NCBI GenBank assembly: GCA_965116875.1
Contig: OZ220733.1
Coordinates: 1,056,001 to 1,120,000 of the forward strand
Source of the DNA: Candidatus Latescibacterota bacterium
Lineage (GTDB): Bacteria; Latescibacterota; UBA2968; GCA-2709665
Length of the DNA stretch: 64,000 bases
Reading direction: 5' to 3'
Notes under the pieces: generated by a model
The model's input: the letters and a program-made list of their open reading frames with translations, nothing else
Database searches by the model: none
Told to the model about the DNA's origin: nothing
Shown: in pieces, positions 1-64,000 of the stretch
How positions within the stretch are numbered: position 1 is the first letter of the stretch
Layout of the letters: each line of letters opens with the position of its first letter
Translations under genes and position numbers: made by a program

Positions 1-433
1 GTTCGTCCATCTGTGTGCCAAGTGTATTTGTTGCGAAAACGTAACAGTTGCGACGGTCTCGATAGGTATCCACCATCACCTCTACGCAGTCGTTTTGCCA
101 GATCCGGGAATCGCGACGGGTCATTGTTTCCCGCAGATTCCCCATATCCGGTTCTTCACAGTAGATGCCTATATAGAGCGCCTCTTCGTCGTACAATATC
201 CTGACTTCCGTTTTCAGCCGCGACGGGTGAATACTGCCCTCCTTTACACGGAAGAAGCCGGTCGCAATCCGTGCTTGTTGCCATACGGGATCGGAAAGCT
301 CGCCATCGATTACGGGTGCGGTTTTCACCCTGACGGCTTGAGCGACGCGGGTCCGGTGCTGATCCTCGGCGCCCAAGGATACGGGCATCAGCAACGTCGC
401 GACGACACTACAGATGTGTAAACGCTTTTTCAT
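1..433 (-). CDS. Secreted CBM9-like (carbohydrate-binding family 9 / DUF5916-type) protein, N-terminal part; runs off the window start
   Basis: Not in the ORF track. Manual translation from ATG at 433: MKKRLHICSVVATLLMPVSLGAEDQ...APVIDGELSDPVWQQA...TEVRILYDEEALYIGIYCEE...RRDSRIWQNDCVEVMVDTYRDRRNCYVFATNTLGTQMD. Signal peptide plus the typical PVIDG-L-D--W / YD---LY / D-VEV--D motifs. Confidence 0.8.
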   Translation of the reverse strand, partial: MKKRLHICSVVATLLMPVSLGAEDQHRTRVAQAVRVKTAPVIDGELSDPVWQQARIATGFFRVKEGSIHPSRLKTEVRILYDEEALYIGIYCEEPDMGNLRETMTRRDSRIWQNDCVEVMVDTYRDRRNCYVFATNTLGTQMDE

Positions 434-508
434 CGTGAGAACCGATTCAATCGCATTATCCTCCAAATGAACGACTGTAAGGGATACCTATCGGCCGATC
501 CTCCGCAC

Positions 509-587
509 TTACACCCTTCAGGATGCACTCCGGAAGGCCCTTCAAAACGCACGATAAAACAGGGCGACCACAAGGGTCGCCCCTACG
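509..587. repeat. 79-bp direct repeat, copy 1, ending in a GTAG-type REP-like palindrome
   Basis: ttacacccttcaggatgcactccggaaggcccttcaaaacgcacgataaaacagggcgaccacaagggtcgcccctacg; matches 4269-4347 with 2 mismatches. Confidence 0.95.
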
Positions 588-624
588 ATTTACTGGTAAG
601 CCGATCTCTGTAGATGTGAATTCC

Positions 625-2454
625 TCATCCGCGAACTGATGCGCTCAATTCTCCGTGCCACAGCTTTTGCATCTCGTTGCAGCTTTTGAGCAGCACGTCC
701 AATGTTCCCTCGGCGTCAACTCGTCCATCCTTGAGGACGATGATATTGTCCGCGCGCCTCAAGGCGGCTCGGCGGTGCGATACAACGAGATACGTGCTGA
801 CGACACGTCCGGGGGGGGTCATTTCCGTCTGTCCAAATACACGACGCCACAATGTCTGCTCCGTCTCCACGTCGAGGGCACTGGAAAGATCGTCGAATAC
901 AACCAGTTCAGGTTCACGGACCAGCGCCCGCGCCGCCGCCGTTCTTAGTACCTGACCGCCGGAAAGTTTCACGCCCCTCGGACCGATCCTTGTATCCAGT
1001 CCGTCGGCAAGCATCTCCAGATCGTCTTCCATTGCCGCTTTCCGTATTGACGCAGGCAGGTCGACGCGCTCTGGGGGCAGGCCCATGAGGATATTGTCCT
1101 GTAGCGTGTCGCTGAAGAGCCTTGGGACCTGCGGCGTATAGGCGCAACGCGGCGGCACGAAGAACGATGCCGGATCCGAAACCCGTTCGCCGTTCCAGTA
1201 TATGTCTCCGCCATCCCTGGGAAGAAAACCCAACAGAGACTCCAGAAGCGTCGTCTTTCCGGACCCGATTCGTCCTGTGATGACCGTTACCGTCCCGGCT
1301 TCCAGTCGCAGGTCTATCCCGTCAATTCCCCGACCCGTTTCCGAATGAATGAAGCTCAAGCCTCCGACCTCCAGTGTTTGCAAACGGTCGGTGCTCTCTT
1401 TTTCGATGAATGGCACGGCGGGCAAGTCACCCCGCAGGTAAACCGTACCGGGACGGACGAGCGATTCCCGTGAAATCCCGGGCAAGAGTTCAAGAAGTCG
1501 CTCTATGGAAACGTCAGCCTGCTTGAGCGCGGCCAGCAAGGCTCCCAGGCGTTCTGCAAATGCCAATACCGTGATCTCGCCCAGGGCGATGTAACTGACA
1601 AACAGTGCGAAGTCACCAACGGTAAAGTCCCCCGCGCGCATCAGTTCAGCGGCGAATATCAGGATTACGCCGGTCGCCAGGTTGATTGTCGTCGAGTTAA
1701 TCGATGCCAGCAGCCGGTTGAAAAGGCGTTCCCGGATAACCGCTCTGCGCCGTGCTTCGTTGAGCCTTTCGACGTGCTGGACGGTGTTTGCCTCGCTGTT
1801 TGAAGCCTTGACCGCCAATACCGCCCCGAAGAGGTCACCAAGAAAACCGCTGACACGGCCCGTCGTCCTCCGGCTCTCGTGTCGAAATGACTGAATGCGC
1901 CTGCCCATTCCGTTCGCAAGGAGTACGATGGCGATCATCGGTATGAATGCCAGAAACGTGATATAGGGATTGACACTCAACAGTACCGCAAATGCAAAAA
2001 CTGCAGCCGCGGCGTGTCCGATCAGGGCCAGGAAAATCATTAACGGCGCAATCGCTCCGTCGATATCGTCGTCCAGACGATTGACGATTTCTCCCGGACC
2101 ATGTTCAGCACGGCCATCCGAGGCCTGCAGGAGACGATTGAACAGATTCCCACGGATGAGTGTTTTGAGTTTGCCTTCGAAATACGCGTAGTTCGCGGCG
2201 TATCCCTGCTCGAAAATCTGTACGGTCAATCGAGTCGCAAGAAAGAGAATAACCAGGACCGAGATGCCGAAGCGGACATCACCTTCCCCTGCCAACGCGT
2301 CGAAGAATGCACGGAGGATCAGACCGACGATCAGCGGGAAACCGTAATACCCCAAGGAAAGGAGGATACCGAGAAAAAACAGCCAGGGGCTGATCCCGAT
2401 CAGCCTTCGGAAATAGCGTGATCTTCCTTTGTTACTTTCGACAAAGCGGTTCAT
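625..2454 (-). CDS. ABC exporter, fused TMD + ATP-binding subunit (heterodimer partner 2)
   Basis: N-terminal TM helices; Walker A GRIGSGKTT, signature LSGGQ, degenerate Walker B VFDDLSSALD, H-loop VSHR. Confidence 0.92.
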   Translation of the reverse strand: MNRFVESNKGRSRYFRRLIGISPWLFFLGILLSLGYYGFPLIVGLILRAFFDALAGEGDVRFGISVLVILFLATRLTVQIFEQGYAANYAYFEGKLKTLIRGNLFNRLLQASDGRAEHGPGEIVNRLDDDIDGAIAPLMIFLALIGHAAAAVFAFAVLLSVNPYITFLAFIPMIAIVLLANGMGRRIQSFRHESRRTTGRVSGFLGDLFGAVLAVKASNSEANTVQHVERLNEARRRAVIRERLFNRLLASINSTTINLATGVILIFAAELMRAGDFTVGDFALFVSYIALGEITVLAFAERLGALLAALKQADVSIERLLELLPGISRESLVRPGTVYLRGDLPAVPFIEKESTDRLQTLEVGGLSFIHSETGRGIDGIDLRLEAGTVTVITGRIGSGKTTLLESLLGFLPRDGGDIYWNGERVSDPASFFVPPRCAYTPQVPRLFSDTLQDNILMGLPPERVDLPASIRKAAMEDDLEMLADGLDTRIGPRGVKLSGGQVLRTAAARALVREPELVVFDDLSSALDVETEQTLWRRVFGQTEMTPPGRVVSTYLVVSHRRAALRRADNIIVLKDGRVDAEGTLDVLLKSCNEMQKLWHGELSASVRG

Positions 2455-4211
2455 CGCAGAACCCCTTCCAACCCCGTACGCAACAGACCGGAGAAGATGG
2501 AATCGGGATTCTTCACCAGATTCGCGTAAGTACCATGTTCTTTCATCCGTCCTTCTTCGAGAATCATGATTTCGTCGGCACGATATACTGTCGAAAGACG
2601 ATGTGCGATGACAATCGCGGTCCGATTCCGGAGGAGGGCGTCCATCGCGCGTTGCATGCGTCGTTCGGTAGCCGCATCCAGACGCGACGACGCTTCGTCC
2701 AGAATCAGCAAACCGGGGTCCCTCAGGAAAACCCTTGCAAACGCCACCAACTGCGCCTCGCCCGCGGAAAGTCCGCTCCCACCCGGCGGCATCTGCGAAT
2801 CGAGACCCAGGGGAAGCGACGCGTACCAGGGGCCAAGTCCCACAACGCGGAGCGCGTCTATAACGCGATTATCCCCAATGGATCCATCAAAAAGCGTCAG
2901 GTTATCCCGGACCGACGCCTGAAACAGCTGTACGTCCTGCGTGACCAATCCAACGTGTGCGCGGAGGTTGGACAACCGCGGTTCCCGAATGTCCGTACCG
3001 CTCAGGCGGATCGAACCGCCGCAGGCGTCGCAGAGCCGGAACAGCAGACGGGAAAGCGTGGTCTTTCCGCTCCCTGTGCGTCCCAGCAGACCAAGCACTT
3101 TTCCAGGTTCCAGTCGGAACGTGAGATCTTGCAGTACCGGTTTTTCTGGCTGGTAGGAAAAGCAAAGGTTCCGACACTCGACTGAAAGCGGTCCCGGCGA
3201 AAGAATCGCTCCGGGGCCGTCACGAATCTCAGGTCTGACCGTCGTGAGTTCTTCGACGCGCTGGATTCCGACCCGTATGCTCTGAAACGCTTCTACCTGC
3301 CTTTGAATCCTGTTCAGCGGTGTGTGCAGCATCTGGAGATAGTGGATCAGGAGATAGACGGTTCCGATCGTAATGACGTCCACCCGGTACAGGTATGCGC
3401 CATATGCCATTGCCGACGCAAAACCAGTTGCAAAGACGATATTCGAGATTGACCACCCCACGTCGGTGATGACATCGGCTTTGAACGCGGTTGCGAATGC
3501 TCTCCTTACAACCACATGGAAACGTCGCATCGTAAATGCGATTGCGCCGCTGGCCCGGATGTCTCTGAGGCCGGAAAGACGTTCCTCAAGAAAACCGGAC
3601 AGTTCCGCGCTGGCCTGCCGCTCGGCGTGCCAGAATGGCACCGAGATCATTTGCGCGCGAATGTGGACCGTCAGATAGACCGCCACAAAAGCTGCGAGAA
3701 TTGCACCAAGCCGCCAGTCTTCGAACATGAGGACGATCAATACGCCAAGTGACAGCATGAGGCCACCAACCAGTTCAATGACGAAATCCGAGAAGAAGGC
3801 GGCGAGCCGACCCACGTCGCCATCAACGCGTTCAATCAGTTCACCAGGCGTACGGCTGTGGTGAAACGACATATCCAGGCTCAGGATATGACCCGTCAGA
3901 TTGGACCGAAGACGGTTTGTTGCGCGCCAGCTCACGTCGCTGCAGACGTAGCTCGCGAAGGCAGACACGGCCTGGTGAACCAGCCCCACGCCGATGAACA
4001 GCAGGCCCGCGCGGGTAAGTTGCCGCAGCGATCCTCCCTCTGTTGCCGTATCGATGAAAAAACGCATAATCAACGGGTTGGCCAGCTGCAGACCAATTCC
4101 GCCGAACAACATCAGCGCCATCGCCAGAACCCGTGGCCACTGTGGCTTGAGGTAGCAGATCAACAATGTGAAATATCGGTTTCGTCGTCTCTTCATCACT
4201 GATCTTTGCAT
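2451..4211 (-). CDS. ABC exporter, fused TMD + ATP-binding subunit (heterodimer partner 1); start may be ATG at 4196
   Basis: TMD; GRTGSGKTT, degenerate signature LSAGE, ILDEASSRLD, IAHRLST; 4-bp overlap with the downstream partner. Confidence 0.92.
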   Translation of the reverse strand: MQRSVMKRRRNRYFTLLICYLKPQWPRVLAMALMLFGGIGLQLANPLIMRFFIDTATEGGSLRQLTRAGLLFIGVGLVHQAVSAFASYVCSDVSWRATNRLRSNLTGHILSLDMSFHHSRTPGELIERVDGDVGRLAAFFSDFVIELVGGLMLSLGVLIVLMFEDWRLGAILAAFVAVYLTVHIRAQMISVPFWHAERQASAELSGFLEERLSGLRDIRASGAIAFTMRRFHVVVRRAFATAFKADVITDVGWSISNIVFATGFASAMAYGAYLYRVDVITIGTVYLLIHYLQMLHTPLNRIQRQVEAFQSIRVGIQRVEELTTVRPEIRDGPGAILSPGPLSVECRNLCFSYQPEKPVLQDLTFRLEPGKVLGLLGRTGSGKTTLSRLLFRLCDACGGSIRLSGTDIREPRLSNLRAHVGLVTQDVQLFQASVRDNLTLFDGSIGDNRVIDALRVVGLGPWYASLPLGLDSQMPPGGSGLSAGEAQLVAFARVFLRDPGLLILDEASSRLDAATERRMQRAMDALLRNRTAIVIAHRLSTVYRADEIMILEEGRMKEHGTYANLVKNPDSIFSGLLRTGLEGVLR

Positions 4212-4268
4212 TCCATCGTCGAATCATGCTGTTTAGTACCGCGAAGAAATTCAACCGATCCTTCGAAT

Positions 4269-4347
4269 TTACACCCATCAGGATGCACTCCGGAAGGCCC
4301 TTCAAAACGCACAATAAAACAGGGCGACCACAAGGGTCGCCCCTACG
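4269..4347. repeat. 79-bp direct repeat, copy 2, with REP-like palindrome
   Basis: Near-identical to 509-587; palindrome agggcgacc-acaa-gggtcgccc followed by ctac (GTAG on the minus strand). Confidence 0.95.
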
Positions 4348-4502
4348 CCTTCGTCGGAATGCGGCCCGGCGGCATTGCGCGGTACATCGGCGCACTCCCG
4401 GAGGAAACCATGTCAATCCTGTAAGGCAGGAAAATTGGGGATCCCTTGCCCGATGCGCTCGGCGGAATCCCCTGACTTTTCCGGTCTTCGATTTCCTAAT
4501 CG

Positions 4503-5612
4503 CTACAACCGCGGCCGGCTGCCCGTCCCGTACCCCACGAGTTCCACGTATCCCTGCCCCATCCGCTTCCCGTCAGGACCCGTGATTTCCACGGCGCCCT
4601 CCCAGTAGAACATCGACCTGATCAATGCGCTTCGATTCTCCTGGTCCGCCATCACGGGCCGGATCGACATCCGCAGGTCCTCGCCGGGAAGTGCGACCTC
4701 CCATTGCGAGGGATACACGGCATCCGTCTCCGGGCTCCTCCAGGTCTCCTTTGCACGAATGGAAAATGATTCCGGCGCCAGGTATCTGGCCTGCCCCGCC
4801 GCAGAGACGATCGTACCGCGCGCGAAGTCCGCGGCGCCCGTGGTATCCCGCAACACGTACAGCATCACCTCGCGGCCGTCATCGAGTTGCAGGCTGAACC
4901 AGTCCCACCCCGCCTGGTGGGCTTCGAGCTGGTTCGACCCGAACTCCTTGTCCATCCAGCTCTTTCCCGTTACCGTCAGCCGCTCGCCGTTCAGCCGGAT
5001 CTCGCCCGTTGTGGCAAGGCGCGTAAAGCTGTAATACTGGCTGGCCGCGGCCTCATCCTTCCCTTTCCTGCTGAATCCGTTCGGCCCCTGGAAGACCATC
5101 GGCTTGTCGGGCCGGGTCGATAACGAGAATCCCATGCGCCGCCGGCTGTCGGTCATCGAGAAATCGAACCCGGAACCGCTCCAGCGCAGCGTCCAAAGCG
5201 CGTCGGTACCCGCCGGGGCCCGGCTCCAGGCGATCAGCGTATCGGGGTACTCGCCAATCCCGCCGAGTAGGGGCGTGATCCGGTAGATCACCTCGCTGAA
5301 GAGATGGCGCTGCGACTCGATATCGCCAATGGCCGCGTGGCCCATGATCAGGTTTCCGGTCGCCCAATCCGACGCCAGCGTGGGACGCCGCGGCAACATC
5401 CCGATCCGGAAGAACGTGAACTGGTATCCGAAGCGCCGTCCGTCCTCCGACGTCAGATGTCCCGTAAAATACCACCACTCCGTCTTGTAACCGTGACGCG
5501 CCCAGTGGTCGTGCGGGAAGGACCACGCATAGTCCGGGCGTGCGGTCTTCCACTCCCCGGCGCCGGCCGCGGGGGCGAGGGCGAGCAGACAAAAAGCGAG
5601 CGCAACCCGCAT
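4503..5612 (-). CDS. Secreted lipocalin-like AttH / carotenoid 1,2-hydratase (CrtC)-family protein
   Basis: Signal peptide MRVALAFCLLALAPAAGA; motifs FPHDH--H...TEWWYFTG, GYQFTFFR, SQYYSFTRL, WMDKEFGS, GWDWFSLQLDDG, YWEG, GYVELVGY. Confidence 0.85.
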   Translation of the reverse strand: MRVALAFCLLALAPAAGAGEWKTARPDYAWSFPHDHWARHGYKTEWWYFTGHLTSEDGRRFGYQFTFFRIGMLPRRPTLASDWATGNLIMGHAAIGDIESQRHLFSEVIYRITPLLGGIGEYPDTLIAWSRAPAGTDALWTLRWSGSGFDFSMTDSRRRMGFSLSTRPDKPMVFQGPNGFSRKGKDEAAASQYYSFTRLATTGEIRLNGERLTVTGKSWMDKEFGSNQLEAHQAGWDWFSLQLDDGREVMLYVLRDTTGAADFARGTIVSAAGQARYLAPESFSIRAKETWRSPETDAVYPSQWEVALPGEDLRMSIRPVMADQENRSALIRSMFYWEGAVEITGPDGKRMGQGYVELVGYGTGSRPRL

Positions 5613-5733
5613 TCTGTAATCCCAGCGGCGATCGCGCTCCGTTCTCATGGTCGATTTCACGATTCCTCGTATCGCCACAATGCGATCAACGATGGAACCG
5701 GAAAAACGACCAACAGAGTCGAATCCATTTCGG

Positions 5734-7191
5734 TCATCCGGATTTCACCTGTTCTATCGCCGCGAACCCCTCACGCCCCTGACGGAAGAGCTCCCGGACG
5801 TCATCGCGTTGCCGGTCGGTATTGTACCGGCCCCAGGTATCGATCCATTTCAGCGAGTCTTCGATTCCGTCCAGAAAAAACCTGGCGGATTCGTTTCGTT
5901 CGGTGGGGGGACGGCCGCACGAGAAATAGACCGGGCTGCTGTGGGCGTAGATGGACTGACCGAAGCTGTCGCGTCCATCGCCCCAGAGCCTTGCGGCGAT
6001 CCAACCGTCGCGGTCGACCTCCACGCGGTGGCGGATGGCGCCCTCGCGTTTGCCTTCGGCATTGTTCTCTGCGTGAATGACGCGGCCGTTCATCACGACT
6101 TCCACGCGATGGACGGGATAGAAGGAATTGAAACCGGACTCGATATCGAGCGCGCCGCCGTTGGGTAACTGGACCGTGGAACCCATCGGCCGGTCGTTGA
6201 CGCTCAGATCGATGGCGGGTCCATTGGTGATGAAGGTGTTGCCCGCCTTCATGCCGGCGATCCAGCTTTCGTAGGAAAACGCGTCGCTGGTGTTGACATA
6301 CACACGGTTGTTGGAGCAGACGAACCAGTCCGTGCCGGTGGATGCGGGCAGGCGGATGCCGCAGTTGAGGAGTTTGTACCAGAGATCGTACTCGGGGTCC
6401 ATCCAGAAGGGATCGAACAGGTTGAAGGCATCCAGCTTGCCCAGCACCGCCGCAACCGGCGCCTCCATGCCCCGGCCGTTGTGGCACCAGATGACGATAC
6501 CGCCCTGGTCGCGCGCTTCGTCGCAGCAGAAGCAGAGCGGAGGATAGTCGGGGTCGAACTGGGCGGTGAGGATATGGCCGCGGCTCACGGGCTGGACGAG
6601 GTTGCGGATGTTGAGAAACATCACGTGTCCGTACCCGAAACCCCAGGGGGAGTTTTCGCCGTAGTGGCGGTTCTCTTCCCCGATGTCCAGGACGTGATGC
6701 GCGGTGGTGAAGTCATTCATCACGCCGATGGGATATTTGTTGCTGGCGTAGGGGAGCTGCCTTCTGTCCAGGACGCTGACGACGGTCACGTTGTAGCCTT
6801 CGACGCTGCAGTCGATGGCCAGCCGGTCGTCCGGCCGGGTCTCCTTCTCATCGTAGTGGATGTGGGTGTTGCCCGGATACCAGTTGTTTTCCTGCGGGAA
6901 GTACCATCGGTTGAGCCTGATCTCGACGTCTTTCGCGCCGTGTTCGGGCATGTCCACCACCGTACGTGACGGCTCGAATTCGGTCCCCCGCTCCACCAGT
7001 ACGTCGGTGCGCCCGCGGCCCCCCCGGACCTCGAAGGAACCGTCGCAGAAGAAGAACGGCGTACCGGGACCCCGCTTCAACACGGCCTCCCGCGGATGGG
7101 TAAACCGGCCGTCGGAGGTCAGCACGTGGACCTTGGCGTCGATCTGCTCGCCGGTCGCGCCGTCGACAATATGCCCTCGCAGGATGCCCAT
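5734..7191 (-). CDS. CehA/McbA-family (PHP-like) metallohydrolase
   Basis: WYPGNTHIH, GEE, GHVMFL, WCHN, YKLLNCGIRLPASTGTD, NRVYV, GNTFITNGP, AHSSPVY. Confidence 0.8.
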   Translation of the reverse strand: MGILRGHIVDGATGEQIDAKVHVLTSDGRFTHPREAVLKRGPGTPFFFCDGSFEVRGGRGRTDVLVERGTEFEPSRTVVDMPEHGAKDVEIRLNRWYFPQENNWYPGNTHIHYDEKETRPDDRLAIDCSVEGYNVTVVSVLDRRQLPYASNKYPIGVMNDFTTAHHVLDIGEENRHYGENSPWGFGYGHVMFLNIRNLVQPVSRGHILTAQFDPDYPPLCFCCDEARDQGGIVIWCHNGRGMEAPVAAVLGKLDAFNLFDPFWMDPEYDLWYKLLNCGIRLPASTGTDWFVCSNNRVYVNTSDAFSYESWIAGMKAGNTFITNGPAIDLSVNDRPMGSTVQLPNGGALDIESGFNSFYPVHRVEVVMNGRVIHAENNAEGKREGAIRHRVEVDRDGWIAARLWGDGRDSFGQSIYAHSSPVYFSCGRPPTERNESARFFLDGIEDSLKWIDTWGRYNTDRQRDDVRELFRQGREGFAAIEQVKSG

Positions 7192-7315
7192 ATAAAACTC
7201 CGGGATAATCGTTTCAAGTCACAAGCGGAGCGACTGAGACAGGCGAACCTTCGCCCCGGCTCCCTTTTCTGCGACGAGAGGGCGAAGTACGCCAGCATAT
7301 CGCATGCACACCAAC

Positions 7316-8476
7316 CTAACTGCCAAAGGCCCGGGCGAAAACCAGAAAGTCGCCAAAGCCGATGGCGCCGTCTCCGTCCAGATCATACCCCGCATCATAC
7401 CCGGCATCGCCTTGATTCAGGCCGAAGTTCGAGGCGAACTGCAGAAAGTCGGCGAAGTCAACCGTGCCGTTGCCATCGAAGTCCGCACTGGCGGTTTGAG
7501 GATTGATGCGCGGCGCCAGATTCCAGAGCACAATCGTACTGTCCTGACTCCCACTTGCGAGGATCCTACCGTCCGGAGAGAACCGCACGTTGTAAACGGG
7601 CCCGGTATGCCCTCGTAATGTGTCCGCCTCCCTTCCACCGGCCACGTCCCACAATCGAACCGTATGGTCTTCACTTCCGCTGGCGATGGTACTACCGTCC
7701 GGTGAGAACGTCACGGAAAAGACATCCCCGGTATGCCCACGTAACGTGGCCATACTCCGACCCCTGGCCACATCCCATAGTCGAATCGTTTCGTCTGCGC
7801 TGGCACTGGCGAGAATACTTCCGTCCGGCGAGAATGTCACCTCCGAAATCCAATCCTCGTGGCCCCAGAACGTGGCATTCTGCGAACCCCTGCCCACGTC
7901 CCACAGCCGAATCACACCGTCACCACCTCCACTGGCCAGTGTCCTCCCGTCAGGTGAGAACGACACGGAATAAAGATTCATAGCCTGCGCTCGCAATATG
8001 GCTTTCTCCTGACCGCCGGCCACATCCCACAACAGAATGTCCACATAACAGACTGCGAGTGTACTTCCATCCGGTGAGAACGACAAGGAGAGACTACCCA
8101 TTGTATATTGCTGCAGCGACGCCTTCACGCGAAGGCTGACTACATCCCAAAATCGAACGAATCCGTCGGCACTGGCCAGGGTTTTTCCATCCGGCGAGAA
8201 CGACAAGGAGCCTACAAGCCCCGCGTGACCCGTCAGCCTTGCCTTCTCCCGTGGCTTGACCATGTCCCACAATCGAATCGTAGCGTCCGCGCTCCCGCTG
8301 GCGAGTGTTGCCCCATCCGTTGAGAACGACAAGGAAACAACCGAACCCCTATGCCCTCGCAGTGTAGCACCGCGTTCGGGCAAACTGATGGGATGATTCT
8401 CTTGAGCGAGGCTGTTCTGCACCAGAAGGACGCTGACAAACAGTAGGGCAAAGGCAAATCCATAGCTCTTATTCAT
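7316..8476 (-). CDS. Secreted WD40-repeat protein with C-terminal dockerin/EF-hand-like domain (paralogue A)
   Basis: Signal peptide; about 7 repeats of L-GH---V-S--FSPDG--LASGS-D-T-RLWD; C-terminal DFDGNGTVDFADF...DLDGDGAIGFGDF. Confidence 0.93.
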   Translation of the reverse strand: MNKSYGFAFALLFVSVLLVQNSLAQENHPISLPERGATLRGHRGSVVSLSFSTDGATLASGSADATIRLWDMVKPREKARLTGHAGLVGSLSFSPDGKTLASADGFVRFWDVVSLRVKASLQQYTMGSLSLSFSPDGSTLAVCYVDILLWDVAGGQEKAILRAQAMNLYSVSFSPDGRTLASGGGDGVIRLWDVGRGSQNATFWGHEDWISEVTFSPDGSILASASADETIRLWDVARGRSMATLRGHTGDVFSVTFSPDGSTIASGSEDHTVRLWDVAGGREADTLRGHTGPVYNVRFSPDGRILASGSQDSTIVLWNLAPRINPQTASADFDGNGTVDFADFLQFASNFGLNQGDAGYDAGYDLDGDGAIGFGDFLVFARAFGS

Positions 8477-8539
8477 CGGACATCCCTCTAGCTCGACACT
8501 GGCGGATGAGTCCGCCTTGACGGAGTATTGCGCGCCCGG

Positions 8540-9694
8540 CTAGCTGCCAAACGCTTTCGCAAAGATCAGAAAATCATCGAATGCAATTGCGCCGTCGCCG
8601 TCTATATCATATCCAGTGTAGTAACCGACATCGCCAAAACTCAGCCCGAAATGCGCGGCAAACTGCACGAAGTCCGCGAAGTCGACGGCGCCGTTTCCAT
8701 CGAAGTCCGGACTGGCGGGCTGAGGCGTGATATGCGGAGACATATTCCACAGGACAATCGATCCGTCCCTACCCGCACTGGCGAGAATCCTCCCGTCCGG
8801 CGAGAACAACACGGAAGCAACCCAACCCGTATGCCCACGGAGTGTGGCCTTCTCTTTTCCCATGGCCAGATCCCACAGTCGAACCGTATCGCCACCGCTG
8901 GCCAGAGTACTCCCATCGGGTGAGAACGATAAGGACGAAACCGAGCCCTTATCCGTTTGTAGTGTTGCCTTCTTCCGTCCGGTGGCAACATCCCGCAATC
9001 GAATCGCACCGTCTCTGCCGTTACTGGCGAGAATCCTCCCGTCCGGCGAGAAAGACACGGAATTAACCGAACCCGCATTATCCCAGAACGTTGCTACCGG
9101 CTTACCCGTGTCCGCGTCCCACAATCGAACCGTCGTGTCGTTGCCTCCGCTGGCAAGCATTCGCCCGTCAGGCGAAAACGCCACGGTAAAAGCACTGGGC
9201 GAATGACCTCGCAGGCTGGGCTTCTCACGGCGGCTGGCTACGTCCCACCAATGAATGTCTCCAAGGCAGGCGGCGAGCGTGCTTCCATCCGGCGAGAACG
9301 TCAAATCAGAAAAAGCCCTCATATGCCCCTCCAGCGGCGCCTTCTCCTGACCGCTGGCCACATCCCACAATCGGACGTTTTCATTGCTGCTGGCCAGGGT
9401 CTTCCCATCCGGTGAAAACGCCACGGAATTGACAAGCCCCGGGTGCCCCGTCAGTCTGGCCTTCTCCCGAAGGGCGACCACATCCCACAATCGGATCGTC
9501 GCGTCATTGCTCCCACTGGCAAGCGTTTGCCCATCAGGCGAAAACGACAAGGACGAAACCCCTGAGGTGTGTCCTCGCAGAGTGACGCGGCCTTCGTCCA
9601 AACTGACGGGATTGTTTCCTTGAGCGAAGCTGTTCTGCGACAACAGGACGAAGACAAAGAGGACGGCAAGATCTAAACTGTAGCTCTTTTTCAT
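8540..9694 (-). CDS. Secreted WD40-repeat protein with C-terminal dockerin/EF-hand-like domain (paralogue B)
   Basis: True start is MKKSYSLD at 9694, by alignment to paralogue A (the ORF track extends it into the upstream gene). Same repeat and C-terminal architecture. Confidence 0.93.
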   Translation of the reverse strand: MKKSYSLDLAVLFVFVLLSQNSFAQGNNPVSLDEGRVTLRGHTSGVSSLSFSPDGQTLASGSNDATIRLWDVVALREKARLTGHPGLVNSVAFSPDGKTLASSNENVRLWDVASGQEKAPLEGHMRAFSDLTFSPDGSTLAACLGDIHWWDVASRREKPSLRGHSPSAFTVAFSPDGRMLASGGNDTTVRLWDADTGKPVATFWDNAGSVNSVSFSPDGRILASNGRDGAIRLRDVATGRKKATLQTDKGSVSSLSFSPDGSTLASGGDTVRLWDLAMGKEKATLRGHTGWVASVLFSPDGRILASAGRDGSIVLWNMSPHITPQPASPDFDGNGAVDFADFVQFAAHFGLSFGDVGYYTGYDIDGDGAIAFDDFLIFAKAFGS

Positions 9695-9870
9695 AGGATA
9701 CCCCTTTCTTTTGCAGAAAGGAAACAGTCGCGATTTCTCTGAGTCCGCGTTCACCTGGCAAGCGCGCGAACGACAGCTTTCGGTTCGTGGTCGATAACGG
9801 TCAGGAGGACACGGGCTGCCCGATCCGGAACGCGACGACCCCTTGCAGATCCGCTTTCCGGTCTGATTCA

Positions 9871-11142
9871 TCAGCCTTCGTCCTTCGCCTCTCCCGTCGC
9901 TTCCCGGTATTCGGCGATCCGCTTTTCGGCTTCTTCTTCGGTATAGGATCCGATAACTGCGCCGCTGTGTTCCGGAAGCTCGTAGGATGCCGTCTTGCCG
10001 ACGTGGGGCGTCAACTTTTCCCGCAGGTCGTTTGCCGTCTCGTGGTACATCCCGTCCAGAATGGAATCCATCTCCTCCATCGTCAATCCGCCGCCGAAGA
10101 TCGCCCCGCTCACGTCGGTCTCTTCGCCGATGGACTGCGTCATGCGCTCCTCGAATGAATCCGGGTAATCCACGTGGCTTCTTACACCCTGGAACTGCGC
10201 ATCGGCGAGGTCCGCACCCTGGAGATGCGCGCCCACGATGAAGGCACCCTGCAGATGCGTTCGGCCCAGCGTTGCGCCGCGCAGCATCGAGCGGGCAAGG
10301 TCGGCGCCCTGCAGGTTCGCCCGGGACAGGCTCGCGGCGTCGAGTCGCGCCCCCACCAGGTCCGCGCCCTGAAGCCTCGCCCACGAGAGTCCGGCCACCT
10401 GAAGGTGCGCCCACGACAGGTCCGCGCCCTGCAGTTGCGCCCCGACCAGGTCCGCACCCTGAAGCCTCGACTCCGCAAGATTGGCGCCGCACAGGTACCC
10501 GGCACAGAGCGTCGCTCCGTTCAACCAGCTTCCCTGAAGGTCGATGCGAAGCCCCTGGCAGATACCGCGAGGGGAGGTGAAGAGCAGGTTAAGCAGGCTC
10601 TGTACCTCCTCCGACGGATTCGACCTGTACCTTCTCCGATAGGTGTCCTGTTCCGTGGCGCGGCGGATATGCGAGCAGAGAATGTCCAGCACTGGCTGTC
10701 GTAACGATTCGGTTTCCTGCGCGAGGTGGAAGAGTTCGTAGGCGCCGCCCAGGCGGACCGCAACGGACTCGTGCCCCAGGTGTTCGACGCCGTAGTGCAG
10801 GCGTTGATGCCTCAGTCCGTGTTCGGCGTCACGGCTCGCGCGTGCCTGCTCCGCCGTGGCCCGGGCCTGCTCGACAGCCGCGTCGGCCTGTGCTTTCGCA
10901 ACCGCGTCCATCGCTCTGGAGCGTTTGTAGGCCATCAGGGCGTTCAGAGCAACCAGGACGCCGGCAGCGCCGATCCCCAGGAACTTGAGCGTATCGGCTT
11001 TCTGGTGCATGCCCAGAACCGAAGACATGGAATACGCGGCCCCGGGTACGAACAGGAAGCACACGAATGCCCCCAGTGCAAGCACAAACAGGGCGATCAG
11101 CACGGTCTGCAGAACCAGGAAAAGATTCATCGAGTCCTCCAT
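9871..11142 (-). CDS. Membrane-anchored pentapeptide-repeat protein
   Basis: Two N-terminal TM helices; motif EHLG-ES--VRLGGAYELFHLA...LDILCSHIR; tandem A(D/N)L-x-x pentapeptides (GADLVGAQLQGADLSWAHLQ...). Confidence 0.9.
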   Translation of the reverse strand: MEDSMNLFLVLQTVLIALFVLALGAFVCFLFVPGAAYSMSSVLGMHQKADTLKFLGIGAAGVLVALNALMAYKRSRAMDAVAKAQADAAVEQARATAEQARASRDAEHGLRHQRLHYGVEHLGHESVAVRLGGAYELFHLAQETESLRQPVLDILCSHIRRATEQDTYRRRYRSNPSEEVQSLLNLLFTSPRGICQGLRIDLQGSWLNGATLCAGYLCGANLAESRLQGADLVGAQLQGADLSWAHLQVAGLSWARLQGADLVGARLDAASLSRANLQGADLARSMLRGATLGRTHLQGAFIVGAHLQGADLADAQFQGVRSHVDYPDSFEERMTQSIGEETDVSGAIFGGGLTMEEMDSILDGMYHETANDLREKLTPHVGKTASYELPEHSGAVIGSYTEEEAEKRIAEYREATGEAKDEG

Positions 11143-11293
11143 GTATAGTGGCGGTTTTCAGCATTGGGATCAGCTGTTGTCGCGCGCCCCTGGATATGTC
11201 GGGCGCAGCCGCGCATGGCGACTGTATCGGGCAATTGGAAATATCCAGCCTGATGCCGCCATTGGCAAACAAAATTCGCGGCACCGCCCTGCT

Positions 11294-13825
11294 TCACGCC
11301 ATCAGATCGTCCCGGCCCAGTTCGGTAGCCGGCGTTCGGCTGGCGCGCGCCGCGGGGTAGAGGCTTGCCAGCAATGCCGCGCCGAGTATGGCGGCCACCT
11401 GCCGGAGAACGGATCCCCAGGGCCAATAGACCTGTATGGTCCATCCGAAATACGCCCGGTTGATCTCGAAGACAAGTATCCCCGCAAGCAGCACGCCTCC
11501 CAGAAGCCCAAGCCCCGTTCCCAGCAGTCCGAAACCCATGCCCTGGCCCAGAAACAGACGGAAGACCTGGCCGCGCTTCGCACCGACCGCGCGATACAAC
11601 GCCAGTTCGGTCACCTGCTCCCGTACGAGAACAAGAAGCATCAGCATGACGCCGCAAACGGCAATCAGCAGACTCATCCCCTGCAGAATCCGCGTGACCA
11701 GAAACGTCTGATCGAAAATCCGGAACACCTCGTCCCTGAGCCGTCGATTGCTGCGAATCTGGAGCGGCGCATCCGAATACTGCGCTTTCAGATGTTCGAT
11801 CACCGTGTCCGCCTCCCAACCTGGCTGGAGGAAAAGCGCCGCCCCGTTGACCGGCCCGGGTCCGAAGGTGGCCTCCAGTGTCTTCAGGTCCATGACAACC
11901 GCGCCGCCGCTCGTATGGTAGTCGTAGTACACACCCGCCACGGTAAACCGGACCTCGCCGTCCGGGCCGGAAACCGCGATTTCGTCACCGGACCACGTAT
12001 CGGTCCCGCGGGCAAGCGTCTCTCCCACAAGAACCGCGGACTCCTCTCGCACCCGTCGAAACGCCTCATCCACGTTTCCGTCTAGCAGCGGAAAACGTAC
12101 CTCGCCTCCGGGAAGCGCCATGTCCACCCCGGCCAGTCCGATCTGACGATCGCCGGACCAGCCCGGGAAGCCGCGGAGCCGGTCCACCATCGCCACGCCC
12201 GGATGACGCGCCAGGTCCTCAACCAGTTCGTCATCCAGGGTACCCTCGTTTCCGCGCCCCCGCCAGGAAGCGGGCGAAATGTACACATCCGCGCGGACCG
12301 ACGCGTTGACCCAGACTTCCATTGTCCGCCGGAAACTTCCAACCATCAGCGTGATGCCCACCAGCATGCTGACCGCTATGGCCAGAGACGCCACCGCGAA
12401 CGACGTCGTCCGGATACGAACAGCCAATGACCTCAGGCTGTAACCCGGCCCGAATCCCCTGACGCGCACGCGGCCGCAAACCTGGCTGATCGCGAATGGC
12501 GCGCACAGCGGAAGACCGATGAGGAGCGCCACGCAAAGGACGAACCCGGCCGGTTTCCATTCCCTGCCCCACCCGAGGTACCAGACGCCAGCCGCCGCAA
12601 TGATGCCCACTCCGGCGAATAACAGCCGCAGTACCAGCGGACCCGTCCGCTCCTGAAGCGGAACTGCCGAAAGCAGGGCCCGGGTATCCCGCCGGCTCAT
12701 GTCCAGCGCTGGCGCCAGGGCGCCCGCCAGGGCGCCCCCCATCCCGATCGCCACACCCAGCCCATAAAGCCATCCCGGCAGCCTGAGGGATGAGATTTCC
12801 TCCAGCAGGTAGAGATTGGTGAGCGTCGCGCTAACGACCTCCAGGTTCACCTCGGCGGCCCAGTACCCCAACGGCAGGCCCAGCAGCACCCCCACCGCCC
12901 CCAGAAGCGCCACTTCCCCCAGTATCAGCGCAAGGACCTGAGCCCGCGTGGCGCCCAGCGAGCGCAGAAGTCCGAACTCCGTCCGCCGCCGTATCAACCC
13001 CGCCTGCGTGCTGCTGTATACCAGGAACAGTCCGACGAACAGGCTGATCAGGCTCATCGCCGAAAGATTCAGCCTGAATGCCGAAAGCAGACCCTCCGCC
13101 TGCTCCGACCGCTGGCCGGGCGTTGCCACGCGCACTCCGGGGCCGAGCCTTTCCTGCAATCGCCTTCGGACGCCTGCGGGGTCCGCGCCCCCGGCGACCC
13201 GCACGTCAATCTGATGAAGCTGGCCCTTCCGCCCCAGCAGCGCCTGCGCTTGCGCGATGTCCATAACCACCAGTTTCCGGCTGGCTACCGGGCTCAGCGC
13301 CTGGAAGTCCACCAGCGCCCCCACGCGCAGACGCACCTGCCGAACCCCGCTTTGCACTTCGAACGTGTCGCCCACGGACCAGCCGAGCCGCTCAGCCAGT
13401 GCCGGCGTTACCGCGCTCCAACCGTCTCCTGCGAGCGCGGCGGAGATATCGCCGGGGTCGCGCTGCCACGGGATCCGCATCGGCGTAAAGAAGTCGACCC
13501 CCAGCACCTCGAGAAAGAACCTCTCCCTGCCCGCCAGCGCCACGTCCATCCGGTACAACGGCCAGGCCGACGCCACACCCTCCACGGACAGCACTTTGGG
13601 GTACGACCGTTCCGAAAACGCCGGCGTTCTTCCCAGCACGCTCAGGTCCGCCTCCCCGCTTACCGCCCGTACGGTCCCCTCGAACGCGGCCAGCGCGTTG
13701 AAATTCACAATCTGAATGGAGAGTACCGAAGCAACGCCAAGCGCCACGCCGAAAACGGTCAGAAAATAGAGGCTGCCTCCCGCGCGAAGCTGGGCGCCGA
13801 GAGATTTCGCGAAATAGCGGGTCAC
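11294..13825 (-). CDS. ABC transporter permease, duplicated MacB/FtsX-like (AttF/G-like)
   Basis: 843 aa; two MacB-PCD/FtsX halves, RRTEFGLLRSLGATR and ELALYRAVGAKR motifs, INRAYFGWT. Confidence 0.9.
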   Translation of the reverse strand: MTRYFAKSLGAQLRAGGSLYFLTVFGVALGVASVLSIQIVNFNALAAFEGTVRAVSGEADLSVLGRTPAFSERSYPKVLSVEGVASAWPLYRMDVALAGRERFFLEVLGVDFFTPMRIPWQRDPGDISAALAGDGWSAVTPALAERLGWSVGDTFEVQSGVRQVRLRVGALVDFQALSPVASRKLVVMDIAQAQALLGRKGQLHQIDVRVAGGADPAGVRRRLQERLGPGVRVATPGQRSEQAEGLLSAFRLNLSAMSLISLFVGLFLVYSSTQAGLIRRRTEFGLLRSLGATRAQVLALILGEVALLGAVGVLLGLPLGYWAAEVNLEVVSATLTNLYLLEEISSLRLPGWLYGLGVAIGMGGALAGALAPALDMSRRDTRALLSAVPLQERTGPLVLRLLFAGVGIIAAAGVWYLGWGREWKPAGFVLCVALLIGLPLCAPFAISQVCGRVRVRGFGPGYSLRSLAVRIRTTSFAVASLAIAVSMLVGITLMVGSFRRTMEVWVNASVRADVYISPASWRGRGNEGTLDDELVEDLARHPGVAMVDRLRGFPGWSGDRQIGLAGVDMALPGGEVRFPLLDGNVDEAFRRVREESAVLVGETLARGTDTWSGDEIAVSGPDGEVRFTVAGVYYDYHTSGGAVVMDLKTLEATFGPGPVNGAALFLQPGWEADTVIEHLKAQYSDAPLQIRSNRRLRDEVFRIFDQTFLVTRILQGMSLLIAVCGVMLMLLVLVREQVTELALYRAVGAKRGQVFRLFLGQGMGFGLLGTGLGLLGGVLLAGILVFEINRAYFGWTIQVYWPWGSVLRQVAAILGAALLASLYPAARASRTPATELGRDDLMA

Positions 13826-14538
13826 GCGGTCGTCCGCGGCCGGGGCGTATGGCTCAGCTCTCCGCTGTGCAGTTCCCAGACCTCATCGGCAAGCGTGGCG
13901 AACTCCCGGCTGTGGGTTACGTATACCAGCGTCGCACCCTCGTGATCAACCAGTTCCGTCATCAGTTCCATCACCCGCCGTCCGTTATCGTCGTCCAGGT
14001 TGCCCGTTGGTTCGTCCGCCAGCAGCAAACCGGGGCGCCGCAACAACGCCCGGCAGATGGCCACCCGCTGCTGTTCTCCGCCCGACAGCTTCTGCACCGG
14101 GTCCCCCGCGCGGTCGCCCAGGTCCACGCGTTCCAGGAGTTCCATGGCCCGGGGGCGGTACAGCCGCGGCTTTTCCCCCGCGATCATCGCGGGCAACGCG
14201 ACGTTGTCCGCGACCGGCAGGTGCGGCATCAGATAGAAAAACTGAAAAATGAGTCCGACCTCGTCGCGGCGCAGTTTCGTTCGAGCTTCTTCCGGCAGCG
14301 CGCTCAGGTCCCGTTCGCCCACCCTCACCGTCCCTCCGGTGGGAACGTCAATGCCGGCCGCAAGGTGCAGAAGGGTGGACTTCCCGCTTCCGCTGCGTCC
14401 GACAATCGCCACCTTCCGGGCTGGCTCGACGACAAACGACACGCCACGCAGCGCGTAACGAGATCCGGCTCCCGCATCGTAAACCTTCGAAACGTCTTCA
14501 AACGAGAGCGCGTGCGCCGTTGCGAACTCTTCATTCAT
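13822..14538 (-). CDS. ABC transporter ATP-binding protein (LolD/AttE-like)
   Basis: [34 protein letters not shown]; overlaps the permease start. Confidence 0.93.
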
Positions 14539-14689
14539 CCGGGTGTTACCGCCGTGAAGCGCGAAGGACGGCCGCAGCCGTGCCGGCGCTGGAGATTACA
14601 GATGGATTGAGGTTGCGATTCCGGTTGTTTTCCCGTATCTATTTCAGCACGGATCGCGATACCCAGGAACCTCAGGTGAGGAACTTGAT

Positions 14690-15745
14690 TTGCCGTTCAT
14701 CAGGAAAAAACACACGCTCACAAGCCTGGCACGGACCTGCGGGTGAGCGGCCAAAGTCAGTCCGGTCGGACTGAAGAAGCTTCTGGACGGCCTGCCTCAA
14801 AACGCCGATCCGAATCTGATGGTGGGATTTCAGTCCAGCGACGACGCCGGCGTATACCGATTGGACGATGAGACCGCCCTCGTGCTCACGGCGGACTTCA
14901 TCACGCCTCCGGTGGACGATCCGTACGTTTTCGGACAGATCGGCGCGGCCAACGCCCTCAGCGACGTCTACGCCATGGGCGGTCGGCCGATCGCGTGCCT
15001 GAACCTGATTGGATTCCCGTCCCGTCGCCTCGGGCCGGAGGTCCTGGAGGGGATCGTAGAGGGCGCCCTCAGCAAAATCACGGAAGCCGGCGCCGTGCTG
15101 GCGGGCGGGCACACCACCGACGATGAGGAACCCAAATTCGGCCTGTCCGTAACCGGTGTCGTACACCCCCGAAAATACTGGCACAACGCGGGAGCCCGTC
15201 CGGGCGACCTGCTCATCCTGACCAAACCCATCGGCAGCGGCGTACTCTTCAACGCCAATCTGAAAGGATTGGTCTCGGACAAGGCGATGCAGGAATGCCT
15301 GAATACGACAACCGCCCTCAACAGGACCGCGGCGGACGTCATGGCCGGGTTCAACGTACACGCGGCCACCGACGTGACCGGTTTCGGCCTGGCCGGCCAT
15401 GCCCTCGAAATCGCGAGGGGTTCCGGGCTGACCCTGGAAATCTCCACGGCGGACGTTCCGGTGATGCCGGAAGCCCTGGAAATGTACGGAAAGGGCGTTG
15501 GCACCGGCGCAAACGCAGCCAACAGGGAACTCATCCGGGACGCGACCCGCTTTGACGCCGTCCTCCCCGATCGCCACGACGAGATATTCGTCGATCCCCA
15601 GACCAGCGGCGGTCTGCTGGTCTCGGTCCCTCCCGACCAGGGCAGGAGCCTCCTGGCAGGCCTGCACGACGCCGGAGAGGGAGCAGCGCGAATCATCGGC
15701 GCCGCGAAGCCCCTGGACGGGAGCGCACAGATCATCTTTGCATAA
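14690..15745 (+). CDS. selD: Selenide, water dikinase SelD, selenocysteine-containing (UGA recoded at 14744-14746)
   Basis: RBS gaggaa then TTG at 14690 reads ...LTSLARTCG-U-AAKVSPVGL...DPNLMVGF, in frame with the track ORF ([58 protein letters not shown]). Confidence 0.93.
14757..14774 (+). promoter_or_regulatory. Bacterial SECIS-like hairpin
   Basis: Perfect stem tcagtcc/ggactga with loop ggtc, starting 11 nt after the in-frame TGA. Confidence 0.75.
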
Positions 15746-15804
15746 GTGTCCTGCCCCGAAAACACCTCACCAACCGGGACATCCGTGTCCGGGACAGAAC
15801 GCTA
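15743..15804. repeat. Internally deleted copy of palindromic MITE-like family A between convergent selD and trmB
   Basis: Left end gtgtcctgccccgaaaacacctcacc and inverted right end gggacagaacgc match the ends of 16887-17049. Confidence 0.7.
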
Positions 15805-16821
15805 TCGGCCCACCGCGCTTTCCGCCACGCTCAACCCCGGACAGAGCTTCAGTACCATCTCTCCCACCCTGCCCACAGCCTGCTTCACGCCCCAGGTGGG
15901 CCGCGGCTGTCCGATCGGGGACAGTTTGATCAGCACCCGGTTTCCGGTGCGCGCCAGAACCAGGATGCCGAAATGCTGGGAGAATGCGCCTTCCCGGACC
16001 ATCGTCTCCACCAGACAGTCCCCGTTCCGGTCGGTGTAGAGTCCCACCAGTTTGATCACCACCGTCACGCCGTGATGGTCCGTCCGCCAGGAACTCGTGT
16101 CGAATTCCGCCGGCAGCCGCGCACGGTCGTACTTCCCTTTCAGCAGCATATTCGGCATCGGTCCAACCTTCTCAACGGTTTTCGCCCCGGCGCCGCCGGC
16201 TTCGCGCAACCAGACAAAATAGTGGACGGGCACGCCGGCGTCCAGGGCCTTGCGTTCATACTTGGTGGGCTTCCTGCCCTGCAAATGGGGCACCCACGGA
16301 GACGGAAAGCCGGATCGCAGGAGCGGCTGCGCCTCCAGGATCCCGGAAATCCACGACGCGTATTCCCCGTGGTCGGTCGCCACGGTCACCGTCCCGTCCG
16401 GCGTCAGTCGCTCCGCGAGCACCCGGACGAATGCCGGCTGGATCAGGCGCCTGCCGTGATGGCGCTCCTTGGGCCAGGGATCCGGAAAGTTGACGTAGAC
16501 CCGTGTGACGCTCTCCACCGAAAAGAGGCGTTCCAGCACAAAATCCGCCCCTCCGTGGACCACCCACACGTTCCCGGGTCCGCTTCGCTCCAACCGCCTG
16601 AACAGCCGCTGAACCGACACCCACGATCGTTCGATCCCGACGAAATTCATCTCCGGATGCGCAAGGGCCCGGTCCACCAGAAACTCGCCCGTGCCGAAGC
16701 CGATTTCAACAACCAGCGGGCCCGGACGGCCGAAGACCGTCCCCCAATCAGGCGGCCAGTCCACTCGTGTCCAGGGGACCATGTAACTCAGGATGGCTTC
16801 GCTCAGCGGCCTGGCAGCCAT
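15802..16821 (-). CDS. trmB: tRNA (guanine-N7)-methyltransferase TrmB with C-terminal extension
   Basis: VEIGFGTGEF, NFVGIE, NFPDPWPKERHHGRRL, ATDH--Y, TKYERKA; about 120 extra C-terminal residues. Confidence 0.92.
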   Translation of the reverse strand: MAARPLSEAILSYMVPWTRVDWPPDWGTVFGRPGPLVVEIGFGTGEFLVDRALAHPEMNFVGIERSWVSVQRLFRRLERSGPGNVWVVHGGADFVLERLFSVESVTRVYVNFPDPWPKERHHGRRLIQPAFVRVLAERLTPDGTVTVATDHGEYASWISGILEAQPLLRSGFPSPWVPHLQGRKPTKYERKALDAGVPVHYFVWLREAGGAGAKTVEKVGPMPNMLLKGKYDRARLPAEFDTSSWRTDHHGVTVVIKLVGLYTDRNGDCLVETMVREGAFSQHFGILVLARTGNRVLIKLSPIGQPRPTWGVKQAVGRVGEMVLKLCPGLSVAESAVGR

Positions 16822-16886
16822 GGCATCGCTCCGGTTGGCAGAAACCCTTCAAGGATACAGGCCTGGCCGCCCATCAGCAGCGCTTG

Positions 16887-17049
16887 GTGTCCTGTCCCAA
16901 AAATTCCTCACCATTCGACCGACGATTCATCCCGTCTCGCTACGTTCCCCTCGCTCGCCGACCATACGCAGGGCGCCTGCGCTCGGGCGCCTTGCGAGCC
17001 GGGCGACTCGGCTGTCGAATTCAGGCAACTTATTTTCGGGACAGAACAC
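16887..17049. mobile_element. MITE-like palindromic element, family A (163 bp)
   Basis: Terminal inverted repeats gtgtcctgtcccaaaaat / attttcgggacagaacac (16 of 18 match), plus long internal inverted arms attcgac...tcgc / gcga...gtcgaat; partial copies at 15743, 23705 and 50615. Confidence 0.75.
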
Positions 17050-17208
17050 TGGACTCTGGAACTGAATATCGTGGAAAGGGCTTTGGGTATCGGGCTTTGG
17101 TTCAAAGTCTCCTCCAAAAAGCAGGAATACATCCCAGAGTTTCTGCGACTCGACGAAACGCTCAGCGGGGGAACGAGCGTACCAATCCCTGAGTTCACCT
17201 TCGTACAT
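17050..17208 (-). pseudogene. Remnant of a small gene pair (short antitoxin-like ORF plus the first ~20 codons of a putative nucleotidyltransferase) cut by the MITE
   Basis: ORF MYEGELRDWYARSPAERFVESQKLWDVFLLFGGDFEPKPDTQSPF; overlapping RBS ggagga and TTG at 17105 gives MNQSPIPKALSTIFSSRVQC, which runs straight into the MITE end. Family assignment is from recollection only. Confidence 0.45.
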
Positions 17209-17568
17209 TGGTTCGCGTTCCTGAAATCATCAATTGGCGCGGACCAGGTGAATTCCGAAAGAGGGCGGTCCGGACTCCCGCACATGGGAGCAGAATCGCC
17301 GCCCCGTTGAATGTAGGGGATATGGGAAGCCGAATCAAGAGGCAGGTTCCGCCAACGCCAACGCCGCGAAAAACCATTGACATCGGAATCCCTGCAATGC
17401 ATGTTTTGTTCGTCGTGGACTATTTGAGTAGAAGATGAATAAAATCAACCAGATAAGGGATTTATCCGGTCTCGCCGACGCCAGAGGCCGGCGGGCACGT
17501 ATGGCCGATCGCGATGACGCCGGGCGGCAGATTCCGAAGGGCAATGGGCTTCCAGAGGAGGGTTTGCG

Positions 17569-18207
17569 ATGAACGTATTGATCCTGTCGGGTGCAAATCA
17601 CGGCTTTGATCAGAGCGCCGGAATGATCCATGGGTTTCTGGAGGACCAGTCCGAACTGTCCGTGCAGCTGAGCACGGACAAGGACCTGCTGGCAGGCGGG
17701 ATGGACCCTTACGACGTCTGCGTGTTCGGAACGGGGTTCACGCGTACCGCCAGGCGGGAGGACGGTTCGATTGCCCGCGAACCGGACCTGACGCCCGCGC
17801 AGGAGGACGGTCTCTTCGGGTTCGTCGGCGGCGGCAAGGGGCTGGTGGGGATACACGGATCGGCATGGTGGATCGGCGGGCCGGCGGTGGACCTCCTGGG
17901 CGGGCACGCCAACTGGCACCCGCCCGGGTTGACGTTCAGCGTACGGGTGGAAGACGCGGACCATCCCGTGATGGAAGGCATCGAGGATTTCGAGGTGGAC
18001 GACGAGATTTACATTTCGGCGTATGAACCTCAACTGCGGATTCTCGCGTCCGCGCAATGGCATGGCGGGACGTTTCCCGTCGCGTGGGTGAAGGAGTACG
18101 GATCGGGCCGGGTCTTCTACACGGCGCTCGGCCACGGTCCCGGGACGTTCGCGAGGCCCCCGGTACAGGCCATGCTCTGCCAGGGCGTGCGCTGGGCCGC
18201 GGGTTGA
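17569..18207 (+). CDS. ThuA-like (class I glutamine amidotransferase-like) domain protein
   Basis: GGKGLVGIHGS, DHPVMEGI-DF-V-DEIY, PVAWVKEYGSGRVFYTALGH. Confidence 0.88.
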   Translation: MNVLILSGANHGFDQSAGMIHGFLEDQSELSVQLSTDKDLLAGGMDPYDVCVFGTGFTRTARREDGSIAREPDLTPAQEDGLFGFVGGGKGLVGIHGSAWWIGGPAVDLLGGHANWHPPGLTFSVRVEDADHPVMEGIEDFEVDDEIYISAYEPQLRILASAQWHGGTFPVAWVKEYGSGRVFYTALGHGPGTFARPPVQAMLCQGVRWAAG

Positions 18208-18330
18208 ACGTCACACACTGAGGACCACATTTCGAGGGCTCAATAGCCCGTCGCGCGGCGCGGCCGTTTATTATTCGAGCCGGATAAGGCGCCGGTTTGG
18301 CGCCGGGTTTCGACTCAAGGAGGAACCGAG

Positions 18331-19116
<786 letters not shown>

Positions 19117-19121
19117 CCGAT

Positions 19122-19895
19122 CTATATCGCCAGCTGATGCGCCCGGGTGAAGCAGCGGCGGCGGACGACGTGCACCACGAACACGGAGCCGATGGCAGTG
19201 GCGGCGACGATCATCAGCATCACGATGATCTGATATTTGATGGCGGTCATCGGATCGGAGCCGGCCAGGATCTGACCCGTCATCATCCCGGGCAAAGACA
19301 CCAGGCCGACGGTCATCAGGGCGTTGATGGAGGGTATCATGCCGGCCTTCACCACGTCGCGGAGAATGGCGGCCGTGGCTTCCTGGTAGGTGGCCCCCAG
19401 ACAGAGGGCGAGTTCGATCCGATCCCGCTGATTGCGCAGGTCGGAGAAGAGGCGTTCCAGGGCGATCGTGACCGCGTTCATGGAGTTGCCGACAATCATG
19501 CCGCCCAGGGGGATGAAGTACTGCGGCGTGTACCAGGGCTTGACCTGAACGATGACTGCCGTTACCAGGATGGACACGGTGGTGTAGCTCGCTACCATCG
19601 AAATGAAGGTGGGCATGAAATAGGCCACCTCCTTTTCCTGTACCCGGCCGCGAATGGCGTGAGCGGCCCAGAAGACCATCCAGACGAAGAGGATCAGAAT
19701 CAGGAACGGGTCGTTGATCTGGAAGATGTACTTGAGAACGTAGCCCACGAGGAAGAGCTGCGCGAAGGTGCGCACCGTGCCCCACGCGAGGTCCCTTTCC
19801 AGGTTGAGCCGGAAGACAACCGAACCGGTTCCCGCGATCAGAACGAAAATGAGACACAGAAGCAGTTGCACGGGCGTGATCTCGATCAGGTTCAA
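19122..19895 (-). CDS. fetB: FetB/YbbM (UPF0014) ABC transporter permease
   Basis: RTFAQLFLVGYVL, PQYFIPLGGMIVGNSM, GLVSLPGMMTGQILAG-DP--AIKYQI; TTG start at 19895 after RBS ggagg. Confidence 0.88.
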   Translation of the reverse strand: MNLIEITPVQLLLCLIFVLIAGTGSVVFRLNLERDLAWGTVRTFAQLFLVGYVLKYIFQINDPFLILILFVWMVFWAAHAIRGRVQEKEVAYFMPTFISMVASYTTVSILVTAVIVQVKPWYTPQYFIPLGGMIVGNSMNAVTIALERLFSDLRNQRDRIELALCLGATYQEATAAILRDVVKAGMIPSINALMTVGLVSLPGMMTGQILAGSDPMTAIKYQIIVMLMIVAATAIGSVFVVHVVRRRCFTRAHQLAI

Positions 19896-20554
19896 GCGGA
19901 GACCTCCTGAAGACCGCCGTCGAGCCGGTAACGCCGGGCCGTGACACGAACCGGTATGAAGTCCAGGTGCGTCACCTGGACAATACCGATGTTCTGTTCG
20001 AGCGCGAGGCGTTCCAGCCATGATTCGACCACGGATCTGGACTCGGGGTCGAGGGCGGAAGTGGGTTCGTCGCAAAGGAGAAAACGGGGTTCGGACAGCA
20101 GCGTGCGAATCAGCGCGATCCGCTGTTTCTGTCCGACGGAAAGCGTCTCCGCGTCGTCGTCCAGATCCACGTCCTGAAGCAGGAAATCATCCAGGAGGGC
20201 GCTGAGCCGGTCATCGTCCGGCGGTTGTCGTTCACGTGCGGCTTTGAACGTGAACGACATGGTCAGGTTGGCACGCACGTTGCCACCGGCCATCGCGGGC
20301 GTCTGCTGGACGTAACCGATCATTCGCCGCAACTCCGTGACGTTGTGGCGAGTCACGGGTTCGCCGTCAAGCAGGATGTCGCCCGTTGAGGGTTCCTGCA
20401 GCCGGTTGGGCAACCTGAGGAAGCTGGATTTTCCGCTTCCCGACGGACCGTGGATGAGTACGAAATCGCCGCTGTCAACGGTGAGGTTCACACGTTGAAA
20501 CAGCGGTTTTTTTGTACCGTACTGAAGCGAAAGGTTTTTGATCTCGAGGCGCAT
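19892..20554 (-). CDS. fetA: FetA/YbbL-like ABC ATP-binding protein
   Basis: Start MRLEIKNL at 20554; GPSGSGKSS, LSVGQKQRIAL, LCDEPTSALD, VTH; directly upstream of fetB. Confidence 0.85.
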   Translation of the reverse strand: MRLEIKNLSLQYGTKKPLFQRVNLTVDSGDFVLIHGPSGSGKSSFLRLPNRLQEPSTGDILLDGEPVTRHNVTELRRMIGYVQQTPAMAGGNVRANLTMSFTFKAARERQPPDDDRLSALLDDFLLQDVDLDDDAETLSVGQKQRIALIRTLLSEPRFLLCDEPTSALDPESRSVVESWLERLALEQNIGIVQVTHLDFIPVRVTARRYRLDGGLQEVSA

Positions 20555-20577
20555 GGCTGCCTGAAGAGCGCGAACGG

Positions 20578-21963
20578 TTACACGTGCTTGAAGATTTCCA
20601 GCACGTCGATGATGCTCAGGCCCGTGTGATATCCGGGGTCCGCATCCGCGGTGGCGGGAATGACGGGCACGACCCGGCCGGATTCGTCTCGGGTCTGATA
20701 GGCCATCAGATGGAGGTCCGGACGAACGAAGTGCCTTGTGAAGGCGTTGTGGCACGCGCTGAATATACCGAGGGCGCTCTGTCGCTGTGCCGTGGACCGG
20801 GCGATCGAAAAGCAATACGTGGCGGCGCGCATCGTTTCGGGCAGGTTCCACCACGGCATGTCGGTATTGGCGGGTGCGCGGGAAACCAGGTCGACAGCCT
20901 TGCAGATGCCGCCGGGACCGGGCTGGAAACCCCCCGCGAACGTATGCGCGAGCAGCGCGGGCATATGCGCTTCCACGCCGGCGATTTCCTTCAGTTGTCC
21001 GGGTTCCGCCAGTGCGTTTTCTCTGACGGCGGAGGTGAATTTCAGCGTAAGTCCGATAAATTCGAGGACGTGGCCCGGATCGGAGAGGATCTTTCCGTCC
21101 TCCTCGAAAGGCGCGCCGTCGTCGTCCACGGCTTCCCAGAAATCGTACTCCCTGAGACGCGGGACCCGCCCGTTCAGATTGACGTAGGTCTTCATTTCGC
21201 GGCGGATGAGGCGCAGGCCCATTGCCACGCTGTCGGGAACGCGGTGTTCGGCCAGCATGGCCGCGGCGCCGATCTGAATCATGTACGCGCCGTGGGGATG
21301 GCGGCCGGGCCGGGGCGCCGTGGGGTTCCCGGGGTCCAGCGAAATCTGGTCGGTTACGAAACGCCCCCCGTGAATTGCGTCGTCCACGCGGCGGCAATAC
21401 GCCATGGCTTCCGCTTCGGCATCCTCCAATTCGAGGGTTCTCGCCGCGGCAACCATGCCCTTGGCGCCGAAGAGGTCGCTGAACCCGTAGCTCGTTTCCC
21501 CCGTGAGCTCCATCGCCCGGATCCCGCCTTCCTCGTCCAGCGTGAACGGGTCTCCCTCAGGGGTCATGAAAAAGGAAAGCCGGCCGGCGTTCCGGGCCCG
21601 GATTTCACGAAGCGCCTCGAGTACCTCGGCCGCGATGCGCTCCAGACGCTGCCGCAGTTCCGGCGCCAGGCCGTGGCGGCGCATCCACCGACAGTGCCCT
21701 GCCAGGGATTCGAGACCGCGCCCCTGAATCCAGCCGTAGACCGCGTTCGCCCCCCGAACGGGATCGCCACGCGGGAAGTCCTCCCCGGTGATGAGGTCCA
21801 GTTTGGTATCGATGAAAGGATAGTCCGGGGCGCGTTCATACCGGTCCGCAATGGCGGCCATCACCGCAAGCAGCATGGCGCGGTAGTCAGGCAGAACGGA
21901 CCCGACGTCGAGGGGCGAGGGACGTTCCGGGAGGAGGTTTCCCCGGTATACGAAATCGGGCAT
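20578..21963 (-). CDS. AGE-family (N-acylglucosamine 2-epimerase-like) alpha/alpha-barrel epimerase/isomerase
   Basis: GWIQGR, HPHG-YMI, DPGHVLEF, WWNLPE, DPGYH motifs. Confidence 0.75.
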   Translation of the reverse strand: MPDFVYRGNLLPERPSPLDVGSVLPDYRAMLLAVMAAIADRYERAPDYPFIDTKLDLITGEDFPRGDPVRGANAVYGWIQGRGLESLAGHCRWMRRHGLAPELRQRLERIAAEVLEALREIRARNAGRLSFFMTPEGDPFTLDEEGGIRAMELTGETSYGFSDLFGAKGMVAAARTLELEDAEAEAMAYCRRVDDAIHGGRFVTDQISLDPGNPTAPRPGRHPHGAYMIQIGAAAMLAEHRVPDSVAMGLRLIRREMKTYVNLNGRVPRLREYDFWEAVDDDGAPFEEDGKILSDPGHVLEFIGLTLKFTSAVRENALAEPGQLKEIAGVEAHMPALLAHTFAGGFQPGPGGICKAVDLVSRAPANTDMPWWNLPETMRAATYCFSIARSTAQRQSALGIFSACHNAFTRHFVRPDLHLMAYQTRDESGRVVPVIPATADADPGYHTGLSIIDVLEIFKHV

Positions 21964-22069
21964 GTCGGCGGCTCCCGGGATGCGACCCCTTCATTGCTAT
22001 CTGAATCGGGGCGCAGCGCCCGCCTGGCTCGGATGCGTTCTGGCTTCAACCGGGCGCTGCGGGGCAACG

Positions 22070-22906
22070 CTACGACCAGACGTAGACCTCGCCGTCGTCG
22101 TTCGACCAGCCGATGAAGACGGCCAGGACGATTCTGGGGTCGGTTCCTTCGACCGCGGGGACCTCGTGGATGCAGCGCGTGTTGAAGAAGTAGAGATCGC
22201 CCGGTTCGAGTTCGACGCGGCAGCGTTCGACGTTGTTCAGCCGGGCGTACTCGTGAAAGGCATCCGCGGCGATATGGGATTCGACGTCTTCCGTCCACAG
22301 GCACCGGTGCAGGATGGCCTGGGTTGCCGGACCGGCCTGGGCGGCGTTCTGGAAGCAGACGACGCCGGCGAACTGGTGCTCGAACCGGGAGACCTCGTAA
22401 TCGAAGCGCTTTTCGCGCAGCGTGACGTGATCGATATGCGGCCGGTAGGTGTGGTGGGTGTAGTGGATGCGGAAAATGGCCGAACCGTAGAGCCGGCCGT
22501 CGGGTTCGCGGGCCGTCATCACCCGTTTGCCGGCGGCCAGGGCGCTGAGGCTGTCATAGATGACGTCGACCGGGTTGTCGAAGCCATCGAAGAGGTGTCC
22601 GAACAGGTCGTGGGTACGGACGGCGTCTTCGAAAAACCCCCGCTGGTCGTCACCCCTGTTTCCAAGGCTGGTGCCGACGTCGATTCGAGTGCGGGCGTCG
22701 TCGGAGTCGGTCTCAGCCGGGTCCCGCATCAGGCCGCGGTGAATGAAGCGACGGATCAGGCCCCTGCAATGGTCGGGATTGTAGGACCGCCGCAGAAGGA
22801 TGGCCGGTATCTCCGCCGTAGAAAGGGCGTGGAGCGGATTTGCGTACCTCGCGTTCACGGTTTCCAGGTCCGGACCGACCGGCAGCCAGGAATCGGCGGC
22901 GGGCAT
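22070..22906 (-). CDS. 2OG-Fe(II) oxygenase-like protein
   Basis: Start MPAADSW at 22906 after RBS ggagg (the track start lies in the MITE); PHID...LEPGDLYFFN--CIHEV...R facial-triad pattern. Confidence 0.7.
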   Translation of the reverse strand: MPAADSWLPVGPDLETVNARYANPLHALSTAEIPAILLRRSYNPDHCRGLIRRFIHRGLMRDPAETDSDDARTRIDVGTSLGNRGDDQRGFFEDAVRTHDLFGHLFDGFDNPVDVIYDSLSALAAGKRVMTAREPDGRLYGSAIFRIHYTHHTYRPHIDHVTLREKRFDYEVSRFEHQFAGVVCFQNAAQAGPATQAILHRCLWTEDVESHIAADAFHEYARLNNVERCRVELEPGDLYFFNTRCIHEVPAVEGTDPRIVLAVFIGWSNDDGEVYVWS

Positions 22907-22920
22907 ATCGGTTTCCTCCC

Positions 22921-23084
22921 AGAAGCTGTGTTGAAATTCACGGTGCGTTCCCGAGCGCGAGCGAAAAGGTGGCGGTCGAGGCGGGAAAATCCGCCCATAT
23001 TTGTCTATACGGGTGGATTTGACCAACGCGGACCGACGCATTTGCAGCCGCGCGAAGACCGCCGGGAATTTTAATACAGCTTCT
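22921..23084. mobile_element. MITE-like element, family B (164 bp), copy 1
   Basis: TIRs agaagctgtgttgaaatt / aattttaatacagcttct; near-identical full copy at 50869-51032. Confidence 0.85.
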
Positions 23085-23089
23085 TGACG

Positions 23090-23584
23090 TCAGGCCAGGT
23101 CTTTGAATTCGATGTGCAGGTATTCCCGGTATCCGGTGAGCCTGCGGTAGACGACCCCGGCGCTGTCGAACATACGTTTCGAAGCTCGAACGGAATCGGT
23201 CTCCGCGTATTTATCGGCCAGAAAGATGACTTCCCGGATGCCCGATTGAATGATGACCTTCGCGCACTCGTTGCATGGAAAGTGGGTCACGTAGATTGTG
23301 CAGTTGTAGAGGTTGGTGTCGATCTTGTTCAGGATCGCGTTGAGTTCGGCGTGGCAGATGTACGGATACTTGGTGTTTAGAAAGTCGCCCTCTCTTGCCC
23401 ACGGATATTCGTCGTCCGAGCAGCCGATGGGCAGGCCGTTATATCCGATTCCCACGATTTTCTTCTTCTCGTTGACGATACACGCGCCGACGCGGGTATT
23501 GGGGTCCTTGCTCCTCATGGCGGAAAGCAGCGCGACGCCCATGAAATATTCATCCCACGAGAGATAGTCTTCGCGTTTGTTCAT
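23090..23584 (-). CDS. dCMP deaminase
   Basis: SWDEYFM, RSKDPNT-VGACIV, GYNG-P, CHAELNAILN, FPCNECAK. Confidence 0.95.
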   Translation of the reverse strand: MNKREDYLSWDEYFMGVALLSAMRSKDPNTRVGACIVNEKKKIVGIGYNGLPIGCSDDEYPWAREGDFLNTKYPYICHAELNAILNKIDTNLYNCTIYVTHFPCNECAKVIIQSGIREVIFLADKYAETDSVRASKRMFDSAGVVYRRLTGYREYLHIEFKDLA

Positions 23585-23704
23585 TTTTAACCAGGTAAGT
23601 TGCCGGAGTGATGGAAACGCGCGGGCAAGGAAGAATCCGGACCGGGGCCTGCAAAGACAATATGCTCTTCAATGACGACATCCGCAACCGTTTCTTTGGC
23701 TCCG

Positions 23705-23740
23705 GTGTCCTGTCCCGGTAATTCCTCACGATTCGACCGC
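23705..23740. repeat. Left-end fragment of MITE family A at the RiPP cluster boundary
   Basis: gtgtcctgtcccggtaattcctcacgattcgacc matches 16887-16920. Confidence 0.7.
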
Positions 23741-23744
23741 GGGT

Positions 23745-24836
23745 TCAGGGCATCGCCGCCGCTTCCGGACCGACCCGCAGCAATCTGAGGCCGGCATATG
23801 CTTTGGCCTGAACGCCGCCAACGCCGACCGCCAGTTTCACGTGATTGAGTCCCTTGTGAAGGACATACGCACCTTCGTTACCGAATACCCGTTCCAGCCC
23901 GGGGAAGGAGCGCAAGCCATTCCCCTTTGCCGGCAGACAGAGTTCACGCGCCTCCATACGTTCCAGAACCGGCAGCCACGTCCTGACGCCCGTACTGAGC
24001 CAATCCCCCACCGGCCAGCGGCCCTTCCTTTCGCTTCGCGGAAACATCTCAAGTCCCAGACGCGGCCGCAAACCGCGAGCCGAAGCGTCGAAACAGGGTC
24101 GGAAGTATGGAAATACGTCCCGCCATTCATCAAGGGTCTTCATCGCATTTCGCACCGAACCGGGCCAACCGGAGCGCTCCAGGAAAACGGGCATTTCCTC
24201 CGGCCTGACGCCGTTGACAATCACACGCACGGCCCTGAAGGAGCGGCCGGGCATCGCTCCCACGTGATCCAGCCGCCCCCCCGGCGGGAGAGCGTTGACG
24301 ACACGTTCCACGACACGGCGCTCAACGGCGTCATCGTTCCATCCCACCGCGTTCGTCAACTCTGCAACCGCGTCTCCAGGAGAACAGACCTCTGAACCCT
24401 CCGGCGAAGGAGCGGGACGCAACCCGAGAAACAGGCCGGGATCCGGCGATGCTTCCGACTCGACTCCGGCGACGTCGTATTCGAGCATGATATCGTTATA
24501 CCTGGCGCTCACGGCAAATCCGGCCGGCGTCCGGGTTTCCGCAATCTCCGAGAGGAATCTTCCCAGCGCGGCTGCCGCGGAATCCTGCTGGGCCGTCTTT
24601 CCACGATCGACGAAGTGCCCGGGCAATCCCGGATGGCCCGGAAGCACGCGCACAGAGAAGTCGGCCGCGGGCGCGGGGTCGCCCAGCGCAAATTCGAAGA
24701 ATACCCTGTACAGGACCGGCCACCCGGGAAGTTCGCCGACCCCGCGAACCAGACGGTCCCATTCGGGACCGTCTACAAGCTCCCGTGGAATGAAACGGCG
24801 CGATTCCGGTGAAATCAGCCTGAGGGACCCGGACAT
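23745..24836 (-). CDS. Uncharacterised protein downstream of the NHLP precursor; candidate RiPP tailoring enzyme (possibly ABBA prenyltransferase-like)
   Basis: RBS aaggag then ATG at 24836. Motifs FFEFAL...ADFS, MLEYDV...PDPGLF, GAMPGR--RAVR, GWPG, PRLGLE, LC-P-K--GL--FPG, GLNHVKL...AKAY resemble proteins I recall beside NHLP/Nif11 precursors; fold assignment is inference. Confidence 0.6.
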   Translation of the reverse strand: MSGSLRLISPESRRFIPRELVDGPEWDRLVRGVGELPGWPVLYRVFFEFALGDPAPAADFSVRVLPGHPGLPGHFVDRGKTAQQDSAAAALGRFLSEIAETRTPAGFAVSARYNDIMLEYDVAGVESEASPDPGLFLGLRPAPSPEGSEVCSPGDAVAELTNAVGWNDDAVERRVVERVVNALPPGGRLDHVGAMPGRSFRAVRVIVNGVRPEEMPVFLERSGWPGSVRNAMKTLDEWRDVFPYFRPCFDASARGLRPRLGLEMFPRSERKGRWPVGDWLSTGVRTWLPVLERMEARELCLPAKGNGLRSFPGLERVFGNEGAYVLHKGLNHVKLAVGVGGVQAKAYAGLRLLRVGPEAAAMP

Positions 24837-24954
24837 CGTCAACTCCTTCGTCGTACCGCTACATTCGAATCCTCATGCCATTGCAGGCGGGAGGACGCTG
24901 CCCGCGCCCGTTCGGACCGGAACGGACGCCGGCAGGGTTCGCGTCGGACGTACA

Positions 24955-24987
24955 GAAAAAACCGGCGTCGCCCGAAGGCGGCGCCGG
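24955..24987 (-). terminator. Intrinsic terminator downstream of the precursor gene
   Basis: Stem ccggcgtcgcc/ggcggcgccgg with loop cgaa (TTCG on the minus strand), followed by a U-tract on the minus strand (plus-strand aaaaaa at 24956-24961). Confidence 0.7.
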
Positions 24988-25059
24988 GAAGATGAATCGT
25001 AGCGCCTGGTGGAATTCCTGATCCCGCCGCCTGATTTCACGGCGAATCTCCGTGAACGA

Positions 25060-25374
25060 TCACGGACCCCCCAACGGCACGTGGTATTCGTCGTGATGAT
25101 CATGACCCCATTCACAGTTCTCCGCGCCCCCGCCGCCAACGACCGCCGCCAACTCGTCCTCGCTCATCGCCTCCGGTCCGGTTCTCAGCGGGAGAACCAG
25201 GTGCGCGGTAGACAGGTTGTCTTCGTGGACTTCAACCGCGAAATTTTCCGGAATCTTAACGCCGAGCTCTTTTTCTATCGAGCCCCTGGGATCTTTCAGC
25301 AGACCGGCGCGAAACTCCGCGTCAAACGACGCTTTGAATACGACGTGTTCCTGCATTTCCTTCATGGTCTTCAT
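25060..25374 (-). CDS. NHLP-leader (proteusin-type) RiPP precursor peptide, 104 aa
   Basis: RBS aggagg then MKTMKEMQEHVVFKASFDAEFRAGLLKDPRGSIEKELGVKIPENFAVEVHEDNLSTAHLVLP...MSEDELAAVVGG|GGAENCEWGHDHHDEYHVPLGGP; KA--D-EFR--LL-DP, V-VHE, LVLP and the ELxxVxGG cleavage motif. Confidence 0.93.
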   Translation of the reverse strand: MKTMKEMQEHVVFKASFDAEFRAGLLKDPRGSIEKELGVKIPENFAVEVHEDNLSTAHLVLPLRTGPEAMSEDELAAVVGGGGAENCEWGHDHHDEYHVPLGGP

Positions 25375-25510
25375 CGTAGCCCTCCTATCCTGACGTGGTG
25401 GAATAAAGTGAACTTTTCGTGATACTCGATATAAATATCGTCTTAATCGTGATTTAATGGATCTATATCGATAATAAAAATGACCTTTTCGTGATAATAG
25501 CCACAACGCA

Positions 25511-25538
25511 AATATAACGAAGTTCTGTTGAATGTCAA
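25511..25538 (-). promoter_or_regulatory. Sigma70-type promoter for the precursor gene
   Basis: Minus strand TTGACA-N16-TATATT, followed by a very AT-rich leader in a GC-rich genome. Confidence 0.7.
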
Positions 25539-25588
25539 CCCCGGCGCCGGGACTCCCGGGAGGGCGCGGGGGCAGGTCCCTTTGCGAC

Positions 25589-28531
25589 TCAGGCGCTCGC
25601 CGACTGAACCGTCTGACGCCGCGCGAGACCGGCAAAGACCCCATTGCGCTCGATCAACTGCCGGTAGCTGCCGCTTTCCACGATACGCCCGGCGTCCAGC
25701 ACGAAGATTCTGTCAACGTCGCGGATCGTACTCAGCCGATGGGCAATGACGACACGAGTCACCCCCAGACCCTTCAGGGACGATTGTACCACCGCCTGCG
25801 CCCGGTTGTCCAGGGCGCTGGTGGCCTCGTCGAAAAGCAGAATGCGCGGCTTCCGGGCGAATGCGCGTGCGATCAGCAACCGCTGCTTCTGTCCTGCCGA
25901 AAGACCCACGCCGCCTTCCGGAAGGATCGTATGCATTCCCATCGGCATCGCCCGTATATCTTCTTCGAGCGCAGCCGCCTTGGCGGCAGCCCACGCCTCT
26001 TCATCGCTCAACGGAGACATCCCGGCGATATTCTCGAATATATTCCCCGCGACGATCTGGCCGTTCTGAAGGACGACGCCCAACTGCCTGCGGAGGGCCG
26101 TCAGGTCCAGGCTGGACAGGTCGTGCCCGTCCAGAAACACCGTCCCTGACTCCGGACGTTCAAAACCGAGCAACAGGCGGTAGACGGTTGATTTTCCGCA
26201 GCCGGAGGGTCCCACGAACGCGACGTAGTCGCCCTGCCGGATTCGAAACGATACGCTGTCGATCGCCTTTGACGCTTCCGGACCGTATCGAAAGTTCACG
26301 CTTGAGAATTCCAGTTCGCCCTTTATGTCCGAAAGCTCGATGCGTCCGTACGCGGTCTCGGGCGTCGCATTGAAGATCGGTCGTACGCGTTCGAGAAGCG
26401 GGATCACGGCGATTGCGGTTGCCGCGGCGGAGGTGAGGGCAAACACTGCGGCGGTGAGCTGGCCGAACGCGGCATTGAAGGATAGAAAACCCGCCAGGTC
26501 GAACGTGGATCCTCTGGGATCCAGGATGGCGTGCTGCACCGACTCGAAGATGACGATAAGCGCCAGCGGATGGAACATGCCGACAACGACGTATTGCGCC
26601 GCGGTCCACTTCAGCGCGGAGAAGGCGGCCCGCTTCTGTTCGGCGAAACGCCGGGCCCAGCGCGCCAGCGCGAAGGTCTCGGAATTGGCGACCCGAAGCT
26701 TGGCAAGGCCGGTGATCAGTTGAAATACGAACCCGTTGATCGCTCCCTGAATGCGAAATACGTCCCGATAATGACGAAGCTGCCCCCGAGCCAGAAACCA
26801 TGCCGCACCCACCAGGACGAACAGCATCAGGCAGACGTACAGAGCGAGCGACCGGCTGTAGTAGAAGAGCAATGCGAGGTTGAATACGGAAAAGATGCCG
26901 CCCATGGCGGCGCCCACGGCCGCGAAGGAGATGATGCGCCTGATCTCGCTGATTCCGTTCGCGCGGTTTTCAAGGTCCCCCACCGTGTAGTCGCGAAAAA
27001 ACGGTGCGCGAAGCGCAATCAGCCGGCTCCAGATGGCGGACTGGAGGCGCTCGTCGACGCGACCCTCGATCCTCAGCAGGGCGATTCCGCGCACAATCTC
27101 GAAGACTGCGTTCCCGAAAGCAGCCAGTATCAGCGCGATCAGTGCGACAGACCACAGCGAGATTTCTGCCCGGGGAATGATGCGGACGAGCAACTCACCG
27201 GTAAGTATCGGCGTCAGGAGTGACACCATCCCGCCCAGGATGCCCACCAATAACACCGTACGAAGATCCTCCCCGCGGCGATGCAATGAGAATCGAAGTA
27301 CGGACCCGCCCGACTCGATGCGGTTGGGCAGTGGCGCGTAGAAAGCCAGACCGCCCGGGGCGATGCCCGCCGCGTTGCTTTCGGTGACCACGAGAGATGT
27401 ACCCGTGACCGGATCGATCGCCCGGTACGCGCCGCGGTTGTCGGAAAGAAGCGCGAGCGGCCGGTCCGCGCCGTCTTCTCCCGCGGTGAAACCCACCAGG
27501 GAAGGGCCGTCACGCCGCCACCATCCCGGCTCCAGCGAAATCCATCGCGTCCGGATCCCCGACCTGCGGGCAATCCCCTCCACAGCCTCCACGGACGTCT
27601 GTGCTTCCCCGGACTTCGAGGGAATCTCCAGCGAGGCCCCGCAGGAAGAAGCCACGATGGCTGCCGCCGCCTGAAGAGGCGTTCCGTCGCTGCCGGCGGC
27701 GATCGCGCTGTCGCCGGGCCCCGCCAGAATCCTCTCAAATCCGCCGAGCGCCCGCGTAACCGATGTTCTCCTGACTTCGTGGGCGTTGCGGCGGCGGACC
27801 TGCAGGTTCTCGGCAGACTCAGACTCGGCAAGAATGGCGAATTCCAGGATTCGTGCGCTGAAACCCTCAAACGCTTCCCAGAACCGGTCCGTGAGAAGGG
27901 CCGTTGGCGTATAGAATGCGGACACCGTCGCGTCGGCGTCGATCTGCATCCATGTTCGCTCTGTAACCGGCACGAGCGGACCGCCCGCCGCCACGGCCAG
28001 GGCTTCACGGCCTGCAAGGCGCATCGGCGCATCGGCGCCGACCCAGATGACGTCCATGTGCTGGGCGCTGAGCATGCTGCCGGCCGCATAGGAAACGTCC
28101 GGCTCCGCCTCCAGCAACCGCGCACCCCGGGGCGGCGGCCGATCCCGAACCACGAATTCCGAGATCCGGGAAATCCATTCGTCGATCCAGCTGGTCGCGG
28201 CAAGATCGAAGTCGTCCGTAGCGACGCCGTCCCGCTCTCCCCGGACGATGACCGCGTCGAGAGACGGTACGGCGAGGAATCCGAATGTGCGATGAGGCTG
28301 ATCCGGATGCCTGACCGTGTCTGCGCCAAAGGCCATTTCTCCGGCCGGAACACGGGCGACGAAGTTCCGGCGGCCCGCGGCTTCGCTGTCTTCGAGTTCG
28401 ACCGCGAATACGTCCAGATATCCCCGTTCAACGAAGTAGACGACGGCCGTGTCGTCCATCGGGAACGGCCGGTGAGCGCCGGTTTCGATCCGGACGCCGC
28501 GTATGCGTTCGATGAGCGGCGTTTCAGGCAT
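25589..28531 (-). CDS. NHLP bacteriocin export ABC transporter permease/ATPase with N-terminal cNMP-binding-like extension
   Basis: N-terminal VYFVERGYLDVF...GEMAFG; L---WWRRDGP-L; TMD; GPSGCGKST, LSAGQKQR, FDEATSALDN. Confidence 0.9.
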   Translation of the reverse strand: MPETPLIERIRGVRIETGAHRPFPMDDTAVVYFVERGYLDVFAVELEDSEAAGRRNFVARVPAGEMAFGADTVRHPDQPHRTFGFLAVPSLDAVIVRGERDGVATDDFDLAATSWIDEWISRISEFVVRDRPPPRGARLLEAEPDVSYAAGSMLSAQHMDVIWVGADAPMRLAGREALAVAAGGPLVPVTERTWMQIDADATVSAFYTPTALLTDRFWEAFEGFSARILEFAILAESESAENLQVRRRNAHEVRRTSVTRALGGFERILAGPGDSAIAAGSDGTPLQAAAAIVASSCGASLEIPSKSGEAQTSVEAVEGIARRSGIRTRWISLEPGWWRRDGPSLVGFTAGEDGADRPLALLSDNRGAYRAIDPVTGTSLVVTESNAAGIAPGGLAFYAPLPNRIESGGSVLRFSLHRRGEDLRTVLLVGILGGMVSLLTPILTGELLVRIIPRAEISLWSVALIALILAAFGNAVFEIVRGIALLRIEGRVDERLQSAIWSRLIALRAPFFRDYTVGDLENRANGISEIRRIISFAAVGAAMGGIFSVFNLALLFYYSRSLALYVCLMLFVLVGAAWFLARGQLRHYRDVFRIQGAINGFVFQLITGLAKLRVANSETFALARWARRFAEQKRAAFSALKWTAAQYVVVGMFHPLALIVIFESVQHAILDPRGSTFDLAGFLSFNAAFGQLTAAVFALTSAAATAIAVIPLLERVRPIFNATPETAYGRIELSDIKGELEFSSVNFRYGPEASKAIDSVSFRIRQGDYVAFVGPSGCGKSTVYRLLLGFERPESGTVFLDGHDLSSLDLTALRRQLGVVLQNGQIVAGNIFENIAGMSPLSDEEAWAAAKAAALEEDIRAMPMGMHTILPEGGVGLSAGQKQRLLIARAFARKPRILLFDEATSALDNRAQAVVQSSLKGLGVTRVVIAHRLSTIRDVDRIFVLDAGRIVESGSYRQLIERNGVFAGLARRQTVQSASA

Positions 28532-28535
28532 GATG

Positions 28536-30755
28536 TCAGTCCGACATGACCAGGGTCCTGTAAAGGCCCTCTTCCGCGATCAGGCTGTCGTGGGTGCCGC
28601 GCTGGACGATGCGGCCCCGGTCGAGGACGACGATCTGGTCCGCGTCCCGGATGGTACTCAGCCTGTGGGCAATGATGAGGCATGAACATCCGCGGCGTCG
28701 AAGCCGGTCGTCGATCTCGACCTCGGTAATCGGATCCAGCGCCGCGGTGGCCTCGTCGAGCACCAGTACGGCGGGATTCCTCACAAGCGCACGCGCGATT
28801 TCCAGGCGCTGCCGCTGACCGCCGCTGAAATTGCGCCCTCCCTCGCTGACGGGGGAATCGTATTTCATGGGCCTTGCAGAGACGACGTCATGGATTGCGG
28901 CATCCCTGAGCGCCTGTACCACGTCACGTTCTTCAATATCGGGATCCCACAACGAGACGTTTTCCCGCACGCTGGCCTCGAACAGTACGACCTCCTGGTC
29001 CACGTAGGATACGATTTCGGCGAAACGGGAGGGAGGGATGTCCTCGAATTCCTGCCCGTCGATGCGCACGGTTCCGGACCAGGGCGTCAGCAGACCGCAA
29101 ACGATCCTCGCGACAGTCGACTTTCCGCTTCCCGACGCGCCTACCAGCGCCACGCGGCGGCCCGGCCCGATGGTAAGACTGAAATCCTCGATGAGGGGCG
29201 GATCCGTGGCACTGTAGCCGAACGTCACACCTTCGAGATCGACGAACCCTCGGGGCGGGGGTGCGTCCGGTACAGGCTCTGCCGTATGGATGCCCCTGAG
29301 CGTTCGCTCGTCGGGGGCGTAGTTCAGAACGTCGTCGAGCCGACCGATATCAGCCCTGATCATCTGCAGACTGGCGCCGAACCGAACCAGACCTTCAACA
29401 GGTCGAGAAAAACTCAGCGTGAGACTCTGAAAGGCGATCAGTCCGCCGATGGATAGCGCCCCGTCGAGGATACGAATTCCTCCGTATCCCAGGACGATGA
29501 TGGACGTGAGCGCCGAGAGGAGAACGGGCGCGACATTGGCGATGGTTGAAACGGTGTCGAGGCTCTGCTGGGCGCGAAGCGCATTGGCGTGGATTCCGGA
29601 CCATCGGGCGAAGAAATCGTCCTCTGTACCGTTGGCCTTGAACGTCTCGATGATCCGGATGCCGTTTATGGAGGCGCCGGCAACCCTGCCCCTTTCTTTG
29701 AGAAGCCTCCGGTTGGCGTTGTCGCGGGCGCGCGCCGCCAAATGCAGCACGATCAGATTTATGGCGACCATCGCCAACGCCATCAACGTGAGCGGAACGT
29801 CGTACGAAACCATGACCAGTGCATAGAACACCATCGTGAATACGTTTATCGCATTGACGGCCAATTCGCCGGAAAGCAACCGCGCGACGGTGTCATTCGA
29901 CGCCACGCGGCTGGCGATGTCACCGGCGTAGCGCTGGCTGAAGAACAACATCGGCAACGTTGCGACGTGCCAGAAAAAGCGCACGGTCGAAATAACGGAC
30001 AGCTTGGTCTCCATCCTTGCCAGGAGGATACGCTGCAGCCAGGTCAGCGCGCCCTGGACAACGGCCGCGAAGGCCAGTCCAATCAGCATCGGAGACACCC
30101 AGGCGCTGTTCTGCCCGATCAGTACGTCGTCGATGAATACCTTGATCAGGGTCGGGACGGCCACGCCGGGCACAACGAGAGCCAGGGTCGCCAGCGCCGC
30201 GAACGCAAACGGACTCCCCGCGTCGCCAAAGCGGGCGTGCAGTCGCCGAATCAGATTGGGCCGCGGTCCCCCCGGACTGAACCCGGACGAGGGCGCGAAA
30301 CCGAAGCAGACGCCCGCGAAGCCCTCGACGAACTCCTGCATCGTGATCCTTCGAGGGCCTTCGCCGGGATCGTTGATATAGACTCTGTCGCCCTTGATCC
30401 CTTCGAGAACGACAAAATGGTTGAACTCCCAGAAGACCACCATGGGAAACGGAACGTCGAACAATTGCTCGTGCTGACTGCGGAAACCCCGGGCGATGAG
30501 GCCGTATTCCCGGGCCGCTTTCAACATATTGGCGGCATTGGCGCCGTCCCTGGAGACGCCGCAGCGTACCCGCAGCGCTTCGAGGGGCACCCATCGTCCG
30601 TGATAGGCGAGAATGATGCCAAGACATGCGGCGGCGCACTCCGTGGTCTCCATCTGCAGGATCGTCGGCGTCCTGAAACGTCCGCCCCGATCGGACCGCA
30701 GGTTCGGACGCAGATCGGCGTGGCGGTCTAATGACTCAGTTTTTCTTTGATCCAT
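28536..30755 (-). CDS. NHLP-family export ABC transporter, C39 peptidase/permease/ATPase
   Basis: RTPTILQMETTECAAACL (catalytic Cys), CGVSRDG, FWEFNHFVVLEG (His), YINDP (Asp); GASGSGKST, FSGGQRQRLEIARAL, LDEAT. Confidence 0.95.
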   Translation of the reverse strand: MDQRKTESLDRHADLRPNLRSDRGGRFRTPTILQMETTECAAACLGIILAYHGRWVPLEALRVRCGVSRDGANAANMLKAAREYGLIARGFRSQHEQLFDVPFPMVVFWEFNHFVVLEGIKGDRVYINDPGEGPRRITMQEFVEGFAGVCFGFAPSSGFSPGGPRPNLIRRLHARFGDAGSPFAFAALATLALVVPGVAVPTLIKVFIDDVLIGQNSAWVSPMLIGLAFAAVVQGALTWLQRILLARMETKLSVISTVRFFWHVATLPMLFFSQRYAGDIASRVASNDTVARLLSGELAVNAINVFTMVFYALVMVSYDVPLTLMALAMVAINLIVLHLAARARDNANRRLLKERGRVAGASINGIRIIETFKANGTEDDFFARWSGIHANALRAQQSLDTVSTIANVAPVLLSALTSIIVLGYGGIRILDGALSIGGLIAFQSLTLSFSRPVEGLVRFGASLQMIRADIGRLDDVLNYAPDERTLRGIHTAEPVPDAPPPRGFVDLEGVTFGYSATDPPLIEDFSLTIGPGRRVALVGASGSGKSTVARIVCGLLTPWSGTVRIDGQEFEDIPPSRFAEIVSYVDQEVVLFEASVRENVSLWDPDIEERDVVQALRDAAIHDVVSARPMKYDSPVSEGGRNFSGGQRQRLEIARALVRNPAVLVLDEATAALDPITEVEIDDRLRRRGCSCLIIAHRLSTIRDADQIVVLDRGRIVQRGTHDSLIAEEGLYRTLVMSD

Positions 30756-31975
30756 GGCAGAACAAGCGCGGCCGGCGATTGGGTGGACGCCCGGATTTCG
30801 ACGGTTGCAAGCGTTCCGGGAGTGATTTCAAGATGAGTGGCTTGCGGCGACGTCCACGCGAAGCCGCTCCGTGTCGTCGCATCCGGCGTGAGCGCGATTC
30901 GCGCCGGATATGGCGGACCGGATGCGGAGAAGGTCCCGGCAAGCTCCTGGTTCCGGAGTACGGCGACCATGCCGTTCAGGCTCGCCGGAAACTCGGACAC
31001 GTACTCTACGGTTCCGATCATGGAGCCGTATTCCTCGCGTCGGACGGTGGCCGGCGTTACGAGAACGGACATGCCCTCCTTGACGCTCTTGCCATCCAGC
31101 GCGGAGACGTACGAGAGCACGTCCAGGCCTTCTCCGCCGGTCTCAATGCTCAATACGGACTCTCCAGGGCCGAGCGTCACGCCAATCTGCGCCTTGATCT
31201 CGATGATCCTCCCGGAGACCGGAGCGCGAATTCGCCAGGTCTCGATGGTCACCCTGAGTTCGCTGACGTCCATCTCGGCTTTCAGGAGTTCGCCTTTGGC
31301 GTGAGAGAGCCGGGAATTGATGCCGCTCCGTCGCCGGACGTCGTCCTCGTCGAGTGCGTCCCGCCGGCGCAGCACTTCGAACAGATTCTGCTGCAGGACG
31401 CTCAGCGCCTGTTCGCTTCGCTCCACGGCCGTCCGATCGATCATCCGCTGCGCGAACAGTTTCCGGTCTTCCTGAAGGCGCATGCCGGCTTTTTCTTTCA
31501 GCTCGCGGTTTATGCGTTCCATCTCGTCCAGCCGGTCCCGCTGCCTGGCGAGGTTCTCCGCCGCGAGCCTGTTCTCCTCATTGGTTTCGGTGATGCGATC
31601 CCTGAGTTCCTCCTTGTGCTCGGCCACGAGCGCGACGGCGCTCTTCAGCCGTTCACTCGTCTCCGCGTCGAAGATCTCAGCCACCACGTCGCCTTCCTGA
31701 ACCTGCTGTCCGACGGCGACCGCGATTCGCGTCAGTCTGCCGCCGCCCGGAGACGCCGCGTCGAATACCATGCCCTTGCGACTCAGAAAAATGCCCTCGG
31801 CTTCCACGTAGATGGAAATCTCGCCCCAGAACCCCCACGCCACGACAGCGCCGGTCAGCGCCAGGAGGACGCAGAGCCACAGCCATGTCATCGGCGTTGT
31901 CACGTTCAGCGCGCGGTCCAGGTGTTCGGGGGTCCGCAGGCGATCAAGCGCCTTGTTTCGATCGGATTCGTTCAT
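30728..31975 (-). CDS. NHLP bacteriocin system secretion protein (HlyD-family membrane fusion protein)
   Basis: ALDRLRTPEHLD---V, N-terminal TM, coiled coil, IRAPVSGRI, P-TVRREEYG, SGF-WTS. Confidence 0.93.
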   Translation of the reverse strand: MNESDRNKALDRLRTPEHLDRALNVTTPMTWLWLCVLLALTGAVVAWGFWGEISIYVEAEGIFLSRKGMVFDAASPGGGRLTRIAVAVGQQVQEGDVVAEIFDAETSERLKSAVALVAEHKEELRDRITETNEENRLAAENLARQRDRLDEMERINRELKEKAGMRLQEDRKLFAQRMIDRTAVERSEQALSVLQQNLFEVLRRRDALDEDDVRRRSGINSRLSHAKGELLKAEMDVSELRVTIETWRIRAPVSGRIIEIKAQIGVTLGPGESVLSIETGGEGLDVLSYVSALDGKSVKEGMSVLVTPATVRREEYGSMIGTVEYVSEFPASLNGMVAVLRNQELAGTFSASGPPYPARIALTPDATTRSGFAWTSPQATHLEITPGTLATVEIRASTQSPAALVLPWIKEKLSH

Positions 31976-32124
31976 GTCTGAGAAGGATGGTAAACCGGAA
32001 GAATGTGATTTTTTCGTGTACCCATTTGATGCCAGCGAATGTAACGCAAATCGTCAGCCGATGTCAATCAGATTTCGAGTCCGCGCCGTTCGATGGATCG
32101 ACCCGTGAAACCCGCGTAAATAAC

Positions 32125-32157
32125 AAAAAGACCACCCGCATATGGGGTGGTCTTTTT
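32125..32157. terminator. Bidirectional intrinsic terminator between the TBDR and the RiPP exporter
   Basis: aaaaagaccaccc-gcatatg-gggtggtcttttt; A-tract and T-tract flank a GC stem. Confidence 0.8.
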
Positions 32158-32380
32158 CAATCGGCAATCATCCGTCTGAAACGGCCGGCGTGGAGACGTC
32201 CGTTGTTCTCCACGACTATTTCAGGGATTTATTATGACATACAGGCGATAGCTGCGGTCCTTTTGGTGACTTATTCATGATACTCGGTAAAGGCCGGGAT
32301 GCACAATCCTGCATGAAACGCGGTCACGGCTCCGTGATGTTCCCCCGGAGATACCCGGCTGTCATCTCGATCGCTTTGGG

Positions 32381-35300
32381 CTATCGCCCGAGGTGATACG
32401 TAACGGCCAGCTTCAGCCGCCGGCCCTTGGGATCGTGCGTGAAGCCGTCGTAGGCCTGCTCGATATTCACGAGAGGGGGCCTGGCGTCCAGCAGATTCAT
32501 TCCGGACAGCGCGATATTCAACCCGTTCGGCAGGTTCCACAGGAACGTCACGTCCCATGTTACATACGATTCGATGGTACCGAAAATGCTCTTGATATTC
32601 GAATTATCGGAGGCCATCGACCCGCGGTCTTCATAGGACGAAATGTAGTTGAGGTAGGTCGCGAGACTGTAGTCCTGCCAGTAGTAGCTGCTGGAAATCC
32701 GTCCCTTGAACTTGGGAAGCGACGTTGCGATGGGATTGCCGAAATTCAGGTAGCCGGCGGCGTCCGCTTCCTCCTGCAGCACCAGGCCGCCCAGCATCAA
32801 CGCCTTTGTCTCGTACGCCAGCGTATACGTGCCTTCCAGGCCGGCCGTGAACAGGCCCGCTCCCTGCGGGACCCGCGTACCCAGATGGAGATCGATCCCC
32901 GAGGTCTTGAGCCCCGGCCAGTTGACGATATCCACCTGCACCCGCTCGAGTTCCGACGCCGCGCACGTGCCGGTACCAATCCCGTCCGGGCACACGATGA
33001 ACTGCTTCAGGGCATCTTTATTGGCTTCGTCCGCGTACAGGGCGGTAATGGCGCCGTGGGGCATGGAACCGATCACGTCGCTGAAATCGTAACTCCAGTA
33101 ATCCAGTGTCGCCTCGAAACCCGTTTCGGTGACCAGGGCGAGCCCCGCGTTAAAGGTGAACGCCCGTTCGGGTTTGAGGTCCTTGCTCCCGATTCTGTCC
33201 ACCGTTTGGTAGGCGCCCGTCTCGTTGATCCATTCGAGCGTGGAAAGCGGGCTTTCATTTACGTCGTCCAGCGACGGCGTGCGGAACGTCGTCTGCACCG
33301 AGCCGCGCAGGAATACGGATTGCTCCGACGATTCCATCAGCTGGTAGCGCCACCCGAATTTGGGATCGAAACTGCTCGCCACGTCGTGGAACTCGTAGTT
33401 GGCGGCGAGTTGCACGTCGAACGACTCGCCCAGGCTGAGGGGCGTTTCCGCAAAGAAGCGATGCACCGTCTGGGATTCATCGTAAGGCCGATGCACATTG
33501 GTGAACGCATAGGGTCCGAATCGGTCCTCCGCCGAGCAGTTCCTGTCGCCCACAACCGGACAGGGGTTGATGGTGACGTCGCCCTCGTCGTTGGGGTCCC
33601 CGCTGGCATTGAACAGCCGGAACTGGTAGCCCGCCGCGTAACTGGCGACGTCCTCGACCCAGGTCCCCGTCAGCGTCGCGTCCGCGACCAGCATGTCGGC
33701 TGTACTCTGCATGTCCACTTCCTGGTTGAGCCAGAGTCGAAGCTCCTCACTGTTGGCAAGCGCGGCGCGGTAGTTCGGATTCGCCCGGGTTTCGTACCCC
33801 GAACCGTACTGGTCCGTGAACTCGATGGCGTTGCCGAAGGGATTGTAATACTTGCAGTTGCCCTGTCCCGCCACCTGACCGCTCAGCGGTCCGAGGCGCA
33901 TCCCTGCCAGCGAGGCGCGGTCCGCCACCACGTCGACGCCGCAGCGCGGCCCCCCGTAGCCCCGGAAGCCGAGGAAGAGCCGCTCGATATACACGCCCGG
34001 CAGGTTGTAGTTGCCCTCGGTGCGGGAATAAGAGAGACCGAGGTCGAAGTGGTTCTCCCGATCGCCGAACGCTACGAAGTCCCCACTCGCGGAGGCCGCC
34101 ATTCGCCAGGTGGCGGCGTCTCGGCCCAGCGTGCGGCCCGGTCCCGAGTTTCCGAAGGGACGACCGTTGAAATACCAGTTTTCGCCGGCCTGGCACGCCT
34201 CGTAGTATTCGTCGGTTGGCTCGGATCCGTAGTCATCGCAGAACGCGCGACGGCCCGGGTGGTCGGGCGCGACCTCCATGATGCTCGTGTCCGTGAGGGG
34301 AAACGGCGGATACGAAGGCGTCGTATACCACTCCGGAATATCCGCCCGCGCCCACAGGGCCTCAACGTGATACTCCGTGCCGTTATCCAGCTTCCCGTTG
34401 ATCTCGGCAAAAGCGCGGGTGTGACTCATTTCTTCAATCAGATTCTCATATTGCTGATACCGGAACCGGCATGTCCAGGACTCACGGAATCCGCCGAATT
34501 CCTCGCACCTCGGGGCGTGAATGGCGGCGGTCCACGGGGCGGGCGCACCGATGGCGAAGGTGCCGGGATTTCCCAGGCTCGACCATCCCAGGCGCTGCCC
34601 CCCGCCGTGCCATGGCTGCAGCAGGTAGTCCCTTTCCCAGGACGGCAACGCCTGGCGTCCCCTCCATTCGGCGGAGACAACCGCATGGGCCTCTCCGAGT
34701 TTCCCGCCCCATATCGCACCGGCGTTGGTATCGCCGGCGCCGGGAAAGTACTCGTGCGCGGCGGAAACCTCGAAGCCCTCGAAATTCCTTCGCGTGAGGA
34801 AGTTGGCCACGCCGCCCACGGCGTCCGACCCGTATATGGCGGAAGCCCCTTCCTTGAGCACTTCAACCCGCTCGATGGCAATCGAGGGAATCACGTTGAC
34901 ATCGACGAAGCGTCCACCGATCAGCCGCGCCGGGACGTAGGTCTGGCGGCGGCTGTTAATCAGCACGAGGGTGCGCGACGCCCCCAGGCCCCGCAGGTTG
35001 ACGTTCGCGATGCTTTCCGAAAGTGTGGCGGCCTGGCCTGAATTGTACCAGCTGCTGCGTTCCCCGATCACGCCGTGGCTCGCGCCGAGATTCTTGAAGA
35101 AATCGACGGCCTGCGGAGACCCCTGCTCCGCCATCTCTTCGCGCCCGACAGCCACAACCGCGTACGTCTGGTTGATGGGGGGTTCCTTGAACGCAGTGCC
35201 GGTCACCACAAGCTCGTCCATGTAGAGCAGGGACAGATCCATGCTCAACGCAACGCGAAGCGTCGCACCCGCGGTGACCGTGATCGTGCGGGGTTCGCTC

Positions 35301-35557
35301 GTATAGCCGATGAGTTGCACGCTCAGCTCGTGTGTGCCGGCCGGTACGTTGTGGATGGCAAAGCGTCCCTCCGCATCCGACACCGCGACCAGATCCGACA
35401 TGGCGATTGCCACGTTCGCGCCTTCCAGCGGATCGCCGCTCTCGGCGTCGACCACGGTGCCGGTCACGGTGCCGGTCGATTGTCCAACAGCCGCCGGGGC
35501 ATGGAGAAGCATCGCCGCGCAGATCAGAAACGGAATATGAAAACCTCGGAATCTCAT
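32381..35557 (-). CDS. TonB-dependent receptor with N-terminal carboxypeptidase-regulatory-like domain
   Basis: Signal peptide; GTVTGTVVDAESGDPLEGANV; DELVVTG TonB box; NLRGLG--RTLVLIN-RR, IERVEVLKEGASAIYGSDAVGGV-N; TTFRTPSL, LKPERA. Confidence 0.95.
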   Translation of the reverse strand: MRFRGFHIPFLICAAMLLHAPAAVGQSTGTVTGTVVDAESGDPLEGANVAIAMSDLVAVSDAEGRFAIHNVPAGTHELSVQLIGYTSEPRTITVTAGATLRVALSMDLSLLYMDELVVTGTAFKEPPINQTYAVVAVGREEMAEQGSPQAVDFFKNLGASHGVIGERSSWYNSGQAATLSESIANVNLRGLGASRTLVLINSRRQTYVPARLIGGRFVDVNVIPSIAIERVEVLKEGASAIYGSDAVGGVANFLTRRNFEGFEVSAAHEYFPGAGDTNAGAIWGGKLGEAHAVVSAEWRGRQALPSWERDYLLQPWHGGGQRLGWSSLGNPGTFAIGAPAPWTAAIHAPRCEEFGGFRESWTCRFRYQQYENLIEEMSHTRAFAEINGKLDNGTEYHVEALWARADIPEWYTTPSYPPFPLTDTSIMEVAPDHPGRRAFCDDYGSEPTDEYYEACQAGENWYFNGRPFGNSGPGRTLGRDAATWRMAASASGDFVAFGDRENHFDLGLSYSRTEGNYNLPGVYIERLFLGFRGYGGPRCGVDVVADRASLAGMRLGPLSGQVAGQGNCKYYNPFGNAIEFTDQYGSGYETRANPNYRAALANSEELRLWLNQEVDMQSTADMLVADATLTGTWVEDVASYAAGYQFRLFNASGDPNDEGDVTINPCPVVGDRNCSAEDRFGPYAFTNVHRPYDESQTVHRFFAETPLSLGESFDVQLAANYEFHDVASSFDPKFGWRYQLMESSEQSVFLRGSVQTTFRTPSLDDVNESPLSTLEWINETGAYQTVDRIGSKDLKPERAFTFNAGLALVTETGFEATLDYWSYDFSDVIGSMPHGAITALYADEANKDALKQFIVCPDGIGTGTCAASELERVQVDIVNWPGLKTSGIDLHLGTRVPQGAGLFTAGLEGTYTLAYETKALMLGGLVLQEEADAAGYLNFGNPIATSLPKFKGRISSSYYWQDYSLATYLNYISSYEDRGSMASDNSNIKSIFGTIESYVTWDVTFLWNLPNGLNIALSGMNLLDARPPLVNIEQAYDGFTHDPKGRRLKLAVTYHLGR

Positions 35558-35648
35558 GACGAATCCTCCTTTATTCGATTCAGGCGCAGTTGGTTATCGG
35601 TCTTTCACACCTGTCTTCGGAAACGGCGTTGGCAACCGCCCGCGGTAT

Positions 35649-37202
35649 CTATTCTTTGCGTGTCTCGCTCCGGAGTCCTTTCCAGACGCAGAACGCCATT
35701 CCCAGGAGAACGACGGCGAACGGGAGGCCGGTGGCGAGCGAAGCGGCCTGCAGCGCCTCCAGTCCGCCACCCAGCAGAAGGGCGATCGCGACCAGTCCCT
35801 CGATCGTACACCAGAAGACTCGCTGCGCGACCGGGGCGTCGATCCTGCCGCCGGCCGCGATCGTATCGATAATCAGCGATGCGGAGTCCGACGACGTCAC
35901 GAAAAACACGATCGTCAGCAGCATCGCGACACACGAAAGCAGCGCGGGAGCAGGCAGCCTGTCAAGCATCTTGAACAGTGCGATCTCGAGCTTCCAGGCC
36001 TCGACGTTTTCGGTAACCCCGGTATACCCCTCTACGATGTGCTGGTGGAAGGCGGCGCCGCCAAACGCGCCAAACCACAGAAGGCACAGGATTGTGGGTA
36101 TCAGGAGTACGAAGACGACGAATTCGCGGACCGTGCGCCCCCGGGAAATCCGGGCGATGAACGTACCTACGAACGGCGCCCATGCGAACCACCATGCAAA
36201 ATAGAACGTGGTCCAGTCGCGCACGAATCCGGTATCTTCGCGTCCGATCCAGTTGCTCAGCGGTCCGATCTTCGCCAGATAGTCGCCAAACCCCGCCGCA
36301 ATACTCCGAATCGCGTAGCCGGTGGGACCGAGTACGATCACGGCAAGCAGCAACGCGAGCGCGAGGATGACGTTGAATTGACTCAGGCGCTTGATGCCGA
36401 CGTTTATACCTGTCAGTACCGACGTCAGGGCGACGGCGGTGATCACCACGATCAGGGCCACCATCGTCGCGTCGCTGACCGGGATATCGAACAGGTAGTT
36501 GAAGCCGGACGTCACCTGCTGGACGCCCAGTCCCAGGGACGTCGCCACCCCGAACAGTCCCGCAAAAATGGCAAAGGTGTCGATGACGTGCCCCGGCCAG
36601 CCCCAGACGCGGTCGCCGATCAGGGTATGGAACGCCGATCGGATCGTCAGCGGCAATCCCCGGTTGTACGCAAAGTACCCCAGCGCGAGACCCACAACGC
36701 CGTAGATCGCCCAGCCGTGCAGTCCCCAGTGAAACGTCGTCGCGGCAATGCCGGCGATGGCGGCCGAATCGGTCCCGGGGGCGATGCCCAGCGGCGGGCT
36801 CTTGAAATAATAAACCGGCTCCGCCACCCCGAAAAAAAGAAGACCGATGCCGACACCGGCCGCAAAGAGCATGGCCAGCCAGGTCGCGTTCGTATATTCC
36901 GGTTTCGCGTCCGGGCCGCCCAGCCGGACACGTCCCAGAGGCGATACGGCGATGTAAAGACAGAAGATCACGACGAGGTTCGCCGAGATCATGAAGAACC
37001 AGTCGAGATTCGTGGTAAGCCAGACGCGGGTGTCTTTGAATACGCCTGTCGCGGCCTCCCGAAAGACAAGCGCTCCCAGGACGAAGGCGACGATGGTAAC
37101 ACTGGATATCACGAACACAGGGGTCAGGTAGATTTCCAGGCCGAACAGCCTGCGGTATTGCCTGACATCCGTCGAACCCGGTTGTTTTCCTATCGCCGAC
37201 AT
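35649..37202 (-). CDS. BCCT-family (betaine/carnitine/choline) transporter
   Basis: [69 protein letters not shown]. Confidence 0.95.
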   Translation of the reverse strand: [517 protein letters not shown]

Positions 37203-37459
37203 CCCGACTAATTCCTTGGTATCAACGCCCGGAACCCCTTCCGGACACGAAAAACGGGTCCCGCGGAATCGTATCGAACGGCCTCGCGGGCAGCTATATC
37301 AATAACGTAAGCCTCATGTTGCATCTTGGCAAGTACAACGTGCCGGAGTCCGTACGACTCCACACAAAAGCGGGTTGCATCGCGAATACGGCCCTTCGAA
37401 CGCAGACCCGCCACCCGGCACGCGGACAGCGGACCGCCGGGCGACAGCGTCACCGATTC

Positions 37460-38776
37460 TCAGCCTTCGCGGGTTTCTCCCACGCGAACCAGCGCATGCT
37501 TCATCGCGATGGGTCCGATCATCTGATTGACCGCGATCACGGCGACGATCACCGTTACGAAGGCGTCTCCCCAGCCCGGAAACCGCCGGGCCACCTCCAG
37601 GGCCAGTCCCAGGCTGACGCCGGCCTGCGTGAGATAGGTCATACCCGCAAACCGATTGAAGCGCGGCGGGTCGCCGCCGAGCCGCCCTCCGGCGTACGCA
37701 CTCAGGTAGATCGCGCCGGCTCTAACGGCGACCAGCAGAATCGCGATGATCCAGGTCTGCATCAGGGCCTCCAGGTTCAGGCCCGCACCGGCCAGCGTGA
37801 AGAACAGCACGTACACGGGAAGGCCGACCGACTCGATCGCATCAATGAAGCGTGAACCCTGGCGGGAGACGTTCTGTACCGTAAAACCCGCGGTAACGCA
37901 GATCAGCAGGGGCTCCAGATGAATATTGAGGCCGTAGGCATCCTTGAGATAGGCGGCGAAGCCGTGCGAAATGCTGGTCACCAGAAGGGCAGTACCCAGC
38001 AGCAGCAGCGGGAGGTTCGCGCGGACCCGGTCGATATAATAGCCCAGCGCCAGCCCGACGACCAGACCCGCGCCGATTCCCAGGATGACTTCGACGCTCA
38101 GACCGGCAATGAATCCCACGTCAAGGGCGGCCGCGGGTGACATCACGATCTCGCAGAAGGAAATCGCGGCGCCGAACAGTACAATCACGAAGACGTCCAG
38201 CGCCACGGTAACGCCGAGCGCGGTTTCCGTGAACGGACCCGACGCCCTGGTCTCATTGATAATGGCGATGGCGCTGGACGGCGACCGCGCAACGGCGAGC
38301 ACGCCGAAGAGCATGCCCACCGTCAGAAGCTGCAGACTCGAGAAGGAGGCGGTGAACGGAAGCAGTGACGCGGCGAGGAACACGAAGACGGTGACAACGA
38401 TGAAGACGATGGAAGTCTGGGTGAGGATTGAAAGCAGGATGACTCTCATCCGTTCCCTCAGTTCAGCCATCCGCAGTTCGCCCCCCGCCGCCAGCGCGAT
38501 GAACGTCACCGCCAGTTCGTTCAGGAACCCGAGCTGGCCAACGGACTCTCTGGTGAGGAAGCCCAGCAGGTACGGTCCCGTGAGCATGCCGACACAGAGG
38601 TATCCGGTGATCCGTGGCAGGCGCAGCCGGGAAAGAACATGCCCCGCGGCGTATCCGGAAAGCAGGAGCAGACCCACCACAAGCGTGGTGTACGCGCCAG
38701 GCGCGTCTCCGGGCGGGGTTGCGCCTGCCCAGGCCATGAGCAGACTCAGGGCGATAAAGACGAGAATCAGCCTCAT
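37460..38776 (-). CDS. Cation:proton antiporter (CPA-like) subunit
   Basis: About 12 TM; [40 protein letters not shown]. Confidence 0.85.
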   Translation of the reverse strand: [438 protein letters not shown]

Positions 38777-39960
38777 TGGACTCTACCAAGCAGACGTCGC
38801 GTCGAGGCCGGAGCGATGAGTTCGCTGAGGATGATGCCCAGCAGCACAACGGTAATCACGGCGTCCGTCACCTCGGAGCGGTGGATCTGGTGCAGGTTGA
38901 CGACGATGGCCACCGCCATTCCGCCGTGAGAAAGCAGACCGAGGCCCAGACCGCCAAGCGCTCGGGAGCCGGGCAGAAACAGGCGCACCGAAGCGAAGCC
39001 GCCAAGGGACTTGCCAAGGGCCCGTACAAGGACGTAGACGGGCACGAGAGCCAGGAGCCAGACCGATTCGATACGCCACCCGGCGCCCACCAGGATGAGA
39101 AAGATGATGTAGATGGAGTGTTCGCCCCTCAGGAGTACGCTGCGAATGCCCCTCGTTGCGCGACCTCGTGCCAGGTTCGCGACAACGATGCCCGCGATGA
39201 GGTTGACCAGGAGAGGGGACAGGCTGAGATACAGCGCAAGCCCGCCCGAAAAGGTGATGGCGCCCATGACGACCAGCAGCATTTCGTCGTCCTTGAGACG
39301 GTACGCGGTGAGGGCGACAATCAGCAGTCCGACGGCAAGGCCGAGCCCCACCGAGACGCCGATCCATAAGAACGTGGACTCGCCGGCGTGCAATACGGCC
39401 AGGCACGAAATGAGACCGAACGCGGTGAGGCCGACCAGGTCGTCCATGTTCGAGACGTTCGTGAGAAGCCGCATGAGGGGCCGCGCCGGAGACGGCGTGT
39501 TTCGGGAAAACAGCGAGAGGCCGCTGGACGCAGTGCCCGATGCCGCTGCCGCCAGCGTGACGGCGCCGATCACCAGCAGTTCCGTTTCGTGAGAATAGAG
39601 TCTCTGAAAGAGCAACAGGAAGGGGACGGCCACAACCACAATGGTGATCAGGCTCTGGACAAGCGCAACGCCGAAGACCCGACCGGGAAGATGGCTCAGC
39701 CGTCGAAACTCCCATTGAACGCCAAAGAGCATCCCGATCCACGAGAGGCCCATGCCCACGAAGGGATAGAGACCGTCGAGGGTCGACGCGTCCAGCAGAT
39801 CGAGAACGGCGCCGCCGAGGAGAAAGCCGACGATCAGGTATTCGATGCCGGTGAGGAAGATGTTTCTGACGCCGAGAGGCAGGCGGATATGGACGAAACT
39901 CAGGCGGGAACCGACGAAGGCGATAACAACGATCAGGATGGCGGCGAAGACCAGTTTCAT
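38773..39960 (-). CDS. Cation:proton antiporter-like membrane protein (second subunit)
   Basis: About 12 TM; TG-EYL-VGFLLG, MDDLVG, LSPLLVN--AG, R-LGK; overlaps the neighbouring antiporter gene. Confidence 0.78.
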   Translation of the reverse strand: MKLVFAAILIVVIAFVGSRLSFVHIRLPLGVRNIFLTGIEYLIVGFLLGGAVLDLLDASTLDGLYPFVGMGLSWIGMLFGVQWEFRRLSHLPGRVFGVALVQSLITIVVVAVPFLLLFQRLYSHETELLVIGAVTLAAAASGTASSGLSLFSRNTPSPARPLMRLLTNVSNMDDLVGLTAFGLISCLAVLHAGESTFLWIGVSVGLGLAVGLLIVALTAYRLKDDEMLLVVMGAITFSGGLALYLSLSPLLVNLIAGIVVANLARGRATRGIRSVLLRGEHSIYIIFLILVGAGWRIESVWLLALVPVYVLVRALGKSLGGFASVRLFLPGSRALGGLGLGLLSHGGMAVAIVVNLHQIHRSEVTDAVITVVLLGIILSELIAPASTRRLLGRVQ

Positions 39961-40292
39961 GGAGGTTCTCCGCTGTCCGGCCCAAGACGGAAGTCGACGG
40001 GCAGCAGAAAGAGTCTGCCGACCCCGGGCTGCGTGAAGTCAACGCCGGTCTCCCGGAAGAGCCGGATGAGCGGATCGAGAAGAGACCGGTCCTTCAAGGG
40101 TGCGACGATTGCGCTCGAACGGCCGGATCCGGCTGGGAGCAGCCCGGCAAAAATGGGCACGTCCTCGGACAGGATCCGCTCCATGGGGGTGCCGTCCAGG
40201 ACCGTTGCGCCCGTGATTTCCATCTCCACGAGAGCAGAGAGGACCTCGTCGAGAAGGTCTTCACGGTAGAGTGTGATGAATAGCAGATGCAT
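39957..40292 (-). CDS. P-II-like (GlnB-fold) small protein
   Basis: 111 aa; L-EVL-AL----ITGATVLD---M...PIFAG...PG-G--F-LPV pattern. Confidence 0.7.
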   Translation of the reverse strand: MHLLFITLYREDLLDEVLSALVEMEITGATVLDGTPMERILSEDVPIFAGLLPAGSGRSSAIVAPLKDRSLLDPLIRLFRETGVDFTQPGVGRLFLLPVDFRLGPDSGEPP

Positions 40293-40466
40293 GTCGAAGA
40301 AATTCCGCCAGGGGTTGCAGCGGCCGGATCGGGAACGGGGCTTCCCCGCCGGTCCGTCCGCTTCCCACCCCTGCCGCAGACCTTAGCCTCAATTCAAAAA
40401 AAGACAACAGTCAGATTGGCCAAAAAGAGCCTGAATGTGGGTAGAGGGTAGAGGGAAGTAGAAGAA

Positions 40467-40653
40467 ATGCGGGGAGACGGTAGAGGTGAGACGGTAGAAG
40501 AAGTCCTCGCCCGGAATGTATTCCCTCCTTGCCTACGGCACGATCGGAATCCTAACAAGCCAGGCAATCTCTCCCCTCTCCCGTCTTCCTTCTCACCAGG
40601 TGGTGGGGTGGGATGTGTTCCTCTCCCGTCTACCGTCTCACGTCTACCCGCAT
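40467..40653. repeat. Intergenic imperfect inverted repeat built from AGACG(G/T)-type heptamers
   Basis: atgcggggagacggtagaggtgagacggtaga (from 40467) versus tctaccgtctcacgtctacccgcat (to 40653). Confidence 0.65.
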
Positions 40654-40793
40654 CCGAGGGGCCGGGGGAGAGGTCCCGAACATGTCCAGTGACCTGAAGT
40701 ATCCGGATAATCCGCCTTCTAATCGCCTTTATCAACTCGCACATATTCGAATTAACGTTCACGAAAACTTACGAATCAAGGTTAGAAGCTGCT

Positions 40794-41252
40794 TTAAAAC
40801 GGCTCCTGTATGCGGATGATCTCCATGATCTCGTCCGGAGACGCGGCTGCAAGGACCTGCCGCCGGATTTCCTCGCGGTCGAATATGCGGGCGGTGCGGC
40901 CCAGCACGCTCATGTAGGCCGCCATCGATGCTTCGGATGAAAGAATGAGGAAAATCAGGTGTACGGGCCGCCCGTCCAAGCTCTGAAAGTCGATGCCTCC
41001 CCTGGAAATGCCCAACGCCGCGATCACGCCCTCGATCTCGTCCGACCGGGCGTGCGGTATGGCCACGTGCTGGTCCACGCCGCTGGTCTTGATGGCCTCC
41101 TGTTCCAGGATGAGACCGAGAAGTGCGTCGGGGTCGGGCAGACGGACGGACCGGCCGATCAATTCGATCATCTCGCGGATGGCCCCGTCCCGGCCCGGAC
41201 TGGTCAGGTTGAGCCTGATGCGGTCGCCGGCCAATGCGTCGCAAAGTTTCAT
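40794..41252 (-). CDS. PTS EIIA (Ntr/fructose-type) domain protein
   Basis: Start MKLCDAL at 41252; E----TSG----VAIPHARS phospho-His motif, GIDFQSLDGRPVHLIFLI. Confidence 0.9.
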   Translation of the reverse strand: MKLCDALAGDRIRLNLTSPGRDGAIREMIELIGRSVRLPDPDALLGLILEQEAIKTSGVDQHVAIPHARSDEIEGVIAALGISRGGIDFQSLDGRPVHLIFLILSSEASMAAYMSVLGRTARIFDREEIRRQVLAAASPDEIMEIIRIQEPF

Positions 41253-41268
41253 GGCGCTGATTCCCGTT

Positions 41269-42504
41269 TTACCGGACGACAACGGTGGTCGCACGGCGCT
41301 GTGGATCCAGGGCGACGTAGGTTGTGCCGTTCTCAACGAAGAAGGTCCGGTTTTCGAATGCCGCTCTGGTGCGCGCACGCGCAAGCGGTCTTCCGTCCAC
41401 GGACACGGAATGGATATCCCTGCCCGTGAAGCGCAGCGTCAACTCCGGCATGCGCACGGGCAGGTCGAGCGTGACGGTGTTGTCCCTTACGGAAAGTTCC
41501 GCCATCTCGCGCATGATGGCGTACGTGGTAATCTCGCTGCATTTGCGCCACCGGGTGCGTCCGCCGGCCGGATCCCGCTCCTTCAGCCGCCGGACAACGG
41601 TCTTGAAAGCGTTGAATCCCCGGCGGTCGGCGTCGTGCAGTCCGTAAAATCCCTGCCAGTGGCTGATGAGTACCGCGGGATCCCCGGCGTCGATGAGGGC
41701 CGGCAGTCGCCCGCCCTGGAGGTCTGCCGTGATGTATTTGTCGGCGTTGACTTCCCCGTACCCGGTCCAGGACCCCGTCCAGTCGCCAGTACCTGCGATA
41801 ATTTCCCCCATGGCGGTGCCGGCATCGCGGTCCGGATACCAGACAGGGGTCTCCACCGGGCCGTCGGACACGCGTTTGAACAGGTAGGGCGTGGGGTTCC
41901 CCGTGACGCGGCGGCACGCGGCTTCGGCGCACCGCGCGTAGAAGTCGAGCGGATTGCCGAAGCCCCCCGGGGACGTGACGCCGGCGGGGGTCAGACCCAC
42001 GTTCCGGAGGATTTCGCAGGCAAGCGCGATGTAGTCCGTAACCAGTTCCTCCCGGTCGGTGGGCAACTCGTTCCATCCCCATTGCTCCCAGAGGTTGGGG
42101 TCCACCGGCTTCAGCGTCTTCAGGTCCACTACGAACGTGTGGGTCATCATCTCGGGGGTGATGTCGTAATTGGGAACGATAAGCTCCCTGCACATATCCA
42201 GCCAGCTTTCCTGCTGGCCCCTGCTGAAAAGCGGGAGCCCGTGGTCGATTCTCCCGAGCGCCGCCGGGCACGGTACGACGCTGAATTTCCCCTTGACGCC
42301 CTGGTCCAGGCAGTATTCGGCGAATTCCCGCGTAAAGGACTCGGGATGGACGACGGGTACGTCCTCCCAGCGACGGCGCTGACCGTCAATGGGGTTTCGG
42401 TCCCGCATGAAGAAGTAATTCAGATTGACCAGCAGCGTGGAGTCATCAAAGATGATCGAGAGGGGGACGCGATCCAGGGCGTGGCGGGCGATTTCGACGC
42501 GCAT
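41269..42504 (-). CDS. Conserved hypothetical protein (possible polysaccharide-deacetylase-like fold)
   Basis: 411 aa; PLSIIFDDS, GVKGKFSVVP, DITPEMMTH, GVTSPGGFG, SHWQG. Confidence 0.6.
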   Translation of the reverse strand: MRVEIARHALDRVPLSIIFDDSTLLVNLNYFFMRDRNPIDGQRRRWEDVPVVHPESFTREFAEYCLDQGVKGKFSVVPCPAALGRIDHGLPLFSRGQQESWLDMCRELIVPNYDITPEMMTHTFVVDLKTLKPVDPNLWEQWGWNELPTDREELVTDYIALACEILRNVGLTPAGVTSPGGFGNPLDFYARCAEAACRRVTGNPTPYLFKRVSDGPVETPVWYPDRDAGTAMGEIIAGTGDWTGSWTGYGEVNADKYITADLQGGRLPALIDAGDPAVLISHWQGFYGLHDADRRGFNAFKTVVRRLKERDPAGGRTRWRKCSEITTYAIMREMAELSVRDNTVTLDLPVRMPELTLRFTGRDIHSVSVDGRPLARARTRAAFENRTFFVENGTTYVALDPQRRATTVVVR

Positions 42505-42572
42505 CGGGGGGTTCCGTCGGGGCTCTGACCCGGTGAGAAAACCGTTTCGGGTCTACTGACGTGATTGAAATC

Positions 42573-43688
42573 CTAGTCCGTCAGCGCCTCGCCGAGAACC
42601 TGTCTCAGGCGCCGGGCGACGATTTCATCTTCACCGTCTTCCATCATGTAGGGCATGATTTCCACGCCCGTCCCGGTGTGGAAGAGCTCGATGCGCGGAT
42701 CGGAATCAGAGAGTTGCCGCCGGGCTTCTTCCGGTGTAATGCGGACGGTTCCCGCGTCCCAGTTGACGGACAGCACCGGGGCGACGTTCGACCGGCCGGG
42801 CTGGCGGATGCCCGTCGTCAGCGTCGGGATATGCGCGATCGCGCCCTCGATGGTTTCAAGACGGCGCTCCCATTCCTTCCATTCCGCGTCGTGGTCCCGC
42901 CGCACCCACTGTTCCACGGCGGCGAGCAGTCCCATCACTTCCTCCTTGCCGGCTTTCATGGGACGTGCGAGCGCGTGATGCGGTGCGCCGTTCAGGAACG
43001 CGGCGTGCAGGATGTCTCTTCTTCCCAGAACCAGGCCGGACGCCTGGGGGCCCCGAAGGCACTTGCCCCCGCTGTACGCGACCACGTCCACCCCTTCCGA
43101 CAGGTATGGATTCGGGACGTCAGGCCTCTCGGCGGCGGCATCGACGAACGTCGGCACCCTGTGTCTGCGTGCAATGTTGACCATCTCGGGCACGGTGATG
43201 GTACCCCGGTCCGCCGCGTCGCCGAAGATGGCGATCATGGCCGTGGAGTCGTCAACGGCGGCCTCCATTTCACGAGGGGTTGCGACCTCGACGATCTGTA
43301 CGCCCACCATGCGGATGGCGTGGTCGTAGACGTGCCTGTGGGAGGGCTGCGTGATCACCCGGTTCTTCATTCCCGACGTATCGGGCAGACGCTTCATCCT
43401 GTCCGGATCCAGCCCGGCTACGCAGGCAGCCGTAACCTGGCAAAGCGCCGCAGCGCAGCCGCTGGTGACCATGCCCCACTCACATTGCATAAGCTCCGCG
43501 ATCCTGGCGCCCACCCGCTCCATCAGTTCATCCAGGTGTACGTACTCTTTCGATGCCTCGTGAACCGCACGCCGGACTTCCGGCAGCATCAGGGAGCCGG
43601 AGATGATGGTGTAGGTCCCCATACAGTTGATCAGTGGACGGACGCCTATGGATTCGTACGTGGGGTGATGCACGGATGGCGCGGACAT
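42573..43688 (-). CDS. SelA-like / DgaE-family PLP-dependent enzyme
   Basis: Start MSAPS at 43688; GVRPLINCMGTYT-ISGS, VTSGCAAAL, VDAAAE, YSGGKCLRGPQASG, RPMKAGKEE; 371 aa, shorter than bona fide SelA. Confidence 0.85.
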   Translation of the reverse strand: MSAPSVHHPTYESIGVRPLINCMGTYTIISGSLMLPEVRRAVHEASKEYVHLDELMERVGARIAELMQCEWGMVTSGCAAALCQVTAACVAGLDPDRMKRLPDTSGMKNRVITQPSHRHVYDHAIRMVGVQIVEVATPREMEAAVDDSTAMIAIFGDAADRGTITVPEMVNIARRHRVPTFVDAAAERPDVPNPYLSEGVDVVAYSGGKCLRGPQASGLVLGRRDILHAAFLNGAPHHALARPMKAGKEEVMGLLAAVEQWVRRDHDAEWKEWERRLETIEGAIAHIPTLTTGIRQPGRSNVAPVLSVNWDAGTVRITPEEARRQLSDSDPRIELFHTGTGVEIMPYMMEDGEDEIVARRLRQVLGEALTD

Positions 43689-43846
43689 CGGCAGAATCCC
43701 AGGGAAGTATGAAACAGCCTGTGTGGGCGCGGTTCGCCGGCGCCAGGTCCGGCCGGACCTGGCAACCGGTATTAAGAGTCTACAACATGGAGGTTGGGAT
43801 TGCAAGTCCGATGTGGCCTGTAGCCGTGGAGGGCGTCGAAAGGGCG

Positions 43847-43872
43847 AGGGCGCCCACAAGGGACGCCCCTAC
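43847..43872. repeat. Third REP-like palindrome (GTAG type)
   Basis: agggcgcccacaagggacgcccctac; variant of the palindrome at 561-586 and 4321-4346. Confidence 0.75.
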
Positions 43873-43965
43873 ACACGCAACGTGGCCGGGTGATCCGGTA
43901 CCGCGAATTGGCTATTCGCGGCGCGGCCGCATGGGCGAAGGCGTTTGGTCCGTGGTCCGCGGACG

Positions 43966-46900
43966 CTATTCCAGCCGCAGCAGGGTACCGTGAGGTCGGG
44001 TTGTGGCGGGGTGGATGGCGAGGGACAGCATGCCGGCTGCGGTGTCCGCTTCGAGTCCGGTCCGCGTGCCGTCGTCGTGTTCGAGGAAGGCGCGGCGGTG
44101 CGGTGTCCGAATGGAGAGCCGGGCCGGGGTGGTGGTCCTTACCCGGAAGGTGTCCTCCGTGGCCTGTTCGATGGAGAACAGCGAGGGAATCTGCCAGTTC
44201 GTTCCGGCGTTGAAGGGGAATTCGTCCACCTGGATGCGGTTGGCGGCCGCGGACCGGATGCGGTACGCCGTCCAGCAGCCCTGTTCGGGATCCTTTACCC
44301 GGACGAAGTGATCCGCAAGGGTGTCCGGAAACGGGAGCGTTTCGCGCGTCCGGAATCCCTCGCGGTCATGATCGTCGATATCACCCTCGATAGAGGCGAC
44401 GTCGAGGGTGACGGTGAGGTCCGGCGAGGCGAAGCGGGTCGCTTCCGTCAGAAAGAGCGATTTCCGGGCGTCCGGGCATCGCGTGTACACGGCGGCTCGA
44501 CCGGCGAAGACGATATCGCCGAACGCGCGTTCGGTCTGATCGTGGGTATTGATGACCGTGTCGTCGCCCGTCCGGCGACGGATGCGAAGCGCCACCGGTC
44601 CGGCGTCGCTGTCGGGAAGGCAAAGCGGTTGAACCTCGCGGACGTCGGGGTCTTTCCGGAAGTGGTCTATAACGGCCACGAACGTATTGCCGTTCCCGGA
44701 TTCGGCCTTGCGGGCGAAGAGATAGTCGTTGCGCGCGCCGATTTCAGAATGACTCCGCTGCCCGGGGCCTTCACCCACGATGACCTCGTCCGCGGGGGAC
44801 ACCATACGCGCCCGCATGGTCATCCCGTGGTCGGTCCAGGATACGCTCCACCGGTCCGCGGGTCTTCCCGAGCGGAGCCCCTCGATATCTTCGCCGAGTA
44901 CGCCCGGACGTTCCTCCATTGGAATCGGCCGGTCGTGAGCGGGAGGAGAACTGATGCGACCCTCCCCATGGATGGCGTAGTCATGGATCCTGCCGCCCCG
45001 GACGCGGAAGACGTCCACCAGGTACGCGGGTCCCGCGCTCCTGTGGACCAGCGCGCAGAAGCGGCTGTACGTTTCGGCCTGTTCGTACGCCCTGCAGTCC
45101 GCTTCGATAATCTTCGTTGCGGACGACGCGGCCAGCAGGCGCAGGTTCCCGGGAGGCCTTCGGTCACGCGGGAGCTGGTTCTCCTCGTCCAGAACCACCA
45201 GGTTGTGTTTGAGGGTGCTCCGTATGCTCGCGTTGAGCGGATGGTCGCCAATGTATCCCAGGTCGGAAAGGACCTCCACTCCCTCCACGTTCATGGCGAT
45301 GTTCAGGGCATCGGGGTGGTCGTGGCCCTCCGGCTGGTAGAAATCCATCAGAAAGGTGGCCGCTCCGGTGAGATCGGTCCGGAACATGGCGTCGTAGCCG
45401 GTATTGAAGATGGCCAGGAGCCAGCCGGGGAAGAACCGGTCCCGCACGGGCGGCGGCGGCGCGGGTTCGAGTTCCGCGGGCCTGTTGAAGAAGGCGAACG
45501 CGTCGCCCGTGTCCAGTCGCACGAAAGGTGCGAAATCATCGCCCATACGGACGAGACCCACGTTGTGAATCCAGGCGGGATGGGGCCAGTCCGACTTCCC
45601 TTCGCCCGCGTCGGCGGTGTGGGGCAGGCGGCCGTCGGGCAGCGTCATGAGGGTCCGCGCCCGGAGGACGGTGTGGTACGGGCCGCCCGGCTCGTAGAGG
45701 TTGAGGTTGTCATAGCGGTTTTCGCCACGGTACGATGGCGGATCGGAATACCCGTGGGCCAATTCGGGCAGATTTTTAACATTGGCAACCGCGTAGAGGT
45801 AATAGCTGGAGCCCTCGGCGGTGCTTCCGTCGAACTTGAAGAATCCCTTCAGGTAGGGTTCAAAGCCCTCCACGCCCCTGTGCACGTATTCCGGGACGCC
45901 GAGGAAGCGGCCGAGAGCGACTTCGCCCTCGCGGCAGCCCGCGACCTTGTTGTTGATGCCTTCCCAGTGCGTAAACGTGAAGAGACCCTCCACAAGGAGG
46001 TCTTTGACGACGCGGTCGCGTTCCTGTTCCGTCAGATAGAGGCGTCCGTGGCCGTCGGTCTCGTCCCAGAGCAGGTCCAGGGCCTCGGCGAGCATGCAGA
46101 TGAAATGCGCCTCGGACTGAACGCCGCCGCCCGACAGGCGCCCGCAGCCCCAGAACGTCTGTATGAGCCTTCCGCTTTTCATTGGGGAACGGGCGTTCTG
46201 GTCCGGACACGGGTTGACTTCGTACCGGGCGATTCCCCTGTCCTGCGCCATGAGTTCGCAGGCGTAGAGCGGATCGCAGTCCATGTAGGTGTTCCAGTAG
46301 TCGCGGAAGAGATAGGCGGGGTATACGGCGGCAAAGCGTTTCAGGACGGCCGCCGCGGCACGGGCATAGCGACTCTCGCCTTCCATGCGATACAGGATGG
46401 CCAGGTTGCGCGCGACCGCGGGCATGCGGTGGGCTTTCTGCTGCCGGATGGCGCCGCTGTACGAGGAATGGACCCGGCGCCCCGCCCAGCTGAAGGCATT
46501 GCGGCCGGTCGTGAATTCAGGGTCGTTTTTTTCTTCCGGACGAATGTAATAGGTGAGGGTCTGGCCGGAACGCGGCATTTCGAGGCGCCCCTCCTCGGGA
46601 TGGGCTTCGTCGGTCATGATAACGCCGCAGTGGAAACAGACCAGTTTGTCCGGGTCGCGGTCGATCCATCGCATGTTGTACGTGTTGTCCGCGGCGCAGA
46701 CCGGGCAGAATGTCCCGTATATCTGCCCGGGACTCTGATCCGGGACCATCCGGGCGATCCAGGCGTCGGAGCGACCCGCATAGTATGCCCCCAGTTTCAG
46801 CAGTTCCTCGTAATGCCTTTTTGCCCAATCGTGACGGCGCAAGTTCTCGCGGGCGATGCCGAAATTGTCGTCCTTTATGGTCAGGCACGGGTGTTCGACC

Positions 46901-46986
46901 TCGCCGGCGCTCCGACACCAGGCCTCCTTCTTTCCTTCGAGTCGACGCCTGCATTCCCGCTCTTCGCTGCTGTTCCAGGCCGGCAT
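43966..46986 (-). CDS. Heparinase II/III-family polysaccharide lyase-like protein
   Basis: 1006 aa; FKFDGSTAEGSSYY, PDGRLP--AD, GHDHPDALN, DLGY, STLKHNLVVLDE, YLVDVFRVRGG--HDY; N-terminal CxxC...CxxC. Confidence 0.8.
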   Translation of the reverse strand: MPAWNSSEERECRRRLEGKKEAWCRSAGEVEHPCLTIKDDNFGIARENLRRHDWAKRHYEELLKLGAYYAGRSDAWIARMVPDQSPGQIYGTFCPVCAADNTYNMRWIDRDPDKLVCFHCGVIMTDEAHPEEGRLEMPRSGQTLTYYIRPEEKNDPEFTTGRNAFSWAGRRVHSSYSGAIRQQKAHRMPAVARNLAILYRMEGESRYARAAAAVLKRFAAVYPAYLFRDYWNTYMDCDPLYACELMAQDRGIARYEVNPCPDQNARSPMKSGRLIQTFWGCGRLSGGGVQSEAHFICMLAEALDLLWDETDGHGRLYLTEQERDRVVKDLLVEGLFTFTHWEGINNKVAGCREGEVALGRFLGVPEYVHRGVEGFEPYLKGFFKFDGSTAEGSSYYLYAVANVKNLPELAHGYSDPPSYRGENRYDNLNLYEPGGPYHTVLRARTLMTLPDGRLPHTADAGEGKSDWPHPAWIHNVGLVRMGDDFAPFVRLDTGDAFAFFNRPAELEPAPPPPVRDRFFPGWLLAIFNTGYDAMFRTDLTGAATFLMDFYQPEGHDHPDALNIAMNVEGVEVLSDLGYIGDHPLNASIRSTLKHNLVVLDEENQLPRDRRPPGNLRLLAASSATKIIEADCRAYEQAETYSRFCALVHRSAGPAYLVDVFRVRGGRIHDYAIHGEGRISSPPAHDRPIPMEERPGVLGEDIEGLRSGRPADRWSVSWTDHGMTMRARMVSPADEVIVGEGPGQRSHSEIGARNDYLFARKAESGNGNTFVAVIDHFRKDPDVREVQPLCLPDSDAGPVALRIRRRTGDDTVINTHDQTERAFGDIVFAGRAAVYTRCPDARKSLFLTEATRFASPDLTVTLDVASIEGDIDDHDREGFRTRETLPFPDTLADHFVRVKDPEQGCWTAYRIRSAAANRIQVDEFPFNAGTNWQIPSLFSIEQATEDTFRVRTTTPARLSIRTPHRRAFLEHDDGTRTGLEADTAAGMLSLAIHPATTRPHGTLLRLE

Positions 46987-47343
46987 GGGACCCCCTTCTC
47001 AAGCTGCGGATTGACCTTGCGCAGATTGCACGTCGCCTTCCGTCGCGGCGGCGCTGCCTCGCATGCAAAACGTCTTTACCACCGACCGTCAACCGGTCGG
47101 AAAAACCAAAATGAGGACGAAGTCCGCCCATGTCAAGGGGAAAGCACGATTCATACGGATTCGGGACCCTTGTCCGCGCCCGGCCCGGAAGCGAATGCGG
47201 TTATCGTGAATCAAGGAGTTTTATCTTGTTGAAAATAAATAATATGTACAGATTAATCGTGACGAGGCTTGCAGCCGGGCGCGCCACGCGGGCTTTCCCT
47301 TTCAGGAATCGGAAACCCGTACTGAAAAATGATTCAAAAAAGG

Positions 47344-47372
47344 TTGACAATTGAATAAAAAAGAATTATTAT
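47344..47372 (+). promoter_or_regulatory. Sigma70 promoter of the cold-shock gene
   Basis: TTGACA-N17-TATTAT, about 125 nt upstream of the csp start (long 5'UTR, typical of csp genes). Confidence 0.8.
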
Positions 47373-47503
47373 GCATCAACGAGAAGGATGAAGTTTCTGT
47401 CTCCTTTGCAGTCCTGAAGTATGTCTGGCAAGGATCAGAAGTTCCGGTCCTTGCCGTTTTTGGTTTTTTGTCGGTTTCTAACGTTGAAAGGTGGTGAAGC
47501 ACT

Positions 47504-47713
47504 GTGCCGGAAGGTCGAGTGAAGTGGTTCAACGACGCCAAAGGTTACGGCTTTATTGAGAGGGATGAAGGCGAGGATGTCTTTGTGCATTTTTCGGCTA
47601 TTCAGGGTGAGGGATTCAAGTCGTTGACGGAAGGTGAAGTGGTTTCCTTTGAAGTCGTGCAGGGGCCCAAGGGCTACCAGGCTGCGGAAGTCGTAAAGCT
47701 GGGGCAGGACTGA
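47504..47713 (+). CDS. Cold-shock protein (CspA family)
   Basis: [32 protein letters not shown]. Confidence 0.97.
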
Positions 47714-47765
47714 CCCGTTGCCGCGGTTCGTTTTTTTCCTGTAAATCCTCAATAGATGCATCCGG

Positions 47766-47799
47766 AGGGCGTCGATTTAAGAATCGGCGCCTTTTCTTT
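47766..47799 (+). terminator. Intrinsic terminator after csp
   Basis: agggcgtcgatt-taag-aatcggcgcctt followed by a T-rich run. Confidence 0.75.
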
Positions 47800-48096
47800 G
47801 TTGTGACCGAATAAGGCGGTTGGCGATATCAATCGTCAATGTCCGCACTGTTGCGGTTGGCAACCACAAGGGTTGGCCTGCAGATCCGGATTCGCCCCGG
47901 GGAAGGCGGGTTCTCCGTGCCAATCCGTCCGGTACTTAAAGATAATCTTGATATTGTACACGACAATCCCTTACATTTAAAGGAGTCCGGGGAGGACTCG
48001 GGCAGCCCCTGGAACGCCTGGACCGGGGTTTGCGTCGTCGCCCGGGAAGCGGACAACCGGCTTTTTCTCTCAACGCCCCAGACAGGGTCGCGCGCT

Positions 48097-49464
48097 ATGG
48101 AAAACCACTTCGACGTGATCGTAATCGGCAGCGGACCGGGTGGTGAGGGGGCGGCGATGAAGGCGACCAAGGAGGGGAAGCGGGTCGCCATGGTGGACGA
48201 CCGGGCCTCGGTGGGTGGAAGCTGCACCCATCAGACCACAATTCCAAGCAAAGCGCTGCGGCACGCCATCCAGAATCTCGTCGATACGGGCCGGTACGGC
48301 GACTCCCGGTTTCCCGATCTTCTGCGTGCGGCCGAGGGCGTGATCCGCCAGCAGGTCGACCTGCGAGAGGGATTCTACGCCAGGAATTTCGTGGAGGTAA
48401 TCCACGGCCGCGCCGCGTTCGAGGACAGCCACGGGATTCAGGTCCGGATGCAGAACGGCGGTGTCCGGAATTATCGCGCGGACGGTTTCGTCATTGCCAC
48501 CGGCGCAAGGCCGTATCACCCGCCGGACGTGGACTTTTCGCATCCCCGGATCGTGGACAGCGATTCGATTCTGGAGTTACAGGACCATCCGAGGTCCGTC
48601 ACAATTTACGGTGCGGGAATCGTCGGCTGCGAGTATGCGTCCATTTTCAGGGGCTTGCAGATCAAGGTAAATCTGATCAACAGTCTGGACCGTCTGCTGG
48701 CGTTCCTCGATGACGAGATTGTGGACGCGCTGAGCTATCACCTGAGAGAACAGGGTGTGCTGATCCGGCACAACGAGGAATACGAGAGCGTGAAGGCGGG
48801 CGATCACGGCGTACGCCTCCACCTCAAGTCCCAGAAGGAAATCCTCAGCGACTGCCTGTTCTGGGCGCAGGGGCGGACCGGAAATTCAGACGGAATGGGA
48901 CTCGAGGAGATCGGCATTCAGACGGACCACAGAGGCGTCGTCGCGGTAAACGACTGCTACCAGACGGCGCAGAGCCACGTCTACGCGGTGGGCGACGTGG
49001 TGGGGTATCCCAACCTGGCCAGCGCGGCATACGACCAGGGGCGTTTTGCGGCCGAGCATCTGATATTCGGTGAGTCCGAGGCCCACCTTGTCAAGGACAT
49101 CCCCACGGGGATCTACACGCTTCCCGAAATCAGTTCGGTGGGGTTGACGGAGCGGGAGTTGACCTCCGAAAGGATACCCTACGAGGTTGGGCACGCGTCT
49201 TTCAGGCACCTCGCGCGGGCGCAGATTACGGGCCGGACCACGGGGATGTTGAAGATCCTGTTCCATCGGGAGACGCTGGAGATTCTGGGTATCCATTGTT
49301 TCGGGTCCGAGGCATCTGAAATCGTCCACATCGGCCAGGCGATTATGGCGCAGAAGGGCGGCGGCAATACCCTGATGTACTTCATCAATACGACGTTCAA
49401 CTATCCGACGATGGCCGAAGCCTACCGGGTGGCGGCGCTCAACGGGCTGAATCGGGTACGGTAG
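48097..49464 (+). CDS. sthA: Soluble (Si-specific) NAD(P)+ transhydrogenase
   Basis: Start MENHFD at 48097; [72 protein letters not shown]. Confidence 0.95.
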
Positions 49465-49476
49465 CTTGGACATCTG

Positions 49477-50148
49477 ATGGCCACGCCAATGCTGAATCCC
49501 GCGAATCTGGACGTCCTCTATATGGACAACCACCTGCTGGTGGTCCGGAAACCCGCGGGGATGCTTGTCCAGGGAGACCGCACGGGCGACCGGACGCTTC
49601 TGGAAACCGGTAAGGCGTACGTGAAGGCGGCGTTCAACAAGCCGGGCGACGCGTTTCTGGGGCTGGTGCATCGGCTGGACCGGCCGACGTCAGGCGTCAT
49701 CGTTTTTGCCCGGACGTCCAAGTCGGCGGCCAGACTGTCCGAACAATTCCGCGCTCACAGAATCGGAAAGGTATACTGGGCGCTGGTGGAAGGGAAGACG
49801 CCCCGGGAAGGCCGGATGTCGGATAAGCTGTTGCGGGCGGGACCTTCCAGTACGGTCTCCAACAGGGGCCGGGAGGCGGTGCTCGGGTTCCGGCGATTGC
49901 GGTTCGAGCGGGGGATCTCGTGGGTGGAGGTCAGGCCGAAAACGGGGCGGCATCATCAGATCCGGGTACAGTTCGCGCACCGGGGGCATCCCGTTCTGGG
50001 CGATCTGCGGTACGGAGCGAGTATCGGATTTCCGGAAAAAAGCCTCGCGCTCCATGCCCGGGCCCTCACGCTGTCGCATCCCACCCGCAGGGAGGAGATG
50101 ACGTTCGAGGCGGCGCCGGAGGCGTTCTGGCCAAAGCGATTTCGGTGA
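49477..50148 (+). CDS. RluA-family pseudouridine synthase
   Basis: KPAG, VHRLDRPTSG, TGRHHQIRV, GD--YG, LHA. Confidence 0.95.
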   Translation: MATPMLNPANLDVLYMDNHLLVVRKPAGMLVQGDRTGDRTLLETGKAYVKAAFNKPGDAFLGLVHRLDRPTSGVIVFARTSKSAARLSEQFRAHRIGKVYWALVEGKTPREGRMSDKLLRAGPSSTVSNRGREAVLGFRRLRFERGISWVEVRPKTGRHHQIRVQFAHRGHPVLGDLRYGASIGFPEKSLALHARALTLSHPTRREEMTFEAAPEAFWPKRFR

Positions 50149-50218
50149 GACGAAGCCCACAAGTCAACAGCCACAGGAATCACATAAAGCACACAACCTG
50201 CAAGACGCTGAAAGGAGA

Positions 50219-50617
50219 TTGTTCGTGAACCGGAACGAGCAGCAACTGAGCGACATACAGGTGGATCGGACCAACCTGTACCGGGAGGAAAACTACACGG
50301 ACCTGAAGGTGGCGTCCATTCGTCGACTGGCGCCGGTCAATCCCGATGGATCGCCGGACGTGACCCGGCGCCAGAAGTTTATAGGACAGACCCATCTGAT
50401 GTCCCAGGTCGGACCGCTCCCCGTGCAATGTGAAATCGAAGCCGCGGACCTGGAAGAGGCGCTTGGGAAGTTTCCGCAGGCCATCGCGAAAGCCGTTGAG
50501 GAAATGATGGAGGACGCCAAGGAGAGGCGGCGCCAGGACGCGTCCCGGATTGTGGTGCCGGGAGCGGGAGGGATGCCGGGAACGCCGCCGCCTGGCGGGA
50601 CCATCAATCTGAGCTAG
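50219..50617 (+). CDS. Conserved hypothetical cytoplasmic protein
   Basis: RBS aaggag; NLYREE-YTDLKV-SIRRL-PV-PDGS-D, F-GQT-L, SRIVVPG. Confidence 0.75.
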   Translation: MFVNRNEQQLSDIQVDRTNLYREENYTDLKVASIRRLAPVNPDGSPDVTRRQKFIGQTHLMSQVGPLPVQCEIEAADLEEALGKFPQAIAKAVEEMMEDAKERRRQDASRIVVPGAGGMPGTPPPGGTINLS

Positions 50618-50680
50618 ACCTGACCCGGAAACACCTCACCATTCGGCCGCCGATTCATCCCGTCTCGTTGCGCGTTTTCC
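50615..50680. repeat. Left-half fragment of MITE family A
   Basis: cctgacccggaaacacctcaccattcggccgccgattcatcccgtctcg matches 16891-16939. Confidence 0.7.
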
Positions 50681-50835
50681 AGTGTTGCCTCCACACAGCG
50701 CTGATTTCAAATGAACGGGTTTTCGAGTCAAGCTGACAGCTGAAAGCGGATCGCTGTTTTCACTGCTTCCGTTCGGCAGAATCCAGGCGAAATGTTCCCG
50801 GTAAAGAGCAGAGGGGAACCTTTCTTTAATGCTTT

Positions 50836-50868
50836 AAACGGGGCGCATCGGAATGCGCCCTGTTTTTT
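50836..50868 (+). terminator. Intrinsic terminator of the sthA-rluA-hypothetical unit
   Basis: aaacggggcgcat-cgga-atgcgccctgttt followed by T-run. Confidence 0.8.
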
Positions 50869-51032
50869 GGAAGCTGTTTTAAAATTACCGGTGAGTTCCC
50901 GAGCGCGAGCGAAAAAGTGGCGGTCAAGGCGGGCAAATCCGCCCATATTTGACTATACGGGTGGGTTTGACCAACGCCGACCGGCGCTTTTGCAGCCGCG
51001 CGAAGACCGCTGGGAATTTTAAGACAGCTTCT
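50869..51032. mobile_element. MITE-like element, family B (164 bp), copy 2
   Basis: TIRs ggaagctgttttaaaatt / aattttaagacagcttct; colinear with 22921-23084. Confidence 0.85.
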
Positions 51033-51904
51033 TACGTGAGCAGGGGTCTCATGGCGGCTTTGAGTTCGGCCATTTCAGGTTCCGTAAGGGGCATTACGGG
51101 TTTGCGGCACGGGCCCACGGGTCTGCCGGAAAGATTCGTGGCGGCCTTTACGGACGCGTTGTAAACGTGATTCCAGAAAAAGCGGTTGGCGGGAAACATC
51201 CGGCCCCAGAGGTCTCTTGCCTCGGAAAGCTGCCCGCCGGCAACCAGATTGTAGAGATCGACGGCTTCTTTGGGCATGGCGTTGACCGCTCCCCATACGC
51301 AGCCGGGGCACCCCGCAACCAGGCTGAAGAAGGCGATCGGGTCCCCGCCGTTGAAGACCTCGGCGCCGATGGCCAGCAGTTCCTGAATTCGCAGAATATC
51401 CGCCATGCTGTCCTTGATGTAATGGATGTTCTCCACTTCCATCAGGCGCCTGAAGAACGCGGGCGTGATATCGATTCCCGTGTGGACCGGAATGTTGTAG
51501 ACCATAACGGGCGTACTGACGGCGTTGGAGATTTCCGCGTAGTGGTCGTACACGCCTTCCATGTCGGGACCTTCGAAGTACGGCGGCAGCACGAGGAGGC
51601 AGTCCGCGCCTGCGCCCTCGGCGTGCCGGGCGTACTCGATCGTCTCCGACGTGCTCACCGCGGAAGCCATGGCGACGAAGTCGACCCTGCCGTCGATGTG
51701 TCCGGCAGCCAGTTCGACCAGCCGCCGGCGTTCCTCCGGTCGCAGACACGCGAATTCGCCCGTGCCGCCGTTGATGAGGATGCTGTGCACGCCCGCTTCG
51801 AGCATGGAATCGATATGATTTCCAAGCGCGGATTCGTCGATCCGTTCGCCGTCATCCGTAAACGGTGTGCACAATGCCGCGCAGATGCCCCTGAGTTTTT
51901 TCAT
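51032..51904 (-). CDS. Dihydrodipicolinate synthase / N-acetylneuraminate lyase-family aldolase
   Basis: Start MKKLRG at 51904; TPF, GGTGEF, PPYF, VYNIP, YIKDS Schiff-base Lys. Confidence 0.9.
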   Translation of the reverse strand: MKKLRGICAALCTPFTDDGERIDESALGNHIDSMLEAGVHSILINGGTGEFACLRPEERRRLVELAAGHIDGRVDFVAMASAVSTSETIEYARHAEGAGADCLLVLPPYFEGPDMEGVYDHYAEISNAVSTPVMVYNIPVHTGIDITPAFFRRLMEVENIHYIKDSMADILRIQELLAIGAEVFNGGDPIAFFSLVAGCPGCVWGAVNAMPKEAVDLYNLVAGGQLSEARDLWGRMFPANRFFWNHVYNASVKAATNLSGRPVGPCRKPVMPLTEPEMAELKAAMRPLLT

Positions 51905-52282
51905 TGCGGTCTCCGGGTTTACGTCACTCACCTGACAAACAGTGGTCCGTCTGCCAGTACAGGGCAAGTGTTCCGATATCGTGTTCTGTCCAGTGAAGGT
52001 ACGGCGAATGTCCGATTCATACAAGAACACAATGAAAAGGCTGACGTGCGGGGAGGGTCGGCGGGTTAGATGGGTCTTGACACTGACGGGGTAAAAATCA
52101 ATATTGGCGGAATTCGGGTACGGGCAGGGACGCACGTCCGGCGCACCTGTTTGTGTTGCGCGATCCCCGTTGGCATTCTGTTCGTCTGTCGTTCACGATT
52201 CCCCGCCCTGACGCCGCCTGGCGGGTACCGGAACCAGCGCAGCAGGGGTTTGTATTGACGGTTTTTTTTTGAGGAGGTTGAC

Positions 52283-54082
52283 ATGTCACAGGTGAGGGAA
52301 GTTGGCATTCCGGTTCGCGCGGTGAATCGGGCCGCGTTGTACGCGGGACGAAACGGGGCCGGCGAGCCGTGTCTCTATGCGACGATGTCGCAGCAGGCCG
52401 CGAATCTATTCGTATTGCAAATCGATCCGGAGACGGGCAGCTTGCGTCAATTCTGGGCGGACGTTCCCGATTCAAACTATACCACCGCGGTGTATCAGGC
52501 ACGGAACGGACGCCTCTATATCGGTGCGGCGCACTCGGGACAACTCTACTGTTTCGATCCCGAGCAGGACGACCTGGTGAATTTCGGCACCATAAACGGC
52601 AAGGCCGCGATTTTTCCATGCAGCATCGACGAGGATTCCCGGGGACTGATCTGGATTTCCAGCTACGGCACCGCGGACCTGACGAGCTTCAATCCGGAAA
52701 CCGGTGAGTTTACCCGGTACGGACGGTTGGATGAAGTGGATATGTACGCCTACTGTCACGTGAATACCGACGATACGATCGCGTCGATGATCATGCAGAC
52801 CCGCCCGCACGTGGTCGTCCTGGATCCGAAGACCGGCGAAAAAAGGACGGTGGGACCCGTCGTGACGCGGGGCGACGGGACGCTCACGCTCCACCGTGGA
52901 GCGGACGGCAAGCTCTATATCGAATCGAGCGAGGGCAATTACCGCGTGGAGGGCATGGACGCCGTTCCCGTAGAAGAAACCGTTCCGGCAAAAGCAGCCC
53001 CATCCGCCCTGCCGGACGGCAGCACCTTCCGGTTCGTGGACGCGGTGGAGCAAACGTGCCGGATTCTGGAGGTAACCGGCCCGGACGGCGCGGCACAGAC
53101 CTTCAACATCGAATTCGAAGCCGCCGGAACGGATATCTTCTGCCTGCACGGCGGTCCCGACGGGTGTGTCTACGGGTCCAGCGTCTTGCCGGAGCGACTG
53201 TTCCGCTACGATCCCCAAAACGATGACCTGGCGGACCTGGGCATCTGTTCGACGGCCACCGGCGAGGCGTATTCGATGGCGAACCTGGACGGGAAAGTCT
53301 ACATCTCGTCATACCCGGGCGCCAGGATTTCCATTTACGATCCTTCTCAGCCGTACAACTTCGGCGAAAGCCGGGGCAGCAATCCATGGGACATCGGGCG
53401 GGTGGACAACATCTCCTACCGGCCGCGTTCCACGCTGGGAGGTCCCGGCGGAAAGGTCTGGCTGGCATCCGTCCCGGACTACGGACGGTGGGGCGGGCCG
53501 CTCTCGTATTACGACCCGCGAACGGAAGAAAAGAAGGCGTTCTATCGCATCGTGGGAGACGGGAGCTGCTATACGCTGGCGCATCTGGAAGCGGAATCGC
53601 TGATCGCCGTCGGCACCATCATCAGCGGGGGCAGCGGGACCCAGCCCAGGGTGGATGAGGCCGTGCTCTTCCTCTTCGATTACGAAAGGGAAGAGAAAGT
53701 GTGGGAAGGCGCGCCCGACCCGCCGGTAACCGTCTTCAATGCGCTGGCAGCCGTACCGGATGGAAGGCTTTTCGGTACGTTCAGCGGCGCCGAACGGGGA
53801 TCCGAGCTTTTCGTGTTCAACCCCGGAACGCGGGCGTTTACGGAACGGATCGCCGCGCCGGAGGGCGGCCCGGTGGACAACGGGCTGCATCTGGGGCCGG
53901 ACGGGATGCTCTATGGCGTCACCCACGCACTCGTCTATCGGCTGGATCCCGGTACCCTGACGATTGACGTGATCGTGGAATTCGATGAGAAGCTGACCGG
54001 CCACGCGGCGGCCGGGCCGATCCTGGGGAAAGACCTGTATATCTCTTCGGGACACCGGCTCCTGGCGGCGGAGATACTGTAG
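52283..54082 (+). CDS. Beta-propeller repeat protein of unknown function
   Basis: RBS gaggagg; repeated G-DG-LY-G / L--FDP-T units; no clear signal peptide. Confidence 0.75.
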
Positions 54083-54161
54083 CGAAGCCGGTGAACACGC
54101 CGCCCTGGACCACCGCGGGCCGAACGTGTCTTCGGGTATTTTACAGCCCAAGGAGGACGTG

Positions 54162-54575
54162 GTGTCGGAGAAAGTCGAAAAGTCCGATGAGGAGTGGCGG
54201 GAAATGCTCTCGCCGGAACAATATCACGTAACGAGACGAGGCGGAACGGAGCGGGCGTTTACGGGCGCGTACCACGACTTCAAGGGGCAAGGGATCTATC
54301 TTTGCGTGTGCTGCGGAAACGAGCTGTTCCGGTCGGATACCAAGTACGATTCCTGCACGGGCTGGCCGAGTTTCTGGGCGCCGTCGGATGATGCGAACGT
54401 GGAAACGGAAGCGGATATGTCCTACGGGATGGCGCGAACGGAAGTGAAATGCAGCCGGTGCGACGCCCATCTCGGTCACGTATTCGAGGATGGACCCCGT
54501 CCCACCGGACTGCGGTACTGCATGAACTCCGCGGCGCTCGATTTCGTGGACAAAGATGCAAAGGAAGACGATTGA
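54162..54575 (+). CDS. msrB: Peptide-methionine (R)-S-oxide reductase MsrB
   Basis: GTERAFTG, Cxx[36 protein letters not shown]; GTG start after aggagg. Confidence 0.96.
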
Positions 54576-54614
54576 TCGGCAGTCCGTGCGAAACCCCCAT
54601 AGGAGGAGGCATCA

Positions 54615-55076
54615 ATGAGCCTGAATTTCGCCACCCGGGAAATCGATTCGCAGCCGATCGTGGGCATCCGCGCCACAACCACGATGGAAGCAATCAAACA
54701 GGTGATCGGCGCGCTATTCGGCGAGGTTATGGAATATCTCAACGGGAACGGACTTGCGCCGGCGGGGATGCCGTTCACCATCTACCACGAGATGGACGCC
54801 GAACGGCTGGAAATGGAATGCGGGATGCCGGTGGCTTCGCCCGTTGAGGGTACCGAACGCGTTCGACCGGGTGAACTGCCCGCCGGGAAGGTCGCGACCG
54901 TAACCCACATGGGCCCCTACGAGCAGTTGGGACAGACGTGGTCGGCATTGATGAAATGGATGGAAGAAGAGGGCCTGCAGGCGGCGGGCGCGCCCTGGGA
55001 GGTGTACGTGACGGATCCCGGCGAGGAGCCCGACCAGTCGAAGTGGCGCACCGACATCTTCTTTCCCATCCGCTGA
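54615..55076 (+). CDS. GyrI-like small-molecule-binding domain protein
   Basis: P-G-PF-IYH, LPAGKVA---H-GPYEQL, WEVYVTDP, W-TDI-FP. Confidence 0.9.
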   Translation: MSLNFATREIDSQPIVGIRATTTMEAIKQVIGALFGEVMEYLNGNGLAPAGMPFTIYHEMDAERLEMECGMPVASPVEGTERVRPGELPAGKVATVTHMGPYEQLGQTWSALMKWMEEEGLQAAGAPWEVYVTDPGEEPDQSKWRTDIFFPIR

Positions 55077-55111
55077 CCTGCGTCGAGGATTCATGCTTCA
55101 AGGAGTCGAGA

Positions 55112-55924
55112 ATGAAATACCGCTTTGCCGAGATGATCTGGTATGAAATCAAGGAGGCCGCGGAACAGGACCGTGTGGCGGTCCTTCCGGTCGCGACGTA
55201 CGAGGACCACGGCCCCCATCTTCCCGTGGATACCGACGTCGTCCTCTGCACGGAGATCTGTGAAAGGGCCGTGTCGCGGATCCCGTCCGAGGCCGTCCTG
55301 GCTCCGCCGGTCCCCCACGGGTACAGCCCCCACCACATGGATTTTCATGGAACGCTGACGATCACGTGGGATACCTTCATCCGATACGTCAAGGATGTCT
55401 GCTGCAGCCTCGCCCAACACGGCTTCAAGCGGATTCTGGTCGTGAACGGCCACGGAAGCAATACGCCCCCGCTGGACCTGGCAACCCGTTTGACGGTCAT
55501 CGAAACCGAGGGCAGGGTTCTTTGCGGCTCGGTGAATCACTGGGGGCTCCGGAAGGTGAAAGAGGTGGGACGCGAGCTGAGGGAGTCCGACTACGGAGGG
55601 ACCTCCCACGGCGGGGAGTTCGAGACGTCGCTGTACCTGGCGTTGAAGCCGGACCTGGTGGACATGAGCAAGGCGGTCGACGAGCGTTCGCCCCTTTCGA
55701 ACAGCTTCCAGTCCGACCTGCTGGCGGGCGGCCATCCGGACGGGTCCAGCGCGAATTTCACGCCGTACTGGAGCACGAAGACGGCCAGCGGCGTGATGGG
55801 TGACGCGACAAAGGCCAGCCGGGAGAAGGGGGAGAAATTCCTCGAGGCGGGCATCGAGGGGCTGATCGAGATGGTCCGGGAACTCAGGGCAACGGAAATC
55901 ATGGACCGCCGCGACCAGCATTGA
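55112..55924 (+). CDS. Creatininase-family amidohydrolase
   Basis: Start MKYRF at 55112; EDHGPHLP-DTD, GYSPHHMDF-GTL, NGHGSN, HGGEFETS, GV-GD---AS-EKG. Confidence 0.92.
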   Translation: MKYRFAEMIWYEIKEAAEQDRVAVLPVATYEDHGPHLPVDTDVVLCTEICERAVSRIPSEAVLAPPVPHGYSPHHMDFHGTLTITWDTFIRYVKDVCCSLAQHGFKRILVVNGHGSNTPPLDLATRLTVIETEGRVLCGSVNHWGLRKVKEVGRELRESDYGGTSHGGEFETSLYLALKPDLVDMSKAVDERSPLSNSFQSDLLAGGHPDGSSANFTPYWSTKTASGVMGDATKASREKGEKFLEAGIEGLIEMVRELRATEIMDRRDQH

Positions 55925-55943
55925 CGGCCAAAGGGTCGAATCC

Positions 55944-56945
55944 GTGAAAGTGAACGTATTCACCAGCGGTAAAGATGGATACCACACGTACCGGATTCCC
56001 GCCGTGCTTACCGCGGCGAACGGAACGCTGCTGGCCTTTTGCGAGGGCCGGCGGAACGACCGAAGCGACCACGGAGATATCGACCTCCTGGTGAAGCGTT
56101 CGGAAGACGGCGGTCAGTCCTGGTCCGCGCAACAGGTGGTCTACAGCGAAACAGGCGAGGTCACGATCGGCAATCCCTGTCCCGTGGTGGATGCGGCGAC
56201 GGGCACGGTCTGGATGTTGTTCTGCCGAGATAACGTCGATGTATTCGTCACGCACAGTTTCGATAACGGCCTGACCTGGTCCGATCCTGTCGACATCACG
56301 GAGGACGTAAAGAAGAAGGCATGGACGTGGTACGCGACGGGCCCGGGCGTGGGCATCCAGCTCCGGAACGGCGCGCGGAAGGGGCGGCTCCTGATCCCCT
56401 GCGACCACCGGAACCCGGAAGCGTACGACTGCGGTTCCCATTCCGTCTACAGCGATGACGGAGGGGCGTCCTGGCGGTTGGGCGGTTCGGTCCGGCCGGG
56501 GGCCAACGAATGCCAGTTCGGCGAACTCGCGGACGGGACCGTGGTCATGAACACCCGGATGCAGACGCACAGCGAAGGGGTTCGCGGAGTCGCGTACAGC
56601 CGGGACGGAGGCGAGTCCTGGTTGGGATTCCGGCACGACCGCAACCTGCCCTGCCCCAAATGCCAGGCCAGCCTCGTCCGGGGAGTCGGGGAAAACGACC
56701 TTTTGTTTTCGAATCCCGCGGCGCCCGCTCCGCCACGGGCAACCGGTGGAGAGCGGGTGAACATGACCGTCCGTGCGAGCGGCGACGGAGGAAGGACCTG
56801 GCCCCTGACGAAAACGCTGCAAGAAGGCCCCGCGGCCTATTCCTGTCTCGTGACGCTTCCGGAGAACGAGGTCGGCTGCCTGTACGAAGCGGGCTCCGAG
56901 TCCCCCTACGAACACATCGTCTTCGAGCGTTTCAAATTGAATTGA
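55944..56945 (+). CDS. Sialidase / exo-alpha-sialidase (GH33-like, BNR repeats)
   Basis: YRIP motif; Asp boxes SEDGGQSW, SFDNGLTW, SDDGGASW, SRDGGESW, SGDGGRTW; ANE, AYS. Confidence 0.92.
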   Translation: MKVNVFTSGKDGYHTYRIPAVLTAANGTLLAFCEGRRNDRSDHGDIDLLVKRSEDGGQSWSAQQVVYSETGEVTIGNPCPVVDAATGTVWMLFCRDNVDVFVTHSFDNGLTWSDPVDITEDVKKKAWTWYATGPGVGIQLRNGARKGRLLIPCDHRNPEAYDCGSHSVYSDDGGASWRLGGSVRPGANECQFGELADGTVVMNTRMQTHSEGVRGVAYSRDGGESWLGFRHDRNLPCPKCQASLVRGVGENDLLFSNPAAPAPPRATGGERVNMTVRASGDGGRTWPLTKTLQEGPAAYSCLVTLPENEVGCLYEAGSESPYEHIVFERFKLN

Positions 56946-56954
56946 GAAACCGCA

Positions 56955-58280
56955 ATGGATGAGACAACGGCTGGTGGCGGTCCTTCGGTGGAGGATCGAT
57001 ACCGCGCGTTCAGCCCCCGTTCCCGGGCGGCTTTCGATCAGGCCAATGCGGTGATGCCCGGCGGGGTGAAAGGCGCGTACTTCTACCCACCCTATCCGCT
57101 GACCATAGAACGTGGAGACGGGTGTACCCTTCACGACGTGGACGGACGGAAACTGGTGGACTTCAACAACCACCACACGGTGCAGATCCTGGGCCACAAC
57201 CATCCGGCGGTCGTTGCGGCCGTGCGGAAGCAGGTTTCCAGGGGGATCGCGTTGAGCGCGCCCGCAGGCGTGGAGACGGGACTGGCCGAAGCAATGTGCG
57301 GCCGGGTGAAAACCGTTGAGAAGATCCGGTTCTGCAATTCCGGCACGGAAGCGACCCTGCACGCCATCCGCCTGGCGCGGGGCGTCACGGGAAAGACGAA
57401 GATCGCCAAGTTCGAGGGCGGATACCACGGCAGCCACGACGTGGTGGAGGTGAGCGTGGCGCCCCCGCTGGCCAGGGCGGGGCCCGAATCGGCCCCGCAT
57501 TCGGTTTCGACCGCGGGCGGCGCTTCGCCGAATGCCGCCGGCGAAGTGGTGGTCCTGCCGTATGACGACGAAGACGCCGTGGAGAGATTGCTCGCGCGGC
57601 ACCGACGCGAACTGGCCTGCGTGATATTCGACCCCAGGGCGGGCATATTGTCCCAGCGCGCGGCGTTCGCGCAGTTCGTATGCGACATGGCCCGGCGACA
57701 CGATGTGATTGTGATCTTCGACGAGATCGTCGGATTCCGGGTCGGCGCCGGGGGTCTGCAGGCGCACTATGGCATCGAGCCGGATCTGACGACGTTCGGA
57801 AAGGTCGTTGGCGGCGGATTTCCGGTGGGCGCCTTTGGAGGCCGGGCGGACCTGATGGATCGCTTCGACTCCTCCCGGGGGCCGACAGGTTTCTTTCAAA
57901 GCGGCACGTTCAGCGGACATCCCGTGGCCATGGCCGCCGGCCTGGCGACCCTGAAGCAGTTGACGCCGGATGTGTTCGCGCACCTGAACCGGCTGGGTGC
58001 ACGACTCAGGGACCGCTTGAACCGGTTGTTTGCAGAGCGTGAAGTCGTTGCGACGGCCGTTGGCGTGGGATCGCTGTTCAGCATCCATTTTTCGAGCGAG
58101 AAGATGTTGAATTACCGCCATCTGGCGCGAACCGACAAGGCGGCGGCGCACCGGCTGCTGCTCGGCCTGATCGAACAGGGATATTTCCTGGGCAACGGCC
58201 TGTTGATGTGTGCGGTTTCCGCGCCGATGGACGAATGTCACGTGGACGGGTTGATCGAGGCCGTGGACCAGGCGATGTAA
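56955..58280 (+). CDS. Class III aminotransferase, glutamate-1-semialdehyde aminomutase-like
   Basis: MPGG, DVDG, LGHNHP, RFCNSGTEA, KFEGGYHG, FDEIVGFR, DLTTFGKVVGGGFPVGA, SGTFSG. Confidence 0.9.
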   Translation: MDETTAGGGPSVEDRYRAFSPRSRAAFDQANAVMPGGVKGAYFYPPYPLTIERGDGCTLHDVDGRKLVDFNNHHTVQILGHNHPAVVAAVRKQVSRGIALSAPAGVETGLAEAMCGRVKTVEKIRFCNSGTEATLHAIRLARGVTGKTKIAKFEGGYHGSHDVVEVSVAPPLARAGPESAPHSVSTAGGASPNAAGEVVVLPYDDEDAVERLLARHRRELACVIFDPRAGILSQRAAFAQFVCDMARRHDVIVIFDEIVGFRVGAGGLQAHYGIEPDLTTFGKVVGGGFPVGAFGGRADLMDRFDSSRGPTGFFQSGTFSGHPVAMAAGLATLKQLTPDVFAHLNRLGARLRDRLNRLFAEREVVATAVGVGSLFSIHFSSEKMLNYRHLARTDKAAAHRLLLGLIEQGYFLGNGLLMCAVSAPMDECHVDGLIEAVDQAM

Positions 58281-58367
58281 AGTTGCAGAATTGAAGAGAT
58301 CGCACTGACCCGTTTCACGAAACAATCACTCCCCCCTTGAGAAGCGTAGATTCCGGAGGAAAGCCAG

Positions 58368-59135
58368 ATGCGATACATCGACACGCACGCCCACCTGGGG
58401 CCGTGGTTTGACGAGATAACGACGTTTTCTGCCGAGGGTTTCGTCGCCATGCAGGAGCGCGCGGGCATCGAGCGCACCGTGGTCACGTCCGGGTCCGCCC
58501 TGTTTACGGAATTGATTTATGGCAATGAATGGACCATTCGGCACGCCGAGAAACTGGAACATCTGCTCGTCTGGCTGGTGCTGAATCCATTGAAAATGGG
58601 AGAGTCGCTGGAGTTGCTGGATCGTTTCAAGGACCATCCAAAGGTCGCGGGCTTCAAGATCCACCCGGTCCAGCACAAGTATCCGGCCGACATCAAGCCC
58701 ACCTTCCGGCTCTTTGAAGAGCTGGAGCCGCTCGGGCTTCCGGTGCTCTCCCATGGAGAGAACGAATCCTACGCGGCGCCCGCCCGGTTGCTGCGGCTGG
58801 CCGAAGCCTTTCCTTCCATAACGGTAATCACGGCGCATTTCGGCGCGGGACAGCCAGGCCAGACGTACGAGGCAATCGATGCGCTCCAGGACTGCAAAAC
58901 GGGCAACCTGTACACGGATATGGGTACGGCAAGGGCGATTCGCACGGGCATGATCGGGCTGGTGGTGCGTGAAGTGGGGGCGGACCGGGTGTTGTTCGGA
59001 ACGGATTCGCCTCTGTACGAGCCGATGGCGTTTCCCGCGCTCCTGGCGGCCGCGGATATTACGGACGACGAACGCGAACAGATCGCCTGGAGGAACGCGG
59101 AGCGGCTCGTGCTGGCGCCTAAGAAGTTGTTTTAA
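58368..59135 (+). CDS. Amidohydrolase_2-family metal-dependent hydrolase
   Basis: IDTHAH, GFKIHP, VLSH, AHFG, RVLFGTDSP, IAWRNAERL. Confidence 0.9.
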   Translation: MRYIDTHAHLGPWFDEITTFSAEGFVAMQERAGIERTVVTSGSALFTELIYGNEWTIRHAEKLEHLLVWLVLNPLKMGESLELLDRFKDHPKVAGFKIHPVQHKYPADIKPTFRLFEELEPLGLPVLSHGENESYAAPARLLRLAEAFPSITVITAHFGAGQPGQTYEAIDALQDCKTGNLYTDMGTARAIRTGMIGLVVREVGADRVLFGTDSPLYEPMAFPALLAAADITDDEREQIAWRNAERLVLAPKKLF

Positions 59136-59170
59136 AATGACCGGTGAGTTCCCGAGTACGAGCGAAAAAT
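59122..59170. repeat. Left-end fragment of MITE family B
   Basis: agaagttgttttaaaatgaccggtgagttcccgagtacgagcgaaaaa matches 50869-50916. Confidence 0.8.
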
Positions 59171-59194
59171 CAGTGCGCCCGGAGGAATGAATAG

Positions 59195-60547
59195 ATGAAA
59201 CTGGACGGTCGCCGGCGGCGGCTGCTTGAACGGACGTTTCTGGATTATCAGCAGACGTCGGCCTTCATGGAGCATCCGTTCATTGTCAAGAAGGCGCACG
59301 GTCTCCACTATTGGGATACGGAAGGCAGGCGTTACTTCGACGGGATCGGCGGCATCTTCGTGGCCTCGCTCGGACACGGGCATCCCCGGGTTCTGGAGGC
59401 GATGCGAAGACAGGCGGAGACGCTGGGATTCTCGCCGCCGATGCACGGGCTTTCCGACGTGGCGCTGGATTTCGTTGAGAAGCTGAGCGAAGTAACGCCG
59501 GGAAATCTGAATTTCATCAAGTCCTACAGCGGCGGGTCCGAAGCGGTCGAATCCGCTCTGAAATTCACCCGGCAATATTTCAGGCAAAGCGGCCACCCGG
59601 GCAAATACAAGTTCGTCAGCCGCTACTTCGGGTATCACGGCGCCACGTTCGGCGCGATGGCGGCCAGCGGGACGGGAAAACGCAAAACGCCGTTCGAACC
59701 GCAGGCGGGCGGATTCCTGAAGGTCTTCCCGCCCACTTATTACAGAGACCGTTTTGCCTCCTGGGAGGAATGCAACCGCTTCAGTGCGCAGATGTTCGAG
59801 GACGTCATCGTAAACGAAGACCCGGATACGGTGGCGGGCGTCATCCTGGAACCGATCGGCAATACAGGTGGAATCATCACGCCCACCGAGGAGTATTTCC
59901 GGATGATTCGCGACGTCTGCGACCGGCACAACGTGGTGTTGATCTACGATGAGATCATCACGGGATTCGGCAAGACCGGCTCGATGTTCGCCGCCCAGAC
60001 GTTCGGGGTGACTCCCGACATGATCTGCGCCGGCAAGGGCATCTCGAGCGGGGCGTATCCGGTGGGCGCGATGATGGCGCGAGAGGACATGGGAGACGTC
60101 TTTCTCGGCCCGGTGGACGCCGATGTCAACTTTGCCCACGGTCATACGTTCGCGGCCAATCCCGTCGCCTGCGCCGTGGGCATGGCCGTGATCGACGAAA
60201 TCGTGGAACAGGAGCTGGATCGCAAGGCCGGTGAACTCGGCCGCTACCTGGCGTCGAAGCTGGAAGGATTGAAGGACCTGGGGGTGGTGCGCGAGGTGCG
60301 GGGCCGCGGGCTGCTGCAGGGCGTGGAACTGGTGAGGGATACAAAGACCATGGCCCCGTTTCCCGAACTGGGCCGGGCGCTGAAGCGGACGTCGCTGGAG
60401 AACGGGCTGCTGATCCGGATCGACCCCACCTGGTTCGCCGTGGGACCGGCCCTGATCGTGCAGCGAGAGGACATCGACGAACTGTACGATCTCATAAGAA
60501 AAAGTCTGATCGACGCGCTGGAACTGGTCGATTCGGAGTTTGGATAG
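59195..60547 (+). CDS. Class III (omega-amino acid / BioA-like) aminotransferase
   Basis: YFDGIGG, LGHGHP, SGGSEAVE-ALK, YHGAT, ILEPI, IYDEIITGFGKTG, PDMICAGKGISSG, HGHTF. Confidence 0.92.
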   Translation: MKLDGRRRRLLERTFLDYQQTSAFMEHPFIVKKAHGLHYWDTEGRRYFDGIGGIFVASLGHGHPRVLEAMRRQAETLGFSPPMHGLSDVALDFVEKLSEVTPGNLNFIKSYSGGSEAVESALKFTRQYFRQSGHPGKYKFVSRYFGYHGATFGAMAASGTGKRKTPFEPQAGGFLKVFPPTYYRDRFASWEECNRFSAQMFEDVIVNEDPDTVAGVILEPIGNTGGIITPTEEYFRMIRDVCDRHNVVLIYDEIITGFGKTGSMFAAQTFGVTPDMICAGKGISSGAYPVGAMMAREDMGDVFLGPVDADVNFAHGHTFAANPVACAVGMAVIDEIVEQELDRKAGELGRYLASKLEGLKDLGVVREVRGRGLLQGVELVRDTKTMAPFPELGRALKRTSLENGLLIRIDPTWFAVGPALIVQREDIDELYDLIRKSLIDALELVDSEFG

Positions 60548-60569
60548 AACCCCTCAAATGGAGGCGGAA

Positions 60570-61235
60570 ATGACGGCAATGAGAATGGCACTCCTGTTGT
60601 GTTTCCTGCTGCTGGCAACACCGCAGGTTATGAGTGCCGGCGAAATGGAAAGGCGGTCCCGGATTGAGCTCAGGATGGGACTTCGGAATCACGGTGGAAC
60701 CACCGGCGCGGCGACGACTGTCGGTCCATTGGGTGTTGAAACGACCGCCGGGGCGGACAATGTATTTTTCTCGCTGGGCTACTCGCGCTGGATGCGGGAG
60801 AACGTCGCGGGTCACGCCACGATTGGCGTCCTGTCGGTCGAGGCGAGTTCACGTGCCGGGCCTCTGGGCGTCTCCCAGAACGCGGCGGTCATCTGTCCCA
60901 TGATTGTCGGCATGAGATATTATCCGGGCAAGCTGTCGATAGATACCGCGTTCAGGCCCTTTCTGACCGCAGGTATCGGGCTCATCACCGGGATACAGTC
61001 CAGAAGCGACGTCGGATTGCATGTGGTCCAGGAATCCGGCGCCATGACGACGTTCGGGAGCAAGACTGGAGTGGGGTTTGACCTGGGGATGGGTCGATCT
61101 TTCGTGGCGATTGCCGACCTCGGATACAACATGATGACGGACTTTTCGGACGAGATCGGCGGCCGCCGCAACTACAGCGGGCTCGAATTCGGCCTCGGGA
61201 TCGGCTGGCAATTCGGCGGAAGCGCCGCGCAATAG
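60570..61235 (+). CDS. Outer-membrane beta-barrel protein (OmpW/OmpA-like)
   Basis: Signal peptide; alternating beta strands, RPFLTAGIG, C-terminal GLEFGLGIGWQF. Confidence 0.75.
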   Translation: MTAMRMALLLCFLLLATPQVMSAGEMERRSRIELRMGLRNHGGTTGAATTVGPLGVETTAGADNVFFSLGYSRWMRENVAGHATIGVLSVEASSRAGPLGVSQNAAVICPMIVGMRYYPGKLSIDTAFRPFLTAGIGLITGIQSRSDVGLHVVQESGAMTTFGSKTGVGFDLGMGRSFVAIADLGYNMMTDFSDEIGGRRNYSGLEFGLGIGWQFGGSAAQ

Positions 61236-61263
61236 GCGCGGCCCTCTTATGCAGGAGGTTGTG

Positions 61264-62364
61264 ATGGCGAAATACCGCGCGGCGATCATCGGCACCGGCA
61301 GGGTGGGGTATCAGTTCAGCTTCGGGGACCTGCCGGACAACCACGCCGACGCTCTGGGTGAACACACGGACTGTAAACTTGCGGCGGGTGTGAACCGGGG
61401 GCGGGAAAAACTGGAAATCTTCGGGCAGCGATATGGGATCGACGCGCTGTACCACGACTACCGGAAGATGCTGGACGAAGTCAGGCCGGACGTCTGCATT
61501 GTGGCCACCCATCCGGAACTGCACTGCGAAATGGTGGAAACATGCGCGGCCGCACCGGCGACGAAGGCGATCATCTGCGAAAAGCCGATGGCGCTGTCTC
61601 TGGAGGAATGCGACCGGATGATCGCCGCCTGCGACAGCGCGGGCATCCTGCTGCAGGTGAATCACAACCGCCGGTGGTCACCGGAGTGGAACCTGGGACT
61701 GCGGCTGCTGAGGGACGGCGCGATCGGAGAGCTGAACCACGTCTACTGCTATATGGACGGCGGCAAGCCCGACCCGTCGTGGCGAAGCGAGAACGAGGGT
61801 CCGTTCCTGCACGACTTCACCCACTACTTCGACCTGATGGACATGTACGCCGGGGAAGTGGCCTGGATGTGCGGGATGGCGGAGCAGCGTATGCGTCCAT
61901 GGGCCGTGGAGGACTTCGGCGCGGCGATGGTGAAATTCAGGAGCGGTGCGACGGGTCTGGTCCACGGCGCCGAGTTGACATCCTATACGGACAATGCATT
62001 CGAGCTGCGCGGGACGGAGGGCGTGATCCGGTTTCTGGGAGAACAGGTCCATCTCTTCCGTGCGGTCGAAGACGACTACGAACCGGACAGCGGGTTTCAA
62101 TGGCATGCCCTGCAGCACCAGCCCGTCGATCACCCGTCGCCCGCGTCCACGTACGTCGTCGCGCTGAACGAACTGGTGGATGCGCTGGAGGGCCGAGGGG
62201 AATTGCGGAGCGACGGACGGGTGGGCCTCCGGTCTCTGGAAATGGTGATGGCGATCTACCAGTCTCAACTCACGGGCAACCGTCCCGTCGACTTCCCGCT
62301 CGAAGCGCGCGGTTCCGGCGTGGCGGCGCTGCGTAACGCGGGACAGTTTGTCGATCGTCAATAA
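61264..62364 (+). CDS. Gfo/Idh/MocA-family oxidoreductase
   Basis: AAIIGTGRVG, Y-DY--ML, ICEKPMA, NHNRRW, HDFTHYFD. Confidence 0.92.
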   Translation: MAKYRAAIIGTGRVGYQFSFGDLPDNHADALGEHTDCKLAAGVNRGREKLEIFGQRYGIDALYHDYRKMLDEVRPDVCIVATHPELHCEMVETCAAAPATKAIICEKPMALSLEECDRMIAACDSAGILLQVNHNRRWSPEWNLGLRLLRDGAIGELNHVYCYMDGGKPDPSWRSENEGPFLHDFTHYFDLMDMYAGEVAWMCGMAEQRMRPWAVEDFGAAMVKFRSGATGLVHGAELTSYTDNAFELRGTEGVIRFLGEQVHLFRAVEDDYEPDSGFQWHALQHQPVDHPSPASTYVVALNELVDALEGRGELRSDGRVGLRSLEMVMAIYQSQLTGNRPVDFPLEARGSGVAALRNAGQFVDRQ

Positions 62365-62392
62365 ACACCAAACGGAAAAAACGAGGATCGCG

Positions 62393-64000
62393 ATGGCGGC
62401 ATCCGAGGTGCGGGGATCGTGGATCGAATACGACGTGGTCGTCCGAAGAAACGTGATGGTACCCATGCGGGACGGCGTGAAGCTGGCGACGGACCTGTAT
62501 TTCCCGGCGAAGCACGGGGAGATTGCGCCGGGATCGTTTCCCGCGGTAATCGAGCGCACGCCGTACGATAAGGAGTCCAAATTCAGCGAAGGCCGGTATC
62601 TCGCGCGCAGAGGGTACGTGGGCGTGCGTCAGGACGTCCGGGGGCGTTTCGAATCGGAAGGCGTATGGCATCCGTTCGCAAAGGAGGCGCCGGACGGGTA
62701 CGATACGGTGGAATGGGTGGCCGCGCAGCCCTGGTGCGACGGAAACGTGGGGACAATGGGCGGGTCCTATTGTGGAAGCGACCAGAGTGCGCTGGCCACG
62801 ATGAATCCGCCCCATCTGAAGGCGATGGTCGTCGCGGTGGGCACGTCGAACTATCACACCAGTTCGATGCGGCAGAACGGCGCCCTGGAATTGCGGTTCA
62901 TGATCTATGCGTTCCGGATGGCGACGACGAGCAAAGAGGCGCTCGCCGATGCAACGCTGAAGGCCGCGCTGGACGCGGATTTCGCGAGGGTGGGCGAGTG
63001 GCTGACCCGGACGCCCTACAGGAAGGGATCCTCCGCCCTTCGGTTTCTGCCGACGTACGAACAGTGGGTGCTCGATCTTCTGGGAGAAGGGGACTTCAAC
63101 GAATACTGGAAGCAGCGGGGATACGCGATCGACCACTACTACGACGAACACGCGGACGTGCCCACGATATATCTGGGCGGATGGTACGACTCCTACACCC
63201 GGGGAACCACGGCGAACTACGTCGCGTTGTCGAAGCGTATGAAATCCCCCCAGCATCTGTTCATGGGCCCCTGGACCCACGGGGGCTGGGGGAACTCGTT
63301 CGCGGGAGACGTAGATTTCGGTCCGGATTCCGTCCTGGACGATTACGACGGCTACCGTCTGCGCTGGTTCGACAGGTGGCTGAAGGGTATCGACAACGGC
63401 GTCGACCGTGAGAAACCGGTACGGATATTCGTGATGGGCGGCGGCGACGGCCGAAGGAACCGGGAGGGGCGACTGAACTATATGGGCGCCTGGCGGGACG
63501 TGGAGGACTGGCCGCTGCCGGGGACGCGGTTTGTGCCGTACTATCTGCACCCGGACGGCAATCTCGGAGAGGACTTGCCGGAACCCTCCGAGCCGAGCCG
63601 TTACACCTTCGATCCCCGGGACCCGGTTCCCACGGTCGGCGGCAATCTGTCCGCCGGGGATCCGATCCTGGTTGCCGGCGCGTACGATCAGCGAGGGGAT
63701 GCGCGCTTTTACGGGTGCAGGGACAATCTGCCGCTGTCGGCGCGGAGCGACGTCCTCGTCTTCCAGACGCCCGAGTTGGAGGAAGCCCTGGAAGTGACGG
63801 GGCCCCTGACGATGAAATTGTGGGCTTCTTCCTCTGCGACGGATACGGACTTTACCGTGAAACTGATCGACGTACATCCCCCGAACGAGGATGTTCCCGA
63901 CGGCTTCGCCCAGAATATCACGGACAGCATCGTCAGGGGGCGTTATCGGAACTCGCGGGATGCACCGGAATTGATGTCGCCGGGGGAGATCCATGAACTG
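62393..64000 (+). CDS. CocE/NonD-family hydrolase (X-Pro dipeptidyl-peptidase-like), runs off the window end
   Basis: Not in the ORF track. Manual translation: MAASEV...NVMVPMRDGVKLATDLYFP...RTPYDK...QDVRGRFESEG...DGYDTVEW...GGSYCG...GGWYD...GPWTHG. Confidence 0.92.
   Translation, partial: MAASEVRGSWIEYDVVVRRNVMVPMRDGVKLATDLYFPAKHGEIAPGSFPAVIERTPYDKESKFSEGRYLARRGYVGVRQDVRGRFESEGVWHPFAKEAPDGYDTVEWVAAQPWCDGNVGTMGGSYCGSDQSALATMNPPHLKAMVVAVGTSNYHTSSMRQNGALELRFMIYAFRMATTSKEALADATLKAALDADFARVGEWLTRTPYRKGSSALRFLPTYEQWVLDLLGEGDFNEYWKQRGYAIDHYYDEHADVPTIYLGGWYDSYTRGTTANYVALSKRMKSPQHLFMGPWTHGGWGNSFAGDVDFGPDSVLDDYDGYRLRWFDRWLKGIDNGVDREKPVRIFVMGGGDGRRNREGRLNYMGAWRDVEDWPLPGTRFVPYYLHPDGNLGEDLPEPSEPSRYTFDPRDPVPTVGGNLSAGDPILVAGAYDQRGDARFYGCRDNLPLSARSDVLVFQTPELEEALEVTGPLTMKLWASSSATDTDFTVKLIDVHPPNEDVPDGFAQNITDSIVRGRYRNSRDAPELMSPGEIHEL

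Follow-up and report, generated by a model that had tools for sequence, protein, structure and literature searches.

A five-gene accessory island in a Latescibacterota genome joins an NHLP precursor and its exporter to a predicted peptide tryptophan prenyltransferase

An 8.8-kb accessory island (positions 23590-32384) within the 64,000-nucleotide stretch of Candidatus Latescibacterota DNA analysed here, which we call the window, encodes a peptide precursor of the NHLP type, the three components of an NHLP export system and one further protein of 363 amino acids, for which structure prediction indicates the ABBA (PT-barrel) fold of aromatic prenyltransferases. We consider it fairly probable that these genes form a self-contained, minimal RiPP system, in which a tryptophan of the precursor would be prenylated under the guidance of the leader, the leader removed at a double glycine and the prenyl-tryptophan peptide exported. 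The source lineage occurs in sponge metagenomes. An earlier, sequence-only reading of the region had described five co-oriented genes (HlyD, C39-ABC, second ABC, NHLP precursor and a 363-aa hypothetical protein), and all five are indeed intact and lie on the minus strand.

The limits of the island are defined by comparison with relatives. In three genomes of the same genus that lack the cluster, homology to the window ends at 23586-23589 and restarts at 32385-32388; because of these breaks, the five genes, which with their intergenic regions are the entire contents of the island, represent a single insertion/deletion unit beyond any chance grouping of neighbours. The flanks are joined directly in relatives without the cluster, only 260-436 bp of unrelated DNA lying between the two matching flanks in those three genomes, and the distance from the TonB receptor gene to the WelO5-like gene is 717-934 bp in all five same-genus genomes that lack the island, against 9340 bp here. 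The WelO5-like oxygenase, a 461-aa protein, a dCMP deaminase and the TonB receptor were considered as cluster members and rejected, being conserved flanks in island-less genomes. Distribution of the island is patchy (6 of the 15 genomes of the genus), and across the taxonomic family the 363-aa protein, a precursor above cut-off and a first ABC protein above cut-off share one distribution, being present together in 6 of 22 genomes. The upstream edge carries a terminator-like hairpin (32125-32157) whose 13-bp stem lies between an A5 and a T5 run, in agreement with the bidirectional terminator previously proposed at 32125. The downstream edge carries a short repeated element (23704-23740, 36-37 nt), which had been read as a MITE fragment at 23705; its repetition stands, in the form of three further genomic copies of 36-37 nt at approximately 89% identity, one of them at window positions 16886-16921, while nothing longer was found.

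Assignment of the precursor and exporter to the NHLP type is borne out by the models TIGR03793, TIGR03794, TIGR03796 and TIGR03797, all of which score above their curated cut-offs. Furthest upstream is the HlyD-type periplasmic adaptor (30728-31975, minus strand, 415 aa; TIGR03794, 245.8 bits against a cut-off of 156.2; also HlyD_3), followed by a C39 peptidase/permease/ATPase ABC exporter (28536-30755, minus strand, 739 aa; TIGR03796, 995.2 bits, cut-off 853.3), whose Peptidase_C39 domain (110 bits, residues 29-156) is expected to cleave the leader after Gly-Gly. The second ABC permease/ATPase (25589-28531, minus strand, 980 aa) matches TIGR03797 over residues 283-973 (811.7 bits, cut-off 709.4), and its 282-aa N-terminal extension (residues 1-282) has no Pfam family at E<=1. 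The precursor itself (25060-25374, minus strand, 104 aa) matches model positions 1-77 of TIGR03793 with 60.9 bits (cut-off 50.9) and is the only NHLP protein above cut-off in the genome; two other genomic matches to this model fall below the cut-off and were set aside, belonging to a genuine nitrile hydratase alpha subunit beside its beta subunit.

Two promoter-like sites lie on the minus strand. TTGACA-16-TATATT (25511-25538; 11 of 12 matches) lies within an AT-rich spacer, 137 nt upstream of the precursor start, and TTGACA-18-TACATT (32038-32067; 10 of 12 matches) lies upstream of the HlyD gene. Four such sites were found in the region against 2.0 +/- 1.4 expected, so that the argument for a promoter at 25511-25538 rests on its position and not on the number of sites. 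Visual inspection suggests a GC hairpin followed by a U-run between the precursor and the gene behind it, which was considered as an intrinsic terminator or attenuator, but 24940-25062 folds no better than shuffled sequences (z -1.03) and this hairpin is absent from the output of the hairpin scan. Contigs from a metatranscriptomic library match the precursor over 25074-25381, with 5 differences, as well as portions of the ABC genes, RNA-library contigs being by themselves no proof of transcription; they leave the body of the fifth gene uncovered, which likewise is not evidence of silence.

The leader of the precursor ends in ...DELAAVVGG, and this double-glycine end, together with the adjoining C39-ABC, ABC and HlyD genes, marks the precursor as an NHLP-leader RiPP. 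The core, GGAENCEWGHDHHDEYHVPLGGP, comprises 23 residues and is rich in His, Asp and Glu, with a single Trp at residue 8 (...NCEW...), four His, one Tyr and one Cys. It contains neither Ser nor Thr and hence cannot form lanthionine. Its last 22 residues are identical in five relatives, and the His, Tyr and Cys residues are invariant across all six genomes. Eleven codon columns of the core vary synonymously only and one non-synonymously, compared with 21 and 22 in the leader; judged by its codons, the core is under strong purifying selection.

The fifth gene (23745-24836, minus strand), which we describe as a predicted peptide tryptophan prenyltransferase of an unnamed family, is present in a single copy in the genome and starts either at an ATG behind GGAG (363 aa) or at an upstream TTG (365 aa). 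The protein matches no Pfam family even at E<=10 and no NCBIfam family, and none of 100 relatives matches a prenyltransferase family of Pfam at E<=0.1; by sequence it is not a member of Trp_DMAT (PF11991), PTase_Orf2 (PF11468) or DUF5838 (PF19156). A profile of the family searched against PDB sequences returned no prenyltransferase and only two chance-level matches (E 0.069 and 1.8). The family comprises 905 representatives at 50% clustering, and all five members with a source name in the clusters that were looked up are called 'hypothetical protein', consistent with the earlier view that the enzyme family is unnamed. Since neither sequence families nor the PDB profile search give a match, the assignment rests on predicted structure. 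An AlphaFold2 model built from a 100-sequence alignment has a pLDDT of 92.7 and a pTM of 0.92 (the single-sequence model, with a pLDDT of 34.6, is unusable). Foldseek matches listed for this model are all ABBA prenyltransferases at probability 1.00, the best being AmbP1, AnaPT, TleC and CymD (E 1.8e-5 to 1e-3), with TM-scores of only 0.41-0.52. VIA-align against 48,161 chains places ABBA/PT-barrel prenyltransferases at all of ranks 1-19, from MpnD (Z 16.1) to DciF (Z 11.0) with 261-309 residues aligned, before Z drops to 6.0 at rank 20. ESM Atlas leads for the protein are likewise Trp_DMAT and PTase_Orf2 clusters. The modelled enzyme thus has the ABBA/PT-barrel aromatic prenyltransferase fold.

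In an alignment of 100 sequences of the family (23-46% identical to the query, apart from a close relative at 82%), R198 and Y347 do not vary and R204, K304, H332, K334, K345, E48, E119 and D121 are at least 90% conserved, all on predicted strands. Near-invariant charged and aromatic residues recur at i/i+2 spacing on the predicted barrel strands (E119/D121, R259/G261/E263, H332/K334 and K345/Y347, besides R198, R204 and E48), and we regard them as a plausible active site of the predicted barrel, in which basic and aromatic lining residues would hold the prenyl diphosphate.

Members of this family are linked to NHLP precursors well beyond the genus. Adjacent precursors were found in 14 of 15 distant loci, the fifteenth (L021) being a 10-kb contig that ends approximately 0.9 kb past the gene and shows none; linkage of homologues to precursors, a check proposed with the sequence-only reading, therefore holds in 14 of 15 cases. 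The close relatives show synteny throughout, and their linkage does not count as independent. The survey beyond the window's phylum consists of one plasmid and 11 metagenome contigs, and all 11 metagenome loci have adjacent NHLP precursors, with the proviso that they include duplicates of one another and amount to approximately six independent cases. On the Azospirillum plasmid NC_013855.1 (family profile E 3.3e-46) there are eight precursors, seven ending in W; L020 has five precursors, all with a terminal W; and in L019, where the enzyme is 32% identical, the core is WSPSSPSLGP. Counting the window's phylum, Pseudomonadota and the metagenome contigs, adjacency to a precursor spans a minimum of three phylum-level lineages. 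Trp is present in all 22 distinct cores beside family members, and the chance of finding it throughout, taking one core from each of seven locus groups, is approximately 1e-5. The core here differs from those at the other loci, which are short or hydrophobic.

NHLP clusters with the TIGR03794/03796/03797 exporter usually employ YcaO, LanM or radical SAM maturases. As stated previously, none of these families is represented in the window, where 42 ORFs were scanned, and the enzyme is the only non-export enzyme inside the indel. A proteusin in the strict sense would carry a radical SAM epimerase or methyltransferase in its cluster, and the five genes of the island include neither. In the genome, which is 97.7% complete, YcaO has no match (the control rang in 5 of 14 genomes) and rSAM_ocin_1 reaches 23.9 bits at best against a cut-off of 281.85. 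The possibility of a distal canonical maturase is to that extent diminished; for LanC/LanM the search carries little weight, because LANC_like and DUF4135 gave no genomic match while their controls rang nowhere. The proposal that the lone hypothetical protein is the maturase is very probably right, given its linkage to precursors across the family, its joint presence and absence with the precursor and the exporter, and its position as the sole non-export enzyme in the indel.

The alternative that retains most weight, which we nevertheless judge unlikely, is that prenylation is one of several modifications and that the His/Asp-rich core is also a substrate of unlinked enzymes, for instance the WelO5-like 2OG/Fe oxygenase encoded close by or a different oxidase. 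Two genes downstream there is indeed an oxygenase of the WelO5 family that carries an H-x-D motif (PF22814, 72.9 bits); a FAD-linked oxidase (PF01565, PF09265) follows the prenyltransferase in L019; and family members accompany YcaO and ThcOx in L020 and YcaO and LanM in L022, so that the enzyme often serves as an add-on. Yet the WelO5-like gene, the dCMP deaminase and the TonB receptor belong to the core genome on either side of the island and are adjacent in the five same-genus genomes without it, tblastn found no homologues of the three in 14 distant loci (a set to which L022 does not belong), and the genome has no YcaO match.

Somewhat less likely again is a peptide prenyltransferase that in this lineage uses another acceptor: His (at carbon or nitrogen), the Tyr oxygen, the Cys sulfur or the new N-terminus. 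The invariant His, Tyr and Cys residues of the core would be available to it, residues of all three kinds accepting prenyl groups in other systems, and the histidine prenyltransferase FunA is among the structural matches (Z 14.8). The ABBA enzymes of cyanobactin pathways have His, Tyr, Ser/Thr and Arg among their acceptors, as well as peptide termini (PMC12715784), and LimF modifies His-C2 and Tyr-O (PMC11002830), giving both His and Tyr as prenyl acceptors. Against this, Trp is the sole candidate acceptor common to all 22 cores, Tyr occurring in 6, His in 3 and Cys in 8, so that none of these is general; and indole prenyltransferases (MpnD, DMATS1, CymD and FgaPT2) head the structural matches, rows within 1 Z unit being counted as tied.

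We regard it as improbable that the PT-barrel protein does not prenylate the precursor at all, being instead an inactive leader-binding, scaffold or immunity protein in the manner of PatF, or a small-molecule prenyltransferase that travels with the cluster. PatF, which we take to be an inactive prenyltransferase, shares the fold (Z 11.8), and the fold therefore does not prove activity; the protein belongs by sequence to no characterised prenyltransferase family, and its gene shows the lowest conservation in the block (79-83% identity, compared with 86-96% for its neighbours). The complex predicted for enzyme and precursor scores 0.06 against a mark of 0.32, a result that speaks neither for nor against binding. 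Opposing this alternative are the charged residues conserved on the barrel strands over 100 sequences, a dN/dS of 0.25-0.30 for the enzyme against three relatives, the adjacency to precursors over at least three phylum-level lineages and the lack of any other enzyme here to account for such conservation of the core. That the island is a decaying, non-functional remnant, as its patchy presence might suggest, is highly improbable given five ORFs intact in six genomes, the purifying selection on the core and, for what RNA-library contigs are worth short of proof, the matches to the precursor and ABC genes.

Returning to tryptophan prenylation as the preferred reading, the 104-aa precursor would be expressed from its own promoter and bound by the PT-barrel enzyme, which would use a prenyl diphosphate as donor to prenylate the indole ring of the precursor's only core Trp, at core residue 8. 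The C39 domain of the first ABC protein would then cleave behind the VVGG double glycine, and the two ABC proteins and the HlyD adaptor would export the 23-residue peptide. With an exporter, a precursor and one enzyme of predicted barrel fold in the island, the likely product is a histidine-rich peptide with a lipid-like prenyl group on its single tryptophan. The invariance of the His-rich core suggests metal binding or signalling, neither of which is described for prenylated peptides in the literature searched. More tentatively, and as a possibility only, the system may represent a widespread, unnamed class of minimal RiPPs, short linear NHLP peptides defined by a single modification, the prenylation of Trp, for which a dedicated and leader-guided PT-barrel family, separate from the cyanobactin F and DMATS enzymes, would be responsible, the invariant 23-mer here acting as a lipid-anchored metal-binding peptide or a ComX-like signal and not as an antibiotic.

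The analysis gives a large protein family a fold and a reaction that can be tested, and yields a simple rule that can be checked elsewhere, namely an NHLP precursor with a core Trp next to a member of the enzyme family. For experimental work the island is the cleanest case, because a lone precursor stands with a lone enzyme, no other maturase competes and the core is incapable of lanthionine formation. If the reading is correct, leader-dependent peptide prenylation would reach beyond the cyclised lanthipeptides of cyanobacteria to linear peptides of several phyla, and peptide engineering would gain lipidation enzymes that are directed by an address tag, the leader.

Among known systems, NHLP/TOMM and NHLP/lanthipeptide clusters share the precursor family and the three export genes, all above curated cut-offs, but differ in their YcaO, LanM or radical SAM enzymes; clusters of that kind do contain more distant representatives of the enzyme family (L020, L022). 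A literature search lying largely outside subscription journals found no linear NHLP peptide with an ABBA prenyltransferase. Terpene-RiPP hybrids, in which a lanthipeptide is prenylated after macrocyclisation (Hubrich et al., Chem 2024, as cited in PMC12715784), differ, as far as that citation describes them, in that the island has no terpene cyclase or LanM. The product class, a prenyl-Trp peptide, recalls PalQ/PalX and ComQ/ComX (PMC10853753); in the minimal cluster of Paenibacillus alvei, PalQ prenylates Trp of the NHLP-type precursor PalX and the leader enhances the reaction. PalQ and ComQ are all-helical and related to trans-isoprenyl diphosphate synthases, whereas the enzyme here is modelled as a beta-barrel and the structural matches listed for it include no isoprenoid synthase; the folds being different, the likeness is one of analogy and not homology.

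Enzymes of DMATS type (MpnD, DMATS1, CymD, FgaPT2 and TleC) are the best structural matches (Z 16.1-14.0 over 281-309 residues) and prenylate indoles, but they act on free Trp or small indoles, PF11991 does not match the enzyme and the structurally aligned sequences are 6-14% identical. That ABBA enzymes can prenylate peptides is established from work on cyanobactins. PagF, PatF and DciF have the barrel fold (Z 12.0, 11.8 and 11.0) and ribosomal peptide substrates, while matching the enzyme less well than the DMATS type does. Cyanobactin F enzymes, which include KgpF and LimF, do not depend on a leader and follow proteolysis of the PatA/PatG type and macrocyclisation (PMC12715784); proteases of this kind are absent from the window ORFs, where the precursor is of NHLP type with a C39 exporter. 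The nearest precedent is MppC of Moorena producens PAL, a soluble ABBA enzyme that acts with MppE and MppM, needs a Nif11 leader and geranylates Trp at C5 (Wakeel, McShan and Agarwal, JACS 2025, PMC12715784). Both systems encode an ABBA enzyme beside a precursor with a long structured leader of the Nif11/NHLP clan and a Trp in its core. MppE has a Nif11 leader and its core is first cyclised by the LanM enzyme MppM, whereas the leader here is NHLP, the core lacks Ser and Thr and the genome gave no LanM match, albeit with silent controls. The suggestion in the sequence-only reading that an unnamed enzyme family here defines a RiPP class was accordingly overstated: ABBA enzymes acting on long-leader RiPPs are already published, and the island is best viewed as a variant of that known chemistry.

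The minus strand carries five consecutive, co-oriented genes between 23745 and 31975, as the sequence-only reading had described them, and four exceed the curated NCBIfam cut-offs for NHLP systems: an HlyD adaptor (TIGR03794, 245.8 bits against a cut-off of 156.2), a C39 peptidase-ABC protein (TIGR03796, 995.2 against 853.3; Pfam Peptidase_C39, 110 bits), a second ABC protein at 25589-28531 (TIGR03797, 811.7 against 709.4) and a 104-aa NHLP precursor at 25060-25374 (TIGR03793, 60.9 against 50.9). The first three constitute the canonical NHLP export set. The fifth gene (23745-24836) starts at an ATG with GGAG ahead of it and encodes 363 aa; its product had no match in NCBIfam or, even at E<=10, in Pfam. 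The precursor leader terminates in ...DELAAVVGG and is followed by the core GGAENCEWGHDHHDEYHVPLGGP; this is the sole true NHLP precursor of the 5.45-Mb genome. Two other genomic NHLP hits are sub-threshold and both fall within a nitrile hydratase alpha gene; the taxonomic family has such hits in each of its 22 genomes, and genuine nitrile hydratase explains them. At the locus in this genome (G000:C1:3566141-3569311), the 204-aa alpha subunit carries the Cys-Ser-Cys metal-binding signature and adjoins a 228-aa beta subunit. A second C39-type ABC gene, with an open frame of ~1020 aa, is located ~15 kb before the window start (G000:C1:1038535-1040652); it scores 580.9 bits with TIGR03796, under the cut-off, and hits of this score class recur in all genomes of the genus, which marks it as a separate, conserved exporter.

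Together the five genes make up a discrete accessory island. The distance from the TonB-dependent receptor gene to the WelO5-like oxygenase gene is 717-934 bp in five of five same-genus genomes lacking the cluster, compared to 9340 bp here, and for three of those genomes the DNA alignment with the window breaks off at 23586-23589 and restarts at 32385-32388; the island therefore spans approximately 23590-32384, and the five genes are all that it contains. The receptor, a dCMP deaminase, the WelO5-like oxygenase and a 461-aa protein are core-genome flanks, and the G+C content of the island (0.61-0.63) does not differ from that of its surroundings. The bidirectional terminator proposed at 32125 corresponds to a 13-bp bidirectional hairpin at the block end (32125-32157). 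Of the MITE fragment proposed at 23705, there remains a 36-37-nt element at the downstream island edge (23704-23740) with three further genomic copies (four in all, ~89% identity), one of them at 16886-16921, and nothing more. A near-consensus promoter-like site, TTGACA-16-TATATT, lies in the AT-rich spacer ahead of the precursor gene, and another promoter-like site precedes the HlyD gene. Outside the island, the flanking WelO5-family 2OG/Fe(II) oxygenase (22070-23041, minus strand; PF22814, 72.9 bits) has an H-x-D motif (...PHIDHV...) and thus a hydroxylase-type rather than halogenase-type iron site; alignments with its relatives begin only at residue 29-42, and translation therefore probably starts further downstream than the listed ATG. 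Elsewhere on the minus strand are two proteins with eukaryote-like WD40 repeats (7316-8476 and 8540-10492; WD40, 240.7 and 218.5 bits) and a CrtC-like protein of two lipocalin domains (4503-5678; PF07143, PF17186), beside two ABC exporter genes at 625-4211.

Relatives of the fifth protein number 905 cluster representatives at E<=1e-3 and 83 at E<=1e-30; among ten clusters looked up, all five members bearing a source name were called 'hypothetical protein'. An AlphaFold2 model had a pLDDT of 34.6 from the single sequence, and of 92.7 with a pTM of 0.92 from an alignment of 100 family sequences, and consists of repeated helix-helix-strand-strand units. Among the matches listed by Foldseek against the PDB, all were ABBA aromatic prenyltransferases (AmbP1, AnaPT, TleC, CymD, DMATS1, NphB/Orf2, FunA, EpzP, CloQ, IptA and MpnD), with E-values of 1.8e-5 to 1e-3 and TM-scores of 0.41 to 0.52. 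A second, Foldseek-independent search of 48,161 chains placed prenyltransferases at ranks 1-19, falling to Z 6.0 at rank 20; MpnD led (Z 16.1, 299 residues aligned), followed by DMATS1 (15.6), AuraA (15.5), CymD (15.3), FgaPT2 (15.1) and FunA (14.8), with NphB (12.8), PagF (12.0), PatF (11.8) and DciF (11.0) lower. An ABBA prenyltransferase fold is thus settled as far as prediction can settle it, and the modelled fold is nearer the DMATS type than the cyanobactin type. The Pfam prenyltransferase families matched neither the fifth protein nor any of its 100 relatives, and the family profile found no prenyltransferase among PDB sequences, placing the family apart from prenyltransferases in sequence. 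The best-conserved residues are charged or aromatic and lie on predicted strands with i/i+2 spacing (E48, E119/D121, R198, R204, R259/G261/E263, H332/K334, K345/Y347), a pattern that we infer to be what the lumen of a diphosphate-binding barrel would look like.

Co-occurrence with NHLP precursors, proposed earlier as a check on the fifth gene, was found at 14 of 15 distant loci. Five close relatives share full synteny and so carry no information on linkage. At L019, a locus from the same class, an enzyme 32% identical adjoins an NHLP precursor with the core WSPSSPSLGP and two ABC genes. This homologue is directly followed by the gene of an FAD-linked oxidase (11118-12530, plus strand; PF01565, PF09265), whose C-terminal domain resembles that of cytokinin dehydrogenases. 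Cytokinin dehydrogenases act on the isopentenyl side chains of their substrates, and hence this oxidase may process a prenyl group. At L020, from the same phylum, an enzyme 22% identical has five tandem NHLP precursors directly upstream, all ending in Trp, and YcaO and a ThcOx-type oxidase downstream; by eye, genes for a response-regulator/PP2C-like protein, a CheB-like protein and a CheA-like kinase (14788-19746, minus strand) adjoin the precursor array, an arrangement reminiscent of PalX/PalQ with their neighbouring histidine kinase PalP. A family member on the Azospirillum sp. B510 plasmid pAB510a (profile E 3.3e-46) has eight NHLP precursors within 10 kb, seven ending in Trp, together with YcaO and LanM. 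Searching metagenome contigs with an alignment of six sequences gave 11 loci, approximating six independent cases as several duplicate one another. At each of the 11 the enzyme gene is adjacent to one or two NHLP precursors, with short cores (FGAFWG, YGAFWG, NGLISSWARA, DWRNMGGPGAE, DWRTGGEGGP, ...NAGWP), and seven have ABC genes in the fetched stretch. No precursor was seen at L021, a 10-kb contig with the gene close to its end. Trp is present in 22 of 22 distinct cores, compared to Tyr in six, His in three and Cys in eight; taking one core per locus group (seven groups) and the Trp frequency of window proteins (1.5%), the chance of Trp in all is ~1e-5. Residues 1-282 of the second ABC protein form an N-terminal extension outside the TIGR03797 model, with no Pfam match at E<=1; alignments to homologues at L019 and a further locus, L026, begin at residues 1 and 12, which shows the extension to be conserved among clusters linked to a prenyltransferase; it could be a substrate-recognition domain.

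YcaO, LanM and radical-SAM enzymes are absent from the 42 window ORFs, confirming the sequence-only reading. Across the 97.7%-complete genome YcaO has no match (the control was positive in five of 14 reference genomes) and the bacteriocin radical-SAM model rSAM_ocin_1 reaches 23.9 bits at best against a cut-off of 281.85. Genome searches with LANC_like and DUF4135 came back empty, but their controls were silent as well, so this shows little. A lanthionine is impossible because the core is without Ser or Thr. The fifth protein is well supported as the maturase.

The family occurs in nine of 168 genomes of the phylum and in six of 15 of the genus, including this one. Exactly six of 22 genomes in the taxonomic family (G000, the present genome, and G046, G047, G048, G051 and G053) have an NHLP precursor over the cut-off, and the same six carry the fifth gene and a TIGR03796 exporter over the cut-off, a pattern to which no statistic is attached because kin are not independent. 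Across these six the last 22 core residues are identical; 11 of the 23 core codon columns vary synonymously only and one non-synonymously (Gly/Ala, directly after the cut site), against 21 and 22 of 81 leader columns, and hence the cargo is under more constraint than the leader. The enzyme evolves faster than neighbouring genes (79-83% identity against 86-96%), under purifying selection (dN/dS 0.25-0.30). Two sponge-metagenome runs contain contigs on this stretch, most at 90-99% identity. In a sponge metatranscriptomic library, a 308-nt contig (25074-25381, 5 differences) spans the precursor gene nearly from end to end and others lie on parts of the ABC genes, a hint of transcription rather than proof, since such libraries can contain DNA.

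We propose that the precursor would be driven by its own promoter and bound by the barrel enzyme, via the structured NHLP leader by analogy with MppC, and that the enzyme would prenylate the indole of core Trp-8, with DMAPP, GPP or FPP as the source of the prenyl cation. The C39 domain would cleave after VVGG, and the ABC pair and HlyD would export the prenylated 23-mer. The acidic core with its four His residues suggests metal binding, and analogy with ComX and PalX suggests a signalling role.

The earlier proposal of a RiPP class defined by an unnamed enzyme family is not upheld, the enzyme being of a recognisable kind with published precedent. The island offers a clean, experimentally tractable way to study a large enzyme family that lacks annotation, together with linear prenyl-Trp peptides from several phyla. 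Within a body of literature that includes few subscription journals, no paper describes a linear NHLP peptide whose sole enzyme is an ABBA prenyltransferase. Peptide prenylation by ABBA enzymes is textbook knowledge for cyanobactins. In that pathway the leader is not needed and macrocyclisation comes first (PMC12715784); the same paper cites Hubrich et al. 2024 on prenylation that occurs after macrocyclisation. A 2026 review of peptide prenyltransferases does not use the words NHLP, Nif11, lanthipeptide or MppC (PMC13290415). MppC, an ABBA enzyme described in 2025, requires the whole Nif11 leader and geranylates C5 of a lanthipeptide Trp (PMC12715784); the present system would work like MppC but without a LanM-cyclised substrate, which is among the traits that define MppC. 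PalQ, encoded in a three-gene cluster, prenylates an NHLP-type precursor at its C-terminal Trp and has an all-helical isoprenoid-synthase fold (PMC10853753), whereas the window enzyme is predicted to be a barrel.

Follow-up and report, generated by a model that had tools for sequence, protein, structure and literature searches.

What does a protein of 363 amino acids that carries no recognizable domain do beside the precursor gene of a RiPP pathway? The question is raised by a gene on the minus strand of the window, the 64,000-nucleotide stretch of a Candidatus Latescibacterota genome that was analyzed here. A first-pass annotation had proposed that the protein is a RiPP maturase of the prenyltransferase kind, and this reading gains support at the level of predicted fold and RiPP context. 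We consider the boundaries of the gene cluster, the fold of the enzyme, the residue on which it may act, and its relation to characterized systems.

A five-gene island and its surroundings

The gene and the features associated with it are as follows.

23590..32384, no strand assigned: 8.8-kb island of exactly five genes (HlyD, C39-ABC, second ABC, precursor, and enzyme), from comparison with genus-mates
23745..24836, minus strand: candidate peptide prenyltransferase with a predicted ABBA (PT-barrel) fold, 363 aa, from an AlphaFold2 model, Foldseek matches, and family alignments A1 and A3
24956..24987, minus strand: terminator-like hairpin between precursor and enzyme genes; 10 pairs with one mismatch and a UUCG loop, followed by U6
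25060..25374, minus strand: NHLP-leader RiPP precursor, 104 aa (TIGR03793, 58.7 bits, cut-off 50.9; Pfam NHase_alpha, 1.1e-8)
25511..25538, minus strand: sigma-70-like promoter before the precursor gene, TTGACA-16-TATATT, 11/12, a consensus match only
25589..28531, minus strand: NHLP bacteriocin export ABC transporter permease/ATPase subunit, the second ABC protein (TIGR03797, 811.7 bits, cut-off 709.4)
28536..30755, minus strand: C39 peptidase-ABC transporter for leader removal at GG and export (TIGR03796, 995.2 bits, cut-off 853.3; Peptidase_C39, 9.6e-32)
30728..31975, minus strand: HlyD-type secretion adaptor of NHLP systems (TIGR03794, 245.8 bits, cut-off 156.2)

The longest frame of the enzyme gene is stop-free and extends from 23745 to 24842 (minus strand; 365 aa from a TTG). 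Translation probably begins at the ATG at 24836, yielding 363 aa; a GAAGGAG Shine-Dalgarno sequence is 6 nt 5' of this codon and close homologs have the same length of 363 aa. Motifs quoted in the first-pass annotation are all present in the translation (FFEFAL at 46–51, ADFS at 58–61, MLEYD at 117–121, P-x-PGLF at 131–136, GAMPGR at 193–198, AVR at 202–204, PRLGLE at 258–263, NHVKL at 331–335, and AKAY at 344–347), and its coordinates are identical to those of the predicted gene. One database holds 111 homologs at E ≤ 1e-3, all labeled "hypothetical" or nameless and without any Pfam domain. Searching 1.84 billion representatives of 50%-identity clusters exhaustively with HMMER recovered 905 relatives at E ≤ 1e-3, of which 262 reach ≤ 1e-10 and 83 reach ≤ 1e-30. 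Because of its many homologs, the enzyme gene is a real gene and no chance open reading frame. It is single-copy in its genome (one 5.45-Mb contig), as is its cognate precursor.

The precursor and the three export proteins all score above curated cut-offs (TIGR03793 together with TIGR03794, TIGR03796, and TIGR03797), and by these four models the locus is an NHLP (proteusin-type) export system. The precursor gene, whose ATG is preceded by AGGAGG, encodes a leader ending in ...AAVVGG and the core GGAENCEWGHDHHDEYHVPLGGP, which has a single Trp (W89), one Cys, four His, one Tyr, and no Ser or Thr. The enzyme gene begins 224 bp past the precursor gene. The precursor would be made from its own promoter, and the intergenic hairpin may serve as an attenuator or read-through terminator that sets the ratio of precursor to enzyme, possibly holding the level of enzyme below that of precursor. 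The hairpin has a predicted energy of -20.7 kcal/mol (z of -1.3 versus shuffles), ordinary for such GC-rich DNA, and it is absent from the output of a simple consensus terminator scan.

Five genus-mates that lack the enzyme were examined; they also lack the island, and they place its ends to within a few nucleotides. In all five, homology to the window ends at 23584–23589 and restarts at 32385–32388, with approximately 260–440 bp between. The genes for a TonB-dependent receptor and a dCMP-deaminase, between which the island is located, abut each other in these genomes. Chromosomes without the island thus delimit it to exactly five genes and leave the enzyme gene as its sole tailoring gene. The island is patchy in distribution, present in six of 15 genomes of the genus (this one included) and in nine of 168 genomes of the phylum; it is a small and mobile RiPP cluster.

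Neighboring genes were considered as cluster members and rejected. The dCMP-deaminase-like, WelO5-like, and 461-aa protein genes downstream and the TonB-dependent receptor gene upstream are adjacent in 5/5 island-less genus-mates. The receptor gene is therefore an accidental neighbor whose nearness is no evidence for a siderophore-like role. The WelO5-like protein is a 2OG/Fe(II) oxygenase outside of the RiPP island (22070–22917, minus strand; Pfam WelO5, 4.2e-20), and its H-I-D motif (YRPHIDHV), read by eye, suggests a hydroxylase rather than halogenase type. The open reading frame called at 22070–23041 takes its N-terminus from a repeat of ∼165 bp at 22921–23085, situated between the dCMP-deaminase and WelO5-like genes and found again at about 50870–51037. 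This genome has 41 near-full-length copies of the repeat (87–100% identity, this one included); five genus-mates have roughly 14–41 matches each, partial ones included, and four of them have no copy at this site. Farther downstream, the calls for an ABC ATPase (19892–21397; 501 aa from a TTG) and the 461-aa protein (20578–21963), both on the minus strand, overlap by ∼800 bp. The ABC ATPase gene probably starts much later because the ATPase domain begins at residue 301; together with a UPF0014 protein (19122–20075) it may form a FetAB-like pair. Outside of the window, the NHLP-leader profile weakly matches one further place in a 207-aa open frame (G000:C1:3567632-3567808; E of 3e-6), which may encode either a genuine nitrile-hydratase alpha subunit or a different protein of the NHLP clan.

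Runs X3 and X4, both of sponge metagenomes, contain matching contigs that are 95–99% alike. Contigs of a sponge metatranscriptome (X9) cover the precursor gene (25074–25381) together with the region upstream of it, as well as the 5' portion of the enzyme gene (24754–24912). They are a weak hint that precursor and enzyme are transcribed, weak because carry-over of DNA is possible, and gaps in their cover (e.g., 23600–24738) are uninformative in a comparison of contigs only.

Predicted fold and conserved residues

A confident structure prediction gives the enzyme the shape of an ABBA prenyltransferase barrel. An AlphaFold2 model built from an alignment of 62 family members (A1) has a pLDDT of 88.0 and a pTM of 0.90. 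Its five alpha-alpha-beta-beta units account for the alternation of helices and strands remarked on in the first-pass annotation and form the ten-stranded antiparallel barrel by which the ABBA superfamily is defined. Structure prediction followed by a Foldseek search had been put forward as the check on the proposed resemblance, and both agree with it. Among the matches listed from the PDB, all are ABBA aromatic prenyltransferases, 38 at E ≤ 1e-3, and they include AmbP1, AnaPT, DMATS1, IptA, FgaPT2, TleC, MpnD, EpzP, NphB, CloQ, CymD, and FunA. Within 19 of the structural matches, DMATS-type indole enzymes have the highest scores (14.1–16.4), followed by Orf2/CloQ types (12.5–13.0) and the cyanobactin enzymes PagF, PatF, and DciF (11.3–12.2).

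At the level of sequence, no link between the enzyme family and any known prenyltransferase family is detectable. The enzyme has zero matches in Pfam (E ≤ 0.01), NCBIfam, or the sequences of the PDB; Trp_DMAT (PF11991), PTase_Orf2 (PF11468), and DUF5838 (PF19156) are silent at the same Pfam threshold. Prenyltransferase families of Pfam are likewise without a match among the 62 members of A1 at E ≤ 5 and among 54 remote representatives at E ≤ 1. Two family profiles searched against PDB sequences gave chance matches only (PARP14 macro domain, E of 0.7–1.9; NifA, E of 0.33). A profile search of a set of 5.8 billion proteins returned the same family and a single Holophagales protein (2e-11) that has no Pfam label, and 10 remote family members checked for names have none. 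PF11991 has no match in the genome of the window, and PF11468 has none in 168 genomes of the phylum, though control genomes are silent, too. A language-model search for look-alikes placed clusters bearing Trp_DMAT, DUF5838, and PTase_Orf2 at 0.88–0.89, values that serve as a lead only.

Many residues of the enzyme are conserved within the family. Seventeen positions are invariant in A1: E48, L51, D59, Y120, D121, P133, R198, R204, L219, G261, E263, W287, L308, H332, K334, K345, and Y347. In A3, an alignment of 86 more distant sequences down to 21% identity, Y347 is still invariant, and E48, D59, E119, D121, R198, R204, W287, K304, H332, K334, and K345 are at least 90% conserved. The terminal H-x-K...K-x-Y arrangement that first suggested an ABBA enzyme (H332, K334, K345, and Y347) thereby recurs in both alignments. 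R259 is conserved at 97% in the family. Several of these residues are spaced i/i+2 on predicted strands, opposite the hydrophobic faces (E48/R50, R259/G261/E263, H332/K334, and K345/Y347), and such alternation of conserved and hydrophobic positions is the pattern expected of side chains that line one face of a modeled barrel. ABBA enzymes such as NphB, FgaPT2, and PagF hold the prenyl diphosphate by means of Lys, Arg, and Tyr side chains arranged as a ring inside the barrel. By analogy, R198, R204, R259, H332, K334, K345, and Y347 may correspond to this ring.

The probable acceptor residue and competing explanations

Loci across the family point to Trp as the residue that is modified. When one genome per species was scanned, 59 loci encoding relatives of the enzyme were identified. 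According to record titles, family members occur in Latescibacterota, Gemmatimonadota, Chloroflexota (SAR202 and Dehalococcoidia), Nitrospinota, Alpha- and Gammaproteobacteria, Binatia, Acidobacteriota (Vicinamibacterales), and Spirochaetia. NHLP precursors are encoded within 8 kb of the enzyme in 56 of the 59 loci; none was detected within that distance in L047, L052, and L058. The precursor gene ends at most 700 bp upstream of the enzyme gene, on the same strand, in 45 loci, and one gene intervenes in 11 more. Genes for C39-ABC, ABC, and HlyD proteins recur across the 59 loci, and no further tailoring enzyme is general. The number of precursors per locus ranges from 1 to 14, and eight loci have two or three paralogs of the enzyme. 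A supposedly conserved cluster of 470-aa open reading frames at the family loci was discarded, as its members are mostly antisense to the enzyme gene.

Two variations in locus organization stand out. The intervening gene of the 11 loci encodes, by clustering, a FAD_binding_4 (cytokinin-dehydrogenase-like) oxidase of ∼460 aa, the Pfam match coming from one representative (L051:6370-7752, the only one on which Pfam was run). The oxidase recurs in loci of Vicinamibacterales (L042–L045, L049–L051, L053, L054, L057, and L059), where its gene separates the enzyme gene from the precursor genes, and in L006, L007, and L010 of SAR202/Dehalococcoidia. It may provide a second tailoring step in these clades. 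Six other loci (L027, L029, L032, L034, L036, and L040) have arrays of 10–14 NHLP precursors beside one to three enzyme paralogs. Within these arrays, near-identical leaders are joined to hypervariable cores, most of which end in NW, DW, or TW, and the arrays resemble natural combinatorial libraries such as prochlorosins.

From the family loci, 168 precursor open reading frames were found and 164 cores were parsed, with four truncated or degenerate frames dropped and cleavage sites assigned approximately. Trp is present in 162 of the 164 cores and is the terminal residue in 104. After collapsing identical cores, 112 of 114 have Trp, relative to 22.2 expected from the 1.4% frequency of Trp in the proteins of the window, and 71 end in Trp; both cores without Trp belong to one locus (L046). 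Cores are otherwise hypervariable across the family, and the column of W89 is the only core position that is at least 90% conserved in an alignment of 48 precursors. Given its presence in nearly all cores and its standing as the only conserved core column, Trp is the common denominator of the family. The Trp is internal in the clade of the window (CEWGH, 14 residues from the C-terminus) and terminal in most of the family. From AENC onward, the core is identical in 5/5 close relatives, though their enzymes are only 79–83% identical to that of the window.

Since the predicted barrel belongs to the only tailoring gene of the cluster, the enzyme most likely lipidates the single Trp of the peptide. 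We place a probability of about 0.7 on the enzyme being a leader-guided peptide Trp prenyltransferase that prenylates W89 before the peptide is cleaved at GG and exported, a reading that draws on the modeled fold. The enzyme would engage the long structured NHLP leader and set W89 at the mouth of the barrel, as suggested by analogy with the lanthipeptide prenyltransferase MppC. DMAPP, GPP, or FPP would be held in the barrel by the ring of residues named above; D59 and D121 could ligate Mg2+, and E48 could pair with the indole N-H. Ionization of the diphosphate would generate an allylic cation and lead to alkylation of the indole. The C39-ABC transporter would then cut after GG and export the product jointly with the second ABC protein and the HlyD adaptor. 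The product is predicted to be a peptide of 21–23 residues that is rich in His, Asp, and Glu and bears a prenyl-Trp. Complex predictions of enzyme with precursor, both supplied as alignments, scored 0.39, 0.33, and 0.32, and one unrelated control scored 0.52, so that the scores speak neither for binding nor against it.

Three other explanations compete with Trp prenylation. The enzyme could be a prenyltransferase that acts elsewhere on the core, at any of its four His, at its Tyr or lone Cys, or at a terminus; the first-pass annotation had named Trp, Tyr, and His alike as potential acceptors. We consider this unlikely, since other residues of the core do not follow the enzyme in the way that Trp does: His is present in 42, Tyr in 33, and Cys in 10 of the 114 unique cores, and Trp alone forms a conserved column. 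Core sequences thus retain Trp from the original list as the more likely acceptor, ahead of His and Tyr. Just as unlikely, in our estimation, is that the barrel performs a different chemistry on a Trp-containing peptide, by using another diphosphate-activated donor or a non-isoprenoid donor or by catalyzing a cyclization. The absence of detectable sequence kinship to any characterized prenyltransferase speaks for a departure of this kind, as does the fact that a shared fold does not fix function.

Catalytically dead barrels do exist in RiPP pathways, PatF of the patellamide pathway being an example. A barrel that only binds leader or peptide, as a chaperone, scaffold, or immunity protein, is nevertheless very unlikely here. 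A dozen charged or aromatic residues are invariant across phyla among enzymes that are 27–83% identical overall, and a dead barrel would leave the conserved Trp unexplained, the enzyme being the only tailoring enzyme of the island.

Relation to known systems and significance

To our knowledge, RiPP prenyltransferases comprise leader-independent cyanobactin enzymes, helical enzymes of the ComQ/PalQ type, and, since 2025, the lanthipeptide enzyme MppC. The cyanobactin F-family (PagF, PatF, and DciF) likewise consists of ABBA-barrel enzymes in RiPP pathways. Structural matches of the DMATS type (MpnD, CymD, DMATS1, IptA, and FgaPT2) differ in that their substrates are free Trp, indolactams, and diketopiperazines and no leader-bearing peptides; they are 6–14% identical to the enzyme in structural alignments, and the enzyme has no match to PF11991. 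Full-text searches of a library of papers found none that pairs an ABBA enzyme with NHLP precursors.

The closest counterpart in enzyme type is MppC of the Moorena producens mpp cluster, an ABBA prenyltransferase that needs the whole of a long Nif11 leader and geranylates C5 of Trp82 in a lanthionine-cyclized core (Wakeel, McShan, Agarwal, JACS 2025; PMC12715784). MppC is a soluble alpha-beta-beta-alpha RiPP enzyme with a long structured leader and one specific Trp as its target (PMC12715784), and the window has the same combination of a predicted ABBA-fold enzyme, a precursor with a leader of the Nif11/NHLP class, and a probable Trp acceptor. The two differ in their substrates: MppC has a Nif11-type leader and a core first cyclized by LanM, whereas the precursor of the window has an NHLP leader, its island lacks a LanM or any other cyclase to make a lanthionine macrocycle, and neither Ser nor Thr occurs in the core.

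Precursor type is instead shared with PalQ of Paenibacillus alvei, which prenylates, at C3, a conserved Trp at the C-terminus of the NHLP precursor PalX (Miyata, Ito, Fujinami, Adv Sci 2023; PMC10853753). The two systems have in common an NHLP-type precursor, a conserved and mostly C-terminal Trp, and a single adjoining enzyme gene (PMC10853753). PalQ belongs to the all-helical isoprene-synthase (ComQ-like) superfamily, in contrast to the ABBA barrel predicted here, and because the superfamilies differ, PalQ is an analog and no homolog. Habitat links the family to srp clusters (SrpE/SrpC/SrpI), widespread in sponge symbionts of several phyla, in which SrpI brominates the C-terminal Trp of the NHLP precursor SrpE (PMC10858898). 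An NHLP precursor with a Trp as the site of modification, a probable one in the present family, is common to both. The srp halogenase is a flavin enzyme that acts after YcaO cyclodehydration of an LCCCW core (PMC10858898). The core of the window is GGAENCEWGHDHHDEYHVPLGGP rather than LCCCW, and the island genes encode no YcaO or halogenase domain. The family would combine the enzyme fold of MppC, the substrate type of PalQ, and the habitat of SrpI.

Prenyl lipidation alters the membrane affinity and bioactivity of peptides and is wanted as a biocatalytic tool. The island is minimal, with one precursor, one enzyme, and an exporter, and is therefore a clean system in which to test the chemistry. 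The hypervariable precursor arrays suggest that the enzymes tolerate almost any sequence before Trp. Judged by fold and context, leader-guided prenylation of Trp would with this large unannotated family reach linear NHLP peptides as well.

A broader interpretation, which we offer as possible if doubtful, is that the family represents an undescribed and very large class of RiPPs, consisting of NHLP-led linear peptides with a prenylated Trp as their one fixed feature. Symbionts of many phyla, seen in sponge-type metagenomes, would produce them from natural combinatorial libraries in which a locus has as many as 14 hypervariable precursors and three enzyme paralogs. In this genome, the core is strictly conserved, has one Cys, and abounds in His, Asp, and Glu; it would yield a lipid-anchored metal-binding peptide, a function that we know of in no prenylated RiPP.

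Follow-up and report, generated by a model that had tools for sequence, protein, structure and literature searches.

A histidine-rich NHLP peptide precursor paired with a predicted ABBA-fold protein: a putative pathway to an exported, prenylated peptide in an uncultured bacterium

The locus described here raises the question of what is made from a short open reading frame whose last 23 codons specify a peptide crowded with histidine and acidic residues. The window, by which we mean the whole stretch of DNA analysed (64,000 nucleotides, GCA_965116875.1 OZ220733.1:1056001-1120000), carries this frame on its minus strand behind a long leader. An initial annotation had proposed either an exported metal-binding peptide or one carrying a modification on Trp, Tyr or His. 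The precursor is composed of the following parts.

25060-25374, minus strand: NHLP-leader precursor ORF, 104 aa, whose translation ends in SEDELAAVVGGGGAENCEWGHDHHDEYHVPLGGP before the stop
25132..25374, minus strand: NHLP leader, 81 aa, ending in M(X)4L and a VVGG double-glycine site (TIGR03793 match; alignment)
25063..25131, minus strand: core peptide, 23 aa, GGAENCEWGHDHHDEYHVPLGGP (translation)
25060-25062, minus strand: precursor stop codon

The NHLP leader model TIGR03793 matches residues 3-81 of the precursor with 60.9 bits against a cut-off of 50.9, which identifies the precursor as a real gene. It is the only NHLP precursor above that cut-off in its own genome, where two weaker matches are both found within 207-aa frames. 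The interval first assigned to the core, 25060-25131, proved exact, comprising 23 core codons plus the stop, and its composition is as originally described, with 4 His, 2 Asp and 3 Glu, a single Cys, Trp and Tyr, and neither Ser nor Thr. Given a His frequency of 1.9% in the neighbouring genes (4459 aa), at least four His in 23 residues would occur by chance with a probability of 9e-4, and the four His in eight residues of HDHHDEYH with a probability of 9e-6 for a given 8-mer. This richness is unusual among NHLP relatives, as a core with three or more His is present in only 2 of the 63 nearest single-domain relatives. The lack of Ser and Thr had been taken to rule out lanthionine and oxazoline chemistry; lanthionine, azoline and radical-SAM chemistry are all rejected, since the corresponding enzymes are also absent from the gene island described below.

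Orthologues of the precursor, at 87-91% identity, are found in five further genomes, i.e., in 6/41 relatives including its own, all of the same genus. Comparison of these six genes, from the window and the five same-genus genomes, reveals nucleotide differences in 12 of the 23 core codons, of which only one changes the residue (G82A), whereas 43 of the 81 leader codons differ, 22 of them with a change of residue. Purifying selection therefore acts more tightly on the core and its His residues than on the leader. C87 and the stretch G90-P100 (GHDHHDEYHVP) are invariant between the window and four metagenomic homologues, and position 89 is Trp but is replaced by Tyr in one of these (P0005). The alignment of cores that had been suggested for judging Trp, His and Tyr conservation thus finds the core His residues and Y97 invariant and W89 exchanged once, for Tyr. 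Failure of the His residues to be conserved, which had been named as a sign against the original proposal, is not seen, and the cluster is kept throughout this genus-level clade. The His-rich peptide is a real and strongly conserved ribosomal peptide precursor.

The run of four glycines at the end of the leader had left the cleavage site ambiguous by two residues. The VVGG sequence is fixed in the orthologues, while position 82 may be G, A or T, and this largely resolves the site to a position after G81. VVGG also aligns with the VVAG, VAGG and VFAG sequences of precursors from other clades. With a cut after G81, positions -4, -7, -8 and -12 are occupied by V, L, E and M, which is the pattern of the double-glycine leader consensus. 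Cleavage after ELAAVVGG and export by a C39-bearing ABC transporter, as initially suggested, are supported by family matches and by the aligned double-glycine-type sites, and the 23-residue core is the likely product.

The genes available to act on this precursor can be delimited by comparison with close relatives. A DNA search with window positions 17500-37400 against five precursor-free genomes of the same genus (G001, G007, G009, G013 and G014) revealed that both flanks are conserved in the island-free genomes, only 246-431 bp apart, and that 23587-32384 is absent as a single block. This limits the island to exactly five genes, the precursor and the four others listed here.

23587..32384: island of five genes, 8.8 kb, absent as one block from five same-genus genomes
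30728..31975, minus strand: HlyD-type periplasmic adaptor of an NHLP system (TIGR03794, 245.8 bits, cut-off 156.2)
28536..30755, minus strand: C39 peptidase/permease/ATPase exporter (TIGR03796, 995.2 bits, cut-off 853.3; Peptidase_C39, E 9.6e-32)
25589..28531, minus strand: second ABC permease/ATPase of NHLP export, without a peptidase domain (TIGR03797, 811.7 bits, cut-off 709.4)
23745..24836, minus strand: 363-aa protein with a predicted ABBA fold (AF2 model; structural matches)

The three export genes lie upstream of the precursor on the same strand, and the gene for the 363-aa protein lies downstream. Judged by its family match, the C39 exporter should cut the precursor after the double glycine. 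The export part is identical in kind to the NHLP bacteriocin export system, for which TIGR03794, TIGR03796 and TIGR03797 all score above cut-off beside a TIGR03793 precursor; these family names say nothing about the chemistry of the core. The second ABC protein carries an N-terminal part of about 280 residues outside TIGR03797, whose match starts at residue 283; this part has no Pfam match at E<=0.01 and could be a leader-binding or regulatory domain. No compositional (GC) anomaly of the island was found.

Several neighbouring genes that might have been considered for tailoring fall outside these limits. Two of them are located as follows.

22070-23041, minus strand: WelO5-family 2OG/Fe oxygenase with an H-I-D motif (PF22814, E 4e-20)
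20578-21963, minus strand: 461-aa protein with a faint GlcNAc 2-epimerase match (E 0.0019)

The WelO5-like oxygenase, the 461-aa protein and a dCMP deaminase are each rejected as tailoring enzymes because all three are kept in the five island-free genomes, and a TonB-dependent receptor is placed outside the island on the same grounds. The oxygenase and the 461-aa protein, conserved together where the island is absent, form a separate pair, and the H-I-D motif suggests that the oxygenase is a hydroxylase rather than a halogenase. Among the five island genes there is no radical-SAM epimerase or other heavy tailoring domain of the kind associated with polytheonamide-like proteusins. The 363-aa gene, of which the genome holds one copy and which occurs in the same 6/41 related genomes as the precursor, is thus the sole non-transport gene beside the precursor and the only candidate maturase of the island.

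The 363-aa protein has no sequence match in Pfam, NCBIfam or the PDB, and PF11991 (Trp_DMAT), PF11468 (PTase_Orf2), PF19156 and TIGR04445 match neither the window protein nor any of 41 + 5 family members at E<=1. Its structure could nevertheless be modelled with AF2 from an alignment of 41 diverse family members (27-82% identity), giving a pLDDT of 87.1 and a pTM of 0.89. The model shows five beta-beta-alpha-alpha repeats arranged as a beta-barrel with flanking helices. The Foldseek matches listed at E<=1e-3 are aromatic prenyltransferases throughout (34 such matches in all), and VIA-align places MpnD at the top with a Z of 17.0 (286 residues aligned, rmsd 3.8), with CymD and the His prenyltransferase FunA each at 16.0, DMATS1 at about 15.3-15.5 and Orf2/NphB at 13.6. 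In a search made independently of Foldseek over 48,161 PDB representatives, 19 chains reached Z>=8 (11.7-17.0), PagF, PatF, DciF, NphB and CloQ among them; all are ABBA prenyltransferases and the next chain scores 6.0, so that the fold assignment is firm. A language-model search that returns Trp_DMAT and PTase_Orf2 clusters at 0.88-0.89 provides a lead only. The protein is thus firmly predicted to adopt the ABBA (PT-barrel) fold of aromatic prenyltransferases. A fold by itself shows no function, and prenyl-transfer activity is what we infer for this protein.

The pattern of invariant residues is consistent with such an activity. Across the 41 members E48, D59, Y120, D121, R198, R204, E263, H332, K334, K345 and Y347 do not vary, and in the AF2 model most of them are on predicted strands and all are on or beside strands. 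This set of Arg, Lys, Tyr and acidic residues resembles the ring that binds diphosphate in this fold, together with its catalytic acid. At least 111 relatives were recovered at E<=1e-3 (8000 candidates scored); all of these are without a Pfam domain, and those few bearing a name are called hypothetical. They are carried by metagenome-assembled genomes labelled Gemmatimonadota, Nitrospinae (Nitrospinota), Chloroflexi (Chloroflexota), Alpha- and Gammaproteobacteria. An alignment-based search for remote kin gained one further relative, P0285 (E 2e-11). On this modelling the enzyme is a new and unnamed branch of a known fold, in a family that comprises over 100 sequence clusters and is not named in any database.

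The gene pair in the window can be compared with its counterparts in other lineages. A scan of one genome per species with an 11-row family alignment yielded 28 loci encoding a relative of the 363-aa protein, and a custom NHLP leader HMM was then applied for precursor detection. The pairing is invariable, with 39 NHLP precursor frames across 28/28 loci, lying immediately upstream of the enzyme gene and in some cases downstream of it as well, though these loci fall into about four enzyme clades and so do not amount to 28 independent observations. In Chloroflexota loci the precursor and enzyme genes abut or overlap (e.g., L037, 7729-8001 and 7986-9077). NHLP-type ABC genes lie within the flanks of 13/28 loci, and no other recurrent maturase was found in the neighbourhoods of these loci. 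The enzyme tree shows one clade per core type, and the cores themselves, of about 13 types, have only the presence of an aromatic residue in common.

This clade (Gemmatimonadota): His-rich core
Clade whose labelled members are Nitrospinota: core ..W..FANAWNSLNQNS
Chloroflexota and one Albidovulum bin: cores NGLISSWARA, FGAFWG, FPIGGAPLWG and FGGSGAPRIGQGW
L048: six different cores in six tandem precursors

Trp is present in 37/39 precursor frames and 11/13 core types, both exceptions being in L048, but it is less discriminating than it seems because Trp is generally frequent among the nearest NHLP relatives (it occurs in 41/63 cores and makes up 4.2% of residues). In a MAFFT alignment most of these Trp residues share one column with W89. 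The His cluster is absent from all other clades of the enzyme-precursor pair.

Several individual loci deserve mention in their own right. At L048:6081-7953 one enzyme gene is preceded by a tandem array of six NHLP precursor genes, each with a different core and two of the cores without Trp, and the enzyme of this locus is the longest branch of the enzyme tree. Hybrid histidine kinase/response regulators (GAF, HisKA, HATPase, REC, Trans_reg_C) adjoin the precursors at L037:5056-7584 and L048:2696-5587, both of which are Dehalococcoidia loci; by analogy, these kinases recall the ComX/PalX pheromone systems and hint that some members of the family may act in signalling. The enzyme of L040, labelled Albidovulum, nests in the Chloroflexota clade with 99/97 support for its grouping with L037, and that of L023, labelled Latescibacterota, nests in the Gemmatimonadota clade; gene transfer, binning error or labelling error could each account for these placements.

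We tentatively propose the following pathway. In the cytoplasm, the 363-aa ABBA-fold protein would recognise the structured NHLP leader and, with a prenyl diphosphate as donor, attach a prenyl group (C5, C10 or C15) to an aromatic side chain in the core, for which the indole of Trp89 in E-W-G is the likeliest site and Tyr97 the alternative. Prenyl donors are available, as the genome has two polyprenyl synthase genes. The C39 domain of the ABC exporter would then cut past Gly81 (VVGG|GGAEN...), and the C39-ABC protein, the second ABC protein and the HlyD adaptor would together export a 23-residue lipidated peptide rich in His, Asp and Glu. As a whole, leader-guided prenylation followed by VVGG cleavage and export is the best explanation of this locus, with a probability that we put at roughly 0.6, and an exported lipidated peptide is the most likely product. 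Signal, antagonist and metal binder are candidates for its extracellular role. Of the initial suggestions, modification of the peptide on Trp, Tyr or His is now the favoured one, in that the sole non-transport gene is ABBA-folded and the common residue of the partner cores is Trp, whereas the modification itself we infer. A predicted complex of enzyme and precursor reached a best score of 0.30 against a mark of 0.32 and speaks neither for nor against the proposal.

The proposed pathway shares individual features with several characterised systems. The closest in kind is that of MppC, an ABBA enzyme of Moorena producens that geranylates one lanthipeptide Trp and does so only with the long Nif11 leader attached (PMC12715784). 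Here, as with MppC and its substrate MppE, the gene for a soluble alpha-beta-beta-alpha enzyme lies beside that of a precursor with a long structured leader. The MppE leader carries an L(X)4L-type motif where the window precursor has M(X)4L, and MppC acts on the indole of Trp, which by analogy is the target proposed here (PMC12715784). Unlike MppE, which has a Nif11 leader and receives a LanM-made lanthionine ring before prenylation (PMC12715784), the present precursor has an NHLP leader, no LanM and a core free of Ser and Thr. Cyanobactin prenyltransferases such as PagF, PatF and DciF have the same fold and peptide substrates, and they align with Z values of 11.7-12.5. However, these enzymes act once the leader is gone, with macrocyclic or short linear cores as substrates (PMC12715784), and are about 300 aa in length as against 363 aa here, and there is no PF19156 or TIGR04445 match to the window protein. 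In structure the protein is matched best by DMATS-type indole prenyltransferases (MpnD, CymD, DMATS1, FgaPT2 and IptA), with Z values of 14-17 and 280-305 of its 363 residues aligned. These enzymes act on free Trp or small indoles, and the aligned identity is 6-14%.

A different solution to a similar problem is provided by PalQ of Paenibacillus alvei, which modifies an NHLP precursor by prenylating its C-terminal Trp in a reaction enhanced by the leader (PMC10853753). The PalQ/PalX/PalP and ComQ/ComX systems resemble the present family in the NHLP-type precursor and Trp prenylation of PalX and in their kinases, genes for which lie beside relatives L037 and L048. PalQ and ComQ belong to the isoprenoid-synthase superfamily (PMC10853753), of all-alpha fold, whereas the window enzyme is modelled as an ABBA barrel; moreover, the island lacks a kinase and has a dedicated three-part exporter, unlike the PalQ/ComQ systems. 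The srp proteusin clusters of sponge microbiomes likewise have an NHLP precursor and a modification that is Trp-directed and leader-dependent (PMC10858898; 10.1101/2023.06.09.544420). They combine a core of the LCCCW type with a YcaO cyclodehydratase and a flavin brominase; the island has none of the three, and its core has one Cys.

Peptide prenylation is a sought-after lipidation chemistry. Among bacterial RiPPs it is known from the cyanobactins, where it is leader-independent, from ComX/PalX, where the enzymes are all-alpha, and since 2025 also from lanthipeptides, where MppC is the enzyme. If the proposed pathway is correct, an NHLP precursor, one ABBA enzyme and an exporter would be the smallest such pathway yet. 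The pairing of an ABBA prenyltransferase with an NHLP precursor was not found in the literature searched, which took in few subscription journals and outside which lies a report by Chekan and Piel. Within that literature, the term 'prenyl' does not occur in a 2025 review of sponge peptides, and neither 'NHLP' nor 'nitrile hydratase' is mentioned in a 2026 review of prenylation.

The first alternative to be weighed concerns the target residue, as an active enzyme could in this clade prenylate Tyr97 or a His rather than Trp89. Y97 is invariant whereas W89 is Tyr in P0005, and the core of the nearest outgroup precursor, P0007 (54% identity), is Trp-free and yet retains H-D-D-Y, to be compared with H-D-E-Y97 here. 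P0007 and the enzyme P0166 (65% identical) are each recorded on one contig, both 10530 long. The free-histidine prenyltransferase FunA (Z 16.0) and the Tyr-bound DMATS1 (Z about 15.3-15.5) are also among the best structural matches. In the other three enzyme clades, however, the common residue is Trp and many cores are without Tyr or His, FGAFWG and NGLISSWARA being examples, and we therefore regard a Tyr97 or His target as unlikely.

A second alternative arises because the metal-binding and prenylation readings can be combined. A lipid on Trp89 or Tyr97 could tether a Cys/His4/Asp-Glu site to the envelope, or carry it into the membranes of a host or neighbour. Such a prenylated metal-binding lipopeptide we consider rather improbable, while noting that the sequence of the His-rich core makes it the one peptide of the family to suggest a function beyond lipidation. 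If true, it would be the first ribosomal peptide to join ABBA-type prenylation to a histidine-cluster metal site, and the producers of the lipopeptide would be uncultured Gemmatimonadota with close relatives in sponge and reef metagenomes.

It is also conceivable that the 363-aa protein is a non-catalytic PT-barrel, acting as a leader-binding chaperone, an immunity protein or an export helper, and that the peptide is exported unmodified. The catalytic families show no sequence match to the protein, and PatF, a cyanobactin protein of the same fold (Z 12.4), is reported to be inactive. Against this, 41 members that are 27-82% identical share invariant charged and aromatic residues located on the barrel strands or next to them, a pattern to be expected of an active site and not of a binding surface for very different cores. 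A purely non-catalytic role thus seems distinctly unlikely.

The original metallophore proposal, taken by itself, would have the His/Asp/Glu cluster and Cys87 bind Zn, Cu, Ni or Co outside the cell, with the neighbouring gene product leaving the peptide unmodified. It draws on the four His within eight residues, on the retention of every His through synonymous change in the six orthologues and on the scarcity of comparably His-rich cores (2/63) among related NHLP peptides. The surroundings of the gene point the other way. The island has no metal-uptake, metal-sensor or chelate-forming gene, the neighbouring TonB-dependent receptor occupies the same place in five island-free genomes, and no metal riboswitch was found, there being no Rfam family in 22000-33000. 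Moreover, the cut peptide begins with G-G-A and so has no N-terminal X-X-His site, the non-transport gene paired with the precursor in 28/28 loci argues for action on the precursor, and the other clades of this two-gene module lack the His cluster. Methanobactins and bufferins are likewise small exported ribosomal peptides with possible metal ligands, and they bind metal via heterocycle or thioamide groups made by DUF692/MNIO enzymes. Unlike in those systems, the island contains neither a DUF692/MNIO maturase nor dedicated uptake genes. Metal binding by an unmodified peptide is accordingly a reading to which we assign little weight.

The region around the precursor also contains candidate expression signals.

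25511..25538, minus strand: promoter-like TTGACA-16-TATATT upstream of the precursor (11/12 consensus positions)
25409-25423 and 25481-25495, minus strand: direct repeats, two exact copies of ATCACGAAAAG[T/G]TCA, a candidate operator
24956..24987, minus strand: terminator-like GC-rich hairpin and U-run between the precursor and enzyme genes (sequence; centroid fold)

Both promoter hexamers are invariant in the six orthologous loci. The two direct repeats are exact over 15 bases, 72 bp apart, and lie between the -10 hexamer and the start codon; the motif has three matches in the window, two of them at the precursor, and 0/100 shuffles reach three. Conserved in the orthologous loci, the repeats may constitute a regulator binding site, which raises the question of autoinduction. 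The hairpin was missed by a consensus terminator scan on account of one stem mismatch, and the fold z-score of the whole 118 nt around it is unremarkable (-1.1). Signals arranged in this way would yield a precursor transcript that is both short and abundant. The hairpin separates the precursor from the enzyme gene in this genome, which counts against the proposed pathway. Within 22000-33000 no Rfam family of any kind was found.

In one run labelled metatranscriptomic, contigs of 88-99% identity cover 25074-25381 (the precursor), 25397-25749 and 24754-24912, and one contig spans the whole precursor gene with 5 mismatches in 308 bases; contigs from an RNA library do not prove transcription, so that the precursor contig is a hint and the uncovered parts of the enzyme gene carry no meaning. 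Close DNA relatives of the locus come from runs labelled sponge metagenome and coral reef metagenome.

Outside the island, between the WelO5-like gene and the dCMP deaminase, lies a repeat of about 165 bp (22921-23084), dozens of copies of which, at 75-93% identity, are found in same-genus genomes, G014 alone having more than 40. Contigs from metagenomes accumulate on this repeat and break at 23084, and it looks like a MITE or REP-type element.
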